A stretch of 64,000 bases of DNA from Patescibacteria group bacterium (GCA_040756075.1 JBFLZX010000001.1:28787-92786); one strand, 5' to 3'; shown: positions 1 through 64,000, counted from the stretch's first letter. A program made the numbers and translations. Notes: generated from the sequence alone by a model not told the origin.

Positions 1-1296
1 AATTTTTTTAATTTAGCAGTAAAACAGATTCCTAAGAAACAGTTTATCATATGGTTTGGAATTGCTGTTATATTAAGATTATTATTTTTATATATGACAA
101 TGCATGGGGATTTATTTTTTATTCATTATTATCCTACTAAATTAGGTACGCAAGGGCTTTTTGATATTTATCGGAATGGCAATATCTCAAGTTTGTATTA
201 TCCACCCTTAACTTATTTCTTTATAGGGGTTTATCAATTACTTTTAAAGCCATTTAATCCAGAGTTTTATAACTGGATACAAAATATATTTAATAGCAAT
301 GATGTAAGGGTATGGTTAGTTAATAATGGAATAAGCACAGAGTTTTTTAAGCAAATATTTTTTATGAAATTTCCTGTAGTAGTATTCGATTTCTTGTGTT
401 TTTTTATTATTTTAAGATATCTTGAAAAACCTTGTCATAAAAAAACAGCTTTAAAATTATGGAGCATTAATCCAGTTATTCTATACGGCATCTATGGATT
501 TGGGCAAATAGATATTATACCGGCGTTCTTCGCCGCATTATCTTTATTGTTAATCAAATATAAAAACGAATGGTGGGGATTTTTTTGTTTAAGCGTTGCT
601 GCTTTGTTTAAAACATTTACTATTTTTATGGTGTTGCCATTTTTAATATTATTAACTAGATCAAAAAGAGATTTATTCAAAAAATTACTCGCTTTGATTA
701 TTCCGTTTATTATTGTATTTTTGCCTTTACTTATTTCTAGCAAGGGCAGAATCCTGCGTTCAATATTTTTCGATCCGGGAGATAAATTAATTCCCTGTTT
801 AAGTTATTTGCAGAAATCGATTACCATTATATTTTTTATATTATTATATTATGTTGCTTATAAGCTAAGAGAAAAAGAAAAGAAAGACCATTGGTTATTA
901 ATGTTATCCATAGCTTCATTGATGATCCTCTATAGCGTAGCATTTATACCCGTGCATTATTTTATTTGGATTACTCCATTTCTAATTATAGCAGTTTCTG
1001 ATAATGCCTTTCCCTTAAAATTTTATTGGTTTCTTATTGTCCTTGTATTTTTGTATTGCTTGAATAGCCCAAACACAACTAGCAGGTTATTAATGCCTAT
1101 TAATCCTAAATTTTTTTATAAGTTTCCTAGCTTACCGGATTTAATGCATAAAATGCATATTAAATGGGGGGCTATTATGCTTTCAGCAAGATTGATTTTT
1201 ACGGCAAGCTGTGTATTAATTGCTTTTGAGCTTATTGGTGTAAGTTCAATCATAGAGCGTTTATTTAAAATTAAGATTGGATATAGGAAGGCATAA
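1..1296 (+). CDS. Polytopic membrane protein, putative GT-C-type glycosyltransferase (DUF2029/GT87-like). The 5' end lies outside the window.
   Basis: Frame 1 is open from nt 1 with no stop before the annotated ATG at 94, and the upstream translation (NFFNLAVKQIPKKQFIIWFGIAVILRLLFLY) is hydrophobic. The protein has many predicted TM helices and sits next to a GT2 polyprenyl-P-sugar synthase. Confidence 0.45.
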   Translation, partial: NFFNLAVKQIPKKQFIIWFGIAVILRLLFLYMTMHGDLFFIHYYPTKLGTQGLFDIYRNGNISSLYYPPLTYFFIGVYQLLLKPFNPEFYNWIQNIFNSNDVRVWLVNNGISTEFFKQIFFMKFPVVVFDFLCFFIILRYLEKPCHKKTALKLWSINPVILYGIYGFGQIDIIPAFFAALSLLLIKYKNEWWGFFCLSVAALFKTFTIFMVLPFLILLTRSKRDLFKKLLALIIPFIIVFLPLLISSKGRILRSIFFDPGDKLIPCLSYLQKSITIIFFILLYYVAYKLREKEKKDHWLLMLSIASLMILYSVAFIPVHYFIWITPFLIIAVSDNAFPLKFYWFLIVLVFLYCLNSPNTTSRLLMPINPKFFYKFPSLPDLMHKMHIKWGAIMLSARLIFTASCVLIAFELIGVSSIIERLFKIKIGYRKA

Positions 1297-2034
1297 TTGA
1301 AACTATCAGTTATAATACCAGCGCATAACGAAGAAGATTGTATTGAGAAAACTGTCTTAGACATTTCTGAAGAATTAAAAAAAGAATCTATAGATAACGA
1401 AATAATAATTGTTAATGATAACAGCACTGACAGAACCGTCTCTATAATTAATAATTTAGCTCAAGAGTATAATGATATACGGTTGATTAATAGGCAATCA
1501 CCTAATGGATTCGGCAGGGCAGTTAGAGAAGGGTTAGATAATGCAACCGGAGATGTGATTATAATTGCGATGGGTGATGCTTCAGATGACCCTAGGGATA
1601 TCGTGAAGTATTTTTATAAAATTGAAGAAGGGTATGACTGTGTTTTTGGTTCAAGGTTTATTAAGGGTGCCATGACAAGAGATTATCCATTTCATAAATT
1701 GATTGTAAACCGCATAGCAAATACTTTTTTAAGAATCCTTTTTTTAACCAAACACAATGATTTAACCAATGCTTTTAAAGCTTATCGTAGGGAAGTTATA
1801 GACGCTATTAAGCCGATAGAGTCGCTTTATTTTAATATTACCATAGAACTGCCCCTAAAAGCACTTATAAGAGGCTATTCTATTGCTTCAATGCCGACTA
1901 ATTGGTATGGCCGTAAAAGTGGTGTTTCTAAATTAAAAATTAAGGAAATGGGCAGGCGTTATCTTTATACAACACTATATCTATGGTTACAAAAGACACT
2001 TATTAGGGATGATATAAGGGATAAAAGGAAATGA
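1297..2034 (+). CDS. GT2 glycosyltransferase, DPM1/ArnC-like polyprenyl-phosphate sugar synthase
   Basis: The N-terminus SVIIPAHNEE, followed by IIVNDNSTD and a DxD-type region, matches GT-A fold dolichyl/undecaprenyl-phosphate sugar synthases. A TTG start sits right after the upstream stop. Confidence 0.7.
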   Translation: MKLSVIIPAHNEEDCIEKTVLDISEELKKESIDNEIIIVNDNSTDRTVSIINNLAQEYNDIRLINRQSPNGFGRAVREGLDNATGDVIIIAMGDASDDPRDIVKYFYKIEEGYDCVFGSRFIKGAMTRDYPFHKLIVNRIANTFLRILFLTKHNDLTNAFKAYRREVIDAIKPIESLYFNITIELPLKALIRGYSIASMPTNWYGRKSGVSKLKIKEMGRRYLYTTLYLWLQKTLIRDDIRDKRK

Positions 2035-3428
2035 ATATTATTTTGATTAGTCCTTCGCAAGGGGATGTCTATGGTAATTTCCAACCGCCTTATCATCCGT
2101 CGATAGGTTTAGGTTATATTGGGGCTGTTTTGGAGAAACAAGGCCATAATGTTAAGATAATTGATATTGATGCCGATAGAGTTACAGAAGACGATTTAAG
2201 AAAAAGAATAGTTGAGGATAAAATAGATTTAGCAGGGATTATGGTTTTAACTCCGATATTTACCAATGCCGTTAGAACCGCGCATATAATAAAAAAGTGT
2301 TCTAACGTTAAGGTTGTATTTGGGGGGATGCATCCGACTATTATGCCTCAAGATTGCTTAAAGATTAAAGATGTGGATTTTGTTGTCATTGGTGAAGGCG
2401 AGCAAACAATTTTAGAGCTAATTAATCAAATTCAGGGAGAGGGAAAATTCAAAGACGTTAAAGGCGTTGGTTTTAAGAAAGACGAAAAGATAATAATTAA
2501 TGAAAATAGACCATTAATCGAGGATTTGGATTCATTACCTTTTCCGGCAATGCGTTTATTTAATAATATAAAATATACTTACCCAGATGCAATTGCAAGC
2601 CCTACATTTCCGATTGTTACAAGTCGTGGTTGCCCTGGAACATGTACATATTGTAGTGCGCAAAGTATGTTTGGCAGGAAATTTCGGGCTCGTAGTGCGG
2701 TAAATATTGTTGATGAAATCGAAAAATTGATAAAAGATTTTGGTGTTAAAGAAGTGCATATTTGGGATGATAATTTCGTAACCATAAAAGAAAGAGTTTT
2801 AAAAGTAAGAGATGAAATTAAAAAGAGAGCTATTTTTATTAAGTTTGCATTTCCTAATGGGGTTAGGGCAGATTTTTTGGATAAAGATGTGATTGGCGCT
2901 CTCAAAGAAATGGGGACATATAGCATAGGCCTTGGTATAGAATCTGGGAATAACGAGATTTTACGGCGAGTCAAAAAAAACATTAATTTAGATAAGATTA
3001 AAGATGCTGTTAAGCTTGCGAAAAAATCAGGTATTGAGGTTTGGGGGTTTTTTATGCTTGGCCTTCCCGGTGAAACAAAAGAAACCGTCAATAATACTAT
3101 AAAATTTGCTATTGATTTAGATCCTGATATCGCAAAATTTCATATTTTAAAGCCTTATCCTGGGACGGAAGTTTTTAAAGAATTCGTAAATAATAATTTA
3201 ATTGATGATTTTGATTTTTCTCATTATGGTATCCATACAGGGCCGGTACACCATCTTAAAAATTTAGCCGTAGAGGAAATGAATTATCTTCAGCGCAGTG
3301 CTTATAAAAAATTTTATTTTAGGCCTTCAAAAATAATTAATCAAATAATAAGATTAAAATCATTCACTAGAATAAAATTAAATATAAAAGTATCGCTATC
3401 TGTTATAAGGAAAGCATTTACTAAATAA
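2031..3428 (+). CDS. B12-binding radical SAM protein (class B radical SAM, likely methyltransferase or related)
   Basis: The N-terminal roughly 150 aa are cobalamin-binding-like. The radical SAM cluster motif is RGCPGTCTYCS (CxxxCxxC). There is an ATGA overlap with the upstream gene. Confidence 0.75.
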   Translation: MNIILISPSQGDVYGNFQPPYHPSIGLGYIGAVLEKQGHNVKIIDIDADRVTEDDLRKRIVEDKIDLAGIMVLTPIFTNAVRTAHIIKKCSNVKVVFGGMHPTIMPQDCLKIKDVDFVVIGEGEQTILELINQIQGEGKFKDVKGVGFKKDEKIIINENRPLIEDLDSLPFPAMRLFNNIKYTYPDAIASPTFPIVTSRGCPGTCTYCSAQSMFGRKFRARSAVNIVDEIEKLIKDFGVKEVHIWDDNFVTIKERVLKVRDEIKKRAIFIKFAFPNGVRADFLDKDVIGALKEMGTYSIGLGIESGNNEILRRVKKNINLDKIKDAVKLAKKSGIEVWGFFMLGLPGETKETVNNTIKFAIDLDPDIAKFHILKPYPGTEVFKEFVNNNLIDDFDFSHYGIHTGPVHHLKNLAVEEMNYLQRSAYKKFYFRPSKIINQIIRLKSFTRIKLNIKVSLSVIRKAFTK

Positions 3429-3489
3429 TTATTTATTAATCCTAAACACTCAAGATGTCTCAAAATTTTTTATTCATGAATTTTAAAGA

Positions 3490-5007
3490 ATGAAGCATAC
3501 TTTGTTTACTTTATTTTTATTATCTTTTTTGCTTGGGATTATTCTGCGCATGATAAATATTAATCAACCATTGTTGGAATATAATACTACCAGGCAAGCC
3601 CAAACCGCTATGATAACTAAGAATTATATTTTAAATAAACTTCATTTTCTATATCCTACTATTTACAATTATTCCGGTGAGAATCCCACTTATCTTATGC
3701 AGGAATTCCCATTAATTACTGCCCCAGTTGCTATCGCATGCTATTTAATAGGTACAATCCCTGATTGGCTTCTTAGAATCCCTAGCTTGTTTTCATTTAT
3801 AATGGCTACATTTTTTTTATTTAAATTGGTAGAGTTATGTTGGAATCGAAAATTAGCAGTAATTTCTTCTTGTATTTTTATTTTTAGCCCTCTATCTATA
3901 TTAATGAGTAGAACATTTCAACCAGAAATGCCAATGCTATTTTTTCTATTAATGATGTTTTATTTCTTATGGAAATGGGTTTACGATGACAATATTTATA
4001 GTCTTATTTTTTCAGCATTCAGTTTTATGTGCTGCATTCTTTTGAAAGTAACGAATCTTTATTTGTTGCTGCCAATTTTATATATTATCTTATCAAATAA
4101 GAAAAAAATAGATTATCGCCTATTTAATTTTATAGTAGCATTTGTTTTAGCTTTTTTACCTGTATTATGGTGGTATGGTTATCATTGCCCAAAGATACGG
4201 CATTTGTTCCCAAACCAATACGATGTTATCTTTAATATTCACTATCAGACTATTTTTACTAAAAAATATCTAACAAATTTCAATTTTTATTTAAGGTTAA
4301 TTGTTCATATAATCAGGACAGCTTTTACTCCTTTAGTTTCCATTGCATTTATAATCGGATTATTAATTCGCCATAGGACTAATGAAGAAAAATTTTTATT
4401 TTTTTGGCTCTGCGGGGTAATTATTTTTTTATTATCTTTTCCTTCGGTAACGGACCATGAATATTATAAATTAGTAATTGTTCCAATAGGCGCCATATAC
4501 GCGGCTAGAGGCGTAAGTATCTTTTTAAATAAAAATAAAAATTATTTTAAATTAATAATAATTTATTCTAGTATACTTAGTTTTATTTTCTCGCTTAGGA
4601 TAGTTTATCCGTATCTTATAAATAAGGCTTATTTTAAAAATACCTTGCTTGCTGGAAAAGTTATAGATGAGGTTTCTTTTAAAGATGATTTGATTGTTGT
4701 TGCGCATGAATCCGGATCCGGATTGCTTTATTATTGCAATAGGAGAGGGTGGGGATTGAAAATTCCTGCGATTATTAAAAAGCGATGGGATAAAGATGCT
4801 TCTCCTAAGAATTTAGATGAACAAAACTATGAAGCTATTACTTCGTTAGAAGATTATCGGAGAAAAAATGCAAAGTATTTCGTTACCGTAGACATGGAAA
4901 AATTTAATAAAAGCCATAAATTCAGAGAATACATGTTTAAAAATTATATTTTATTAAGACATGAACCAGACAAATATATTATTTTTAAATTAGAAAACAA
5001 GAGGTAA
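3490..5007 (+). CDS. Polytopic membrane glycosyltransferase, GT-C fold (GT39/ArnT/PMT_2-like)
   Basis: About 11 TM helices with a C-terminal soluble domain. The architecture resembles 4-amino-4-deoxy-L-arabinose transferase and protein O-mannosyltransferase family members. Confidence 0.5.
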   Translation: MKHTLFTLFLLSFLLGIILRMININQPLLEYNTTRQAQTAMITKNYILNKLHFLYPTIYNYSGENPTYLMQEFPLITAPVAIACYLIGTIPDWLLRIPSLFSFIMATFFLFKLVELCWNRKLAVISSCIFIFSPLSILMSRTFQPEMPMLFFLLMMFYFLWKWVYDDNIYSLIFSAFSFMCCILLKVTNLYLLLPILYIILSNKKKIDYRLFNFIVAFVLAFLPVLWWYGYHCPKIRHLFPNQYDVIFNIHYQTIFTKKYLTNFNFYLRLIVHIIRTAFTPLVSIAFIIGLLIRHRTNEEKFLFFWLCGVIIFLLSFPSVTDHEYYKLVIVPIGAIYAARGVSIFLNKNKNYFKLIIIYSSILSFIFSLRIVYPYLINKAYFKNTLLAGKVIDEVSFKDDLIVVAHESGSGLLYYCNRRGWGLKIPAIIKKRWDKDASPKNLDEQNYEAITSLEDYRRKNAKYFVTVDMEKFNKSHKFREYMFKNYILLRHEPDKYIIFKLENKR

Positions 5008-5702
5008 TGATGCAATTAAGCCAAGAGAAGATGGTTGGGCGTTTAGGTAGATTCTTAGGCGATGTGCAGAGAATCCAGAACGAGGATATAATTAAACAAA
5101 TATCAGGAAATACTGTATTAGATGTTGGTTGTGGATATGGCGTTTTAACTAAACAATTAGCAGAAAAAAATAAATATAAATTGTTATTAGGAATAGACAG
5201 TGATACATTAGCTATAAATATAGCACGCAATTTATATAAAGATATTAATTTTAAAGAAATTGATTTATATGCTTTAAACCCTCTGCATAATAAATTTGAA
5301 ACCATAATTTTTCGTGAATCAATTCATCATTTAAATGTTGATAAGGCTTTATCATTCGCTAGGCAGATTTGTTCTAAAGAAATTATAATATTTGATCCAA
5401 ATCCTAATTTACTTCTTCGAATGTGTAGATATTTAATTGCGCACAAGGATGATGAAGCAAGATTAGGCGATATTATCACAAGTTGTAATAAAAACCATCT
5501 TAAAATAGAATCTATCAAATACAACAGTATCCTGGCCTTTCCTTTTTCTGGTGGATTTGTCGGAAAAGAAATATGCCCAAATATAAAATTTATTAAGAGG
5601 TCGATAATTTACATAGATTCTGTTTTAGTTAAATTCTTGCATTTCTTAGGTATTGATAGATATTTTTGTTGGCGTTATTTGGTAAAAATAAATATAAATT
5701 AA
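5007..5702 (+). CDS. Class I SAM-dependent methyltransferase
   Basis: SAM-binding motif I is VLDVGCGYGVLT, with an acidic residue at the end of beta2 (GIDSD). Confidence 0.7.
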   Translation: MMQLSQEKMVGRLGRFLGDVQRIQNEDIIKQISGNTVLDVGCGYGVLTKQLAEKNKYKLLLGIDSDTLAINIARNLYKDINFKEIDLYALNPLHNKFETIIFRESIHHLNVDKALSFARQICSKEIIIFDPNPNLLLRMCRYLIAHKDDEARLGDIITSCNKNHLKIESIKYNSILAFPFSGGFVGKEICPNIKFIKRSIIYIDSVLVKFLHFLGIDRYFCWRYLVKININ

Positions 5703-5716
5703 TATTAATAATTAAA

Positions 5717-6424
5717 ATGTTTTTATCGGTTATTATTCCCGCATTTAATGAAGAAAAGAGGCTAAAACAAACTCTTTGCCAGATATCTTCGTATCTTATT
5801 AAGGGGTATAAAGATTCTGAAATTATTATTGTTGACGATGGCTCTAATGATTGTACGTTTTTAGTAGCGAATGACTTTTCAAAAAATACCAATTTACCAG
5901 TAAAGGTATTAAAAAATATTATAAATTTAGGCAAAGGCGCTAGTGTGAAAAATGGTATACTTGTATCTTGCGGCGATTTTGTTCTTTTTAGTGACGCGGA
6001 TTTATCTACGCCGATAGAAGAATTGGATAAGCTCTTTAACTATATTAAAGATGGTTACGATATCATTATAGGTTCGCGAAGCAAAGAGGATTCAAGCGTT
6101 CAAATACATCAACCATGGTACAGGAAAAAGATGGGGAAAATATTTAATTTTCTTGTAAAATTATTATTATTAAAAGACTTTAATGATACTCAATGTGGTT
6201 TTAAGCTTTTTAAAGGTGATATCGCCAGGAAAATTGCAGGACTTATGCATATTAATGGATTTTGCTTTGATGTAGAGATGCTATATATTGCCCAAAAAAA
6301 TGGTTATAAAATAAAAGAGATAGGTGTTATTTGGAAAAATTCATCCCAAAGTAGAGTAGAAATATTAAATAGTTCATTAAGGATGTTTTTTGATCTTCTT
6401 AAGATTAAAAGGTTGCATATATAA
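5717..6424 (+). CDS. GT2 glycosyltransferase, CsbB/DPM1-like polyprenyl-phosphate sugar synthase
   Basis: MFLSVIIPAFNEEKRL, IIIVDDGSNDCT and DADLSTP motifs. I prefer the internal ATG at 5717 over the track start at 5666, because 5717 gives the canonical N-terminus and removes the overlap. Confidence 0.7.
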   Translation: MFLSVIIPAFNEEKRLKQTLCQISSYLIKGYKDSEIIIVDDGSNDCTFLVANDFSKNTNLPVKVLKNIINLGKGASVKNGILVSCGDFVLFSDADLSTPIEELDKLFNYIKDGYDIIIGSRSKEDSSVQIHQPWYRKKMGKIFNFLVKLLLLKDFNDTQCGFKLFKGDIARKIAGLMHINGFCFDVEMLYIAQKNGYKIKEIGVIWKNSSQSRVEILNSSLRMFFDLLKIKRLHI

Positions 6425-6467
6425 TAAATTTTTTATTACCCACAGACAGAAATTTTTAATTAATAAA

Positions 6468-8732
6468 ATGAGTACAATAAAAGATAATATATTATTTTTA
6501 TTCCTATTTTTTTTACTTACCTGTTTATTTTTCTGGAAAGTTTTTACATTACAGATGACATTTTTAACAGGTGATTATCTCCAGCAGTTTTTTCCTTGGA
6601 TGAATTTTTATGCCATGTCTATTAAAAATTTTAATATACCATTGTGGACAAAGCATATTCAATCTGGTTTTCCGTTGTTTGCAGAAGGCCAGTCAGGGAT
6701 GCTCTATCCGTTAAACGTTATCTTTTTTTATTTACTGCCTTTTAAAGTAGCCTATAATTATTCTTTTTTATTTCATTTTATTTTAGCCGGATTTTTTATG
6801 TATTTATATGTAAAGAAGATGGGTTCTAAAAAAAGCGGAGCATTTCTTGCAGCTATTATTTTATGCTTTGGTAGTGTGTATGCAGGGTCATTTATTAATA
6901 TCAATGCTCTAAAAACGCTATGTTTTTTTCCTGCAATTCTTTTTATTTTTGAGAATTATTTTAGTTATTATAAAAATATAAAATTATTTTTACTCATTGG
7001 GATTATTTGGGGAATACAGCTTTTATGTGGGTCTATTCAAATGGCATTCTACAGTATAGCACTCTGTTTATCCTATTTTTTTCTTAAGGCTTATTTGTTT
7101 AATCGATCAACCCTAAGGTATATTTTTATTTATTCTTTATTGGCAGGAATAATAGCGTTATTAATAGCCATGCCTCAACTTTATGCTACTCTTGAACTTA
7201 CAAAATATTCTATTAGATCTCATCAGACAATAGAATTTGCTTTATGGAATTCATTTTCACCGTTAGCTCTAACCGGTTTAATTTTTCCAATATTAGGATC
7301 TTTATTTATAAGGAACAATGTTGTATATATAAGCCTTATTGGATTTTTCTTTTTTATAGCGGCAGTTTTAAATTTTAAAAGAGATAAAATTATCAAATTT
7401 GTTGTTTTGTTGCTCTTGCTTGTTTTTTTCTTTGCTTTAGGCAAATACAATCCATTCTGTATTTTATTCTTTAAGTTAACAAGGATTTATTCTTTTAGAG
7501 GCCCATCAAAATTAATATATTTTATTGTTTTCTTTTCAGCGATATTAGTTGCTAAAGGTTTTACTTATTATTTCGATAGTAATTTAAGTAATTTATCTGA
7601 AAAAGTATATAAGATTTTTTCTGTTGCATTACTGATTGTGGCTGTTGTATTTTTATCACTAAAATTATTAGTTACAAAATATAGCCAAGAATTGTTAGTA
7701 ATACTAAAGAGATTTGTCGCTTATAATATTTACGGAAAATCTTTTCATCGTTATAGCTTACCTTTTTATTTAGAAAAAGTAGAGAGCAAGTTTATGGTTG
7801 TAAAAGAGAAGCTTCTTCTATCTTTCCCCTTTACTTTCTATGGAATTTGTATTATTTTTTGCATATTTATTTTCACATTTGTATTAACAAGATATGGCAA
7901 GAAGAATTTTTTAAAGTTTATGAGTATAGGGTTTATAGTTATTGATCTTTTTATATATAGTAATTTTTTTGAAGGACCGAGAACAAGCTTGAGTACGTTT
8001 GAAGCAATCAATATTAAGCAGCCCAAAATTTATAATATTTTGAAAAAAGATAAATCTATTTATCGTATATGCCCTTTTAGCATAGAAAAAAAACTGCCTG
8101 TTTGGGCATCATTTAATGCAAATATGATTTATGATTTAGATAGTATCGGTCTTTATAGCCCTCTTTCAAACGAAGATTATTTTTCAAAAGTAAGCATTCT
8201 TGGCGTTGTAGATGATTCTCTGGGTATTATCTCTCCTGGCGAGGCTGCCGTAGGAGCCAATAAAAAATTATTAGAACATCTTAATGTTAAATATATAGCC
8301 TCTTCAAAAAGGCTTAAGGATGATGATTTTGAAGAAATGTTAGAAGAAGAGGGGATTTATCTCTATAAGTTAAGTAATTTTAAGCCAAGATTCATATTTT
8401 CTGCTTCATTGGATGATATTAATAAGAAGCAAGGAAGTGTAGATATTATTGAATATAATTCCGGCACTGCTAAAATTTTAATTAATGCTTATAGCGATGG
8501 TTATTTAATATTTTCTGAAAAATTTTATCCTGGCTGGAAAGTGTTTATTGATGGCGCGAAAGAAGAAATAATAAAAGTCAATGATATTTTAATGGGTACC
8601 AAAATAAATAAAGGAAGACATTCTGTTTTATTTAGTTTTAAGCCCGACTATTTCTACCCTATGTTATTTTTCTCCCTAGCGATTTTATTTTTAATTTCTA
8701 TCATTATCTGTTATGACAGAAAAAAAATATAG
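6468..8732 (+). CDS. Large polytopic membrane protein, YfhO-like GT-C glycosyltransferase
   Basis: The protein is about 750 aa, with at least 12 TM helices and a C-terminal extracytoplasmic domain. It sits immediately downstream of a CsbB-like GT2, which is the csbB-yfhO arrangement known from Firmicutes. The start is taken at the internal ATG MSTIKDN at 6468. Confidence 0.5.
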   Translation: MSTIKDNILFLFLFFLLTCLFFWKVFTLQMTFLTGDYLQQFFPWMNFYAMSIKNFNIPLWTKHIQSGFPLFAEGQSGMLYPLNVIFFYLLPFKVAYNYSFLFHFILAGFFMYLYVKKMGSKKSGAFLAAIILCFGSVYAGSFININALKTLCFFPAILFIFENYFSYYKNIKLFLLIGIIWGIQLLCGSIQMAFYSIALCLSYFFLKAYLFNRSTLRYIFIYSLLAGIIALLIAMPQLYATLELTKYSIRSHQTIEFALWNSFSPLALTGLIFPILGSLFIRNNVVYISLIGFFFFIAAVLNFKRDKIIKFVVLLLLLVFFFALGKYNPFCILFFKLTRIYSFRGPSKLIYFIVFFSAILVAKGFTYYFDSNLSNLSEKVYKIFSVALLIVAVVFLSLKLLVTKYSQELLVILKRFVAYNIYGKSFHRYSLPFYLEKVESKFMVVKEKLLLSFPFTFYGICIIFCIFIFTFVLTRYGKKNFLKFMSIGFIVIDLFIYSNFFEGPRTSLSTFEAINIKQPKIYNILKKDKSIYRICPFSIEKKLPVWASFNANMIYDLDSIGLYSPLSNEDYFSKVSILGVVDDSLGIISPGEAAVGANKKLLEHLNVKYIASSKRLKDDDFEEMLEEEGIYLYKLSNFKPRFIFSASLDDINKKQGSVDIIEYNSGTAKILINAYSDGYLIFSEKFYPGWKVFIDGAKEEIIKVNDILMGTKINKGRHSVLFSFKPDYFYPMLFFSLAILFLISIIICYDRKKI

Positions 8733-9837
8733 TTTTAAAAAAATACTGGCCAGAATTATTATTGTTATCATTATTTTTTTTATTTTTACGGGATTTTTAT
8801 TTATTATTTCTGAGTTCTCTTATAGGTTGTTTAAGGTGATAAAGCTTGTATTTGAGAAGACATATAGTGTTAAAAATCAGGCCTGGAGAGAATATGATCC
8901 ATTGCTCGGTTGGATTAATAAGCCAAGTACCGATATTTCTATTGATCTTGGGGAAGGAAAAAAGCACGTCTTCATTGATTCCTATGGCTTTCGGAATACA
9001 CCAAAAAATCATGTTTATTACAGGGATTTAAGATATGATAAAATAATTGCTTTGGGAGATTCATTCACTTTTGGCTATGGGGTTAATAATGATGAAACTT
9101 GGCCATTTTATTTAGAGAAACAACTTAGAGCAAAGGATAGAAAAGTTCAAGTTATAAATATGGGTTGCACTGCTTATGGATTAGACCAAGAGTTTCTATG
9201 GTTTAGGCGAGATGGGCTTAAGTTCAAAAGTAAGATTGTTATTCTTGGATTACTTGATATTAGTTTTTCAAGAGCTACATTATCTCGCTGGATACAAGGT
9301 GAGAATAAGCCTAAATTTAAGATTTCTAATGGTAAATTAATACTTGCTAATATTCCCGTGCCAAAACCAAGCAGAGTCGGATCTATACGGATTTCAAAAT
9401 CTGATATTCCTGATATATTATTTAATTGGAGGGGAAGTTATATTATGTCTTTTTTACGAGATAGATTTTATCGCCTTAATTTATTATTCATGAAAAAACT
9501 TCCTGAATGCTCCGAATCTTTTTATCTAGGAAAAGCACTGCTTAGAGAATTAAATTTACTTTGTAATCAAAATAATATTAAATTAATAATTCTATTAATT
9601 CCTAAAAGAGAATGGGAGAATAATTTACCTGCTATTTATTATTCTATGAAGGATTTGAAAAACGAACTTAGTATTGATATAATTGATACTATTGAGTTAT
9701 TCAATGCAGATAATTTAAAATGGCAATATTTATATGATGGCAGTGGCCATTTTTCTGCCGAAGGCAATAAAATTGTAGCAAATTATGTTTATGAATATTT
9801 AGCGAAGAATAATTTTTTTGCTTTATATGCTAATTAA
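8713..9837 (+). CDS. SGNH/GDSL-family hydrolase with an N-terminal membrane anchor (putative glycan O-acetylesterase/acyltransferase)
   Basis: An N-terminal TM helix, then SGNH block I (IIALGDSFTFGYGV) and a further GxND-like block. Confidence 0.65.
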   Translation: MTEKKYSFKKILARIIIVIIIFFIFTGFLFIISEFSYRLFKVIKLVFEKTYSVKNQAWREYDPLLGWINKPSTDISIDLGEGKKHVFIDSYGFRNTPKNHVYYRDLRYDKIIALGDSFTFGYGVNNDETWPFYLEKQLRAKDRKVQVINMGCTAYGLDQEFLWFRRDGLKFKSKIVILGLLDISFSRATLSRWIQGENKPKFKISNGKLILANIPVPKPSRVGSIRISKSDIPDILFNWRGSYIMSFLRDRFYRLNLLFMKKLPECSESFYLGKALLRELNLLCNQNNIKLIILLIPKREWENNLPAIYYSMKDLKNELSIDIIDTIELFNADNLKWQYLYDGSGHFSAEGNKIVANYVYEYLAKNNFFALYAN

Positions 9838-9888
9838 TATTCTATAAAATATTAATAATTTTAATCAGCATAGTTATTAGGAGGCACA

Positions 9889-12069
9889 ATGAAAAAAGTT
9901 TTACTAACTGGTGGAGCTGGTTATTTAGGTTCTATTCTATCAAGAAAACTGATTGAGAAAGGCTATCAAGTAAAATGTTTTGATAAGATGTATTTCGGTG
10001 AAAGTTCTATTAAGCAATTAATACCCCATAAGGATTTTGAATTGATTAATGGCGATATCCAAAAATTAGATGCATATTCTAATCTTTTAGATGGTGTTAA
10101 CGCAGTTATACATTTAGCCGGCCTTGCTAATGATCCGACGGCAGAACTCGATCCCGAGCTCACTCAATTGATAAATTATAGATCATCTTATTTATTGGCT
10201 AAGATGGCTAAAGAAAGAGGGGTTGAGCGTTTTATTTATGCTTCAAGTTGTAGCGTCTACGGGAAGGGGCTGTTGGATGTTGTTAGCGAAGAGACGCCAT
10301 TAAATCCTGTATCGGTTTATGCTGAATCAAAAATGCGTGCCGAAAATGAAATTATAAAGATGGTGGATGAAAAATTTTGCCCTATATTTCTAAGACAGGC
10401 TACCCTTTATGGCGTTTCTTGGCGTATGCGTTTTGATTTAGCAATTAATTTAATGGTTTTACACGCAATTCTTAGTAAAAAAATCTTTATTTGGGGCGGT
10501 GGGACTCAGTGGAGGCCTTTTTTGCACGTTGAAGATGCCGCAGAAGCGTTTATAACTTGTTTAGAGCAACCTAGAGATAATGTTGCTGGAAAAATTTATA
10601 ATGTTGGATCTACGGAGAATAATTATAAAATAATAGATTTAGCAAAAATCGTTCAAGACAACATTAAGGGTGTTCAATTAGACATAATTCCTGACAATCC
10701 GGACAAACGCAGCTATAGAGTTTGTTGTGACAAGATTAGCAAGGAATTGAATTGGCATCCCAGGAGAACAATTGAGGATGGTATAAAGGAGCTAATCGGA
10801 TTTATTGAAAAAAATAAACAAAAAACTAATTTCGAAGATTATTATTATTATAATATTAAGACACTTCAGCGTTTCTTAAAAACACCTGTAATAGAGAATG
10901 GCGATCCGATTAGAGCAGACGAGTTACCGTTTAATAGGCCCAGCATAGGTAAAGAAGAGGAAGAAGAAGTTTTAGATACTCTTCGTTCGGGATGGTTAAC
11001 GACTGGTCCAAAAGTTAATACATTAGAAGAAATGTTTAAAAGATATATTGGAGTTAAGCATGCCGTTTGCGTTAGTTCTTGTACTGCGGCCCTACACCTT
11101 AGCTTAGCCGTTTTAGATATTAAGGATGGAGACGAAGTTATTACTTCGCCAATAACATGGCCGGCTACTGCTAATGTAATAGTTCATGTAGGGGCAACTC
11201 CAGTTTTTGCTGATGTGAATCGCCGCACTCTTAATATTGACCCCCAAGAGATCGAATCAAAAATTACAAAAAAAACGAAGGCGATTATACCGGTACATGT
11301 AGCAGGACAGCCATGTGAAATGGATAAAATCAATCAAATTGCTAAAAAATATAATCTTCATGTAATTGAAGATGCGGCACATGCCATAGGCGCTTTTTAT
11401 AATTCGCAACAAATAGGCACAATTAGTGATTTTACTTGTTTTAGTTTTTATCCGATTAAAAATATAACTACTATTGAAGGAGGGCTCGTAGTTACTAATA
11501 ATAATGAATGGGCGAAAAAATTAAGAATTTATAGTTTGCATGGAGTAACTAATGATGCATGGAATAGATATGCTACTAAATCCAAAGGAATTCATGAGGT
11601 CGTATATCCAGGATTTAAATATAATATGAGCGATATACAAGCTTCTCTTGGAATACACCAGCTGAAGAAACTCAAGACATTTATTAAACAAAGAAAAGAA
11701 ATAATAGAGCAATATAATAATAGTTTTAGTCAGATTGAAGAGATTATTTTTCCCCAACCTATTCATAATATACAACATGCAAATCATCTTTATATTATAA
11801 TATTAGATATTGATAAATTGAAGATTGACAGAGATAGGTTTATTGAAGCCTTAAAGAGCGAAAATATAGGCGTGGGCGTTCATTTTCGTTCATTGCATAT
11901 GCAGCCATACTATAGGAATAGATTTAGTTTTAAAGATGATTATTTTCCTTCAGCAAAGTATCTAAGCGATAGAATCCTTTCATTGCCTTTATACCCTGCC
12001 ATGAATCAACGCGATGTAGATACAGTTATAAAAGCCGTTATAAAACTAGTTAATTACTATAGAAAATGA
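9889..12069 (+). CDS. Bifunctional fusion of an NAD-dependent sugar-nucleotide epimerase/dehydratase (extended SDR) and a DegT/DnrJ/EryC1-family PLP aminotransferase
   Basis: N-terminus: LLTGGAGYLGS Rossmann motif and YAESK catalytic dyad. C-terminal roughly 390 aa: DegT-family pattern (SGWLTTGPKV ... CTAALHLSL ... SFYPIKNITTIEGG). A strong AGGAGG RBS lies upstream. Confidence 0.75.
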   Translation: MKKVLLTGGAGYLGSILSRKLIEKGYQVKCFDKMYFGESSIKQLIPHKDFELINGDIQKLDAYSNLLDGVNAVIHLAGLANDPTAELDPELTQLINYRSSYLLAKMAKERGVERFIYASSCSVYGKGLLDVVSEETPLNPVSVYAESKMRAENEIIKMVDEKFCPIFLRQATLYGVSWRMRFDLAINLMVLHAILSKKIFIWGGGTQWRPFLHVEDAAEAFITCLEQPRDNVAGKIYNVGSTENNYKIIDLAKIVQDNIKGVQLDIIPDNPDKRSYRVCCDKISKELNWHPRRTIEDGIKELIGFIEKNKQKTNFEDYYYYNIKTLQRFLKTPVIENGDPIRADELPFNRPSIGKEEEEEVLDTLRSGWLTTGPKVNTLEEMFKRYIGVKHAVCVSSCTAALHLSLAVLDIKDGDEVITSPITWPATANVIVHVGATPVFADVNRRTLNIDPQEIESKITKKTKAIIPVHVAGQPCEMDKINQIAKKYNLHVIEDAAHAIGAFYNSQQIGTISDFTCFSFYPIKNITTIEGGLVVTNNNEWAKKLRIYSLHGVTNDAWNRYATKSKGIHEVVYPGFKYNMSDIQASLGIHQLKKLKTFIKQRKEIIEQYNNSFSQIEEIIFPQPIHNIQHANHLYIIILDIDKLKIDRDRFIEALKSENIGVGVHFRSLHMQPYYRNRFSFKDDYFPSAKYLSDRILSLPLYPAMNQRDVDTVIKAVIKLVNYYRK

Positions 12070-13769
12070 AAAAAGACCCAAGTAAAATACTAATCTTAAT
12101 AATCATCATAGGAGCTATAGTAAGAATTTTAGGCGTAAATTTTGGGCTCCCTTTTATATATCACAATGATGAAAAGATAATTGTGAATTATGCGCTTGCT
12201 TACGGCGCAGGAGACCTGAACCCACATTTCTTTAAGATTCCGCCTTTATTGTCTTATTTTCTATTTTTTCTTTACGGGATTTTTTATATAGCGGGGAAAA
12301 TTTTAGGCATTTTTAATTCTATTAGTGAATTCGGATACCTTTTTTTAAATAATCCAACCAGTTTTTTTATTATTGGTAGATTTTTTGCTGGAGTTATTCC
12401 AGGCATTCTGTCAATTCCCCTGATATTTTATTTAGCAGAAAGAGCATTTTCAAGACGCGTTGCAATATTTGCGTCACTTTTCTTATCGCTTAATTTTTTA
12501 CACGTCAGAGATTCTCACTATATTTATTGCGATATACTCTTAGTTTTTTTTATCCTCCTATTTTTTATATGGCTTTTTAAAATTTTTGAGAAAAATCGAA
12601 CAAGCGACTATTTTGTCACTGCATTAATTATCGGTATAGCTACATCAATAAAATATAACGGAATACTATTATTTATTCCTTTTCTACTTATAATTTTACG
12701 CAATAAAGCCTTTTTTAAAGATAGCAATATAGTTTTGTTTAAAAGATTATTTGGAATAGGGTTATTTTATCCCATCGCTTTATTCTTTAGCAATCCGTAT
12801 ATGTTTCTAGATTATAAATTTTTCTTTAATGATATTTCAAGAATGCCTTTTTATAATCCCGGATTTTTTTATCACTTAAAAGTATCTATTGTTGGAGGAT
12901 GCGGCCTATTAATATTTCTTTTTTCTATAGGCGGCTTTACAATAGCCATTTTTAAGAAACATTTTTTTGCTATTACACTTGGTTTCTTTGGCTTAATTTA
13001 TTATTTTATTGTTGCTAGGCTTAGCCAATCGGCAGAGAGATATATTCTTCCACTTATTCCCGCTATATTATTATTTGCGGCATATTTTCTTGATTACATT
13101 ATTCAGAAAGTAAAAGCAGTTAAAGCGCAATTAATTCTCTCTGTTTTATTTTGTATAATATTACTTACACCTTCTTTGTTTAAAATATATAAATCTGATA
13201 AGCTTTTTACTATGGATGATACGCGTACACAAGCTTATGAATGGATTAAGAAAAACATTCCATTTAATACTAAGATCGCTGTCGATTCAACCGGGTCAAT
13301 ATACCCAGTATTAAGACAATCAAAGGAATTTATTGATATCAATGTAAAAAATTTCAAAAAAGAAAAATTTCGGAAACCAGAAGGTTCTTTAGATTATAAA
13401 ATAGAACTTATAAAAAATAATCCTTATTATGATAATACTTATAGGATTTATTATTTAAAAAAAAGCATAGGCCAAAAAGGATTCTTTTTATCATTCCCTG
13501 AAGTAGAGTTAAATATAGATCAAATCAAGACTAAAGGGATTGAATATATAGTTGTTTCGACTTTACTTATTAGCAATACCGGAAAAAAATTTTTACCAGT
13601 ACTAGAAAAAAATACTAATTTAATTAAAGAATTCTCTCCATATAATAAATCTATTTCTAAATTAATTCCTGATGAGCTTACTGTTTTACCTGCTGCAGCT
13701 TTTACATACCGAGAGTTAAAGGATAGAGACAGGTTTGGTCCAGTAATTAGAATCTATAAGTTTAAGTAG
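12066..13769 (+). CDS. Polytopic membrane glycosyltransferase, GT-C fold (GT39/PMT_2, ArnT-like)
   Basis: Multi-TM protein. A DE-type motif in the first extracytoplasmic loop (HNDEKII) is typical of the ArnT/PMT family. There is a C-terminal soluble domain. Confidence 0.6.
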   Translation: MKKDPSKILILIIIIGAIVRILGVNFGLPFIYHNDEKIIVNYALAYGAGDLNPHFFKIPPLLSYFLFFLYGIFYIAGKILGIFNSISEFGYLFLNNPTSFFIIGRFFAGVIPGILSIPLIFYLAERAFSRRVAIFASLFLSLNFLHVRDSHYIYCDILLVFFILLFFIWLFKIFEKNRTSDYFVTALIIGIATSIKYNGILLFIPFLLIILRNKAFFKDSNIVLFKRLFGIGLFYPIALFFSNPYMFLDYKFFFNDISRMPFYNPGFFYHLKVSIVGGCGLLIFLFSIGGFTIAIFKKHFFAITLGFFGLIYYFIVARLSQSAERYILPLIPAILLFAAYFLDYIIQKVKAVKAQLILSVLFCIILLTPSLFKIYKSDKLFTMDDTRTQAYEWIKKNIPFNTKIAVDSTGSIYPVLRQSKEFIDINVKNFKKEKFRKPEGSLDYKIELIKNNPYYDNTYRIYYLKKSIGQKGFFLSFPEVELNIDQIKTKGIEYIVVSTLLISNTGKKFLPVLEKNTNLIKEFSPYNKSISKLIPDELTVLPAAAFTYRELKDRDRFGPVIRIYKFK

Positions 13770-13782
13770 AAGATATTTGTAA

Positions 13783-14553
13783 ATGTATATTTCCGTAGTT
13801 ATTCCAATATATAATGAAGAGGGCAGCATAAATACTCTTTATAATAGGCTGAGTAGGGTCATGGAAGGCATTCATCTTGAATACGAGATAATTTTTATTG
13901 ACGATGGCTCAAATGATGACTCTTTGAAATTAATAAGATCTATTATAAATAATGATAATAAAGTAAAGGCGATCTCTTTTGATAAAAATTATGGGCAACA
14001 TCCAGCGGTAATAGCTGGTTTTGAAAAAGCGCAAGGTAAATTTATAGTTACGCTTGATGCAGATTTACAGAATCCCCCGGAAGAAATTCCCAAGCTCATT
14101 GATGCGATAAATGACGGATATGATATGGTAAGCGGAATTAGGGTATTGAGAAAGGATAATAATTTTAGACAGTTATCTTCAGCTTGTTCAAATATATTTT
14201 TAAATTTACTGACAAGAAGCCATATCAATGATTACGGAACTATGCTGCGTGTTTTTAAAAAAGAATTTGCAAAAAAGATGAGCATTCATTATAGAAGAAA
14301 TAGGCTTTATATACCAGTATTAATTAATACCCTTACTAATAACATTCTAGAAATTGAGTTAAGCCATGAAAATCGTTTTGCCGGTGAATCAAAATATGCA
14401 TTTTTTAAATTGATAAAGACATTTATTTCTATAGTTATACGGTATCATCGAGGTTTTACAGCATTCCTTAAATTTTTTCATATAATAAAAGAGGACGATG
14501 TGCTTTATAGAGTTAAAGAGCAAATAGAAATACAAAAAAGTAGACATATATAA
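13783..14553 (+). CDS. GT2 glycosyltransferase, ArnC/GtrB-like polyprenyl-phosphate sugar synthase
   Basis: SVVIPIYNEEGSI, IIFIDDGSNDDS and DADLQNPPEEIPKL motifs match ArnC/GtrB. Confidence 0.75.
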   Translation: MYISVVIPIYNEEGSINTLYNRLSRVMEGIHLEYEIIFIDDGSNDDSLKLIRSIINNDNKVKAISFDKNYGQHPAVIAGFEKAQGKFIVTLDADLQNPPEEIPKLIDAINDGYDMVSGIRVLRKDNNFRQLSSACSNIFLNLLTRSHINDYGTMLRVFKKEFAKKMSIHYRRNRLYIPVLINTLTNNILEIELSHENRFAGESKYAFFKLIKTFISIVIRYHRGFTAFLKFFHIIKEDDVLYRVKEQIEIQKSRHI

Positions 14554-14555
14554 AT

Positions 14556-15323
14556 ATGCATAAAAAAACACAATCTACAAAAATAGTTTTGAAAAAAAAT
14601 AAATGGGATAGTTTATTTTTTGGCATAGATATCGCAGACATGTTTTTTCATGGATTTAATTTGCCATCGGAATCAGAAATAAAATTATTATTAGATAGAG
14701 CGTTAAAAAAAGCCTATAATTTTGGTTTTAAATATTTAGTTTTCACGCTTCCCGAAAAATTTATTTTTTTAAGCAGTATCCTTAAGAAACAAGGTTTTAA
14801 GCTTATAGATTTATGTTTTGATTTAAAGTTAGTTATTAATAAAAAGATACCTTTCAAAATATCGTCCGATATCAATATTATTAAAACCTGTATTAGCGAT
14901 ATTCCTTTCATTGAGAGGATAGCGAGTTATTCTTTTAGATTGAGCAGGTTTTATAATCTTAAATTTTCGAATAAAAAATTATCCGACCTTTACCATATTA
15001 TTTGGATTAGAAATTTACTTAAGAGTAGACGGGCTATTTTATTTACGGCTAAATTAGAAGATAGAGTGTGTGGTTTTCTTGCGCTTACATTAAATCGTCA
15101 AGATTGTTCCGGAAGGATAAGCCTTATTGCTACCAAAAAAGATATGCAGGGTATGGGGGTCGGAAATGCATTAGTTTATTATGCTATTAATTGGGCTAGA
15201 AAAAAAAGATTTAAAACGATATATGTAAAAACACAGAAGAATAATCTTAAAGCGCTAAAATTATATAAAAAACATAATTTTAAGATTTTTAATGTAGAAC
15301 GCAAGTATTCTCTTTATTTATGA
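14556..15323 (+). CDS. GNAT-family N-acetyltransferase (WecD-like amino-sugar acetyltransferase architecture)
   Basis: The C-terminus carries a GNAT motif A (MQGMGVGNALVYYAINWARKK). The two-domain layout resembles TDP-fucosamine acetyltransferase. Confidence 0.6.
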   Translation: MHKKTQSTKIVLKKNKWDSLFFGIDIADMFFHGFNLPSESEIKLLLDRALKKAYNFGFKYLVFTLPEKFIFLSSILKKQGFKLIDLCFDLKLVINKKIPFKISSDINIIKTCISDIPFIERIASYSFRLSRFYNLKFSNKKLSDLYHIIWIRNLLKSRRAILFTAKLEDRVCGFLALTLNRQDCSGRISLIATKKDMQGMGVGNALVYYAINWARKKRFKTIYVKTQKNNLKALKLYKKHNFKIFNVERKYSLYL

Positions 15324-16993
15324 TAATGAAAAAATTGATTTTAATATCTTTTTTTATTTTATTTACTATTTTATGTATAGGGACCATTCTTCAAACTTCT
15401 CCTATATGCGATGAAGTCGCGCATCATTTAGCCAGCGGATATTCCTATTTAAAGACAAAAGATTTCAGGATGAATCCAGCCACACCTGCATTTTCAAGGG
15501 AATTAATTGCTGCGTCGCTTTTAGTCCTTAATTTAAGGTTGCCAACGGATCATCCTTCTTGGATTAATAATGATAGCCCTATATTTGGAAGGCTTTTTTT
15601 ATATGAATACAATGATAATCCTGAAAGAATAGTTTTGTTGGCCCGTTTGTCTGTTATGCTTCAATCTATTATTCTTGCATTTTTGGTTTACGTTTGGGCC
15701 AGAAAGGTACACGGTGTAAACGCTGCCGTATTTTCCGTTTTTCTATACTTGTTTTCTCCTGCAATCATAGGAAATTCTACTATAGCTATGGCAGATATCT
15801 CTGTAAGCCTTTTTATATTCTTAACGATTTTTCAGTTTTGGCTTTTTTTACAAAAGAAAACTATAGCTGGCTTAATTTTTACAGGAATATTTTTTGGATT
15901 AGCACAGTCTTCTAAGCATACTGCAATAATACTATTTCCGCTTTTTATTATTTTAGGAATAGTCTATGCTATGAATTCAAGTAATAACAAGGGAGATATG
16001 TTATGGGATATGTGGAAAAAAATAGTTTTAATATGGGGGATTGGTTTTTTTACGTTATGGGCAACTTATTTTTTTGAATTCAAGCCATTGCTTTTAAATG
16101 TTAGTGATATAAACGAAAAAGTAGTATATATTCAGAGATTCTTATCATCGATACCTTTTTTAGACCATAAATATATTATAGATAAAGTAATTTATTTTGC
16201 TAAAAATGTTCCTATTCCGCTGAGCTCTTTTTTTATTTCATTATTTGGAGTATTACATCAATCAAGTATTGGGCAAGGCGTATTCTTTATGGGAGAGCAT
16301 ACTATCAGCGGATCAAGGATTTATTATATCGTCGATTATTTAATAAAGACTCCTATACCACTTTTAATTTTTATTATTCTTTCGATCTTTTTAACACTAT
16401 TTAAGAGGCTATTTAAAACAAAAATCTTAACAAATTGGTTTATTATTTTGCCGATATTTCTTATTTTTGTCGCGTCATCATATTCAAAAATCCAAGGAGG
16501 AATAAGATATCTTTTGCCGATATATCCTTTTCTATTTGTATGGCTAGGAAATATCATAACCGTTAAATTCAACCCATTTAGAAATTTATTTTATAAAATC
16601 ATTATTTTAATAATATGTTTATGGTATTTTTGGATTGCATTAAAGACATTTCCGGATTATCTATGTTATTTTAATGAAGCTGTAGGTGGATTAAATGGCT
16701 TCGGTCATAAAATAACACATGATTGTGATTGGGGGCAAGATCTTAAAGCGCTTGGTAAATTTTATAAAAAAAATGATCTTAATGAAATTACGCTTTCCTA
16801 TTTTGGTACGGCAGACCCATCTTTTTACGGAATTAATTATAAAGAGTTATCTAAGGAAGAGCAAGACGTACCGGGAAAGAAAGTTTATGCGATAAGCATA
16901 CGTTTTCTTGATTCTGCGAAATGGACAAGAAATATTCCGCCATCTGCAAAAGCAGGCCATTCTATATTCATTTATGACTTTAGAGTTAATTGA
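15320..16993 (+). CDS. Polytopic membrane glycosyltransferase, GT-C fold (GT39/PMT_2, ArnT-like)
   Basis: DE motif near the N-terminus (ICDEVAHHLASGYSY). Multiple TM helices and a C-terminal soluble domain. Confidence 0.65.
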   Translation: MIMKKLILISFFILFTILCIGTILQTSPICDEVAHHLASGYSYLKTKDFRMNPATPAFSRELIAASLLVLNLRLPTDHPSWINNDSPIFGRLFLYEYNDNPERIVLLARLSVMLQSIILAFLVYVWARKVHGVNAAVFSVFLYLFSPAIIGNSTIAMADISVSLFIFLTIFQFWLFLQKKTIAGLIFTGIFFGLAQSSKHTAIILFPLFIILGIVYAMNSSNNKGDMLWDMWKKIVLIWGIGFFTLWATYFFEFKPLLLNVSDINEKVVYIQRFLSSIPFLDHKYIIDKVIYFAKNVPIPLSSFFISLFGVLHQSSIGQGVFFMGEHTISGSRIYYIVDYLIKTPIPLLIFIILSIFLTLFKRLFKTKILTNWFIILPIFLIFVASSYSKIQGGIRYLLPIYPFLFVWLGNIITVKFNPFRNLFYKIIILIICLWYFWIALKTFPDYLCYFNEAVGGLNGFGHKITHDCDWGQDLKALGKFYKKNDLNEITLSYFGTADPSFYGINYKELSKEEQDVPGKKVYAISIRFLDSAKWTRNIPPSAKAGHSIFIYDFRVN

Positions 16994-17083
16994 GGTTATT
17001 TCATTTAGTTAGCTGAAGTATAATAATTATTAGTTTAAGTTGTTATGATGCTAATAATAGTTAATGATAGCTAAATATAGTTA

Positions 17084-17111
17084 TTGACAATTGATAAGCA
17101 TATGGTATACT
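17084..17111 (+). promoter_or_regulatory. Sigma70-like promoter (TTGACA-16 bp-TATACT) driving the long downstream operon
   Basis: TTGACA at 17084..17089, a 16-nt spacer, and TATACT at 17106..17111. It lies in the only sizeable intergenic gap (16994..17164), about 55 nt upstream of the ATG at 17165. Confidence 0.5.
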
Positions 17112-17164
17112 TATAACATATATTCTCCAAGTATTTTCTTAGTTAATATATAATTATTTTATAT

Positions 17165-19318
17165 ATGAATAATATAAAAAATATAATATTTCTTTCTATT
17201 GATGCACTGCGTTTTGATATGTTAAGATATGCAGGTGGCTACCAATTAAATACTACGCCTTCCATCGACTTTCTATGCAAAAATGGCATATATTGTGCTA
17301 ATGCATTTACTCCGGGAAATCCTACTCAGTTCGGATTTCCTTCTATATTTACCTCAACTATGCCTTTAGATTTTGGTTCATATAATGAAGGGATAAAGAA
17401 TAGGCCTATTTCTTTCCCCGAGATTCTTAAGAAAAAAGGTATTAAGACATGTGGCATGACTAATAATGTGAATATAAATAATTTCTTTTATTATGACCGC
17501 GGGTTTGATGAATTCTATGAATTTTTTGATATTGAACTCTTTTGGAATAGTATGAAGAAGAATTATTTTTATTACTACCGAGAATTGTATAAAAAAAATA
17601 TAATTAATAAACAAGCTTATTATGAGATATTAAGATTCTGGTTAAAAAAATGTTTTTTATATATGATGGATTTTTGTAATAAGAGAGATAATGCAATAGA
17701 AATCCAGTGTGATTATATTGCAGAATGGCACGATTATGAAATCCTCAAAAAAGCAATCTCAAGCAAAATTAAAAATTTAATAAATAATTTCGGGAATTAC
17801 CATAATGATAATTTCGATGATCTCTTAAATAAAAATTTATATGATTTTCTCGGTATTGTATCAACTAAGCCCGCAATAGGTAAGTTTATTAATCATATTG
17901 ATAAGAATATTGCAAAATTATTAAAGAATATTTATATCCAATTTGATGAAAGGTATTCGAGAAAGATTAAAGGAGATAAAATTGCAAAGAATATTATTAA
18001 TTGGATAGATAAAAATTCAATTAATCCATTTTTTATTTGGGCGCATTTTATGGATTTGCATGATGAAAATTATATATCAAAATCTTTTGGTTTACCCCAC
18101 AAGCTCGCTTCTTTTATAGCAAAAAGAATTTTTTTACGGGATACTTATAGAGGAAACCTGCGTTATGATTTTTCTCTAAACTTTGTAGATAGGGCGGTAG
18201 GTTGTATTATTAAGTATTTAAGAAATAAGGATCTTTTGGATAGTTCTTTAATAGTCATCTGTGGAGATCATGGGCATAGGACGGGTAAGCCTTATAGGAA
18301 AGGTTCTTCCGCCGCCGCTTTCTATGAAGAGGATATAAAAGTACCCTTAATATTTTATAACCCTAAATTCAGACCAAAGAGAATTGAAGATCTTTGTTGT
18401 TTAAGAGATATAGCTCCTAGTATTTTTTCATTTCTAGGTATTGAACAAGTGGCTGAATTTGAAGGAAAATCTGTCATTGATAGATCTGTTAAAGAGAGAG
18501 ATTATGTTATATTGGAAAATAACTTTAGAGGGCCTTGCGATTTCGACAATAAGCCCATATATCTTGCCGTCAGAACAGATAAATATAAGTATGTGCATCG
18601 CGAATCGATTAGTTTTAACGATCCATGGTCAAAGCATAAACAAGAGTTATATAATCTTAATGATGATCCAAAAGAATATAATAATTTATACGATCATCCC
18701 GAATACGTTAATGTTTTAAATAAGTTAGAAAAAATAGCAGTACAGAGAATTCAGGACATAAGATCATCGCATGGTAAGAATAATTTAGGGCATACCGATG
18801 GCAAAGGTTTTGTTTTATGGTTAACAGGATTATCTGGATCAGGGAAAACTACATACGCAAATAGGCTTTATACGCTTTTTGGCATTAAAAATTTTAAGAT
18901 ATTGGATGGAGATGAATTTAGGCAAATGTTTAGTGCAGATTTAGGTTATACATATGAAGATAGAATTTTGAATATCAAGCGAATTGCTTATTATGCGCAT
19001 ATTATATCGAGCTTAGGAATAAATGTCATAGTTGCTAATATAGCACCTTTTTATGAGGCCCGGGATTTTATAAGGCAGAATATTCATAATTATATTCAGG
19101 TTTATCTTAAAGCCGATATAGAGGTATTAAAGATTAGGGACCCTAAAGGATTATATGCTAGATCGAAAGCAAGAAAAATCGGAAATGTTATCGGGATACA
19201 TGAGCCATATCAAGAACCAAGAACTCCTGATGTCGTTATTGATACAGGACAGGAGAGCGTCGAGGATGGCGTTCAGAAAATAATTACTTATCTACGCAAT
19301 AAAAAGATAATTCAATAG
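17165..19318 (+). CDS. Fusion of an alkaline-phosphatase-superfamily 'sulfatase-like' domain with an adenylyl-sulfate (APS) kinase
   Basis: N-terminal roughly 520 aa: sulfatase/AP fold (LSIDALRFDML, TPGNPTQ, CGDHGH) but without a C/S-x-P-x-R formylglycine motif. C-terminal roughly 180 aa: CysC-like (LWLTGLSGSGKTT Walker A plus an APS-kinase-like body). Confidence 0.65.
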   Translation: MNNIKNIIFLSIDALRFDMLRYAGGYQLNTTPSIDFLCKNGIYCANAFTPGNPTQFGFPSIFTSTMPLDFGSYNEGIKNRPISFPEILKKKGIKTCGMTNNVNINNFFYYDRGFDEFYEFFDIELFWNSMKKNYFYYYRELYKKNIINKQAYYEILRFWLKKCFLYMMDFCNKRDNAIEIQCDYIAEWHDYEILKKAISSKIKNLINNFGNYHNDNFDDLLNKNLYDFLGIVSTKPAIGKFINHIDKNIAKLLKNIYIQFDERYSRKIKGDKIAKNIINWIDKNSINPFFIWAHFMDLHDENYISKSFGLPHKLASFIAKRIFLRDTYRGNLRYDFSLNFVDRAVGCIIKYLRNKDLLDSSLIVICGDHGHRTGKPYRKGSSAAAFYEEDIKVPLIFYNPKFRPKRIEDLCCLRDIAPSIFSFLGIEQVAEFEGKSVIDRSVKERDYVILENNFRGPCDFDNKPIYLAVRTDKYKYVHRESISFNDPWSKHKQELYNLNDDPKEYNNLYDHPEYVNVLNKLEKIAVQRIQDIRSSHGKNNLGHTDGKGFVLWLTGLSGSGKTTYANRLYTLFGIKNFKILDGDEFRQMFSADLGYTYEDRILNIKRIAYYAHIISSLGINVIVANIAPFYEARDFIRQNIHNYIQVYLKADIEVLKIRDPKGLYARSKARKIGNVIGIHEPYQEPRTPDVVIDTGQESVEDGVQKIITYLRNKKIIQ

Positions 19319-19320
19319 TT

Positions 19321-20421
19321 ATGATGAATAAGAAAAATAGAATTCAAATTAATTTTGATCATTTATTATACTTAAGGGGTATTAATGAGGGTTCGTTAAA
19401 TCCTTTAAAAGGGTTTTGTAATAGGTTGGATTACGAATCTATTCTTAAGACGATGCGTTTTAAAAATGGTTATCCTTGGCCTATCCCAATAACTTTAGAA
19501 ATAGACGAGGAACAAGCAAAATCTATCAAGAAATTTAATGAAGCAGAATTAATTCAGGAAGATGGGATTAATTGCGCTATTTTAATGATAACAGATATAT
19601 TTAAGATTGATTTACAAAGATATATCAAAGAAATATTTAAAACAGATTCATTGAATCATCCAGGAGTAAAGAAAGAGATAAAAAAACCCCTATGGAGAAT
19701 AGCAGGAGACATTAGATTTAAACGCTCATTTAAACCCATAAGCAGTAAATATTATCAGAAGCCCGATGAGGTCATAAAAGAAATAAAGAAGAGGGGATGG
19801 AATACTGTTGCAGGATTTCAAACAAGGAATCCAATTCATCGAGCACATGAGCATCTTCAGCGTATCGCAATGGAGGTATGTGATGGTTTGCTAATTCAAC
19901 CGCTTATAGGGGCTAGAAAAAATGATGATTTTTCTTTTCCGGCTATCTTGGAATCATATAATATCATGATAAACCATTTTTATCCTAGAGATAAAGTGAT
20001 TTTTACCTCCTTAGAGCTGCCTATGCATTACGCAGGTCCACGGGAAGCCATTTTACATGCTTTAATCAGAAAAAATTATGGCTGTACGCATTTTATAGTA
20101 GGAAGGGATCATGCTGGGGTTGGTAATTTTTATGGTAGATACGAAGCGCAAGAAATTGCAAATAGCTTTAAAGACTTAGGTATAGAAATACTTAGATTAA
20201 AAAGCCCTTTTTTCTGTAAAAAATGTGCCAAGGTAGTATCTGAAAATACATGCACACATTATTATTCAGATAAAGATTCTGTTTGCGAAATAAACGGTTC
20301 AAATATACGAAATATGATAAATAATAATAAAATCCCACCTAAATTTATAATGAGGAAAGAAATAAGTAAAATGCTTTTTGAGTATAAGCAAAAAAAAATG
20401 TTATTAAATGAATGGAGATGA
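19321..20421 (+). CDS. sat: Sulfate adenylyltransferase (ATP sulfurylase)
   Basis: Canonical QTRNPIHRAHE motif and GRDHAGVG motif. Confidence 0.8.
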   Translation: MMNKKNRIQINFDHLLYLRGINEGSLNPLKGFCNRLDYESILKTMRFKNGYPWPIPITLEIDEEQAKSIKKFNEAELIQEDGINCAILMITDIFKIDLQRYIKEIFKTDSLNHPGVKKEIKKPLWRIAGDIRFKRSFKPISSKYYQKPDEVIKEIKKRGWNTVAGFQTRNPIHRAHEHLQRIAMEVCDGLLIQPLIGARKNDDFSFPAILESYNIMINHFYPRDKVIFTSLELPMHYAGPREAILHALIRKNYGCTHFIVGRDHAGVGNFYGRYEAQEIANSFKDLGIEILRLKSPFFCKKCAKVVSENTCTHYYSDKDSVCEINGSNIRNMINNNKIPPKFIMRKEISKMLFEYKQKKMLLNEWR

Positions 20422-20422
20422 T

Positions 20423-21385
20423 ATGTTTAAGATTATTGTAACCTTAGGCCCCTCAATATTGAAAGGGGATACATTAAAAATGCTTCCAAGAGAGCATCCT
20501 TATATATTTAGACTTAATGGTTCGCATATATCATATAATTATGCCAGAGATTTGGTTAAAAAAATACGTAAAGCAGTAAAAGAAGCGGTTATTTTACTTG
20601 ATTTGCCGGGTAATAAGGTAAGAACAACCAACTTGGAGAGGCCTATTAATCTTATGGTTGGTAAAAAATTTTGCTTAACCGACGATATGATAAATCATAA
20701 GATATTTTTTGATAGGGTTAAAGTTGGAGATGTTATTAGGGCCCATGATAGTTTATTAAAATTTGAGGTTATTAATAAGAAGAAGAAGTCCGTAAGTTTT
20801 ATATCCCATTCAAACGGGATTCTTAATAAAAATAAAGGTCTTCATCTTTGCGGATTAACCGATGGTATAGATTTTTTAACAGAACAAGATAAGGTTCTTT
20901 TAGAGATAGCAAAGAATCTTAGGATAGATTGTGTTGGAGTTTCGTATGTTAGGGATAAGCAAGATATTCTTCTTATTAGGGATTATATGCGTAAGAAAGA
21001 TTTTATTCCTGATATTTTTGTTAAGATCGAGACAAAAAGAGCTATAGAAAATCTTAATTCTATTTTTAGCGAAGCGAATAATTTTATTCTTGATAGAGGG
21101 GATCTTTCAAGTGAAGTAGGTATTGAGAATATTTCATTGTTTCAACGTAAGATAATCGTTGAGGCGAAGAAAAAGAATCGTAATCTTTTTCTGGCAACAC
21201 AGTTTTTAAAAAGCATGATTCATAATCCATTGCCATTTATAGCAGAAGTAAATGATTTGCATAATGTGCTTGCAGATGGAATATCTGGATTGCAGCTTTC
21301 TGATGAGACTGCGATAGGAAAATATCCCCTAGAAGCGATTAATACAATAATAGCCATAAGAAAGAATATAGAAAAGTTACTATAA
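20423..21385 (+). CDS. Pyruvate-kinase-family protein comprising the catalytic barrel only, with no C-terminal regulatory domain
   Basis: PK signatures IIVTLGPS, FRLNGSH, ILLDLPGNKVRT, KIETK, DRGDLS and ATQFLKSM. I prefer the start at 20423 (GGAGA RBS, directly after the sat stop) over 20408. Confidence 0.6.
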   Translation: MFKIIVTLGPSILKGDTLKMLPREHPYIFRLNGSHISYNYARDLVKKIRKAVKEAVILLDLPGNKVRTTNLERPINLMVGKKFCLTDDMINHKIFFDRVKVGDVIRAHDSLLKFEVINKKKKSVSFISHSNGILNKNKGLHLCGLTDGIDFLTEQDKVLLEIAKNLRIDCVGVSYVRDKQDILLIRDYMRKKDFIPDIFVKIETKRAIENLNSIFSEANNFILDRGDLSSEVGIENISLFQRKIIVEAKKKNRNLFLATQFLKSMIHNPLPFIAEVNDLHNVLADGISGLQLSDETAIGKYPLEAINTIIAIRKNIEKLL

Positions 21386-21401
21386 AAAATAAGGAGTAAA
21401 T

Positions 21402-21632
21402 ATGGAAATCAAAGAAGGCGGAGTTTATACTTTACAAGAAGTCCAAAAGTTATTAAAGGTAAGCCCAAGTACATCGTTAAGGCTTGTTAAAAATGGTTTT
21501 ATTCATGCGGCCAAGGTAGGAAAGCAATATCGTATTCTCGGAAAAGAACTTTTACGTCTTTTATCTCCACAGCTTGAAGATAAAGTTGGTAAACTTTACA
21601 ATAAAGGCAGGGCTTGGTTGTACGAGGATTAA
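21402..21632 (+). CDS. Small excisionase/MerR-superfamily helix-turn-helix DNA-binding protein
   Basis: YTLQEVQKLLKVSPSTSLRLVKNGFIHAAKVGKQYRI fits the Xis-type HTH_17 pattern. An AAGGAG RBS lies upstream. Confidence 0.55.
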   Translation: MEIKEGGVYTLQEVQKLLKVSPSTSLRLVKNGFIHAAKVGKQYRILGKELLRLLSPQLEDKVGKLYNKGRAWLYED

Positions 21633-21648
21633 AAAAAAGGAGATATTG

Positions 21649-23055
21649 ATGAAGAGCAGAATAAAATCTTTAATTATAAGTAAAAATTCTTGCATCAAAG
21701 ATGCTATAAAGGGCATAATGAAAAATGGTTATGGAGTTGTTTTTATAGTAGACGAAAACGGTCGATTTATTAGTGTTATAAACGATGGCGATATCAGAAG
21801 GGGTATTCTTAAAGGGAAGCAGTTGGCGGATAATGTTATGACGATATCTTCAGATACGCCTTTTTATGTGTTAGATAATATGTCGAAAGAAGAGATAGCG
21901 GGGTTCATCAATAAGAAAAATAATTTAAAAAATAAAATTCAATATGGGGGTACCCTTAAGGTACCAGTTTTAGATAAGAATAAGTTAATTACCAATGTTT
22001 TGTTTATTTCCATAAATGACAGCGGAGTTTGCATTATTGATCATGACTGTAGAAGCCCTAATAAAATGCGAGAAATTAAAAAAAATAAAAATATATTAGT
22101 TACCGGCGGAGCAGGCTATCTTGGTTCAATTCTATGCAAGAAACTACTAGATAATGATTATAAGGTCAAGGTATTAGATAATCTGATGTATGGTGATCAT
22201 GGGATAAGGCAATTTCTTAATAATCCTAATTTTAAGCTCATCAAGGGAGATATTAGAAATATTCAAATCGTTGTAGAATCTATAAAAGACGTTGATGCAG
22301 TTATTCATCTTGCTGCAATAGTAGGGGATCCTGCTACTACCAAATTTCCCCAAGAGTCTATCGATGTAAATTATTTAGCAACTAAAGCAATTGTTGAAGT
22401 TTGTAAATATTACCAGGTCAATAGATTTATATTTGCTTCTACTTGTAGTGTTTATGGTTATCAATCCGAAGAGGATAGCGGATTAACAATTAATTCTAAG
22501 CTGAACCCGCTTTCTTTATATGCAAAGATGAAGCTTGAGTCAGAGAAAGCCATTCTTTCATTAGCTGATGATTATTTTTCACCCTTAGTTTTAAGAATGG
22601 CAACTCTATACGGTTTATCTCCTAGGATGAGATTTGATTTAGCGGTTAATTTCCTTTCTGCCGAAGCCGTAATTAAAAAGGAAATAGTAATTTTTGGCGG
22701 CAGTCAATGGAGGCCATTCCTGCATGTAGAGGATGCCGCAAATGCTTATGTTAAATGCCTCGAATTACCTTTTAGGAAAGTACGGAAAAAAATATTAAAT
22801 TTAGGCCAAAATAATCAAAATTATCAGATGCTTCGCGTAGGAAGAATGATAAAGAAGCTAATCCCGGGAACGAAATTAGGGATATCTAAAAAAGAAGTTG
22901 ATTCGAGAAATTATAAAGTATTATTTGATGATACCGTAAAGAACATAGATTTTCATGCCGATTATAAAGTATCAGACGGAATTGCAGAAATTAGAGATCG
23001 CATCTTAGAGGGAGATTTTATTGATTATAGAGATAAAAAATATAGGAATGTTTGA
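21649..23055 (+). CDS. CBS-domain pair fused to an NAD-dependent sugar-nucleotide epimerase/dehydratase (paralogue of the N-domain of 9889..12069)
   Basis: N-terminus: CBS-like (GVVFIVDENGRFISVINDGDIRRGI). C-terminus: ILVTGGAGYLGS and YAKMK. It shares the ATLYG.S.RMRFDLA.N and QWRPFLHVEDAA blocks with the 9889 ORF. The start is taken at the ATG 21649, which follows an AAGGAG RBS. Confidence 0.65.
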   Translation: MKSRIKSLIISKNSCIKDAIKGIMKNGYGVVFIVDENGRFISVINDGDIRRGILKGKQLADNVMTISSDTPFYVLDNMSKEEIAGFINKKNNLKNKIQYGGTLKVPVLDKNKLITNVLFISINDSGVCIIDHDCRSPNKMREIKKNKNILVTGGAGYLGSILCKKLLDNDYKVKVLDNLMYGDHGIRQFLNNPNFKLIKGDIRNIQIVVESIKDVDAVIHLAAIVGDPATTKFPQESIDVNYLATKAIVEVCKYYQVNRFIFASTCSVYGYQSEEDSGLTINSKLNPLSLYAKMKLESEKAILSLADDYFSPLVLRMATLYGLSPRMRFDLAVNFLSAEAVIKKEIVIFGGSQWRPFLHVEDAANAYVKCLELPFRKVRKKILNLGQNNQNYQMLRVGRMIKKLIPGTKLGISKKEVDSRNYKVLFDDTVKNIDFHADYKVSDGIAEIRDRILEGDFIDYRDKKYRNV

Positions 23056-23081
23056 ATTATAAGACATAGAAAGGAGTGATT

Positions 23082-23531
23082 ATGCCTAAGATAACTAAGC
23101 CACAATTATTGAATATAGAATTTCATTGTGATGATAGGGGCTATCTAGTTCCTTTAACAAATAATTTGGATAGAACATTGCAAAAAAAGATAAAAAGAAC
23201 TTATGTAGTAGGAAACTTTAGTAAAGGAGTAATCAGGGGATTACATTTCCATAAAAAAGAAATTAAAATATTTTATATTGCCCGAGGTGCCGCAAAATTC
23301 GTAGCTATCAATCCTAAATTACCTAAAAAGGATTTTTATGCACATGTTCTTTCAGACAAAAAATCTGCTTTATTTATAATTCCTCCCGGATATGCTAACG
23401 GCTGGGTTTCTTTATCTGATAACACAATATTAATTTCTTTATCTACATCTACATTTCAGGAAAGTGTAAAAGATGACATAAGATTTTCTCCTTACGAATG
23501 GGGAGATATTTGGAATATAAGAGCCAGGTAA
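23082..23531 (+). CDS. Cupin-fold sugar-nucleotide 3,4-ketoisomerase or 3,5-epimerase (FdtA/WxcM-like or RmlC-like)
   Basis: A roughly 150 aa cupin. The N-terminal segment HCDDRGYLVPL resembles the RmlC/FdtA block, and IRGLHFH is a cupin His motif. It lies between an SDR and a DegT aminotransferase. Confidence 0.5.
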   Translation: MPKITKPQLLNIEFHCDDRGYLVPLTNNLDRTLQKKIKRTYVVGNFSKGVIRGLHFHKKEIKIFYIARGAAKFVAINPKLPKKDFYAHVLSDKKSALFIIPPGYANGWVSLSDNTILISLSTSTFQESVKDDIRFSPYEWGDIWNIRAR

Positions 23532-23534
23532 TAT

Positions 23535-24719
23535 ATGATAAATAAGAGAATAATTCCTTATGGAAAACAGTGGTTATTTAAAGAAGACATTAATTCAGTT
23601 GCTAATGTTTTAAGGTCCGATTGGATTACTCAGGGGCCTAAAATTAAAGCCTTTGAAGATGCAATTTGTAACTATTGTGGTTGTAAATATGCAGTAGTGG
23701 TTTCTTCCGGAACAGCCGCATTGCATATTGCCTGTTTGGCAGCAGGGCTTAAAAAAGGAGATCAGGCTATCACAACTCCGTTAACTTTTTTGGCTACAGC
23801 AAATTCTGTATTATACAGCGGGGCAGAAGTAATTTTTGCAGATATAGATTATGCTACCGGTAATATTGATACGAGACAGATTGAGAAAAAAATAACAAGA
23901 AAAACTAAAGTATTGTTGCCGGTAGATTTTGCAGGACTGCCTTGTGACTTATCAGAAATAAAAAAAATTGCAAAACGATATAAACTTTTGGTGATAGAAG
24001 ATTCTTGTCATGCTTTAGGCGCAACCTATAAAAATTCAAAGATAGGCGATTGTAATTATTCCGATATGACAATATTTAGTTTTCATCCTGTAAAACATAT
24101 TACAACAGGAGAAGGCGGGGCCATCACAACAAATTCTAAGAAGTTATATAATAGGCTTATTGCGCTAAGGAACCATGGGATGTGTAAGAAAGCGCAAACA
24201 TTAAAGAAAGAGGGTTCTTGGTATTACGAGATGAACTATCTTGGTTTTAATTATAGAATTACCGATTTACAATCTGTTTTAGGATTAAGTCAAATTAATA
24301 AATTACCTTTATTCATAAAGCGTAGAAATTTGATTGCCAATAGATATGACCAAGCATTCTTTTGTTTTAGAGATCTTCTAACTTTACCATCGATAAATTA
24401 TGGAGATAGAACACATGCTTGGCATTTGTATACGCTTAGATTAAACATGGCTAAAAAATATATTTCGCGTAGACAATTATTTGAATTGTTGCATAAAGAA
24501 GGAGTAAGAGTGCAAGTTCATTATATACCTATAACGCGGCAACCTTATTACCGAGAAAAAGGTTTTAAGAGCTCACTCTTTCCAAATGCTGAAAAATATT
24601 ATGAGAATGTTATTTCATTGCCAATCTATCCTAAAATGGACAATTCGGATATTGATTATGTTATAGGCGTTGTAAGCAAGATAATAGATAAATATTGTAG
24701 ACAAGGAGGCAGTAAGTGA
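23535..24719 (+). CDS. DegT/DnrJ/EryC1-family PLP-dependent sugar aminotransferase
   Basis: WITQGPKIKAFE, SSGTAALHIA and SFHPVKHITTGEGG are typical of this family. Confidence 0.75.
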   Translation: MINKRIIPYGKQWLFKEDINSVANVLRSDWITQGPKIKAFEDAICNYCGCKYAVVVSSGTAALHIACLAAGLKKGDQAITTPLTFLATANSVLYSGAEVIFADIDYATGNIDTRQIEKKITRKTKVLLPVDFAGLPCDLSEIKKIAKRYKLLVIEDSCHALGATYKNSKIGDCNYSDMTIFSFHPVKHITTGEGGAITTNSKKLYNRLIALRNHGMCKKAQTLKKEGSWYYEMNYLGFNYRITDLQSVLGLSQINKLPLFIKRRNLIANRYDQAFFCFRDLLTLPSINYGDRTHAWHLYTLRLNMAKKYISRRQLFELLHKEGVRVQVHYIPITRQPYYREKGFKSSLFPNAEKYYENVISLPIYPKMDNSDIDYVIGVVSKIIDKYCRQGGSK

Positions 24720-26185
24720 GGGTACTTTTAGCCTATCTTAGTGATACTGGCATAGGAGAAATACCCATAGGTTTATCTATAATTCAGGCTTGCTTGAGAC
24801 AGGCAGGGCATAGTACGTGCATCTTTGATACCACCTTTTTTAAACAAACTGATATAAGGAGTATTAATGAGAACTTGGGTGTGCATAAACCTGTTAACTT
24901 AGAAGATTATGGGGTAAGCCTTACTTATAGCGACATCGATGATGAGTTTTTATCTGTAGTAAAAAATTTTAATCCGGATCTTATAGGCTTTTTTACTACT
25001 AGTTACAATTTTTTTCAAGTATTAAATATGATTAAGTTGATTCGTCGGAATAATATAAATACTCAAGTAATACTAGGGGGTCCTCATACGACAGTTGCAC
25101 CCGAAGAGAGTATTAATTATCCGGAAATTGATATGCTTTGCGTGGGAGAAGGAGAAGAGGCAATTATCGAATTATGCAAGAAGATGCAAGTATCAAATAG
25201 GATCGATAATATAGAAAATATTTGGATTAAGCATGACGGCAGGGTCTACAGAAATCAACCAAGGCCTTTTATATGCATGGATAAGGTTCCCTGTCCTGAT
25301 GCAGATAGTTTTTCCGATATGCATTTTTTTAAACCTTTTTCAGGTAAAGTATATCGTATGGGGCATATAGAAATAAGCAGAGGTTGTCCTTTTAGTTGCA
25401 CATATTGCATTAATGCATATATGCGTAACTTGTATAAGGCTAAAAATGAAGGTAATTATCATCGTGAAAAGAGCATAGATAAAGCTATATCGGACATAAA
25501 AATATTGGTTAAGAGGCACAATCTTGAAATGTTGCGTTTCTGGGATGAAACTTTTTTATTTATGAAGGAGTCTAGATTGAATGAATTTAGTAAGAGATAT
25601 AAAAAAGATATTAATCTCCCTTTTATAATTTCAACACACCCGGCTACTATTAATGAGAAAAGAATAGGGATTATGAAGGATATGGGTTGTGTTGCTATTA
25701 GCGTTGGAATAGAGAGCGGAAACGACCGTATCCGTAGGGCGCTTTTAGGTCGTAAAATTAGCAACGAACAAATAATTAGAGCTTTTGATATTATTAAGTC
25801 ATCTGGAATAAGGGTTACTTCGTATAACATGATTGGCTTACCGTTTGAAACACGTAAAAATATCTTTGAGACCATAGACTTAAATCGAAGAGTTAAGGTG
25901 GATACAGCTGGCCCAAGTTTTTTTTATCCTTATCCGGGGACTAAATTAAGAGAAGTTTGTTTAGAGAGTAATTTTATAGATTCAGAGCTTAAACCAGCAG
26001 AGAATAATGTTGACACCATACTCAATATGCCACAAATTAAGCATAAGGAATTAAAAGGACTGCATAAGACTTTTACTCTTTATATAAAATCACCTAAATG
26101 GTTATTTCCTCTGATTAAGCTTTGCGAGTTAGATAACTATATATCTAATAGAATATTCAAGTTTTTAATCAGAAGATATTGCTAA
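24716..26185 (+). CDS. B12-binding radical SAM protein
   Basis: N-terminal B12-binding-like domain. Radical SAM motif SRGCPFSCTYCIN. Confidence 0.75.
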   Translation: MRVLLAYLSDTGIGEIPIGLSIIQACLRQAGHSTCIFDTTFFKQTDIRSINENLGVHKPVNLEDYGVSLTYSDIDDEFLSVVKNFNPDLIGFFTTSYNFFQVLNMIKLIRRNNINTQVILGGPHTTVAPEESINYPEIDMLCVGEGEEAIIELCKKMQVSNRIDNIENIWIKHDGRVYRNQPRPFICMDKVPCPDADSFSDMHFFKPFSGKVYRMGHIEISRGCPFSCTYCINAYMRNLYKAKNEGNYHREKSIDKAISDIKILVKRHNLEMLRFWDETFLFMKESRLNEFSKRYKKDINLPFIISTHPATINEKRIGIMKDMGCVAISVGIESGNDRIRRALLGRKISNEQIIRAFDIIKSSGIRVTSYNMIGLPFETRKNIFETIDLNRRVKVDTAGPSFFYPYPGTKLREVCLESNFIDSELKPAENNVDTILNMPQIKHKELKGLHKTFTLYIKSPKWLFPLIKLCELDNYISNRIFKFLIRRYC

Positions 26186-26201
26186 GAAGGGCGGGCATAA
26201 G

Positions 26202-27269
26202 ATGTTTAAATTTAACAAAACAGTAGAAATTGATGGCGTGAAAATTGGTAGCGGACAACCTTGTTACATAGTAGCTGATGTTAGCGCTAATCACAATTCA
26301 GATTTTAAAACTGCAAAAAGATTTATAAGGTTAGCCAAAGACATAGGTCTAAATGCAATTAAATTTCAAACATACACAGTTGAAAAGTATCTTTCAAAAA
26401 AAATTAAGCGGGAAGACGGATATCATTTTAATAAATCTTTTCAAAAAGCAAAGAAATATGAATTACCTTATGAATGGCATCAAGAATTATTTGATTATGC
26501 TAAGGATTTAGGGGTTACAATTTTTTCTACTATTGATGATATCGATACCATTGATTTTTTAAATAAATTAAATACGCCAGCCTTTAAGGTGTCTTCTCCC
26601 GATTTAAATTTTTTACCAATGATAGAAGAGGCTGCCAAGACTCTTAAGCCACTTATTTTATCAACAGGCATAGGAGATATATCTAGAATTAAAGAGGCAA
26701 TTGAATCGGTAGCTTCCTACGGGAATGATCAGTTGATACTATTGCATTGTGTTTCTATGTACCCCTCGCATTTTTCGGAAATGAATATTCGCTGCATAAC
26801 TAACTTACAGGATACTTTTGGTCTACCTGTAGGGTTATCTGACCATACAGCGGCCAGCCAAGATCCTTATTCTGTAGCTTTGGGAGCTGTGGCTTTGGGT
26901 GCAAATATGATAGAAAAACATATTACATTTAGCAGATCCCAAGATGGCCCGGATCACATATTTTCTATGGAACCCGATGAATTTTCCAAATTAGTTACTT
27001 ATATAAGGAATCTTGAAGAATCGTTGGGTAATGGAAGGAAGTGTCCTGTCTCCAGAGAAATTAAAGTGAGCATAGAGATAACAAAGAGTATCCATACAAC
27101 AAGAGATATAAGAGCTGGAGAAATAATCAAGGAGTCAGATCTGAGAATATTAAGACCAGGTTACGGAATTGAACCTAAATATCTAGGAGATGTTATAGGT
27201 ATGAAAGCAAAAGTTGATATAAAAGATTCAGAGGCGCTAGAGTGGAATTTATTAGAGAAAAATAAATAA
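26202..27269 (+). CDS. Nonulosonic acid synthase (NeuB/PseI/LegI/SpsE family), PEP-dependent
   Basis: The NeuB-family N-terminal barrel (GSGQPCYIVADVSANHN...AIKFQTY) is followed by a C-terminal SAF/antifreeze-like domain. Confidence 0.75.
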   Translation: MFKFNKTVEIDGVKIGSGQPCYIVADVSANHNSDFKTAKRFIRLAKDIGLNAIKFQTYTVEKYLSKKIKREDGYHFNKSFQKAKKYELPYEWHQELFDYAKDLGVTIFSTIDDIDTIDFLNKLNTPAFKVSSPDLNFLPMIEEAAKTLKPLILSTGIGDISRIKEAIESVASYGNDQLILLHCVSMYPSHFSEMNIRCITNLQDTFGLPVGLSDHTAASQDPYSVALGAVALGANMIEKHITFSRSQDGPDHIFSMEPDEFSKLVTYIRNLEESLGNGRKCPVSREIKVSIEITKSIHTTRDIRAGEIIKESDLRILRPGYGIEPKYLGDVIGMKAKVDIKDSEALEWNLLEKNK

Positions 27270-28060
27270 TGAATATTAAAGTAAATAGAATAGGCTGTAT
27301 TATTCAAGCACGAATGAATTCACATAGGCTTTTTGGTAAGGTATTGGTAAAAATTTGCGGGAAATCTATATTAGAGCACATTATTGAACGAATAAAAGAA
27401 TCGAAATATATTCAAGAAATTATTATTGCAACTTCTTCTTCTGGTATAAATGACCCAATAAGAGACCTCGGCAATAAAATTAATATACCTGTTTTTAGCG
27501 GCAGCGAGGACGATGTATTAAGTAGATATATAGAGGTTAGTAAAACATATAATTTTAGAATTATAGTTCGGGTTACAGCGGATGATCCGCTTATTGACAT
27601 ACAAGAAGCGGATAAGATGATAAAAATACTTGAAGAAAAAAAGCTAGACTATGTAACAAATTCAGATATCAGCTTGGATGATTATAATACAGAACTTCCA
27701 GCCGGGTTCCAGGTGGAAGTTTTATCCAGCGATGCTCTATTAAGCTTGGAAGATAAAGATCTGACACAATTGCACAGAGAACATGTAACTCTTTATATCG
27801 AGCAATACGCAGAGAAATATAATATTAGATTTATTAAACCGCGAGAGAACATACGTTACAAGGGATTACGTTTAACAGTAGATACGCCAGAAGATCTAGG
27901 ATTAATGAATAAGATATACCTTGAGTTATATAAAGGTAGGCCTATTCTTAATGAAAAAGTTGTAGAGTTAATTAAAAAGAATCCTAGCTTATCTTTATTA
28001 AACAGTTCTATAAAAACAAATTACAGTTATTTAGACGGAATAAGGGTTAAAAAATTATGA
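27269..28060 (+). CDS. Cytidylyltransferase, SpsF/PseF-like (CMP-nonulosonic acid synthetase family)
   Basis: GCIIQARMNSHRLFGKVL in a GT-A-like nucleotidyltransferase fold. It is the classic SpsE-SpsF neighbour of the NeuB-like gene. Confidence 0.6.
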   Translation: MNIKVNRIGCIIQARMNSHRLFGKVLVKICGKSILEHIIERIKESKYIQEIIIATSSSGINDPIRDLGNKINIPVFSGSEDDVLSRYIEVSKTYNFRIIVRVTADDPLIDIQEADKMIKILEEKKLDYVTNSDISLDDYNTELPAGFQVEVLSSDALLSLEDKDLTQLHREHVTLYIEQYAEKYNIRFIKPRENIRYKGLRLTVDTPEDLGLMNKIYLELYKGRPILNEKVVELIKKNPSLSLLNSSIKTNYSYLDGIRVKKL

Positions 28061-29508
28061 TCGATTGTCTTCTGATATATCCTAATCCTACAAAGGATAG
28101 TCCTAAAAAAGGCGTAGCTTTAGGTATCTTTTACTGCGGAGCAATGCTTGAGAAGAGCGGTCTTAGTGTAGAGTATTTTGATTCGCGTTTTGATAGTAAT
28201 GAAAAATTGAGAAAAATTATTGATCGCAGAGTGCTATGTGTCGGAATATCTTCTATGACCGGTAATCAACTAAGAGAAGCAAAAGAGTTTCTTAAATTTA
28301 TAAAGAATGAGGATGCATCTATTTTTACTATAATGGGCGGTGTTCATCCTTCAATTTTACCTCTTGAGACATTAAGTGATGAATTAGTTGATTTTGTAGT
28401 AATCGGAGAGGGAGAGTTTGTTTTAGTAGATTTGATTCGTCAACTAAAAGGCGATAGACGATTATCGGAAGTCGAAAGTCTTTGTTGGAAAGATGGCAGA
28501 AAATTAATTAAGAATAAAAGGGCTCCATTTATAGATTTAAAAGATTTACCATCCCCATTAACTAAGAAGACAGAAAAGTATTATGTTATATCTGCAAAGA
28601 CAAATAATTTAATTCATCCAACAAGCAGATCTTGTCCGGGTTTTTGCGGGTTTTGTTATAACACTGTAGTTAATAAGAGTCAATGGCGTTCTATGCCTGT
28701 TATGAAATGGGCAAAAGAGTTTAACGAAATGGTAAATTTAGCAAGGTTCTCCCATATGTTTACCGGCGATGATAATATTGGTAGAGATAAAGAGCGTATT
28801 AAAGAAATAGGAGATGTATTTATGGCCAGAGGTGTTACCTGGCATACGAATATTAGACCAGAATATTTAGATGAGGAGTTGATAGGGATCCTAGAGAGGG
28901 GTGGGTGTACTAGTTTGTTATTAGGTTATGAATCTGGTTGTAATAGGATATTGAATACAATAATAAAAAAAGGTTTACCTAATGGTGTTTTAGATTTACG
29001 AAGATGTGCCGAACTCATTGGTAGAAGTAAAATTAATGCGCTATATAGCTTTATGAGCAATCTTCCTACCGAAACCTGGGGTGAATTAAAGGAAAGTATG
29101 GATTTAGCAGATTATATAAAAAAAGTGGATAAAAAATGCAGAATTAGTTTTTATGTTTATGGTCCATATCCCGGTACGCCGATGTATCATATGGCTTTAA
29201 GGCAAGGCTTTAGAGAGCCTAGAAGTATAGAAGAGTGGGGAACTATTTGTTTGACTTACGCCGCAAATGCCTTAGTTGAAAATTTGCATTATATAGCTTC
29301 ATTAAATTTTAGGGGAGGCAAAGGCGATAATACTTCTATTAATTTTCCCGGTTTAAAAAGATTACTTTTATTGCCTTTTGAGTTATCGGCAAAATTAAGA
29401 TGGAAATTAAGATTTTTTAGGCTGTTCAATCTAGAAAAACGAATCGTAAAATACCTTTTTGGCTGGGCAGCAGCACGTATAGATAGATTGCATAAATATA
29501 ATATTTAA
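28057..29508 (+). CDS. B12-binding radical SAM protein
   Basis: N-terminal B12-binding-like domain. Radical SAM motif SRSCPGFCGFCYN. Confidence 0.7.
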   Translation: MIDCLLIYPNPTKDSPKKGVALGIFYCGAMLEKSGLSVEYFDSRFDSNEKLRKIIDRRVLCVGISSMTGNQLREAKEFLKFIKNEDASIFTIMGGVHPSILPLETLSDELVDFVVIGEGEFVLVDLIRQLKGDRRLSEVESLCWKDGRKLIKNKRAPFIDLKDLPSPLTKKTEKYYVISAKTNNLIHPTSRSCPGFCGFCYNTVVNKSQWRSMPVMKWAKEFNEMVNLARFSHMFTGDDNIGRDKERIKEIGDVFMARGVTWHTNIRPEYLDEELIGILERGGCTSLLLGYESGCNRILNTIIKKGLPNGVLDLRRCAELIGRSKINALYSFMSNLPTETWGELKESMDLADYIKKVDKKCRISFYVYGPYPGTPMYHMALRQGFREPRSIEEWGTICLTYAANALVENLHYIASLNFRGGKGDNTSINFPGLKRLLLLPFELSAKLRWKLRFFRLFNLEKRIVKYLFGWAAARIDRLHKYNI

Positions 29509-29515
29509 TATAAAA

Positions 29516-31051
29516 ATGACAAATACAGTTTTAGTCAGAGTAGATAGTAACTATCATGTAGGTATGGGGCATATTATGAGATGTGTTGCTTTAGCGCATG
29601 AGTTCAAACGGAGAGGAATAAAGCCTACTTTTCTAATTAAGAATTATAAAGAAGCTAAATTTATTCTAGATAAAAATTCTATGGATTATCTTTGTTTACC
29701 TAAAATAATCAGTATGGAAAAAGAAGTAGAATTTATTAATCAGTCTGCCAAAGATGCTAATACTAGAATCTTAGCAATAGATTTGAAAAAAATACCAGCT
29801 TTATACATTCAAGCTTTAAAAAATAAAGGATTTTTTCTTATATGTTTTTCTGATTTTGAAAAAATAAGGAAGAGCGCCGCGGACCTTATAATAGCCGGAG
29901 AATCTTATTATAAAAATAAAGAGGAAGGCATAGTTCGTGGTTTAGATTATATAATCACCGGAAGAACATCAATAAGATATAATAAGCGAAAAAAAATAAT
30001 TAATAAGGTTAAAAGGATTCTTTTAAGTTTTGGCGGGGGAGATAATGGCGGGGTATTTATAAAGGTCTTAAGGGCCTTAGAGAAATCTAGACATAGATTA
30101 GAATTCAATTTAATTGTTGGCGCAACATTTAAACGCCATTCTTTGCTAAAAAAAATTATTAATAAGACAAAATTAAATTTAAATATTATTGAAAATACTA
30201 ATTCAATGGCTAAATATTTATATAATACGGATGTTGCTTTTATATCTGGAGGGGCAACAAAATATGAAGCTGCGTGCATAGGGACACCATCTTTTATCAT
30301 AGCACAAGATAACAGGCAGTTTAAATATTCAAGAAGGTTTTCTGAATTGACAAAGGCAGCTATATGTTTAGGTAGGCATAATAAATTGAAAGTTAGGAAT
30401 ATTCATAAACAGGTCGACCCCCTTTTTTGTAATAAACAATTACTTAGAAAGATGAGTGATGCCGGTAAGCTTAGCGTCGATGGATTAGGTGCTAGGCGAA
30501 TAGTAGATAGGATATTATATTTACAATCTAAAATATTATATCCAAGCATCTCTCTGCGATTGGCGACAAGAAAAGACCTGCCATTATTATTGAAGTGGTT
30601 CAATGATCCAGAGTTAAGGCAATTTTCTATTACTTCCAAGAAAATAACATTAACTCAACATAGAAAATGGTTTACTAGTTTAAATAAAAGAAAAAATAAA
30701 ATATTTGCCGTTGATTTGAATGGGCAACATATAGGCACAGCGGCATTAAGGAATATTGACTCAAAAAATAGACAGGCTGAGTTAGCTATAGAGATAGGTG
30801 AAAAAGAGTATTGGGGTAAAGGTTACGGTACATTAATCATAAAACAACTTTTAGAATACGGATTCAATAAGCTTAATTTAAGATCGGTTTACCTTTCAGT
30901 TTTTTCCAAAAACAACAGAGCGGTTAATTTATATAAGAAGATCGGTTTTAGTCTTAATCAAAGTGAAAAAAAAATTATAAATAAAGACGGTAAGCGCATA
31001 GAGCTATCTCGAATGAATTTGGACAATAAAGAATATTTTAGGCGGAAATGA
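29516..31051 (+). CDS. PseG-like UDP-sugar hydrolase (GT-B fold) fused to a GNAT N-acetyltransferase (PseH-like)
   Basis: N-terminus: VRVDSNYHVGMGHIMRCVALAHEF, which matches the PseG G-x-G-H-x-x-R signature. C-terminal roughly 170 aa: GNAT fold (ATRKDLPLLLKWFNDPELRQF ... YWGKGYG). Confidence 0.65.
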   Translation: MTNTVLVRVDSNYHVGMGHIMRCVALAHEFKRRGIKPTFLIKNYKEAKFILDKNSMDYLCLPKIISMEKEVEFINQSAKDANTRILAIDLKKIPALYIQALKNKGFFLICFSDFEKIRKSAADLIIAGESYYKNKEEGIVRGLDYIITGRTSIRYNKRKKIINKVKRILLSFGGGDNGGVFIKVLRALEKSRHRLEFNLIVGATFKRHSLLKKIINKTKLNLNIIENTNSMAKYLYNTDVAFISGGATKYEAACIGTPSFIIAQDNRQFKYSRRFSELTKAAICLGRHNKLKVRNIHKQVDPLFCNKQLLRKMSDAGKLSVDGLGARRIVDRILYLQSKILYPSISLRLATRKDLPLLLKWFNDPELRQFSITSKKITLTQHRKWFTSLNKRKNKIFAVDLNGQHIGTAALRNIDSKNRQAELAIEIGEKEYWGKGYGTLIIKQLLEYGFNKLNLRSVYLSVFSKNNRAVNLYKKIGFSLNQSEKKIINKDGKRIELSRMNLDNKEYFRRK

Positions 31052-31785
31052 ATATGCATATATTATCAGCCCATCAACCAGCTTATTTGCCATGGCTAGG
31101 CTTATTTCATAAAATTGCTATTTCTGATACATTTGTAGTTTTTGATACCGTGCAATATTTAAACGAAGACTTCAATCATAGAAATAGAATCAAGATTCCA
31201 TTTGGTTCAATGTGGCTTACTGTTCCTGTTGTAACTAAGGGAAGATTTCCTTTATTATTAAGGGATGCCCAAATAGACAACTCTAAACCTTGGCAAAAAA
31301 AACATCTAAAATCTATTATGCAAAGATACAGCAAGGCCCCTTATTTTAAAGACTATATAAGATTTTTCGAAGAGCTTTATAGTAAAAAATGGGATATGTT
31401 AGTTCCTCTATGCGACACAATATTTAAGTATTTATTAAAAGAGATGAGAATTCATACAAAAATTATTTATGCCCATCAATATAAATTTCAAGGCAAGAAG
31501 TCGGATTTAATTCTTGATATGTGTAAACAACTAGATGCGGATCTATTTATTTTTGGCGAAATGGGGCAGGATTATGCCAAAAAGGAAGAGTATCATAAAA
31601 ATAGAATTATTCCTTATTTTCAAAAATATAATCATCCCATATATCCACAACTATATGGAAAGTTTATTCCTAATTTATCGACTATTGATTTACTTTTTAA
31701 TTGTGGAAGTAGGAGCTTAGAAATCATCATGCAAGGAAATATAACAAGAGAAGATTTAATGAAATTTTATACTACAGAAAGATAA
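31048..31785 (+). CDS. WbqC-like family protein (function unknown, found in O-antigen/nonulosonic acid loci)
   Basis: HILSAHQPAYLPWLGLFHKIAISDTFVVFDTVQY matches the WbqC-like signature. Confidence 0.6.
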   Translation: MNMHILSAHQPAYLPWLGLFHKIAISDTFVVFDTVQYLNEDFNHRNRIKIPFGSMWLTVPVVTKGRFPLLLRDAQIDNSKPWQKKHLKSIMQRYSKAPYFKDYIRFFEELYSKKWDMLVPLCDTIFKYLLKEMRIHTKIIYAHQYKFQGKKSDLILDMCKQLDADLFIFGEMGQDYAKKEEYHKNRIIPYFQKYNHPIYPQLYGKFIPNLSTIDLLFNCGSRSLEIIMQGNITREDLMKFYTTER

Positions 31786-31795
31786 GGAGAAACCG

Positions 31796-32488
31796 ATGGC
31801 TATTAATAATAGAATACTAGTTGTTGTAGCGCATCCAGATGATGAAGCGCTTGGCTGTGGAGGTGTTATTTCTAAGCATGCCGAAAAGGGAGATGATGTT
31901 TTTATCATATTTTTAGGGGAGGGGTTGGCAGCTAGGTACAAGGATTGCAAGACTCCATCAAAAAGAATATTAAATCTTCATAGAATGCAATCAAGAAAAG
32001 CAGCAGATATACTTGGAGCAAAGAGAGTATATTTTTTTAATCTGCCCGATAACGCTTTTGATTCTGTTAGGCTTTTAAAAATTATCAAGATAATAGAAAA
32101 AATAAAAAGAGACGTAAAACCGAACATTATTTATACACATTACTGCGGAGATTTAAATATCGATCATAGAATAACTCATCAGGCCGTTCTTACTGCTTCA
32201 AGACCTTTGGTTTCTGAAACCGTTAAAAATATTTATACCTTTGAAGTATTATCTTCTACTGAATGGGCCAATAATCAAAACGAAAGCTTTAAGCCAAACG
32301 TTTATATAGATATTTCGAGCCAACTGAGTAAAAAAATAAAGGCCTGCGAATGCTATAAAACAGAGATTAAAGAATGGCCTCATCCAAGAAGTAGGAAAGG
32401 GATTGAGATTTTAGCGCATAAAAGAGGCTTAGAGGTTAGTTTAAAACATGCCGAAGCATTTATGTTGATACGGAGTATAGGAGAATAA
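31796..32488 (+). CDS. PIG-L/LmbE-family N-acetyl-sugar deacetylase
   Basis: VVAHPDDEALGCGG zinc-binding motif. Confidence 0.75.
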   Translation: MAINNRILVVVAHPDDEALGCGGVISKHAEKGDDVFIIFLGEGLAARYKDCKTPSKRILNLHRMQSRKAADILGAKRVYFFNLPDNAFDSVRLLKIIKIIEKIKRDVKPNIIYTHYCGDLNIDHRITHQAVLTASRPLVSETVKNIYTFEVLSSTEWANNQNESFKPNVYIDISSQLSKKIKACECYKTEIKEWPHPRSRKGIEILAHKRGLEVSLKHAEAFMLIRSIGE

Positions 32489-32491
32489 TAA

Positions 32492-34330
32492 GTGAATTTA
32501 ATAGTTGTTCCGCCTAAGGTAAATGATTGTATTATTTCGGAGAAAATCAAGGCCCAAGAAAGTTATGTTTTTTTGGCTGATTTTCCTGGACAAATGAAAA
32601 ATTTTAAGATAAGAGGCCTAAATATTTTAAATAAAAGTTATTTTTTATCACAGGCCGAAATACGTTTAGTTGAAAAAAAAGCTGAATTTTTTGCTCAAAA
32701 TTGGTTTAAACAAGGCAAGTGCCAGGATCTATTAAGCTATAGAAATATAAACATAGGAGATGCATGCTATTTATTAATACTGAATTACATAATAAAAGTA
32801 TTAAGAGCAATTTTAATTTCAGAAAAATTAATAAATGATAATTTAGATAAAAAGTTTTTTTTAATAGACGATAAAGGATTTTGGTCAAAAACTTTCCTAG
32901 CAGTTATAAAGAATAAATATATAGAAGCCGAAACATTAGTTAATGGAATAAAAGTTTTTAAAAAAACAATTAATAAAGAAGGCATTAAATCTATCATAAA
33001 AAAAACAATTTTAAGGTTTACAAGATTAAACGTTGTTAATGCTCCTAATTTTAAAAAGGAGAAGATTATATTTTCTTGTGCTTTGAGATTCATAAAAGAT
33101 ATTTGGCAGGAATTAAGCGGCGATTACTCTATGTATTATCTGCGCCCGATATTTTCGTTCGATGCTCATAGAATTGAAAAAGATCACAGAGGTTTATATA
33201 TAAAACATATTCTACCAGAATATTTCATTAGTAATAGAGACAAGAACGAAATTGCTAAGAATGTTGATATAGGGAAAATAGCACAGGGTTTAAGAAGCTA
33301 TTTTTCGCAAAACCAATTTTTTAATTTCAATGAATATGATTTATGGCCTATTATAAATGACGATTTAATTCAGATAATTCAAGAGAATCTTATAGAATGT
33401 ATGGCCCGGATAAATAGTTTTGAATGTATGTTTAGTAGGTTAAATCCGATGCTGATTATTGTTGATGAAGACGATTGTCCTTTTAATAGGGTATTAATAA
33501 GATCTGCGAATCTAAAAAATATTAAAAGTATTCAATTAATCCATGGACTAACAGGAAATAGCTTATCAGAATCCGCAACTATTTCTACAAAAGTTGCTGT
33601 TTCTGGAAATGTTGCTTATAATAGGCTTATTGAGTTTGGCGTAGAAAAAAACATCATCGAAATTATTGGATCTCCTCATTATGAACAAAAATTAAAACAT
33701 AGCAATAAGAATAAGATAAAAAAGACAATATGTGATAAATTAAGATTTTTGTCAGATCCTGTTTTAGTAACGTTGGCATTACAACAGTTTTATAGTGATG
33801 ATAGAGTTACTCTCGCGCGTTTTCTAGAAGCAGATTTTATGGAGAAGATGCTACGGATCAGTATTGCAACATCAAAAAAAATTAAAAACATTAAATTGAT
33901 TATAAAATTACACCCCGGAGAAATACATGAATGGTTTGTTGATGATATTATTCGTTCTGAAAAAGCTAGGCATTTGGTAGCAGTTGTTAAGGAATACGAT
34001 ATCATGGATCTTTTATCTGCAAGTACGCTTGTTTTGACTTCCGGATCAACCGTATATACAGAATGTTTACTTACGGCTACGCCGGTATTATTATTTGATG
34101 ATAGCAGGGAAAGATCGTTAGATTTTTTAAGTACAGATTACTTGGATATTAATAATATGCATTTATCTGTTAGGCAGATTCAGAATATGATAGAAAGTTG
34201 TGAATTAAGAAATGACAAGTTATTATTCCAAAAGCAAGAATTAAAAACGCATTTTTTGAATAATAACGATGGCGCGCTTTATAATTTTAAACAATTAGTG
34301 CGGAATATGAGTAATCGGTCTTATGATTAA
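32492..34330 (+). CDS. TagB/TagF/KpsC-family GT-B transferase (CDP-glycerol glycerophosphotransferase or capsule beta-Kdo-transferase-like)
   Basis: The C-terminal block KLHPGE ... LTSGSTVYTECLLTATPVLLFDD resembles the K-x-HP ... TDYSS ... P-I-I-F signature of this family. GTG start. Confidence 0.4.
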   Translation: MNLIVVPPKVNDCIISEKIKAQESYVFLADFPGQMKNFKIRGLNILNKSYFLSQAEIRLVEKKAEFFAQNWFKQGKCQDLLSYRNINIGDACYLLILNYIIKVLRAILISEKLINDNLDKKFFLIDDKGFWSKTFLAVIKNKYIEAETLVNGIKVFKKTINKEGIKSIIKKTILRFTRLNVVNAPNFKKEKIIFSCALRFIKDIWQELSGDYSMYYLRPIFSFDAHRIEKDHRGLYIKHILPEYFISNRDKNEIAKNVDIGKIAQGLRSYFSQNQFFNFNEYDLWPIINDDLIQIIQENLIECMARINSFECMFSRLNPMLIIVDEDDCPFNRVLIRSANLKNIKSIQLIHGLTGNSLSESATISTKVAVSGNVAYNRLIEFGVEKNIIEIIGSPHYEQKLKHSNKNKIKKTICDKLRFLSDPVLVTLALQQFYSDDRVTLARFLEADFMEKMLRISIATSKKIKNIKLIIKLHPGEIHEWFVDDIIRSEKARHLVAVVKEYDIMDLLSASTLVLTSGSTVYTECLLTATPVLLFDDSRERSLDFLSTDYLDINNMHLSVRQIQNMIESCELRNDKLLFQKQELKTHFLNNNDGALYNFKQLVRNMSNRSYD

Positions 34331-34344
34331 CGCAGGGGGGCGTT

Positions 34345-35127
34345 ATGAAAATAAAAGAACTTTATTCATTGAAAGATAAAACAGCCATTATTACGGGCGG
34401 AGGCGGTAAAGTTGGTAAGTTTATAGTACGGGGCTTATGGGAGGCTGGTGCAAAATGCATTATTTTAAGTAGAAAAAAAGCGAATGCCTCTGATTTATTA
34501 AAAGAGGCAAAACTAAATGGTTACTCTTTATCTTTTTTAGCCTGTGATATTACAAAAGAGAAAGACCTTATAAAAATTAGTAAAAAATTAGCAAAAAATA
34601 AAAATATTAAAATATTAATTAATAATGCAGTTTATACTATAAGCAAAAATATTGAAAGCTTAACATATCAAGATTGGCAGAAAACATATGAGGTTAATCT
34701 TTTAGGGGGATTTCTTTGTGTGAAACATATCGGTCAATTAATTAAAAAAAACGGAGGCGGGAGCATAATTAACATAGGTTCTCATTATGGTTGTATTTCT
34801 TGTGATGAACGCATATATCGTAATAAGAATATAGCAAGCTCTTTATCATATGCAACTACAAAATCTGGAATTTTAAATTTTACACGTTATATCGCTACGC
34901 ACTGGGCAAAATATAAGATTAGGTGCAATACAATTTCTCCAGGAGGCTTTCAGGACAAAAATAATAACGATTATTATTTTAGAAGAGAGTATAAAAAAAG
35001 AGTTCCTCTTGGCAGAATGGCTTTCGAAGATGATATCAAGGGCGTAGCAGTATTTTTAGCTTCGGAAGCCTCGCAATATATTACTGGGCAAAATATTATT
35101 GTTGATGGCGGATGGACTGCTTGGTAA
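34345..35127 (+). CDS. Short-chain dehydrogenase/reductase (classical SDR)
   Basis: TGGGGKVGKF cofactor motif and a YxxxK catalytic pair (YATTK). Confidence 0.7.
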   Translation: MKIKELYSLKDKTAIITGGGGKVGKFIVRGLWEAGAKCIILSRKKANASDLLKEAKLNGYSLSFLACDITKEKDLIKISKKLAKNKNIKILINNAVYTISKNIESLTYQDWQKTYEVNLLGGFLCVKHIGQLIKKNGGGSIINIGSHYGCISCDERIYRNKNIASSLSYATTKSGILNFTRYIATHWAKYKIRCNTISPGGFQDKNNNDYYFRREYKKRVPLGRMAFEDDIKGVAVFLASEASQYITGQNIIVDGGWTAW

Positions 35128-35153
35128 AAATAGCTTAATAGGTAAGGATCTTT

Positions 35154-36098
35154 ATGAGATATAGAATTTTAGGTAAAACAGGTTTTAAAATTTCAGAAAT
35201 TTCTTTAGGGACTGTTGAGCTTGCACAAGATTACGGATTGTCTAAAGCTCCATCACGAAAAGACGCAGTAAATCTTATAAAATATGCTTTAGATAATGGG
35301 ATTAATTTTATTGATACTGCCAGGGCATATGATCCTGCGGAAGATATTATTGGTGAAGCTATCAGAGATAGGAAGGCTAATCGTCCCATAGTAGCTACTA
35401 AATTAGAATATTTTTTTAATGATGAATTAGGCGAGAAAGAACTGTTTAAGTTTTATAAAAAATCTATAGAGACTTCTTTGGATAGGCTAGGGGTAGATAT
35501 TATTGATATCCTAAAGCTGCATCAGACCGATAAAAATACTTTAAAGATTCCTGGATTACTTGAAGTATTAAGAAAGTTAAAAAAAGACCAAAGGATTAAG
35601 TTTTTAGGTGTGTCTATTTCTGATGTAAGTACTGCTAGAGAACTTATTAACAGTGATATTTTCGATGTAATACAAGTTGCTTTTAATGTATTCGATCAAA
35701 GATTGGAAAAGGAAATTATATATGCATCTTTAGAAAAAAAAATCGGTGTTATTGTGCGTTCAGCTTTTATGAGAGGAATCATTCCTTGTCCATTTGAGAA
35801 AGTTCCTTCTTTGCTTGTTTCTTTGATTCCTTACAAAGAACGCTTAAATTCGATATCAAATAGTATTAATGTTGAACCATATGAGGCCGCTTTATGTTTT
35901 CCTCTTACATTAAATGAGGTATCTACAACTATCGTAGGGATGGAAAATATAAGCTTATTAAGAAAAAATATCGAAGCAGTTAATAAATTCGATATTGTAT
36001 TAAATAATATTTATGAATTTAAAAATATGGCTATAGATAATGAATTTTTAATTACGCCAGCATTATGGGATGCTGCGTCAACAAAGGCTAAGGGATAG
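35154..36098 (+). CDS. Aldo/keto reductase family oxidoreductase
   Basis: YRILGKTGFKISEISLGT N-terminus and the TIM-barrel AKR pattern. Confidence 0.65.
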   Translation: MRYRILGKTGFKISEISLGTVELAQDYGLSKAPSRKDAVNLIKYALDNGINFIDTARAYDPAEDIIGEAIRDRKANRPIVATKLEYFFNDELGEKELFKFYKKSIETSLDRLGVDIIDILKLHQTDKNTLKIPGLLEVLRKLKKDQRIKFLGVSISDVSTARELINSDIFDVIQVAFNVFDQRLEKEIIYASLEKKIGVIVRSAFMRGIIPCPFEKVPSLLVSLIPYKERLNSISNSINVEPYEAALCFPLTLNEVSTTIVGMENISLLRKNIEAVNKFDIVLNNIYEFKNMAIDNEFLITPALWDAASTKAKG

Positions 36099-36105
36099 TT
36101 TTGTT

Positions 36106-37608
36106 ATGGCACATCATATAAAGAAACAAATTATGAAGGATACTGCTAAATTGACATCTGCTCAATACTTTTCTCAGGGATTAGGTTTCGTTACGTCTAT
36201 AATGATTCGTCGTTATTTAGGGCCATACTTTACAGGCATATGGAGTCTTCTGCGGATTATTTTAGATTATTCTGCTTATAATTCTTTGGGTGTAGATAGA
36301 GCCGCAATGTATAAGATACCATTTTTTATCGGACAGAATAAGCAGGAAGAGGTAAGAGAGATACAGAATTGTAGTTTTAGTTTTATGTTTTTAGCTTCAC
36401 TCCTCACAAGCGTATTGCTTGCTATAATTACAACATTTATAAAACATAGGTATCCTATAGAAGTAGTGGTTGGTTTATATGCGCTTTCTATTATTGCAAT
36501 TGTAGAAAAAATCAGCGCTTTTTTAATCTTATTGCCTAAGGCAGAAGGCGATTTTTCTGTTTTAAGTAAAGCCATAATTTTTGATGCCATTCTTAATATT
36601 ACATTAGTATTTTTACTAGTAAGGCCATTTTTTATATACGGTCTTTATACAATGATGTTTCTTTCAGCAGTAATAAATGCTGTGTTTGTATATAGCCTTA
36701 TAAAATGTAAGGTAAAATTAATCATAGATACTAAAATAATAAAAGGGCTTATAAAATATGGGTTCCCTATCCTTGGAATATCTCTTTTAACTGTTATATT
36801 AAGAAGCGTGGATAGGATTATTATTGCAAAGATGCTTGGCGTGACTTTTGTGGGATATTTTAGCCTAGGAATTATGACAAGAAATTATGCAGAAATTTTT
36901 GCGAGTTTTTCAACGGTATTAAGGCCAAGGATGATGCAGGCCTATGGAAAAGAAGAAAAAATAGAACACATGGAGAAGTTTGTGATTGGTTCATGTGAAA
37001 TTATAGCATTTACCTTGCCGATTATTTTAAGTATTATATATTTTTTAGGGCCGGTATTAGTCAGGCTGCTGTTGCCTAAGTTTATCCCTGGTATTATAGT
37101 TATGCAAATTCTTCTTCTAGATTCTTTTTTCCACTCAACTTATATACAGTCTCAACAATTTATAATTGCAATAGGCAAACAAAAAAAGATAATGGCTATA
37201 ATAACAGGAGTGATTATTTTAAATGGTATATTAGATTACTTTCTTATCAAAATGGGGCTAGGGATTGCAGGAGTTGCTGCGAGCACAGCATTTAGTTCAT
37301 TTTTGAGCTTTATATTAGTACAAATTGTTTCAATGAGATATTTTATGAATAATAAAGATATTATCTTTTTTATCATAAGGGTATTGGTTCCTGTATTTTA
37401 TATAAGCTTAGTATCAATTTTTATAGGGAATATAATTTTAGTGGCTAATCAGGTAATTGATTTATTATTAAAAATTGTTATAGTTCTTACTTCATCTTTG
37501 CCGTTGTTATTCTACTTAAACAGAAGGATTAATTTTATTCCAGTTTTAGTTTCTCTGATAAAAGGAAAATTTGGGATTAAAGACGATAATTACACAGATC
37601 TAATATAG
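36106..37608 (+). CDS. Wzx-like oligosaccharide flippase (MOP/polysaccharide biosynthesis protein family)
   Basis: About 12 TM helices. The N-terminus (KLTSAQYFSQGLGFVTSIMIRRYLGP) is typical of Wzx/PST flippases. The start is taken at the internal ATG 36106. Confidence 0.65.
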   Translation: MAHHIKKQIMKDTAKLTSAQYFSQGLGFVTSIMIRRYLGPYFTGIWSLLRIILDYSAYNSLGVDRAAMYKIPFFIGQNKQEEVREIQNCSFSFMFLASLLTSVLLAIITTFIKHRYPIEVVVGLYALSIIAIVEKISAFLILLPKAEGDFSVLSKAIIFDAILNITLVFLLVRPFFIYGLYTMMFLSAVINAVFVYSLIKCKVKLIIDTKIIKGLIKYGFPILGISLLTVILRSVDRIIIAKMLGVTFVGYFSLGIMTRNYAEIFASFSTVLRPRMMQAYGKEEKIEHMEKFVIGSCEIIAFTLPIILSIIYFLGPVLVRLLLPKFIPGIIVMQILLLDSFFHSTYIQSQQFIIAIGKQKKIMAIITGVIILNGILDYFLIKMGLGIAGVAASTAFSSFLSFILVQIVSMRYFMNNKDIIFFIIRVLVPVFYISLVSIFIGNIILVANQVIDLLLKIVIVLTSSLPLLFYLNRRINFIPVLVSLIKGKFGIKDDNYTDLI

Positions 37609-37669
37609 TTTTTATCCAGTTGTTGAAATATTAAGAATAATAATAGTGTTTGGAAAGGAGTTTTGGATT

Positions 37670-38395
37670 ATGAATTGCGTTCTTATAATGGCTAAAGAGG
37701 GAAGCAGCCTTGCCGGAAAAAATATATGGAATATAAGGGGTAGGACATTGCTTAACTGGCTTATAGATGACGCAAGGAAGTCATCTTTAGTTAATAAGGT
37801 ATTCGTTTCAACGAATGGTAAAGAAACAGCACAGATAGCAGAGAGGGCTAATGTTGAGTTAATTATTAGGAGTGACGATCTTGCAAAAAATGAGAATTTT
37901 CCGCAAGCTGTAGATCATGCTATAAATTATATTAAACAGAAATATGACGATCTTCAAATTATAACTATATCTCAATGCGTCGTTCCTTTTAGGGCCCCAG
38001 ATATATTTGATAGGTGTATTTCTTTTCTTCTGAAAAACAAAAATTATGATTCGGTCGTAACAATTAGAAAGACAGCAGATATTCCGGAAACGATCATGAA
38101 AGAAGAGAATGGATATTTGATGCCATATTTTTCGGAGCATCATGCTAAGTCTTTTTTATCCCGTCAGGATAGCCAGGCCTACGGAATAGATCATGTTATA
38201 GAATGTTTCCGTTATTCTTCATGGTTAAATAGAGAAAAAGGCATAAAACCTTGGTCATATCTTGGCAGAAAAATAAAGGGGATAGAGCAAGATTACCATA
38301 ATCCTAACTGTTTTGTAGATGTGCATACGCTAGATGACATAAGGTGGCTAGAATTTTTAGTCGATAATATTGGTTTTGAAGGAATGAAAAAATAA
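37670..38395 (+). CDS. Acylneuraminate (nonulosonate) cytidylyltransferase, NeuA-like
   Basis: MNCVLIMAKEGSSLAGKNIWNIRGRTLLNWLI corresponds to the IPARGGSKG..KN...GKPLI block. GGAAAGGAG RBS. Confidence 0.65.
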   Translation: MNCVLIMAKEGSSLAGKNIWNIRGRTLLNWLIDDARKSSLVNKVFVSTNGKETAQIAERANVELIIRSDDLAKNENFPQAVDHAINYIKQKYDDLQIITISQCVVPFRAPDIFDRCISFLLKNKNYDSVVTIRKTADIPETIMKEENGYLMPYFSEHHAKSFLSRQDSQAYGIDHVIECFRYSSWLNREKGIKPWSYLGRKIKGIEQDYHNPNCFVDVHTLDDIRWLEFLVDNIGFEGMKK

Positions 38396-38420
38396 ACGAA
38401 ACCACATCGAAGGAGAAAAA

Positions 38421-39176
38421 ATGAATCTAAAAAAAAGATTGAAATTAAAGAAGATAACAGTAGGTTCTTGGATAACCATTGGGGATTCTTCTGTGGCAGA
38501 GATTATGGCGAAATCTGATTTTGATTGGCTTGTGGTAGATATGGAGCATAGTGCTATAGAATTAGATGCTGCACAAAAACTTATACGGATTATTGAGCTT
38601 GCTGGTTGCATACCATTGGTTAGGGTAGGAGAGAATAATCCAGCGCTTATAAAACGTGTTATGGATGCAGGTGCGCATGGCGTAGTGGTTCCGATGGTTA
38701 ATAGCAAAGAAGAAGCCATAAGGGCTGTTAGAGCAGTTAAATACCCCCCCGGCGGTATAAGAGGCGTAGGGCTTGCGCGTGCACAAGGCTATGGTATGAG
38801 CTTCGAAAGCTATAAAAATTGGCTTAATCAGAATAGCATAGTAATTGTTCAGATAGAACATATAAATGCGGTTAAGAACCTTCAGCAGATATTAGACGTA
38901 GAGGGAGTGGATGGTTTTATAGTAGGGCCTTATGACCTCTCTGGTTCAATCGGAAAACCAGGAGAATTTAACGATCCCGAAGTAAAGGCTGCTTTAGAAA
39001 GAATAAAAATTGTGGCGGAGCAATTACATAAGCCTTCAGGAATCCACGTTATTCCTCCTGATTATAGAGAGGTAAATAAAAGGATAAAAGAAGGCTATAG
39101 TTTTATTGCATTTAGCCTTGATACATTATTTTTGGGGAAAAGCTGCAGAAATGGGCTTTCTAAAATCACAAGATAA
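38421..39176 (+). CDS. HpcH/HpaI-family class II pyruvate-dependent aldolase
   Basis: VGSWITIGDSSVAEIMAKSDFDWLVVDMEHS, VRVGENNP and MVNSKEEA...KYPPGGIRG blocks are characteristic of HpcH/HpaI/YfaU aldolases. Confidence 0.7.
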   Translation: MNLKKRLKLKKITVGSWITIGDSSVAEIMAKSDFDWLVVDMEHSAIELDAAQKLIRIIELAGCIPLVRVGENNPALIKRVMDAGAHGVVVPMVNSKEEAIRAVRAVKYPPGGIRGVGLARAQGYGMSFESYKNWLNQNSIVIVQIEHINAVKNLQQILDVEGVDGFIVGPYDLSGSIGKPGEFNDPEVKAALERIKIVAEQLHKPSGIHVIPPDYREVNKRIKEGYSFIAFSLDTLFLGKSCRNGLSKITR

Positions 39177-39185
39177 AAGGAGAAA

Positions 39186-39968
39186 ATGAATATGAAAATA
39201 GTCGGTTTTATACCTGCTCGTATGGGTTCAAGTCGTTTTCCAGGTAAGCCGCTAGCAGATATTTTAGGAAAAGCGATGATAGAACATGTTTATTATCGTA
39301 GTAAGCTATCAGATAAGCTAGACGACCTTTATATTGCAACGCCTGATAAAGAAATAGAGGACTATTGTCTTAGCAGGGATATAAAAGTTGTAATGACCAG
39401 CCCAGTGCATGAACGCGCTACCGATAGGACTGCCGAGGCAACGCAGAAAATAGAGAATAAAACGAATGAGAAAATAGACATTGTGATACTAATACAAGGC
39501 GATGAGCCTTTGTTATATCCTGAAATGATTAATCTTGCGTTGAAACCACTTATTAATGACAGTAATATTTTGACTTCTAATCTTATGTCGCCATTAAAAT
39601 CAATTGAGGAACAGGAAGATCCCAATGAGGTAAAGGTAGTAGTAGATAAAGATAATTTTGCCCTTTATTTTTCAAGAGAGCCTATACCATCAAGGAAAAA
39701 AGGCGCTAAGAATTTTGTTACAATGAAGCAGGTATGTATTATGCCTTGGAGAAGAGATTTTTTATTTAAATACACCAGCCTTAAGCAGACGCCGCTTGAG
39801 ATAATTGAATCGGTGGATACGCTTAGATGCATTGAGAATGGCTTTAAAGTAAAGATGGTTCCTTGCGATTTTAATACCTATAGTGTTGATACAATTAATG
39901 ATTTGAATAAGGTAAGAGAAATGATGAAGAAAGATAGTTTATTTTTAAAATATAGTAATATAAGGTAA
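39186..39968 (+). CDS. 3-deoxy-manno-octulosonate cytidylyltransferase-like (KdsB family)
   Basis: KIVGFIPARMGSSRFPGKPLADILGKAMIEHV matches the KdsB N-terminal signature. AAAGGAG RBS. Confidence 0.7.
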   Translation: MNMKIVGFIPARMGSSRFPGKPLADILGKAMIEHVYYRSKLSDKLDDLYIATPDKEIEDYCLSRDIKVVMTSPVHERATDRTAEATQKIENKTNEKIDIVILIQGDEPLLYPEMINLALKPLINDSNILTSNLMSPLKSIEEQEDPNEVKVVVDKDNFALYFSREPIPSRKKGAKNFVTMKQVCIMPWRRDFLFKYTSLKQTPLEIIESVDTLRCIENGFKVKMVPCDFNTYSVDTINDLNKVREMMKKDSLFLKYSNIR

Positions 39969-39972
39969 CTAT

Positions 39973-41478
39973 ATGAGAAAGAAAATTAAAATATTACTCG
40001 TTTATCCAAACATCCCAATGATGTTAGTAACGCCTTTATCAATTGCTATTTTTACTTGGATTTTAAGGCAGGAAGGTTTTGAAGTAGATCTTTTCGATAC
40101 TACTCAATATGGGGAGGGAAATTTAAGTAGCCCACAGAATCGCGTCAAGTACCTTCAGGCGCGCAATATATTTACTGAAAAAAATTTAATACTTTTAAAA
40201 TCTAACAGTATGGAGAATGATTTTAAGTTAAAACTGGAAGCATTTAAACCAGATATTTTACTCTATTCATTTACCGAAGATGCCTTGGGGCGGGCTTTGC
40301 AGCTATTGCGAGTTTCAAATACTTTCAACATACCAACAGTTGTTGGCGGTGTATTAGCAACTGCTGATCCGGATTGGTTAATTTTATTTCCGGAAATTTC
40401 AATGATTGGAGTTGGAGAGGGGGAAGAAGTTGTTAGAGAGTTGGCTTTACGATTATCTCAAGGAAGAGATTTTAACGATATAGCTAATTTATGGATTAAA
40501 TTAAGTAATGGATCTGTATTGCGTAATCCAATCAGGCCCTATGTTAATTTAACCGATTATTTCACAGATTTTTCTCTATTTGATGAAGTTCGTTTTGAGC
40601 GCCCAATGGGAGGTAAAATACACCGTGCTTTGCCGATCGAAACATATAGAGGATGCCCTAATAGCTGTACTTTTTGCAATTCACCGATGCATAACAGGAT
40701 TGCCAAGGAGCATAATTGGGTGTATCTTCGGCGTAAATCAATAGAGTGGATGAGAAAGGAAATAAAACATCTTCTGGATGATTATAACGTAAATCTTTTA
40801 TATTTTATAGACGATAGCTTTTTAGCTAGACCATTAAACGAAATCAAAGATTTTATAGAAATGTATAAAGAATTTCGTGTTCCTTTTTGGTTTAATACCC
40901 GTCCCGAGGATTGCGCTCTGGATATATTAAAAAAACTCAAAGAAGTAGGGCTTTTTAGAGTTTCTTTTGGCGTTGAGTCTGGAAATGCACATTTTCGTGA
41001 AAAATATTTAGGTAGGAGGGTTTCAAATGAAAAATTATTGCATTATTTCAATATTATTAGCGATAGTGGCATCGATTTCAGCATTAATTACATAATAGGC
41101 TTTCCTTTTGAAACGCGCGAAATGGTTTTTGATAGTATACGTCTCGCTAAGCAGATAAAGGGATACGATTCTATTACTGTAAGTATTTTTACCCCTTATA
41201 GGGGGACGATTTTACGGCAGGCAGCAATAGAAGCCGGATGGCTTGATCCTGACGCTTTAACAACACATACCACCGCTAGTTCAATATTTAAGATGCCTTT
41301 ATTTACATCACGGCAAATAGATGGTCTTATACGGACATTTCCTTTATATGTTGAGTTTGAAGAATCTCTTTGGGCTGAAATAGGAAAGGCAGAGATGTTT
41401 GAGCCTGGAGGAGAAGAGATATTGGCTAAATATTCAGAATTATATAAAAAACGTAGGTGGGAGAAAAAGAGAGCATAG
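39973..41478 (+). CDS. B12-binding radical SAM protein
   Basis: N-terminal B12-binding-like domain. Radical SAM motif YRGCPNSCTFCNSP. Confidence 0.75.
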   Translation: MRKKIKILLVYPNIPMMLVTPLSIAIFTWILRQEGFEVDLFDTTQYGEGNLSSPQNRVKYLQARNIFTEKNLILLKSNSMENDFKLKLEAFKPDILLYSFTEDALGRALQLLRVSNTFNIPTVVGGVLATADPDWLILFPEISMIGVGEGEEVVRELALRLSQGRDFNDIANLWIKLSNGSVLRNPIRPYVNLTDYFTDFSLFDEVRFERPMGGKIHRALPIETYRGCPNSCTFCNSPMHNRIAKEHNWVYLRRKSIEWMRKEIKHLLDDYNVNLLYFIDDSFLARPLNEIKDFIEMYKEFRVPFWFNTRPEDCALDILKKLKEVGLFRVSFGVESGNAHFREKYLGRRVSNEKLLHYFNIISDSGIDFSINYIIGFPFETREMVFDSIRLAKQIKGYDSITVSIFTPYRGTILRQAAIEAGWLDPDALTTHTTASSIFKMPLFTSRQIDGLIRTFPLYVEFEESLWAEIGKAEMFEPGGEEILAKYSELYKKRRWEKKRA

Positions 41479-41479
41479 G

Positions 41480-42391
41480 ATGAAAATATTAATCACTGTA
41501 TCTAGTTTCGGAAAATATGACCAGACTCCTTTGAATATAATAAAAAAACGTGGTTATGAAATTAAGCTTAATCCTTATGGAAGAAAACTGACTAAGGAAG
41601 AAACGATATCACTTTATCAAGATGATGTATGTGGAGTTATCGCGGGCCTTGAGATAATAGATAAAGAAGTTATTAATAATGCTAGTAAGCTTAAGGTTAT
41701 ATCTCGTTGCGGGACAGGTATCGATAACATTGATATAAAAGAGGCTAAGCGCAAAAGGATCAAAATTTATAATACTCCAGATTCACCATCGGATGCAGTA
41801 GCAGAATTAACTACTTGTTTAATATTAGCTTTATTGCGTCAGGTGACATTAACAGATAGAGAAATACGGCGCCATGAATGGAATAAACGCATAGGATCGC
41901 TTCTTAAGGGGAAGAAAATAGGTATTATTGGCATGGGGAAAATAGGTCGAAAGGTTGCTAAGATAATCGAGGTATTCGATACGGATATTTTCTATTATGA
42001 CCCCAATGTTAATATTCATAAATATAAAAAGGTAAGTTTGAATAAATTATTAGAAGCAGCAGATATTGTTAGTCTTCATGCAGCATATTTAAAGAAGAAT
42101 AAGCATCTGATAGGCAAGAGGGAAATAGAGAAGATGAAAAAAGATTCTTTTTTAATTAATTGTTCCAGAGGTGAAATAGTAGATGAATGCGCTCTTTATT
42201 CAGCTCTTAAAAGAGGCGCATTAAAAGGAGCGGGTTTAGATGTATATGCAGATGAGCCTTATCATGGGCCATTTGCAGAGCTAGATAACGTTATTCTTAC
42301 GCCCCATATAGGTTCTTATACTAAGGAAACGCGTATCCAGATGGAGATAGAATCTGCGAAAAACTTATTAAAAGGCATGGGTAATGGTTAA
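41480..42391 (+). CDS. D-isomer-specific 2-hydroxyacid dehydrogenase (PGDH/GDH-like), NAD-dependent
   Basis: GIIGMGKIGRKVAKI Rossmann motif and a C-terminal catalytic His region (ILTPHIGSYT). The start is taken at the ATG 41480, right after the upstream stop. Confidence 0.7.
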   Translation: MKILITVSSFGKYDQTPLNIIKKRGYEIKLNPYGRKLTKEETISLYQDDVCGVIAGLEIIDKEVINNASKLKVISRCGTGIDNIDIKEAKRKRIKIYNTPDSPSDAVAELTTCLILALLRQVTLTDREIRRHEWNKRIGSLLKGKKIGIIGMGKIGRKVAKIIEVFDTDIFYYDPNVNIHKYKKVSLNKLLEAADIVSLHAAYLKKNKHLIGKREIEKMKKDSFLINCSRGEIVDECALYSALKRGALKGAGLDVYADEPYHGPFAELDNVILTPHIGSYTKETRIQMEIESAKNLLKGMGNG

Positions 42392-43052
42392 ATATAAATT
42401 TTTATCTCATAAAATAGAAAAATATATGCCGTCTTATGGCAAAATAGATAGGGTGTGGACAAGGAGAACGAAGTCGATTCAAAAAGGGGATTCCTGCAAT
42501 ACTTTTGAGATAAGAATACCTAATCATATAGGGACGCATGTCGATGCCCCAGCTCATTTTTTTGAATCTGCTTTAAAAATATCAGATTTTTCTGCTAGGG
42601 AATGCATATTTAATGATCCCTATATTTTAAATTGCTCTTTAAAAAATAATGAACTTTTAGACATTCGACATCTAAAAAATATTCCCAAAAAAAAGATTGA
42701 TATTTTACTTTTTAAGACTAATTTTCAGAAATTTAGAGGCCAAGATGTATATTTTTTAAATAATCCTGGTATTTCTTATGAAGTGCCATTATGGTTAAAG
42801 AAAAATTTTCCTTCGATTAAAGCCATAGGTATTGATTTTGTATCTATATCATGTTTTAAAAGAAGGAAAACTCTGCAGGGAGTTTATGCCCACAGGGCCT
42901 TCCTTAATCCAAAATCATCCCGTTCAATATTAATCATTGAAGATATGGACTTATCAGGTAAATTGCAGAATTTAAAACAAGTAATTATCTCACCATTTAG
43001 GTTTACAGAGATAGATAGCTCTTTTTGTACTATTATCGGTATTTTTAAATGA
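42384..43052 (+). CDS. Putative cyclase-family metal hydrolase (kynurenine formamidase-like fold)
   Basis: HIGTHVDAPAHFF matches the cyclase-family H-x-G-T-H-x-D-A-P-x-H motif. Confidence 0.55.
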   Translation: MVKYKFLSHKIEKYMPSYGKIDRVWTRRTKSIQKGDSCNTFEIRIPNHIGTHVDAPAHFFESALKISDFSARECIFNDPYILNCSLKNNELLDIRHLKNIPKKKIDILLFKTNFQKFRGQDVYFLNNPGISYEVPLWLKKNFPSIKAIGIDFVSISCFKRRKTLQGVYAHRAFLNPKSSRSILIIEDMDLSGKLQNLKQVIISPFRFTEIDSSFCTIIGIFK

Positions 43053-43702
43053 TAAGAACTATTATTTTTGATTTTGATGGCGTTATTGCGGAATCAGTTG
43101 ATATTAAAACAAGAGCTTTTATATATTTATTTAAAGATTATCATAAAAGCATTCAAGATAAAGTAAAAAAATTACACCTTAATAATGGAGGAATGTCTAG
43201 GTACAAAAAGTTTAAAATTATATATGAAAAATTTTTGAATAAGCGGCTCGATAAAATTACTTCTAATCGACTAGGGAAAGATTTTTCGCGTTTTTGCTAT
43301 CAGGGAGTTATTAAAGCGCCGCTTGTTAAGGGCGCAAAGCAATTTCTTAAAAAATCATATAAGAAATATAATTTGTATATTGTATCTGGTACGCCGGAAT
43401 CAGAGATAAAAAGAATCATTAAAGAAAAAGGCCTTAGCCGCTATTTTCGGAGTGTTTATGGTTCGCCGAAATATAAGGGAGAACTTTGTAAGGCGATAAT
43501 AAGAAAAGATAAGATTTTACCTCGAGAGGCTGTTTTTATCGGCGATTCAGTTAATGATTTAAAGGGTGCAATGGAAGCTGGATTATATTTTGTTGCTAGG
43601 GTGATAAATAGAAATAACCCTCTTTTAAGATTGAGGCCAAAATATAAGTTGAAGGATTTATGTAATCTTAAAAGAGTTATAATAAAATTAAATAGGGAGT
43701 AA
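43049..43702 (+). CDS. HAD-superfamily hydrolase/phosphatase
   Basis: IIFDFDGVIAES motif I, and FIGDSVNDLKGA motif IV region. Confidence 0.7.
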   Translation: MIRTIIFDFDGVIAESVDIKTRAFIYLFKDYHKSIQDKVKKLHLNNGGMSRYKKFKIIYEKFLNKRLDKITSNRLGKDFSRFCYQGVIKAPLVKGAKQFLKKSYKKYNLYIVSGTPESEIKRIIKEKGLSRYFRSVYGSPKYKGELCKAIIRKDKILPREAVFIGDSVNDLKGAMEAGLYFVARVINRNNPLLRLRPKYKLKDLCNLKRVIIKLNRE

Positions 43703-43708
43703 CATATT

Positions 43709-44614
43709 ATGAAAGCGACTGTTTTTGGAGGGGCGGGTTTTTTAGGTAGGCATATTGTTAATAAACTATCAAAAATGGGTTATTTTATAAAAGTTTTGGA
43801 TACTAATACCTCAAATAGAATTAATGCAAAAAATATTGAATACATAAAAGGAAGCATCTTAGATGATAAGGCAATAAAAAAAGCATTAGAGGGTAGTAAT
43901 GTAGTTTTCCATTTAGCGGCTTTAGCTGATATCGATAGGTCATCAAAGGAGCCGATAAATACTATAGATATCAATATCGGCGGGCTTGTAAGGTGTCTTG
44001 ATGCGGCAAGTAAATTAGGGGTAAAAAGGTTTATTTATGCTAGCTCTGTTTATGTCACAGGGACTATGGGTTCATTTTATAGAGTATCTAAGCTTGCCGG
44101 AGAAGAGTTGTGTAAGGTTTATCATGAAGAATATGGTTTACCGTATAGCATAGTAAGATACGGTTCTTTGTATGGGGAAGATGCTAATGAATGGAATTTT
44201 ATCAGTAGGATATGCAAACAACTTATAGAGAATAAAAAGTATGTGTATTATGGCAATGGTAAAGAGATCAGAGAGTTTATTCATATTGTCGATGCGGCAG
44301 AAGGAAGTATTAAAGTGAGCAGGGATGAAAAATTTGAGAATAAGACAGTACTTATAACGGGTCATCAAAAGATGAACATGGAAGAGTTTTTTGAGCTTGT
44401 AAAGGAAATTATGAATGGCGAAATTGAAATAAGATATTCGATGGATATTGAGTATCGAGAAAGGCATTATAATGTTACACCATACAGATTTCAACCAGAA
44501 GTGCCTCTTAGGATAAATATGGATCAATACATAGATATAAATGAAGGTATAATTGCGTGCTTGGCAAAAGCAAAAGAGAATTTAGAGAGTAGATATGAAA
44601 AAAAAACAGTATAA
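43709..44614 (+). CDS. NAD-dependent epimerase/dehydratase (extended SDR)
   Basis: ATVFGGAGFLGRHI Rossmann motif and a YxxxK pair (YRVSK). Confidence 0.65.
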   Translation: MKATVFGGAGFLGRHIVNKLSKMGYFIKVLDTNTSNRINAKNIEYIKGSILDDKAIKKALEGSNVVFHLAALADIDRSSKEPINTIDINIGGLVRCLDAASKLGVKRFIYASSVYVTGTMGSFYRVSKLAGEELCKVYHEEYGLPYSIVRYGSLYGEDANEWNFISRICKQLIENKKYVYYGNGKEIREFIHIVDAAEGSIKVSRDEKFENKTVLITGHQKMNMEEFFELVKEIMNGEIEIRYSMDIEYRERHYNVTPYRFQPEVPLRINMDQYIDINEGIIACLAKAKENLESRYEKKTV

Positions 44615-45953
44615 AATAATTTTTTTAGCCCATTCCAATAATGACATAGACCATTTTTTGCCAATAATAAACGGTTTAAATAAGCAAACTATATTTAACC
44701 CTGAAATACTTTTTTTGAGATTCGAAGAAGAGGCTGTAAGCAATAGACTGCATAAAGAATTAATTAAAAATCTTTCAGTTGGTAAGCGGTCTGCTTCCGA
44801 TTTCTTAGAATGGCCTTTTATTTCCAGGATCCTATTCTTTATTATGAAGTATTGTTATATACGGACGAAAGGCAGAACTCTAAAAGATTTTATTAGAGGA
44901 AAAGATATAGTAAGAATTTTTTATAAGGGAGTGTATATATTACTCGATAGACTATTAAAGAGATATTGCGAACAATTATTTACCGTAGCGGCTATTAATA
45001 AAATAATGCAGAAGATTGCGCCAGATCTTGTATTAATCGATCCACAGCTTATTCAATTAGTACCTCCATTTTCAGATTTAAGATCTTATTTATCATCACA
45101 GATAGTTCAGGCTTGTAAATATAAGAGGATACCGGTTTTTATGGTATCCCATGGGGTAGAAATAATGTATGTAACACATAAAGACCACAAAATTGATGAA
45201 GCCCTAGTTTATAAACCGGATGTTTTTGGCTTGTGTAATGATAAAGATGATTTAGGTGTTAACGGGATTATCAGTAATAATGTTAGAAAAGTAATTTTGG
45301 GAGATTTAAGGTATGATAGGCGCTGGGTTGAAATACTAGAGTCTACAGCAAAAAAGATTTATAACATAAATAAACCTATTGAGAAAATTATCATCCTTTA
45401 CTTAGTAGGAAATCTTAGATTCTTGAATGATAAAAAATATGAAAAAGATATTCATAAAGACATAATATCCATACTTGATAATTATAGAAATGTAGAATTA
45501 TGGATAAAAATGCATCCTCGCGTTATAGAAGATATTGATGTGGGCGTAGCGATTAATAAGGACATATCATCAAGGATAAAGATATTTAGGAATGAGATTG
45601 ATACCAATGCATTGATACCGCATGCCGATATTTTTATATCTACTTTTTCGGGTGTTCTTTTTCAGGGTATAATGAAAAAGAAGCCGGTTATTTTCTATCA
45701 AAGATGGAGAGAACGCATGGATCATCCTATAAAAACTATTTTTGATGACAGTTACTATGTCATAAAGGCGATGAATAACGAACAGTTAAAAGAAAGTATA
45801 GCAGCTATTTTAAATTTAAAGCATATTGATGATGAAGAAGCCGATAGATTTTATAGACAGGCTGTTTGCGGCGGTATAGCAAGAGACGGCAATATTATAA
45901 ATAATTATGTAGATGAAATAAGAAATATAGTTTTAGAAAGGGCAAATGGTTAA
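44595..45953 (+). CDS. TagB/TagF/KpsC-family GT-B transferase, paralogue of 32492..34330
   Basis: C-terminal block KMHPRV ... FISTFSGVLFQG ... KPVIFYQR, the same K-x-HP / S-x-S / P-V-I-F pattern as 32492. Confidence 0.4.
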   Translation: MKKKQYKIIFLAHSNNDIDHFLPIINGLNKQTIFNPEILFLRFEEEAVSNRLHKELIKNLSVGKRSASDFLEWPFISRILFFIMKYCYIRTKGRTLKDFIRGKDIVRIFYKGVYILLDRLLKRYCEQLFTVAAINKIMQKIAPDLVLIDPQLIQLVPPFSDLRSYLSSQIVQACKYKRIPVFMVSHGVEIMYVTHKDHKIDEALVYKPDVFGLCNDKDDLGVNGIISNNVRKVILGDLRYDRRWVEILESTAKKIYNINKPIEKIIILYLVGNLRFLNDKKYEKDIHKDIISILDNYRNVELWIKMHPRVIEDIDVGVAINKDISSRIKIFRNEIDTNALIPHADIFISTFSGVLFQGIMKKKPVIFYQRWRERMDHPIKTIFDDSYYVIKAMNNEQLKESIAAILNLKHIDDEEADRFYRQAVCGGIARDGNIINNYVDEIRNIVLERANG

Positions 45954-46728
45954 GGAAGATATCGCAGAAATAACAAAAGAAGCATGGGTTAATAATTGGA
46001 AGGAGCACAGTGTTAAAGAAGTTCTACAAATATTCGAATATACTCGTGTTCAAAGATTGCTTAGTATAATGAAGCTAACTCTTCCTAAAGACGGCAGTAT
46101 AATCGAAGGAGGATGCGGCCTTGGGCCGTGGGTGATAAAATTAAGAGAACTAGGTTATGATATGGTAGGGATTGATTATGATGCCATATCAATTAATAAA
46201 TTAGGAGTTTATGATAAAAAAATTCCTTTAGCTGTCTCAGATATCGAAAATATCCCATTTAAAAACAGTCATTTTGTTGCGTATATATCCTTAGGGGTAT
46301 TAGAGCATTTTCATGAAGGACCGGAAAAGGCGATTAGCGAGGCCCAACGTATTTTAAAACCAGGAGGGCTATTTTTTGTAGTGGTGCCTAATATGAGCAT
46401 TCTTCTTAGATTAAAACTGCCTATACAAAAAGTTAAGCAGATTAAAATTTTGAGAAAAATATTCAGAAAAAAACAAAAAATATTTTATTATGAGCGTTAT
46501 TTTAAAATAAATGAAATCAAGCACCTATTAGAAAAATCTAACTTTGATGTTATGCGTATTTTTCCATTCGATCATATTTTTAGTTTTGTTTCTTTTTCGA
46601 GTGTATTTAGAAAAAAAGGGACCTATGATGGCGAAAATAACCTTGCGATTAAGTTTGCCGATTTTTTTAGCAAGATTTTGCCTTGGCAGACAGCCGGATC
46701 AATTATATTAATCGCAAAAAAAACATAA
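45946..46728 (+). CDS. Class I SAM-dependent methyltransferase
   Basis: IIEGGCGLGPW motif I and ILKPGGLFFVVVPN. Confidence 0.65.
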   Translation: MVKEDIAEITKEAWVNNWKEHSVKEVLQIFEYTRVQRLLSIMKLTLPKDGSIIEGGCGLGPWVIKLRELGYDMVGIDYDAISINKLGVYDKKIPLAVSDIENIPFKNSHFVAYISLGVLEHFHEGPEKAISEAQRILKPGGLFFVVVPNMSILLRLKLPIQKVKQIKILRKIFRKKQKIFYYERYFKINEIKHLLEKSNFDVMRIFPFDHIFSFVSFSSVFRKKGTYDGENNLAIKFADFFSKILPWQTAGSIILIAKKT

Positions 46729-46740
46729 AAGGGGATAAAA

Positions 46741-47682
46741 ATGAAACTTATAATTCAAATACCTTGTTATAACGAAGAAAAAACACTTCCTTTGGTTATT
46801 AACGCATTACCTAAGCAAATTAATGGCATAGACAAAATTGAAGTTTTAATTATTAATGATGGCAGCACAGATAATACGATAAATATTGCAGGGAACCTTG
46901 GTGTTGCTCATGTATTAGATTTACCTCATAGGGGCTTAGCTGAGGCATTTAGGAGGGGATTAGAAAAATGCCTTATTCTTGGCGCAGACATTATAGTTAA
47001 TACAGATGGGGATAATCAATATAAAGGAGAAGATATTCCGCGTTTAATAGAACCTATTTTAAAAAGGAAAGCAGATATGGTGATAGGATGTAGGAATATT
47101 TTAGCAATCAAACATTTTTCTTATCTTAAAAAATTACTACAAAAAATTGGCAGTTATTTTGTAAGAAAGTTTTCTGCAACTAAGATTCCTGATGTAACTA
47201 GCGGTTTTAGGGCATATTCACGAAATGCCGCCTTAAGGCTGAATATATTTTCTAGCTATACCTATACATTAGAAACAATAATTCAAGCCGGGAAGAAACA
47301 AATTCCCATGTCTTTTATAAAAATAGATACTAATGGAAAACTGAGGGAATCAAGATTAATAAAAAATATATTTTTTTATATATTAAGGTCAATAGCTACA
47401 ATTTTGCGTATTTATCTCATGTACGAACCTATGCGCTTTTTTATAAAAATAGGTTCAATTTTTATATTAGGCTTCGCTTTAATAGGTGCCCGGTATTTAT
47501 ATTTTTTCTTTTTTGGGCTTAAGCGCAGTGGCCATTTGCAATCTCTTATTTTGGCTGCAGTGTTTGTAATCATAGGTGTTCAACTTGTTTTTATTGGATT
47601 TTTAGCAGATATCATCGCAGCAAATAGAAAATTATTAGAAGAAATTCTTTATAGACAAAGAAAAGAACAGTTTAAAAATTAG
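46741..47682 (+). CDS. GT2 polyprenyl-phosphate sugar synthase with C-terminal membrane anchors (DPM1/GtrB/PpgS-like)
   Basis: IQIPCYNEEKTLPLV, LIINDGSTDNT and NTDGDNQY. The C-terminal roughly 90 aa contain two TM helices. Confidence 0.7.
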   Translation: MKLIIQIPCYNEEKTLPLVINALPKQINGIDKIEVLIINDGSTDNTINIAGNLGVAHVLDLPHRGLAEAFRRGLEKCLILGADIIVNTDGDNQYKGEDIPRLIEPILKRKADMVIGCRNILAIKHFSYLKKLLQKIGSYFVRKFSATKIPDVTSGFRAYSRNAALRLNIFSSYTYTLETIIQAGKKQIPMSFIKIDTNGKLRESRLIKNIFFYILRSIATILRIYLMYEPMRFFIKIGSIFILGFALIGARYLYFFFFGLKRSGHLQSLILAAVFVIIGVQLVFIGFLADIIAANRKLLEEILYRQRKEQFKN

Positions 47683-48755
47683 TGGAAAGAAAAAGAATAT
47701 TATTAATAAGCAGAAAATATCCGCCTATGATTGGCGGTATGGAAACTTACACAAAAAATTTATTAAGCAATCTATGTTTATCATACGATGTAGATACAAT
47801 ACTACTTAATAAGAAACAATTTCATCTTATTTGGTTTTTGCCGTATGTTTTTATAAAGAGTTTTTTCTTAAGTTTACGGCATAAATACAGTGTTCTGTAT
47901 ATTTGTGATGCCTTATTGTCGCCTTTAGGCTTAATTATAAAATCAATATTTAATATAAAAACGATTGCGACTGTTCATGGTTTAGATGTTACTTATCCAA
48001 ATTTTTTATATCAAAAAATAGTGCCCTTTTCTTTGTCAAAACTAGATTATTTGGTATGTGTGAGCAATAATACAGTTAGCGAATGTATTAAAAGAGGTAT
48101 TTGTGCATCAAAGTGTATATTTATTCCAAACGGTGTTAATATTAATGAGTATTATTTAGAGCAATCTAAAAATGATGTTCTTGAGCAGCTTAAAGGAAAA
48201 ATGAAACATGATTTTAATAATAAAAAGATATTGCTTACTACGGGGCGTTTGATAAAAAGAAAAGGCATGGATTGGTTTTTGAAAAATATATTTATGCAAT
48301 TAGGGCCTGATTTTATCTATTTTGTAAGCGGCGAAGGACCACTAAAGAGGGACTTAAGGCGTATTATCGATAAACAATCTCTAAAAAATAAAGTTTTTTT
48401 ATTAGGTAAGGTTGATAGAAATACACTAAAGCTTCTTTATAACTCTGCGGATGCCTTTATTATGCCCAATCAAATTATAAAGAGTGACCCTGAAGGTTTT
48501 GGTATTGTTGCATTAGAAGCAGCCAGTTGTGGCGTACCAGTAATTGCTAATGCCGTAGACGGCATAAAAGAGGCAGTCTTAGATGGCAAAACAGGATGGT
48601 TAATAAAGTATAATAATAAAGATGCCTTTATCGAAAAAATTATAAATCCAGGCCTTAGAGCTAATAGTGTAAGAGAAGCAATCCATTCATTTAGCTGGGT
48701 AAATTTAATAAAGAGCTATCAGAAAATTATAGAGAATAATTATGACGATTTATAA
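47682..48755 (+). CDS. GT4-family (GT-B) glycosyltransferase
   Basis: The C-terminal EGFGIVALEAASCGVPVIAN gives the E-x7-E motif of retaining GT4 enzymes. GTG start. Confidence 0.7.
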   Translation: MERKRILLISRKYPPMIGGMETYTKNLLSNLCLSYDVDTILLNKKQFHLIWFLPYVFIKSFFLSLRHKYSVLYICDALLSPLGLIIKSIFNIKTIATVHGLDVTYPNFLYQKIVPFSLSKLDYLVCVSNNTVSECIKRGICASKCIFIPNGVNINEYYLEQSKNDVLEQLKGKMKHDFNNKKILLTTGRLIKRKGMDWFLKNIFMQLGPDFIYFVSGEGPLKRDLRRIIDKQSLKNKVFLLGKVDRNTLKLLYNSADAFIMPNQIIKSDPEGFGIVALEAASCGVPVIANAVDGIKEAVLDGKTGWLIKYNNKDAFIEKIINPGLRANSVREAIHSFSWVNLIKSYQKIIENNYDDL

Positions 48756-49425
48756 GACTGCTAGCGAATCATCTCAACAAAGGTATTATTTTGATGCTTT
48801 TTATAAAAAAGAAAGAAAAAAAGTTTATTTTTACGAGCTAAATGATTTTAAAAACAGAATCGGAGAGACAGTAGAAAAAATAGTACTTTCTATAGGTAAT
48901 GGCAATAAAAGTCCTATTTTTGAAAATCAAATAATTTCTGATATTTCTTTTGAGGGGATAAAGAAGGTAGATTCAAGGAGAAAAGTTGTTTTAGATTGCC
49001 ATAGCCTTCCTTTTAAAAAAGATAGTATAGATATTATATTTGGGTGGCAAGTTGTACATCATTTAAGCTTGGATAAATTTTTATCACAAGTTAAATTTAC
49101 GCTCAAGAGTGGAGGAAAATGTGTTTTTGTCGATAATGGTTATTCGCCGCATTGGAGAATAATAAGAAATTTATTTCCTAAGAAAAAAAATGAACCGGCC
49201 GAAGATATGAGCGAGGATCTTATTTATCAAAAAATAGAAGAATACGGGTTTAAAAAATTCGATGCAAAAAGATATAATTTTTTTGCCTATTTATTCAGCA
49301 AAACATTTAGGGAGCTTGGTATTAATTTATCTATTAATATTTTAGGAGAAATAGATCAGTTTTTCTCTAGATGGGAATGGTTTAGAAGAAACTTAAGGAA
49401 TATGGTTTGGAGTTTTGAGAAATAA
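48742..49425 (+). CDS. Probable SAM-dependent methyltransferase (Methyltransf_11-like)
   Basis: LSIGNGNKS glycine-rich loop, DCHSLPFKKDSIDIIFGWQVVHHL and LKSGGKCVFVD blocks. Confidence 0.45.
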   Translation: MTIYKTASESSQQRYYFDAFYKKERKKVYFYELNDFKNRIGETVEKIVLSIGNGNKSPIFENQIISDISFEGIKKVDSRRKVVLDCHSLPFKKDSIDIIFGWQVVHHLSLDKFLSQVKFTLKSGGKCVFVDNGYSPHWRIIRNLFPKKKNEPAEDMSEDLIYQKIEEYGFKKFDAKRYNFFAYLFSKTFRELGINLSINILGEIDQFFSRWEWFRRNLRNMVWSFEK

Positions 49426-49427
49426 TT

Positions 49428-50879
49428 ATGAATTACAAAAAGATACTTTTGTTAAGGCCAAATTATAGAGAATCGCATTATGAATACACCGGTTTGCCTG
49501 CCGGCATAGGTTATATCTCAGAAGCATTGGATAAAGCAGGTATACCGCAGGAAGTCGTTGATATGTCATTGGGGTATAATTACACCTATCTTAAAAGGCG
49601 TATTGAAAAATTTAATCCGGATATGCTTGGCGTATCATTAATGAGCTTCAGGTATAAGGACCATTATGTTTTGATTAATAAGATCAAAGATGATTTTAAA
49701 AATTTAAAGATTATTGCTGGTGGGCCGCATATCTCAACTTTTAGAGAAAAATCTTTAATTGAATGTAATGCAATAGATTACGGGGTTACTTTGGAAGGCG
49801 AAGATGCAATGCTGGAACTTTGCATGAGGCAGGATAACCCTTTTAACATAAAAGGCCTCTTCTTTAAGAATCGCGACGGGATTGTTTATACTGGTGACAG
49901 GCAATTTAAGCAAAATCCGGATGTTTTTGGATTCCCGAAATATAAATTCTTTGAAAAAGATAAATATCCTAAATTTATTTCACTTTTAACTAGTCGCGGT
50001 TGTCCGTATAATTGTATATTTTGCCCTGTTCAGTTAACAATCGGTAAAAAATTACGCGTGAGGACTCCCGAGTCCGTATTAGATGAAATAAGTTATTGGT
50101 ACGAACAAGGAATAAGAGTTTTTAATGTGGTTGATGATAATTTTACTTTTTACAAACAAAGAGTTATAGATATTTGCGATGGCATCAAGAAAAGGAAGTT
50201 TAAAAATATAACTCTAAGTTGCAGAAATGGTATACGGGCCGATACCGTTGATAGAGAAACATTAAGATTTATGAAGGAAGTCGGATTTAACTATCTTGCC
50301 TTTGGTGTTGAAAGTGGTAGCGAAAAGATATTAAAGGTGTTAAAAAAAGGAGAAAATCTGTCTAAAATAAAAACAGCGATAAAAGATGCCTGTGAGCTTG
50401 GCTTTATGGTTACTTTATTTTTTATCATCGGCATGCCATACGAGACAGAGGAAGATGTTAGCGAATCATTAAAAATTGCAATGGAATTTCCTGTTTTTGA
50501 TGTCCGTTTTTATAATCCGATACCTTTTCCAGGAACGGAGTTATATGATTGGATAGCGAAGAACAATTATTTTAACAAATCCAACAGAGATTATTTAAAT
50601 AATCTTTCTCATTGGGTAAATAAGCCAATATTTGAAACACCAGAGCTACCTTTTGAAGCAAGAAAGGTTCTCTATGAGCGGCTCAATAAGATTATAAAAA
50701 AACATACTTTTAAAACAAAGATTTTATTCTTAAAAGATACAGAAAGGTTATTTACTAACCTTGGAATACCGCTTTTTTTAAGCAAATACCTGGCTAGAAT
50801 TTATTATACGCAGTTTTTTCAAATGTCTTTTATACAATCAGGATTAGCCGCAAAATTTAAAAAGTTTATTAAAAAATAG
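49428..50879 (+). CDS. B12-binding radical SAM protein
   Basis: N-terminal B12-binding-like domain. Radical SAM motif TSRGCPYNCIFCPV. Confidence 0.75.
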   Translation: MNYKKILLLRPNYRESHYEYTGLPAGIGYISEALDKAGIPQEVVDMSLGYNYTYLKRRIEKFNPDMLGVSLMSFRYKDHYVLINKIKDDFKNLKIIAGGPHISTFREKSLIECNAIDYGVTLEGEDAMLELCMRQDNPFNIKGLFFKNRDGIVYTGDRQFKQNPDVFGFPKYKFFEKDKYPKFISLLTSRGCPYNCIFCPVQLTIGKKLRVRTPESVLDEISYWYEQGIRVFNVVDDNFTFYKQRVIDICDGIKKRKFKNITLSCRNGIRADTVDRETLRFMKEVGFNYLAFGVESGSEKILKVLKKGENLSKIKTAIKDACELGFMVTLFFIIGMPYETEEDVSESLKIAMEFPVFDVRFYNPIPFPGTELYDWIAKNNYFNKSNRDYLNNLSHWVNKPIFETPELPFEARKVLYERLNKIIKKHTFKTKILFLKDTERLFTNLGIPLFLSKYLARIYYTQFFQMSFIQSGLAAKFKKFIKK

Positions 50880-50888
50880 CTTAAGAAT

Positions 50889-52022
50889 ATGAATATTTTT
50901 ACAGTCACAATGACACCGATAAATCCACCTTATGATGATGGAGCAAAAAATATCGTTTTGGGTATTGCAAATCATATAAAAAACCATAATTTTTATTTTA
51001 TTTCTGCTTTTACAAGGAGATTTAAGGCAGGCAGTAATATTTCTTTTATTTTTTCGCCTTTTCAGGGCGTTGGTATGCATAGCATGGCTTTTTTTCAGAA
51101 AATTTATATAACATTAATTATACTTTTAAGGATACAAAAAATAGATATTTTACAATTTTTTTTTACGCCGCAGATGTATTTTTCAAAAATTTTTGGCAAT
51201 TTAGTTAAGAGATACAATAAGAAATCAATCCAAATAGTTTCTTCTGTGCATACGCTTTTTAAAAAAAACTCAGCTGAGATTATACCAGCACTTTTTTTTG
51301 CGGATTATACAATAACCCATTCCGATTATACGAAAAATTTACTTACCGTATTAGGAGTAAAAAATGTACTCAAGGTCTATCCGGGAATAGAATTTAGCCG
51401 TTTTAGAGCTAACCCCTTAGGAAGAAAAAGTAATGATTTAACCGTTCTTTATGCGGGTACTTACAAGATCCTTAAAGAATCATATTCTTTCGAAGAATTT
51501 TATGAAATTTCCAGGATTGTGTGTGGAAATATAGAAAATTTAAAATTTATAATGGCCTGTCGAATAAGGTCAAAAGAAGATCGTTTATACGAAAAGACAT
51601 TTAAGAAGCTTGTAGAGAAAAATAATCTTTTACAGCATTTTATTTTTCTTAATACCGTAGAAGATATGCCTTCTTTAATAAATAATTGTTCTGTCGGAAT
51701 CATGCCGTCAAGGAATCAAATGTCCGGTGTCTTAGAGATTCCTCTTGTGTTGCTTGAGTTGGCGGCAATGGAAAAGCCCGTTATATATAGCGCGATTGAG
51801 CCATTTAATGAATTAGCAGATAAAGGTTTGGGAGTTTGTTTAAATGATATGTCTGCACAGAAATACGCAGAAACTATATTAGATATACTTAAAGATAGAA
51901 ATTTATACGATAATATTTCTAGGGATTCGAAAGATGCCGTTATGAAACATTTTGATATAGAAAAAACTGCTATTGAATATCAAAAAATCTATGCGGATTT
52001 AGAGAAAAATAATTATGAATAA
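50889..52022 (+). CDS. Putative GT-B fold glycosyltransferase (GT4-like)
   Basis: Two Rossmann-like halves, with a C-terminal EIPLVLLELAAMEKPVIYS block reminiscent of the GT4 nucleotide-sugar-binding region. Confidence 0.4.
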   Translation: MNIFTVTMTPINPPYDDGAKNIVLGIANHIKNHNFYFISAFTRRFKAGSNISFIFSPFQGVGMHSMAFFQKIYITLIILLRIQKIDILQFFFTPQMYFSKIFGNLVKRYNKKSIQIVSSVHTLFKKNSAEIIPALFFADYTITHSDYTKNLLTVLGVKNVLKVYPGIEFSRFRANPLGRKSNDLTVLYAGTYKILKESYSFEEFYEISRIVCGNIENLKFIMACRIRSKEDRLYEKTFKKLVEKNNLLQHFIFLNTVEDMPSLINNCSVGIMPSRNQMSGVLEIPLVLLELAAMEKPVIYSAIEPFNELADKGLGVCLNDMSAQKYAETILDILKDRNLYDNISRDSKDAVMKHFDIEKTAIEYQKIYADLEKNNYE

Positions 52023-53505
52023 TATACGTTTAATTATAAATGATGATTATCCCCTAGATAGTAATACATTAGATATTTTAAAGAGCATGAGCCAAGTAGA
52101 GGGCATAGTAAAGCCTATAGTTGCGCTTCCCGATGTGCATTTTAAATTTTCTTATTATACTCCTACAGGGGTAGTAGTTTTAAGTAAAAATACGATTATT
52201 CCTAAGTTTGTTAACGCAAATTGCGGCATGTCATTTATAATAACGCCATTTTTTGAAAATGATATTAGCGAAGTTATTCTTGATAAATTATTCGATTACC
52301 TTAGAACTAATATAGCCATTACGACAAGAATTTCTCCACTTATTTCCGTAAATGACCTTTCTGATATAGTAAAAAATGGCGCGGAATGGGTATTTGATAA
52401 GCATAGCTTAAATCGGCAGGATCTGCTAAACTTTGAAAATAATGGTTCGGCATTAAAAAACGACAAAAGGCCTATGGCTAAGATTATGTCATTTATACCA
52501 GAATATTGTAAGAAAATCGGTTTATATAGTTTAGGGGTTTTGGGTTATGGTAACCATTTCATAGAACTACAAAAAATAGATAAGGTAACAAATAAGCCAT
52601 TGGCAGATAAGTTTGGTATTTCTCCCGGACAGCTCTGTTTTATGATTCATAGTGATTCTCGGGCTTTCGGACAGTCTATTTATGACTTTTATTCGAAGAA
52701 AGCGAAAAAACTATTAGGCCTACAGCAAGTTTATAAAAAAATACACTATGCTATTGCATCTTCTGAAAACAGCCCGGAATTTATAAGGAATACGTTAAAT
52801 TTAACAAACCAGGCTTTAAACAGGTTAAAATCGACTCTTTATTGGAAATTAGATAGAATAAATAAAAAATCTTCTAAATTTGATGCCATAGGCATAGAGA
52901 CAGAAGAGGCAGATGCTTATATAACAAGCACTGCCTGTGCTATTAATTTTGGTTATGCCAACAGGACTTATTTAGCATCTATTATTCGCGATGGATTTAG
53001 AAAAGTGTTTAATAAAAATGCTGTCGATTTAACTATTCTTTATGATGGCAACCATGATAGCTTGCAGAAAGAAACTATAGATGGAAATGAGTTTATTGTA
53101 CATAGGAATGGGGCAAGCAGGGCATTGTCTCCGCAGTATTTTCCAAATCATCCGGTGTTTTCTTATACGGGACAACCGGTATTATTGCCAAGCGCTTTAG
53201 GAAGAATGTCTTTTTTATGCGCCGCTACGAAAGGATGTCCGGAATCATACTATTCGGCCTGTCACGGAACAGGAAGATTGATTGACAGGGGGCAGGCGAG
53301 ACAGATTTTTAAAACACAAGATGTTTTTAATGAAGTAAAAAAACAAAATATGAAAATTTACGATTATGGCAAAGGTTATATTTCCGAAGAATCTCCAGCT
53401 GCATTCAAAGATGCAGAGAAAATTTTAGAAACCGTTATTAACTACAATATAGCCGATCCGGTTGCAAGACTTAAACCATTAGCAGCGCTTAAAGGGTGGA
53501 GATAG
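52015..53505 (+). CDS. RtcB-family protein (RNA 3'-phosphate ligase homologue)
   Basis: IVALPDVH...NANCGM aligns with E. coli RtcB IAVMPDVH...VDIGCGM. GYGNHFIELQ aligns with GTGNHFIEI. SACHGTGR aligns with CSHGAGR, and the nucleophilic His is present. Confidence 0.65.
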   Translation: MNNIRLIINDDYPLDSNTLDILKSMSQVEGIVKPIVALPDVHFKFSYYTPTGVVVLSKNTIIPKFVNANCGMSFIITPFFENDISEVILDKLFDYLRTNIAITTRISPLISVNDLSDIVKNGAEWVFDKHSLNRQDLLNFENNGSALKNDKRPMAKIMSFIPEYCKKIGLYSLGVLGYGNHFIELQKIDKVTNKPLADKFGISPGQLCFMIHSDSRAFGQSIYDFYSKKAKKLLGLQQVYKKIHYAIASSENSPEFIRNTLNLTNQALNRLKSTLYWKLDRINKKSSKFDAIGIETEEADAYITSTACAINFGYANRTYLASIIRDGFRKVFNKNAVDLTILYDGNHDSLQKETIDGNEFIVHRNGASRALSPQYFPNHPVFSYTGQPVLLPSALGRMSFLCAATKGCPESYYSACHGTGRLIDRGQARQIFKTQDVFNEVKKQNMKIYDYGKGYISEESPAAFKDAEKILETVINYNIADPVARLKPLAALKGWR

Positions 53506-53506
53506 A

Positions 53507-54130
53507 ATGATTATAGCTTTTTGTGGAATCGATGGTTCCGGTAAAAGCACTTATGTTGGTTATACTATGGATTATTTAAATGCCAAAGGTTTAAAAACTA
53601 AATCTATACATATTATCAGAGATTCATTTTATCATTTTGTCCTTCATAACTATATTGGCAGGATTTCTTCTGTATCCCAAAAACGATTAGAGGATAATTT
53701 AAGAAACCCAAAAAATAAGATTTATCCCTTTATTGTAAAATTTTTAAAAAAAATATTATTATTTATGAATCTCATATATTTTAATTTAAAGCACCTATCC
53801 TATAAAGGCAATTTAAACAATAATATAGTTTGCGACAGGTATTTTTACGACGATTTAGTACAGATGAAATACTTAAAATTAGCTAAGGACAAATTCTTTT
53901 ATTTTTATGAAAAACTTATTATAAAGCCCGACATTATTTTTTTTGTAAAGGCAGATCCGCAAACTGCTTATTCAAGAAAATACGAATATAATTTAGATTA
54001 TTTTTTAAATAAAAATCGGTTATATTCCAATTTATTTAGCCATATTTTACACCTGGAATTAAGCCACCCGGACATAGAAAATAATAAGCAGTATATTTAT
54101 AGACAAATTGACGAAGTTATTCAAAGATAA
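53507..54130 (+). CDS. Thymidylate-kinase-family P-loop nucleotide/nucleoside-monophosphate kinase
   Basis: IIAFCGIDGSGKST P-loop (Tmk GxDGxGKST) and VCDRYFYD, which matches the Tmk DRY motif. Confidence 0.55.
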   Translation: MIIAFCGIDGSGKSTYVGYTMDYLNAKGLKTKSIHIIRDSFYHFVLHNYIGRISSVSQKRLEDNLRNPKNKIYPFIVKFLKKILLFMNLIYFNLKHLSYKGNLNNNIVCDRYFYDDLVQMKYLKLAKDKFFYFYEKLIIKPDIIFFVKADPQTAYSRKYEYNLDYFLNKNRLYSNLFSHILHLELSHPDIENNKQYIYRQIDEVIQR

Positions 54131-55071
54131 TGAACAGGAAACGATTGCTTCAGGTATTATTTATTACTATTATAACAGTGATGTTTATTATTTATTTCAG
54201 GAGAAATTATTCACATTTGAAAGATGTGATAAAGATAAAGCCGCATTTTTTAATTTGGTTGGTTCTATTAAATATTACAAACAAGATTTTGGGAGGTTTT
54301 AAAATAAGAACAGCCCTGGAGATATTTAAAATAAGGCTTTCTTTTATGCAGTGGTTTGGAGCTTCAGTTATTAATAATTTTTATAACTATCTTGCGCCTA
54401 AATCCGGTAGTGCGCTTTTAGCGGTTTATTTCAAAAATAATCATAAACTTGAGTACAACAAATATTTAAGCACCCTTGTAGTTATGGCTATGATTACTAT
54501 ATTAACTTTGGGTATAATAGGCTTTGTCACAAGTCTATATGCTTATAAAAACTATATTATAACAAGTTCTTTATTTATCTTAATTTTTATAGCCATGATT
54601 ACTCTGCCGCTTATTTTATTGATTATGCCGCGGATTTACTTTAATAAAAAGGGATTTTTTGAAAAAATAAATAGGTTTCTAGTAGGTTGGCATACCCTAC
54701 GCAAAAATAAAAAGATGATAGCATTGCTCTTTTTATCAGATGTAGGTATTTTAATGTCATTAGCCTTTCGTTACTATATTATGTTTAAAATGTTTTCATT
54801 AAATACCAACCTAATTAGCTGTATTCTTATAGCGCCATTTAACATCTTAATGCATTTTGCAACAATAGTACCTGGTGGCTATGGGATTAAAGAAGCAATT
54901 GTAGGCTTTGTATCCAAATTAACTAATATTGGTTTTGACGGAGGAGTTATATCAACATTAAGCGATAGGATAATAAATATGACAGTATCATTTATATTGG
55001 GGCCGCTATTTAGCTTTATTTTATTTAAGCGCATTTTTATACCTAAAAAGGAGATAGTAAAAAATGAATAA
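54130..55071 (+). CDS. Flippase-like integral membrane protein (UPF0104/LPG-synthase-TM-like)
   Basis: About 8 TM helices. The KIKPHFLIWLVLLNITNK start is typical of the flippase-like domain proteins that accompany GT2/GT-C pairs. Confidence 0.5.
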   Translation: MNRKRLLQVLFITIITVMFIIYFRRNYSHLKDVIKIKPHFLIWLVLLNITNKILGGFKIRTALEIFKIRLSFMQWFGASVINNFYNYLAPKSGSALLAVYFKNNHKLEYNKYLSTLVVMAMITILTLGIIGFVTSLYAYKNYIITSSLFILIFIAMITLPLILLIMPRIYFNKKGFFEKINRFLVGWHTLRKNKKMIALLFLSDVGILMSLAFRYYIMFKMFSLNTNLISCILIAPFNILMHFATIVPGGYGIKEAIVGFVSKLTNIGFDGGVISTLSDRIINMTVSFILGPLFSFILFKRIFIPKKEIVKNE

Positions 55072-56632
55072 ATATAAATCTTGCGCTTTGTTGATTTTGT
55101 TATTTTTTATGTCTTTTTATTCTTTATTTGGTATTGGGCATTTTGGCGGAGATGGTTACCAGGATTATTTAACTGCTGAAAGTATTGTTTTAGATCATAA
55201 TTTATCGCTAAACGATAGGCCAGAGGATATAGATGAATTACAATACATTAAAAGTTTTGGTATCAAGGGTACAGATAATAAAGTTTATAGTTCGCGCACG
55301 GGCTTAGGAGTGCCTATTATACTTGTTATATTTTATTTTTTTGGGCATGTTGCTTCTTTTTTATTTAAAGATTTACCGCATGATTTCATAACTATGTTTT
55401 TCGTTTCATTCGCTAATCCAGTTATCTGCGCATTATGTTGTTTTTTTGTGTTTGTCATCGCTAAGAAACTTAAATTTTCTTTACAAATATCGGCTATATT
55501 AGCGTTCATTTATGGCCTTTCTACTATGTTGCCTGTTTATGCAAGAACAGCATTTAACGAACCTGCTATAGGGCTATTTTTGCTTATTTCAATATATTTT
55601 ATATTAGACTATAAAAGCTCTTTAAATGTTCGTTGCTTAATTTTATCGGGATTGGCAATGGCATATTCATTTTTTATAAAACCGAGTAGTTTAATTTTTT
55701 TAGTTGCTTTATTGCCATATATTATGTGGATTAGTTTTGATTTAAAAATTAATAGTTTAAATAAAATAAAGCATTTTTTCTTTTATGTCGTTTCTCTATT
55801 AGTGCCGGTAATCTTAATCTGTATTTACAACCAGATTATCTATGGAGATTACCTAAAATTTGGCGGACAAGAAGCTTTTAAATTAGGAAAGCGCATTATG
55901 GGGTCAACACATCTATTAAAAGGATTTTATTATTATATGTTTAGTACGGGGAAAAGTTTTATTCTATTTAATATACCAATTGTTTTAGCATTTATCGGCG
56001 CATATAAAGCTTGGCAAGAAAGAAAAAAAGAAACGGTTTTATTCTTGTTAATATTTTTTGTTAATCTTTTATTCTTTGTTAAGTTTTTTAGGCGGGGATC
56101 ACTTTTTAGTTGGGGGCCACGTTATTTGCTGCCATCTTTGCCATTCTTAATATTTTTTATTGGGGATTATTGTCAAAATTATAGAAAGCTTATTTCAAAA
56201 GTAGCCCTATTTGTTTTATCTGTTATTGGTTTTTTGATTATGCTACCATGCTTATTTATAAATCAATCAAAATTTTATTTTTTTATCATTGAAAAGTTAA
56301 GGCTGGATGAATATATGATTAATTTTATCCCTGATTTGTCGCCGATACTTGGGGCATGGAATATGTTAATATCGAGAATTTATTTAAATTTAAAAGGGAT
56401 AGACATTCCCTTTATTTATAACCCGGATTATCGCCTTGTTAACCCTATATCAGCTAGCATGCTTGATTACAATAATTTTGATTTTTGGTTTTTGAAGATA
56501 ATCAAATATAAAACGGATTATAACTTTATTATTTCTTTATTAGTTTTATCTTTAGTTAGTTTAATATTATTATCAAGTAGTATTATTATAAAAATTTTGA
56601 TAAATAAAAATAATTCTCTAGATAATTATTAA
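55064..56632 (+). CDS. Polytopic membrane glycosyltransferase, GT-C fold (ArnT/PMT-like)
   Basis: At least 12 TM helices, with an acidic first loop (GDGYQDYLTAESIVLDHNL..DRPEDIDEL). Confidence 0.5.
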   Translation: MNKYKSCALLILLFFMSFYSLFGIGHFGGDGYQDYLTAESIVLDHNLSLNDRPEDIDELQYIKSFGIKGTDNKVYSSRTGLGVPIILVIFYFFGHVASFLFKDLPHDFITMFFVSFANPVICALCCFFVFVIAKKLKFSLQISAILAFIYGLSTMLPVYARTAFNEPAIGLFLLISIYFILDYKSSLNVRCLILSGLAMAYSFFIKPSSLIFLVALLPYIMWISFDLKINSLNKIKHFFFYVVSLLVPVILICIYNQIIYGDYLKFGGQEAFKLGKRIMGSTHLLKGFYYYMFSTGKSFILFNIPIVLAFIGAYKAWQERKKETVLFLLIFFVNLLFFVKFFRRGSLFSWGPRYLLPSLPFLIFFIGDYCQNYRKLISKVALFVLSVIGFLIMLPCLFINQSKFYFFIIEKLRLDEYMINFIPDLSPILGAWNMLISRIYLNLKGIDIPFIYNPDYRLVNPISASMLDYNNFDFWFLKIIKYKTDYNFIISLLVLSLVSLILLSSSIIIKILINKNNSLDNY

Positions 56633-56637
56633 ATGCA

Positions 56638-57585
56638 ATGGATATACATATAATTATATTAAATTATAACGGAATGGCTCTTTTAAAAAAACATCTACCA
56701 TCTGTAATCATGGCTCATAATCGTTGTTCATATAAAAGCCGCATAACTATTTTAGATAATGGGAGTACAGATGGGAGTTTGTTATATGTAAGAGAAAATT
56801 TTCCCGAAGTGAACATAAGTATTTCTCCAAAAAATTTAGTTTTAATTTCATACAACGCATTTATTCAACAAATAAAAGAAAAAGTTATATTATTGTTAAA
56901 TAATGATGTTAGGTTGTCGGAAGATTGTATTGATTTAATGATGCCACATTTTTTAGATAGTTCTGTTTTTTTTGTTTCTCCGCTTGTTTTGAATAAAGAT
57001 GGAAATGACTTAAACGGAGGCTGTATGGATTTTTCATTTAAATATGGATTATTTCAGAATAAATTCAAGCAGCCGACAGTTAATAAATATTCCTTATTTA
57101 TTGGGAGTAGCGTTGCTTTTGATAGGGATAAATTTCTGGCTTTAAGTGGATACGATTCTATTTATTTACCTGGCACTTACGAAGATGTAGATATATGCTA
57201 TAGGGCTTGGCAAAGGGGATGGTTTGGCATCTGTGAAAAAAAAGCAATCGCTTATCATGACGATTCGGCTTCGTTTAATAAGGAATACGGCAATAAAAAA
57301 CGCCAAATAATATCAGCTAGGAATGCTTATATATTTGTTTGGAAAAACATACACAGCCCCACGATACTCTGTACAAATATTATTTGTTATCCATTAGTAA
57401 TAATATTTAATATGATGCGTTTACGGTTTGATTTGGTTTTAGGTTACCTACAGGCCATTTTTTTATTACCTGCTATTTTTAAAAGAAGGATATTTTGTAA
57501 TAGGCAGATTAAAAGGACGGATTCAGAGATTAAACAACTTTTTAATAGCACATCAGGAGATAAAAATGTATATACTTGGAATTAA
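56638..57585 (+). CDS. GT2-family glycosyltransferase
   Basis: IIILNYNGMALLKKHLPSV, ILDNGSTDGS and a later YEDVDI block (DxD-like). Confidence 0.65.
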   Translation: MDIHIIILNYNGMALLKKHLPSVIMAHNRCSYKSRITILDNGSTDGSLLYVRENFPEVNISISPKNLVLISYNAFIQQIKEKVILLLNNDVRLSEDCIDLMMPHFLDSSVFFVSPLVLNKDGNDLNGGCMDFSFKYGLFQNKFKQPTVNKYSLFIGSSVAFDRDKFLALSGYDSIYLPGTYEDVDICYRAWQRGWFGICEKKAIAYHDDSASFNKEYGNKKRQIISARNAYIFVWKNIHSPTILCTNIICYPLVIIFNMMRLRFDLVLGYLQAIFLLPAIFKRRIFCNRQIKRTDSEIKQLFNSTSGDKNVYTWN

Positions 57586-59242
57586 TTGCGGACACGATGC
57601 AACAGCAGCCCTTATAAAAAATGAAAAAATTATAGCTGTTGTTCAGGAAGAAAGAAAAACGCGCATCAAACATCAAAATGGATTTCCCTTCTTAGCCATA
57701 AAAGAAGTATTATATATCGGTGGAATCGAAGCTAAGGATATAGATTATATTGCTTGGGCAGGAAATGATAGGCGGCTTCAATCAATAAAAGAGTTGTTTT
57801 GGGCAATAGGAGGAGATAAGTTTTATTCATATGGAGGAATAACTAAAAGGATTAAAACGGCTATAGCCGAAAATACAAAAGGAATATGGAATTTCAACGG
57901 CAATCTTAAGAAATTAAAATTAAACAAAAAGAAATCTTTCTTTTTTGAACATCATCTTTGTCATGCGTCATCGGCATACCGTAATTCGGGTTTTCAGAAA
58001 GCCCTAATTTTGACAATCGATGGCGTAGGAGATAATATTTCCGCTACAGTAAATATTGGAGATAAAGGTCTGATTAAAAGAATAGCAAAGACTAGCCCGA
58101 AACACAGTATCGGGTTGCTTTATCAAGCAGTAACCGAGGCATTAGGGTTTGTTCCTGTCGAAGGCGAATATAAAACTATGGGCCTTGCAGCTTATGGCGA
58201 TAAAATTAAACTCTACAACTATTTTAATAATATAATAAGCTATGAGAATTTAAGGTTTAAATCAAAATTTATATGGGAATCTAATTGGCAATTTCCTGCT
58301 CCTAGCATACGCCAACATATTTTATTCAAGAATTTACTCAAACAGTACAAAAAAGAAGATATAGCAGCGAGTTGTCAGGCTGTTTGCGAAGATGTAATTT
58401 ATAGATTTGTGAATGATGTTGTTAAGAAAACAGATATTCATAATATATGTGTTGCCGGCGGAGTTTTTCTTAATGTTAAAGCAAACAAAATAATTAGGGA
58501 AAAAGTCCCTCTAGATTCTTTATATATTCATCCGGATGCTGGCGATGGAGGTTTAGCTTTAGGGGCGGCTTTAGAATTATATTTTAACTTAACGGGCTCT
58601 ATGCCTAGAGACAAATTAGATAACACTTATTTTGGCAGGAGTTATGCTAATGAAGAAATAAAGAAAGAATTAGATAGAAATAATCTAAAGGTATATTATT
58701 TTGAAGATATTGAAAAAAAAGCAGCAGAATTATTAAAATCAGGAAAAGTCATAGGCTGGTTTCAGGGGAGAATGGAAATGGGCCCACGCGCCTTAGGTAA
58801 TAGGTCTGTTTTAGCAGATCCTCGTAATCCATCGGTGAAAGAAAAAATCAACAAACATCTTAAAAAACGCGATTGGTTTGTGCCATTTGCACCCTCAATT
58901 TTAGAGGAAGATAGCAATCTTTATATTAAGGAATTTAATGGGTATGCTCCTTTTATGATTATGGCGTTTGATGCTGACGTTACTAAAAAAGAGTTAATAC
59001 CAGCAGTTGTGCATGTTGATAATACGTTAAGGCCGCAGATCGTAAGAAAAGAATTCAATCTTTCGTACTGGAAGTTGATAAAGTCGTTTAAAGAGCTTAC
59101 TGGCATTGGCGTTGTATTGAATACCTCATTTAATAGGCATGGTTTACCGATGGTAGAATCTCCCAAGGATGCAGTGGAGCACTTATTGGACCGTAATATT
59201 GATACCCTAGTTATTGGGAATTATATCGTTGACAGGCCTTAA
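57566..59242 (+). CDS. Carbamoyltransferase (NodU/CmcH family)
   Basis: YILGINCGHDATAALIKNEKIIAVVQEERKTRIKH matches the family's N-terminal signature. The C-terminal domain has the usual FPFAPS and NTSFN blocks. Confidence 0.75.
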   Translation: MYILGINCGHDATAALIKNEKIIAVVQEERKTRIKHQNGFPFLAIKEVLYIGGIEAKDIDYIAWAGNDRRLQSIKELFWAIGGDKFYSYGGITKRIKTAIAENTKGIWNFNGNLKKLKLNKKKSFFFEHHLCHASSAYRNSGFQKALILTIDGVGDNISATVNIGDKGLIKRIAKTSPKHSIGLLYQAVTEALGFVPVEGEYKTMGLAAYGDKIKLYNYFNNIISYENLRFKSKFIWESNWQFPAPSIRQHILFKNLLKQYKKEDIAASCQAVCEDVIYRFVNDVVKKTDIHNICVAGGVFLNVKANKIIREKVPLDSLYIHPDAGDGGLALGAALELYFNLTGSMPRDKLDNTYFGRSYANEEIKKELDRNNLKVYYFEDIEKKAAELLKSGKVIGWFQGRMEMGPRALGNRSVLADPRNPSVKEKINKHLKKRDWFVPFAPSILEEDSNLYIKEFNGYAPFMIMAFDADVTKKELIPAVVHVDNTLRPQIVRKEFNLSYWKLIKSFKELTGIGVVLNTSFNRHGLPMVESPKDAVEHLLDRNIDTLVIGNYIVDRP

Positions 59243-59259
59243 AAATAAAGCATGTATTA

Positions 59260-60267
59260 ATGAAAAGAAAAAGTATTTTAAAAAGATTTGGTTCACAAGA
59301 ATTAGCAGTATGTGAGCAAGTTGCAGAAAAGCCATTTATAGAGCTGCAAGGCAATAATATTATGCCTCTACCAAAAGACTTTTTTTGTCTTAGAATTGAT
59401 GCAGATGAGCATAATGAAGAATTATTCGATGAATTTTTGAGTGTCTTTGATAACTTTAAAGATGCCATAACAATTTTTTTTAATGCACATAATTTTTCTT
59501 CTCTAAAAGATAAAATTATTAAATGCGCTAATTCAGGATTAGATGTTCAATCTCATGGGTATTACCACTATACTTATAATGACTACAGAAGCAATCGATA
59601 TAATATAAATAAAGCAAAGCGGTTTTTCGAAGAGTTAGGAATTACGACTATTGGATTTGCTGCTCCTATGGGGAAATGGAATGAGAGTTTAATGTATGCC
59701 TTGGAAGATGAGGGCTATGAATATTCCTCGGACTTTAGTTATGATTATTTAGGCTTTCCGACTTATCCTAATTTAGGAAATAGAGTATCTAGTATCCTTG
59801 AAATTCCAATTTTTCCTGTTGCGCCAGAGTTATTTTTTCAAAATAATAATTTTAACTCAAGGAGAATCTTAGAATTTTATGAAAATGCTATTAAAGAAAT
59901 AAGTTCTTGTGGGCTACCGGTAATAATTTATGCTCATACAAGTAATTATAATGAAATACCTAAACTTTTAAACAGCATATTAGAATTTGCTATTCTAAAA
60001 AATAAACTAACTCCTATTAATCTAACAAATTTTTATAATTTATGGAAAAAAATTCATCCGCAGAAAATACAGATGACCAGTAGGGCGGATAAAATAAAAA
60101 TACCAAATTCAGATCTTTTAGGAGAAACGATAAACTTAGAGATAAATAGTTTTTTAAAAAACTATTTTAAAAACTTGATTGATTTTGAACGGATTACTCC
60201 CTTAGATGAAATTCAATACGGATGGTTTAAAAAAACGATAAACAAAGTATTAAGAAATTTTTTATAA
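59260..60267 (+). CDS. Putative polysaccharide deacetylase-like (NodB homology) protein
   Basis: LRIDADEH (a TFDDG-like motif 1), QSHGYYH (an H-x3-H motif 2) and FAAPMGKWN (an RPPYG-like motif). The match is weak. Confidence 0.4.
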   Translation: MKRKSILKRFGSQELAVCEQVAEKPFIELQGNNIMPLPKDFFCLRIDADEHNEELFDEFLSVFDNFKDAITIFFNAHNFSSLKDKIIKCANSGLDVQSHGYYHYTYNDYRSNRYNINKAKRFFEELGITTIGFAAPMGKWNESLMYALEDEGYEYSSDFSYDYLGFPTYPNLGNRVSSILEIPIFPVAPELFFQNNNFNSRRILEFYENAIKEISSCGLPVIIYAHTSNYNEIPKLLNSILEFAILKNKLTPINLTNFYNLWKKIHPQKIQMTSRADKIKIPNSDLLGETINLEINSFLKNYFKNLIDFERITPLDEIQYGWFKKTINKVLRNFL

Positions 60268-60286
60268 TATTATAAACGGAGGAGTT

Positions 60287-61252
60287 ATGCCTAATTTTTA
60301 TAATAAAAAAAGAGTTTTAATAACCGGTGCTGATGGTTTTATGGGCTCTCATCTTGTAGAGCGGTTACTTGCTGAAGGCGCAAAAGTATCGGTTTATGTG
60401 AGGGGAAATTCTGTCTCTGGGACAACCCAATATAACCTTAAGAATATAAAGCACTTAGAGAGGTATTTGTCTGAAATAATCACTGGTAATATTGCTACTT
60501 TAGATGCAAAAGATCTTGTAATTAAAAATAAGCCAGAAGTTATATTTCATCTTGCGGCTGATGCGTATGTGCCAAACTCATTTGACCATCCGATTGAGGT
60601 AATGGAAACAAATGTTATTGGTACATTGAATATGTTATGCGCTGTTAAAGAAGACAAGAAAATTAAACGCATTGTTTGTACTTCATCTAGTGAAATTTAT
60701 GGCATGACTTTAGGTGGTTCGATTAATGAAGAACATCCACTTTATCCATCAAGCCCCTATGCAGCAAGTAAGGTTGCTGCAGATAGATATGCCTACGCAT
60801 ATTGGAATACCTATAAGCTACCTATTGCGATTATCCGGCCATTTAATACATATGGCCCACGCCACACCTACGATGTAATACCAAAATTTATTGATTTAGC
60901 GCTAAAGAATAGAGCCATAACTGTGCATGGGAGCGGTAGTCAGTCTCGTGATTTTACATATGTCGATGATATGATAGATGCCTTTTTGATTATGGGCAGC
61001 CACGATAAAGCAATTGGCAAGGCAGTAAATTTTGGCACAGGACGCGCGGTAACTATAAATTATATTGCAAAAAAAATAAAGGACATAGCTAAATCAAACT
61101 CAAGAATAGTTCATACAGAACAAAGGCTTGCAGAGGTGCCTAAGCTTTTGTGTAATTATTCATTGGCTAATAAATTATTTGGATGGAAGCCAAAAATTTT
61201 TATTGATGAAGGGTTAAGGAGAAATGTCGAATGGGCAAAACAAAGCCAATAG
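60287..61252 (+). CDS. NAD-dependent sugar-nucleotide epimerase/dehydratase (UDP-glucuronate decarboxylase / 4-epimerase-like extended SDR)
   Basis: [18 protein letters not shown] and YAASK. GGAGG RBS. Confidence 0.7.
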
Positions 61253-62787
61253 AAAAATATTTCCGTGATAAAAATGCTTTAATTTCTAAAACCGCCAAAA
61301 TAGGTGCAGGCACTAAAATTTGGGCGTTTGCGCAAATTGGAGATAATGCGCGAATTGGCAATAATTGTGTTATAGGAAATGGTGTTTATATCGATAGAAA
61401 TGTTGTAGTTGGCAATAATGTAAAAATTCATAATAGGGCATTGCTTTACGATGGCTTAGTTGTTGAAGATAACTGCTTTATTGGCCCTGGTGCATGTTTT
61501 ACAAATGATAAGCTGCCAAGACACAATACAACACGTAATTTAGCAGATAAAACTTGGCGAGTGAGAGAAGGGGCAAGCATTGGTGCAAATGCAACAGTGC
61601 TGCCAGATATAACAATTGGGAAAAATGCTGTTATTGGTGCGGGCTCAGTAGTTACAAAAGATGTGCCTGATAATGCGACTGTTTATGGAAATCCCTCTAA
61701 AATAATTAAAATCCATAAAAATAACCAAGTAAGTTCAGGAGAAAGTTTAAAATTAGTTTGCAATTGGATTATAAATTCTGGCCTGCAGGCAAAAAATGGT
61801 GGTTTTTACGCGTGGCTTGACCTAAATGCAAATGCATATTCGTATATTTATTCAGAAATAACCGGCTATGGTATTACGACTCTGCTTTTTTTGAATGAAC
61901 TAAAAAAAGCAGAATTAGCCGCTGATTGGATTATTAAAAAATCAATACAGCCTTGTGGGGGGGTTAGAACAGGTAAGGGTGAGTTTGATAATTTATTTAC
62001 CTTTGATACTGGAATGGTCTTGTATGGCTTAATAAATTTATTTAAAGCCGCTAAAAAGCAAGAATATCTTAATATCTCAAAAAAAATTGCTGATTTTTTA
62101 TTAGCGAATCAGAGAAGTAATGGTTCACTTGCCCCGATTTATTCGTTAAAAACAAATAAAACAATTGAAACACTTGATAAATGGTCAACTCAAAGTGGTA
62201 CATATCATGCAAAAGTAGCTTTAGGGTTAGTCGATCTATTTAGAATTACAAAAAACGATATTTACAAAAATGCGGCAATAAAGCTCTGTAAATTTACCTT
62301 AACTTTGCAAGATAAATCAGGCAGGTTCATCACAAATAAAAAAGATAATACCACTCATATTCATCCGCATTCTTATGCGGCAGAAGGTTTACTATACACC
62401 GGGGCAATTTTAAAAATTAAAGAATTTGTCGCTGCGGCAAAAAAATCTGTTGAGTGGTCATTTAAAAATTTATCCGGTTATGGTATAAATGAGCTTTATA
62501 ATCCGTTTTCGAATACTTTTAATGATTTTCAAAGAAGCGATATCCTCGCGCAAGTATTAAGATTGGGAATTATCTTTTCTTTAGATTCAAAAAAAATAGA
62601 AGAATTGGCATCTTTATTACTTGCTTATCAATATAATGGCCAAAATAAGCAGAAAGGCGGCTTTTTTTATTCAAAGAATGACTTACACTTAAATTCTTGG
62701 TGCTCAATGTTTGCTTTACAAGCATTAGCGCTATACCAAAATAAAAAATTAATCGGCAAAAATGGCAAAGTTGAACTGTTTATCTGA
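61231..62787 (+). CDS. Hexapeptide-repeat (LbH) acyl/acetyltransferase fused to a C-terminal alpha/alpha-toroid domain that carries GGF-type repeats
   Basis: N-terminal roughly 170 aa: [54 protein letters not shown], which is FdtC/WxcM-like. C-terminal roughly 340 aa: recurring NGGFYAW, CGGVRT, SGRF and KGGFFYS repeats like those of prenyltransferase/terpene-cyclase beta repeats. Confidence 0.55.
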
Positions 62788-63898
62788 AAAAAAACTAGGG
62801 TTTGTTTTTGGCACGCGGCCGGAGATTATAAAACTAAGCCCCATAATTAAACTCTGTCAAAAAATAAAAATTCCATTCTTCTGTATTCATACAGGCCAAC
62901 ATTACTCTCATGAGATGGATAAAATATTTTTTAAAGACTTGAATTTACCGCTTCCAAAATATAGGTTGCAAATAAAATCAAGCGCGCCATTTAAGCAAGG
63001 AGAGCATACTGGCAGGATGTTGATTGAACTTGAGAAAATTCTATTAAAAGAAATGCCTTATTGTATATTAATCCAAGGCGATACAAATACGGTTTTAGCA
63101 GCTGCTCTGACTGCAGAGAAAATATCAACCACTGAAAGCTATACAGGTTTTCATATAAGAATAGCCCATGTAGAAGCCGGCCTAAGAAGCTATGACAGAA
63201 GCATGCCCGAAGAAACAAATCGGTTTATTACTGACCATCTTTCAGACTTTTTATTTACGCCTACCAATAATGAAAAAGAAATTTTATTAAGAGAAGGTGT
63301 TGATAAATCAAAAATATTCACTGTTGGCAACACAATTGTTGACTCAGTGAAGAATAATATTAAATCGGCTTTATTAAAAAGCGAAATTTTAAAAACTTTG
63401 GGGCTAAAACGACATAAATATTTATTAACAACTATTCACCGTCAAGAAAATGTAGATTCAAAGGAAATATTTAGCAATATTTTATCCGGGTTAGAAAAAG
63501 TTAATGATAGTTTGAAGCTGCCTATGATTTTTCCAATTCACCCTCGTACAGCAAAGATGATGGATAAATTCAATTTGAGCTTGCCAAAGAGCATAACACC
63601 AATAGCGCCAGTTGGATTTATGGATTTTCTTTTACTTGAAAGTAACGCAGCATTAATCTTAACTGATTCGGGCGGTATTCAGGAAGAGGCGTGTATTTTA
63701 AAAGTACCATGTGTTACGTTAAGAAGTAATACTGAACGGCCAAAAACTGTAAAAGTTAAGGCAAATATGATTTCATATAACAAACCAGATAGAATATTAA
63801 GCTATGCATTAAAAATGATAAACGCTAGAAGAAAATGGAAGAATCCATTTGGCGATGGCAAAACAAGCCAGCGTATAATCGAGGCGATATTGAATTAG
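62762..63898 (+). CDS. UDP-N-acetylglucosamine 2-epimerase (WecB/NeuC family)
   Basis: [13 protein letters not shown] and HVEAGLRS motifs. Confidence 0.8.
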
Positions 63899-64000
63899 AT
63901 GAAAGTATTGTTTTATTCCTATCCTCAAGCATTTCAAAATCCTGGCGGCGGAGAAGTAATGCTTTTAAAAACAAAAGAAGCATTAGAAAAACAAGGTGTT
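63899..64000 (+). CDS. Glycosyltransferase, N-terminus only (GT4-like). The 3' end lies outside the window.
   Basis: An ATG at 63899 follows the upstream stop. MKVLFYSYPQAFQNPGGGEVMLLKTKEALEKQGV is a typical GT-B N-terminal Gly-rich loop. Confidence 0.35.
   Translation, partial: MKVLFYSYPQAFQNPGGGEVMLLKTKEALEKQGV

Follow-up and report, generated by a model that had tools for sequence, protein, structure and literature searches.

Predicted carbamoyltransferase and atypical CE4 deacetylase at the centre of a conserved surface-glycan cassette with a variable position

Closest described systems

The rhizobial Nod-factor set is comprised of NodC (GT2), NodB (CE4), NodS (N-methyltransferase), NodU and NolO (O-carbamoyltransferases), NodL (hexapeptide O-acetyltransferase) and NodPQ/NodH (sulfation). 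The Arn pathway of Enterobacteria contains the formyltransferase/decarboxylase ArnA, ArnC, the deformylase ArnD, ArnT and ArnE/F. We compared both systems with the window, that is, the whole 64,000-nucleotide stretch of DNA analysed here, from a Patescibacteria group bacterium.

The window shares enzyme families and logic with the Nod-factor set, in which a cytoplasmic CE4 enzyme removes the N-acetyl group from the product of the GT2, and methylation, carbamoylation or acylation of that residue follows; the window also has genes for a hexapeptide transferase and for PAPS synthesis. However, no window protein is orthologous to a Nod protein: the NodB and NodC models give no match, the NodU equivalog model reaches 147 against a cut-off of 1000 bits, and the fold of the window GT2 is not that of the processive synthase. 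Moreover, the context in the window is that of a surface-glycan locus, which includes GT-C and flippase-like genes, rather than of a pathway for lipo-chitooligosaccharides, and no NodA-like N-acyltransferase is encoded.

The likeness to the Arn pathway is twofold. In related cassettes at other loci (sister cassettes), a GT2 is combined with an N-formyltransferase resembling ArnA, with a CE4 enzyme of the cytoplasm, and with an extended SDR, a GT-C and a flippase-like protein, the order being similar to that of the Arn genes; and ArnD is a structural neighbour of the window deacetylase. In contrast, the relationships to ArnC, ArnT and ArnD are not significant by sequence, the cassette has no ArnB-type aminotransferase, the window has a carbamoyltransferase and no formyltransferase, and the deacetylase is kept even in the absence of a formyl group to remove.

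Three further comparisons concern the carbamoyltransferase. WapO (PA5005), a putative heptose 7-O-carbamoyltransferase of the Pseudomonas LPS core (PMC8005017), is likewise a NodU-family enzyme within a surface-glycan gene cluster, but it has no paired CE4 deacetylase or exchangeable slot, targets a heptose hydroxyl and belongs to another phylum and cassette. TobZ, NovN and GdmN share with the window protein the two-domain architecture and all catalytic residues, whereas their acceptors are secondary metabolites in antibiotic pathways; GdmN and NovN carry an additional C-terminal domain for dimerisation (PMC9633730), which is missing from the window protein of 558 aa. StdF, a NodU-like lysine N-epsilon-carbamoyltransferase of a RiPP pathway that makes homocitrulline, belongs to the same family and illustrates that amine carbamoylation is possible (PMC13174530), but it differs in its peptide substrate, its peptidase fusion and its lack of glycan context.

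A conserved cassette with a variable position

The carbamoyltransferase, the deacetylase and the SDR form the centre of a conserved surface-glycan cassette of 12 genes, which recurs in Omnitrophota and metagenome contigs. Open reading frames were recovered at 57566, 59260 and 60287, all on the + strand. The cassette, whose upstream end is formed by the radical SAM and GT1 genes, reads as follows:

49428-50879, + strand: B12-binding radical SAM enzyme (Pfam; 61-65% identity in sister loci)
50889-52022, + strand: GT1 glycosyltransferase (Pfam; 44-51% identity in sister loci)
52015-53505, + strand: RtcB-family ligase homolog, 496 aa (PF01139, 281 bits)
53507-54130, + strand: thymidylate-kinase-like P-loop kinase, 207 aa (PF02223, 32.9 bits)
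54130-55071, + strand: LPG_synthase_TM flippase-like membrane protein (PF03706, 86 bits; conserved in the cassette)
55064-56632, + strand: GT-C-type (PMT-like) membrane glycosyltransferase, 522 aa (PF02366, 24.6 bits; NCBIfam LA_3751/3752, 64 bits)
56638-57585, + strand: GT-A fold family-2 glycosyltransferase (GT2), 315 aa, with C-terminal hydrophobic helices (Pfam GT2 families)
57566-59242, + strand: predicted class III (NodU/CmcH/TobZ-type) carbamoyltransferase, 558 aa (Pfam, PDB matches, catalytic residues); the variable slot
59260-60267, + strand: predicted atypical cytoplasmic CE4 (NodB-fold) deacetylase, 335 aa (PF01522, AF2 model, Foldseek)
60287-61252, + strand: extended SDR nucleotide-sugar enzyme, 321 aa (Pfam, NCBIfam, PDB match)
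61231-62787, + strand: hexapeptide (NeuD/PglD-like) acyltransferase fused to an (alpha/alpha)6 domain, 518 aa (Pfam Hexapep, NCBIfam NeuD)
62762-63898, + strand: non-hydrolysing UDP-GlcNAc 2-epimerase, WecB (TIGR00236, 363 bits vs a 210-bit cut-off)

The gene order is identical in seven loci (L081, L083, L084, L088, L119, L120 and L125). The SDR is the most conserved cassette gene (74-83% identity across loci), while the GT-C and the kinase show 35-55% and 36-50% identity among cassettes, respectively, and the RtcB homolog, which keeps every RtcB motif, shows 57-61% in L118, L119, L120 and L125. The GT2 has orthologs at 47-53% identity in carbamoyltransferase-type and formyltransferase-type cassettes alike, and the fused 61231 protein corresponds to two separate genes in L081, L083, L120 and L125. 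The GT2 and carbamoyltransferase genes overlap by 20 nt, gaps of 17 and 19 nt separate the carbamoyltransferase from the deacetylase and the deacetylase from the SDR, and an AGGAG Shine-Dalgarno sequence lies 6 nt upstream of the carbamoyltransferase ATG. Such tight spacing and overlaps, together with promoter and terminator scans at chance level, are consistent with a predicted co-transcription.

The variable element is the slot between the GT2 and the deacetylase. In 37 loci with a deacetylase homolog, this slot holds a formyltransferase, a fused methyltransferase or nothing, while it holds a carbamoyltransferase in the window and at least three other loci (L118, L119 and L120/121), whose enzymes form a clade with 59-71% identity to that of the window. 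The formyltransferase of the sister cassettes is an ArnA/WbkC-like N-formyltransferase, either free or fused to the deacetylase. Formyltransferase and carbamoyltransferase occur together in no locus examined, and no PF00551 domain is present anywhere in the window. The identity of the flanking genes to the window is similar for the formyltransferase-type L125 (43-77% per gene) and the carbamoyltransferase-type L120 (32-78%), and the swap in the slot is therefore the only difference. The order GT2-carbamoyltransferase-deacetylase is kept in three independent loci, although the proteins there are only 45-63% identical.

Gene fusions tie the slot to its neighbours. Of 79 deacetylase homologs, 30 carry a fused formyltransferase domain (Formyl_trans_N), and a glycosyltransferase-formyltransferase-deacetylase fusion was also found (P0446). 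Two further proteins (P0320 and P0321) are triple GT2-methyltransferase-deacetylase fusions, and so the glycosyltransferase, the slot transferase and the deacetylase can be regarded as one unit, of which the window GT2 is the first member; the GT2 domain of P0321 is 35% identical to it over the full length (E 9e-59). All these findings point to the carbamoyltransferase as the carbamoyl version of an interchangeable slot, with an exchangeable decoration step on one sugar residue. The locus thus offers a concrete case in which one sugar-tailoring enzyme (formyl, methyl or carbamoyl) is exchanged for another as a module while the rest of the cassette stays orthologous, and in which fusions join a glycosyltransferase and a tailoring enzyme to a rare cytoplasmic CE4 deacetylase, as a single unit. 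It also suggests a probable role for a small, uncharacterised CE4 subfamily and a carbamoyltransferase clade of uncultivated bacteria.

Carbamoyltransferase, deacetylase and their cassette partners

The 57566 protein combines a Kae1-like N-domain and a YrdC-like C-domain in one polypeptide. It matches Pfam Carbam_trans_N (PF02543; 190.8 bits, E 5.7e-56, residues 3-336, cut-off 24) and Carbam_trans_C (PF16861; 218.3 bits, E 6.4e-65, residues 387-557, cut-off 27), and its closest solved relatives are NovN, TobZ and GdmN (PDB sequence matches, E 1e-65 to 1e-71), which confirms the family named in the preliminary description. The His/Asp metal site and the C-terminal carbamoyl-phosphate/ATP motifs are fully conserved: residues H10, H129, H133, D152, D327, R408, K433, R435, M464, N519 and S521 are invariant across a 24-sequence alignment. 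Among them, H129, H133, D152, D327 and H10 align with identical TobZ residues of the Fe site and the general-base His, and K433, R435, M464 and S521, plus R408 and N519, are identical to the TobZ residues of the carbamoyl phosphate/ATP site. In TobZ, this site, in the YrdC-like domain, has K443, R445, M473 and S530. The counterparts in GdmN are H133, H137, D156 and D333 for the Fe site and H27 for the general-base His (PMC9633730). A TsaD/Kae1 tRNA t6A transferase identity was rejected, with scores of 20 bits for PF00814 (cut-off 24.8) and 23.1 for TIGR03723 (cut-off 296.1), as was NodU proper (NCBIfam equivalog NF041651, 147.3 bits, cut-off 1000). From its sequence, 57566 is thus assigned as a complete class III carbamoyltransferase with all catalytic residues intact, and carbamoylation activity is predicted.

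The 59260 protein matches Pfam Polysacc_deac_1 (PF01522; 40.5 bits, cut-off 23.1), and its AlphaFold (AF2) model (pLDDT 89.3) contains an N-terminal beta-hairpin and a C-terminal helical extension. Foldseek retrieved CE4 structures at E 3e-11 to 1e-5, with 3rxz, PuuE, HpPgdA and ArnD 8t0j at 3e-11 to 3e-8. The canonical CE4 motif 1 is TFDD, holding the catalytic-base Asp and a metal-binding Asp, and motif 2 is H(S/T)xxH, with two metal-binding His (PMC6463723). Residues D47, D49, H99, H103 and H226 are invariant in 59260 homologs. Specifically, motif 1 reads R-I-D47-A-D49-E, in which the two Asp are one residue apart (D-A-D, not DD), as in RIDVDT of E. coli ArnD; motif 2 reads S-H99-G-Y-Y-H103; and motif 5 (LxH, with the catalytic-acid His) appears as the invariant Y224-A-H226-T227 at the end of strand 221-226. 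Motif 3 (RxPY) normally supplies an arginine for stabilising the catalytic base, but 59260 lacks it, its F-A-A-P136-M-G138 conserving only the Pro and Gly, and consequently the substrate, and even the activity, are uncertain. A cytoplasmic location is predicted, since ATP and carbamoyl phosphate are needed and relatives are fused to folate- or SAM-dependent domains. The family is rare, with 991 of 1.84e9 cluster representatives. Hence, the NodB-like nature proposed earlier holds for the fold, while 59260 is not a typical NodB: it is, as predicted from sequence and model, a rare, atypical, cytoplasmic CE4 deacetylase.

As for the neighbours, the AF2 model of the GT2 (pLDDT 93.6) is nearest to ppGalNAc-T and RmlT by Foldseek. 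The 60287 protein, previously called an SDR epimerase, is indeed an extended SDR (Pfam Epimerase 194 bits, GDP_Man_Dehyd 214 bits), but the epimerase part is not retained, as the best profile and structure matches are LegB/RmlB-type 4,6-dehydratases (NCBIfam LegB-like 249 bits and RmlB 188 bits, both under cut-off) and Pal (6bwl, the best PDB match). The 61231 protein matches Pfam Hexapep, weakly GH88, and the NCBIfam NeuD family (113 bits).

Predicted tailoring route and alternatives

Our preferred reading, to which we assign a probability of about one half, is that the GT2, the carbamoyltransferase and the CE4 deacetylase constitute one cytoplasmic tailoring unit that modifies one HexNAc-derived residue in a surface glycan with Nod-factor-like logic, a hydroxyl being the favoured target. 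WecB, the SDR and the hexapeptide acyltransferase/(alpha/alpha)6 protein would supply the precursor, and the GT2, judging from its fold and fusions, would put the residue on a membrane-proximal acceptor. The metal-dependent deacetylase, with its conserved Asp/His set, may then strip the N-acetyl group and expose an amine. By homology, the YrdC-like domain of 57566 would convert carbamoyl phosphate and ATP into carbamoyl-AMP, and the Kae1-like Fe site, with His10 as the general base, would move the carbamoyl group onto the de-N-acetylated residue. The product would probably be an O-carbamoylated amino sugar, as in characterised sugar-directed family members, which the flippase-like protein and the GT-C may export or attach. 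The acceptor, the sugar and the order of steps in the cassette are predictions throughout. Three findings speak against this reading: the deacetylase lacks the motif 3 arginine, the top 150 family representatives include no fusion of it with a carbamoyltransferase, and it is not near the carbamoyltransferase in any of 80 distant loci. To our knowledge, all characterised sugar-directed class III carbamoyltransferases (NodU, NolO, TobZ, NovN, GdmN and the putative WapO) act on hydroxyls. In L118, moreover, the GT2-carbamoyltransferase pair is kept with no deacetylase within 10 kb, which fits a hydroxyl target independent of de-N-acetylation.

These two observations argue at the same time against a less probable but serious rival reading, in which the deacetylase frees the C-2 amine and 57566 carbamoylates that amine, giving a 2-ureido (N-carbamoyl) sugar as the counterpart of the N-formamido sugar of formyltransferase cassettes. 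PF00551 formyltransferases are known to formylate amines only, and the carbamoyltransferase takes the exact position of such an enzyme while the rest of the cassette is orthologous. In sister cassettes, the enzyme in the slot has its closest relatives in the sugar N-formyltransferases WbkC and ArnA-NTD; it is an obligate amine acylator physically fused to the deacetylase in the homologs counted above, which argues for action on the freed amine, and the two slot enzymes are mutually exclusive at every locus seen. The deacetylase is the obvious source of an amine, because none of the sister cassettes has an aminotransferase within 10 kb, and the superfamily is able to attack amines, as TsaD/Kae1 enzymes acylate adenine N6 and StdF makes homocitrulline. 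On the other hand, a free amine is viable as an end product, because cassettes without a slot enzyme exist, and the fusions among those top 150 representatives do not include a carbamoyltransferase-deacetylase protein. In the literature searched, we found no description of an N-carbamoyl sugar in an O-antigen or of a 2-ureido sugar in bacterial glycans. If the freed amine were the target, this would be a new sugar modification made by the first N-carbamoylating sugar-directed NodU/TobZ-family member, and GT2-slot-deacetylase would work as a module for N-tailoring with exchangeable groups (H, formyl, methyl, carbamoyl), diversifying surface antigens in Omnitrophota-like bacteria.

We regard as improbable an Arn-like transient masking, by which the slot enzyme would mask the nucleotide-sugar amine for the GT2 and the CE4 enzyme would then unmask it by deformylation or decarbamoylation, as happens to L-Ara4N through ArnA-NTD, ArnC and ArnD. 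The order GT2-formyltransferase-CE4-SDR with GT-C and flippase-like genes resembles arnC-arnA-arnD-arnT-arnEF, ArnD 8t0j is among the top structural matches of 59260 (rank 11, E 2.7e-8), PuuE, a ureide-hydrolysing CE4 enzyme, is among its structural neighbours, and hhalign pairs LRIDADE and SHGYYH of 59260 with LRIDVDT and LHAWDH of ArnD. However, that alignment to E. coli ArnD reaches a probability of only 16.8% (E 1.5e-3), the NCBIfam ArnD model does not match 59260 at E <= 0.01, and neither the GT2 with ArnC (BLAST E 0.06) nor the GT-C with ArnT shows significant similarity. The GT2 fold does not have polyprenyl-phosphate glycosyltransferases as its nearest matches, the cassette has no aminotransferase, and the deacetylase is retained in methyltransferase-type and empty-slot cassettes, where no acyl mask exists. 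An identity of 59260 as ArnD deformylase was rejected, there being no profile membership and no ArnC-type partner, and the similarity is in fold only.

It is equally hard to credit that the carbamoyltransferase and the deacetylase modify separate residues or glycans and are adjacent through packing in a very large glycan locus, even though ~55 glycan genes lie on a single strand of the window, several GT-C among them with small GT2 genes close by, and carbamoyltransferases occur without an adjacent CE4 deacetylase of the 59260 type in L118 and L122/123 and in all of 80 distant loci (0/80 with such a deacetylase nearby), since the three-gene order persists despite the divergence given above, the slot enzyme and deacetylase, and also the GT2, are fused as single polypeptides in relatives, and the rarity of the deacetylase family makes chance adjacency negligible.

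Beyond the cassette, the sulfation, methylation and acetylation functions reported previously were found in the window. The single, exceptionally decorated glycan drawn from them is not established: the window possibly serves more than one glycan, because it holds several GT-C enzymes, with small GT2 genes close by, and a nonulosonic-acid module. PAPS synthesis is encoded by an ATP sulfurylase (19321) and an APS kinase fused to a sulfatase-like domain (17165), and the window additionally contains several class-I methyltransferases, GNAT and hexapeptide acyltransferases, and five B12-radical-SAM enzymes.

Catalytic sites of the carbamoyltransferase and the deacetylase

The preliminary description named a NodU/CmcH-family carbamoyltransferase, a putative NodB-fold deacetylase and an SDR epimerase, and all three ORFs are present as it described them:

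57566-59242, + strand, carbamoyltransferase, 558 aa (Carbam_trans_N 190.8 bits, Carbam_trans_C 218.3 bits)
59260-60267, + strand, deacetylase, 335 aa (Pfam Polysacc_deac_1)
60287-61252, + strand, extended SDR protein

The NCBI entries for the first two are MEW6407143.1 and MEW6407144.1. The carbamoyltransferase matches the class III architecture of its family in its N- and C-terminal parts alike, while the TsaD profile reaches 20 bits, under its cut-off, so the protein is not a TsaD. With the NodU equivalog model it reaches 147 bits where 1000 are required, which places the enzyme inside the family, not as a NodU ortholog. The nearest solved structures are NovN, TobZ and GdmN, with E-values of ~1e-65 to 1e-71. 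In GdmN, iron is bound by H133, H137, D156 and D333 and the general base is H27, all conserved across the class (PMC9633730). The equivalents in the window protein are H129, H133, D152 and D327, plus H10. Additionally, the YrdC-domain residues K433, R435, M464 and S521 align with TobZ K443, R445, M473 and S530, in the numbering of Parthier et al. 2012. Conservation of the catalytic site is thus borne out, since all Fe-site, base and YrdC-domain residues are identical to those of TobZ in a HMMER alignment and invariant in 24 homologs; as far as the sequence can tell, the catalytic apparatus is intact.

The NodB-type (CE4) similarity of the deacetylase was likewise confirmed. The protein clears the Polysacc_deac_1 threshold modestly (40.5 versus 23.1 bits), and its AlphaFold model, built with 32 homologs as input, is confident (pLDDT 89.3) and retrieves CE4 enzymes in Foldseek, the nearest being the atypical group of 3rxz, PuuE, HpPgdA and 3s6o, with ArnD (8t0j) at rank 11. 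Measured against the canonical CE4 motifs (PMC6463723), the family has an invariant D47-A-D49 in motif 1 instead of DD, keeps motif 2 (S-H99-x-x-Y-H103) and motif 5 (Y224-x-H226), and lacks the motif-3 arginine. The deacetylase thus combines a CE4 fold and a set of conserved Asp and His residues; it carries no signal peptide. The family is rare: an exhaustive profile search found it in 991 of 1.84 billion representatives, 209 of them at E <= 1e-30.

By contrast with these two proteins, the 'epimerase' label of the SDR protein is not established, because its top matches, LegB/RmlB-type dehydratases and Pal, all fall under their equivalog cut-offs. The interpretation given in the preliminary description is partly supported, and the cassette context described below improves on it.

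A conserved cassette with an exchangeable slot

The three genes belong to a cassette (window 49428-63898) with the order B12-radical-SAM enzyme, GT1, RtcB, TMK-like kinase, LPG_synthase_TM, GT-C, family-2 glycosyltransferase (GT2), slot, deacetylase, SDR, hexapeptide transferase, (alpha/alpha)6 protein and WecB. Deacetylase homologs of 40-51% identity sit in loci of the same gene order, and it is the slot that differs. In sister cassettes it holds a 230-aa formyltransferase, either free or joined to the deacetylase N-terminus and closest to WbkC and ArnA-NTD, both of which N-formylate sugars; in others it holds a fused class-I methyltransferase or is empty. The formyltransferase domain PF00551 is present in 30 of the 79 deacetylase homologs and nowhere in the window, where the slot holds the carbamoyltransferase. 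Formyltransferase and carbamoyltransferase occur together in none of the loci seen.

The carbamoyltransferase first seemed unique to the window's slot (0 of 37 in the first sample of deacetylase loci), yet its close clade, at 59-71% identity, yielded three further loci, so that the apparent uniqueness was a sampling effect. Two of these, L119 and L120/121, show GT2, carbamoyltransferase and deacetylase within the same cassette; the third, L118, keeps the upstream block up to and including the carbamoyltransferase and is missing the deacetylase-to-WecB block. L118 is the closest carbamoyltransferase-type locus examined, and at 11674-12555 a 293-aa protein with no Pfam match and a signal-peptide-like N-terminus replaces the missing block. 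Gene by gene, the formyltransferase-type locus L125 (43-77% identity) is as close to the window as the carbamoyltransferase-type L120 (32-78%), which indicates a clean non-orthologous replacement at the slot. A neighbour-joining tree had suggested that GT2 co-varies with slot type; this was rejected because the L125 GT2 is as near to the window GT2 as those of carbamoyltransferase-type loci.

Fusions in relatives join the same activities. GT2, methyltransferase and CE4 deacetylase form a single polypeptide in P0320 (818 aa) and P0321 (865 aa), as do glycosyltransferase, formyltransferase and deacetylase in P0446 (951 aa), and the fused GT2 is homologous to that of the window (35% identity, E 9e-59). 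These fusions indicate that GT2, slot enzyme and deacetylase constitute one functional unit, which is cytoplasmic, since the partner enzymes require ATP, folate or SAM. P0321 had been guessed from its length to be a carbamoyltransferase-deacetylase fusion, which its GT2-methyltransferase-deacetylase domains exclude. In a broader set of ~500-aa proteins, the CE4 core is preceded by an N-terminal region of 100-200 aa, with no Pfam match there in the four proteins scanned. Promoter and terminator scans gave chance-level results.

The source of the carbamoyltransferase and the deacetylase is labelled by NCBI as a 'Patescibacteria group bacterium' MAG, in which both lie on a contig of 109,970 bp. 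All named relatives of the cassette genes (deacetylase, GT2) are Omnitrophota or plain 'bacterium', and sister loci (among L081, L084, L088, L118, L121 and L125) carry Glyco_transf_9 genes, which are heptosyltransferase-type and LPS-like. The taxonomic placement of the MAG merits a check.

The group that receives the carbamoyl moiety

By fold, the window GT2 (56638-57585) belongs to the GT-A enzymes, with ppGalNAc-T and RmlT as its closest neighbours. It would attach a HexNAc-type residue, from which the CE4 enzyme would strip the N-acetyl group, and the slot enzyme would then decorate that same residue. Among known systems, the one that works most similarly is Nod-factor tailoring (NodC, NodB, NodS, NodU, NodL, NodPQ/H), where a single de-N-acetylated residue is modified in the cytoplasm by the same enzyme families. 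No window protein clears an ortholog threshold for its members. The nearest case of a NodU-family enzyme encoded within a surface-glycan cluster is WapO, from the LPS-core cluster of Pseudomonas (PMC8005017).

We put at roughly one half the probability that the carbamoyltransferase acts on a hydroxyl within the GT2-carbamoyltransferase-deacetylase unit. To our knowledge, all characterised sugar-directed members of its family are O-carbamoyltransferases. Furthermore, L118 keeps the enzyme without a deacetylase, and empty-slot cassettes suggest that a free amine is acceptable as the end product. A possible but less probable alternative is N-carbamoylation of the amine freed by the deacetylase: the carbamoyltransferase sits where sister cassettes have an enzyme that acylates only amines and is frequently joined to the deacetylase, no aminotransferase gene lies in the cassette, and the NodU-like StdF provides a precedent for N-carbamoylation (PMC13174530). 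A literature search for N-carbamoyl sugars in O-antigens gave nothing relevant, and an N-carbamoyl product would make the system of greater interest.

Arn-like masking is improbable. The formyltransferase-type sister cassettes have a gene set and gene order like those of the Arn pathway, a resemblance that does not extend to sequence membership; a strict Arn analogy fails several sequence and fold tests, and orthology was unsupported on comparison with the E. coli arn proteins. Moreover, the deacetylase is retained with a formyl-, methyl- or carbamoyltransferase or an empty slot, so its substrate must not depend on what the slot encodes, and this speaks against ArnD-like de-masking. A homolog of the window deacetylase was absent from 80 representative-genome loci of many phyla with a carbamoyltransferase relative (<=40% identity), and the pairing is thus specific to a clade, not to the family. 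That the two enzymes are unrelated neighbours is improbable.

The surrounding glycan locus

The window is a single long same-strand glycan locus of ~55 genes, with several PMT-type GT-C enzymes and small GT2 genes near them, methyltransferases, acyltransferases, a nonulosonic-acid module, PAPS synthesis and five B12-radical-SAM enzymes. All ORFs of meaningful length read in the + direction, and the window has a GC skew that stays positive from end to end and a low GC content (27-36%).

9889-13769, +, extended SDR-DegT-family aminotransferase fusion (726 aa), then PMT-type GT-C
17165-21385, +, sulfatase-like-APS kinase fusion, ATP sulfurylase, stand-alone pyruvate-kinase barrel domain
26202-34330 and 37646-39968, +, nonulosonic-acid-type module
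36070, +, Wzx-type flippase
ORF starts 2031, 24716, 28057, 39973 and 49428, +, B12-binding radical SAM enzymes
52015-54130, +, adjacent RtcB-family ligase homolog and thymidylate-kinase-like P-loop kinase, both conserved in the cassette

Among the cassette members, the B12-radical-SAM enzyme at 49428-50879 is 61-65% identical in sister loci. The RtcB homolog is full-length, keeps every RtcB catalytic motif (NCG, GNHF, HSDSR, GNHD and CHGTGR), is 57-61% identical in L118, L119, L120 and L125, and also occurs in L081 and L086. A literature search on RtcB in polysaccharide loci gave nothing relevant; it is no more than speculation that this RNA-ligase-type protein forms a phosphodiester on a sugar phosphate. 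A single 518-aa ORF (61231-62787) joins the hexapeptide acyltransferase to the (alpha/alpha)6 protein, the latter weakly GH88/GH127-like; they are two genes in L081, L083, L120 and L125, the loci inspected gene by gene.

The sulfatase-like domain, of the alkaline-phosphatase superfamily, forms a 717-aa fusion with APS kinase and may transfer sulfuryl groups, since no canonical sulfotransferase was seen among window ORFs of >= 120 aa. The aminotransferase half of the 726-aa fusion is closest to ArnB (428 bits, missing the cut-off of 631) and PseC, and 9889-13769 may form a distinct module that delivers an aminosugar. The nonulosonic-acid-type module comprises NeuB, three CTP_transf_3 cytidylyltransferases, WbqC, a PIG-L deacetylase, a GNAT protein and a long Epimerase_2-like protein.
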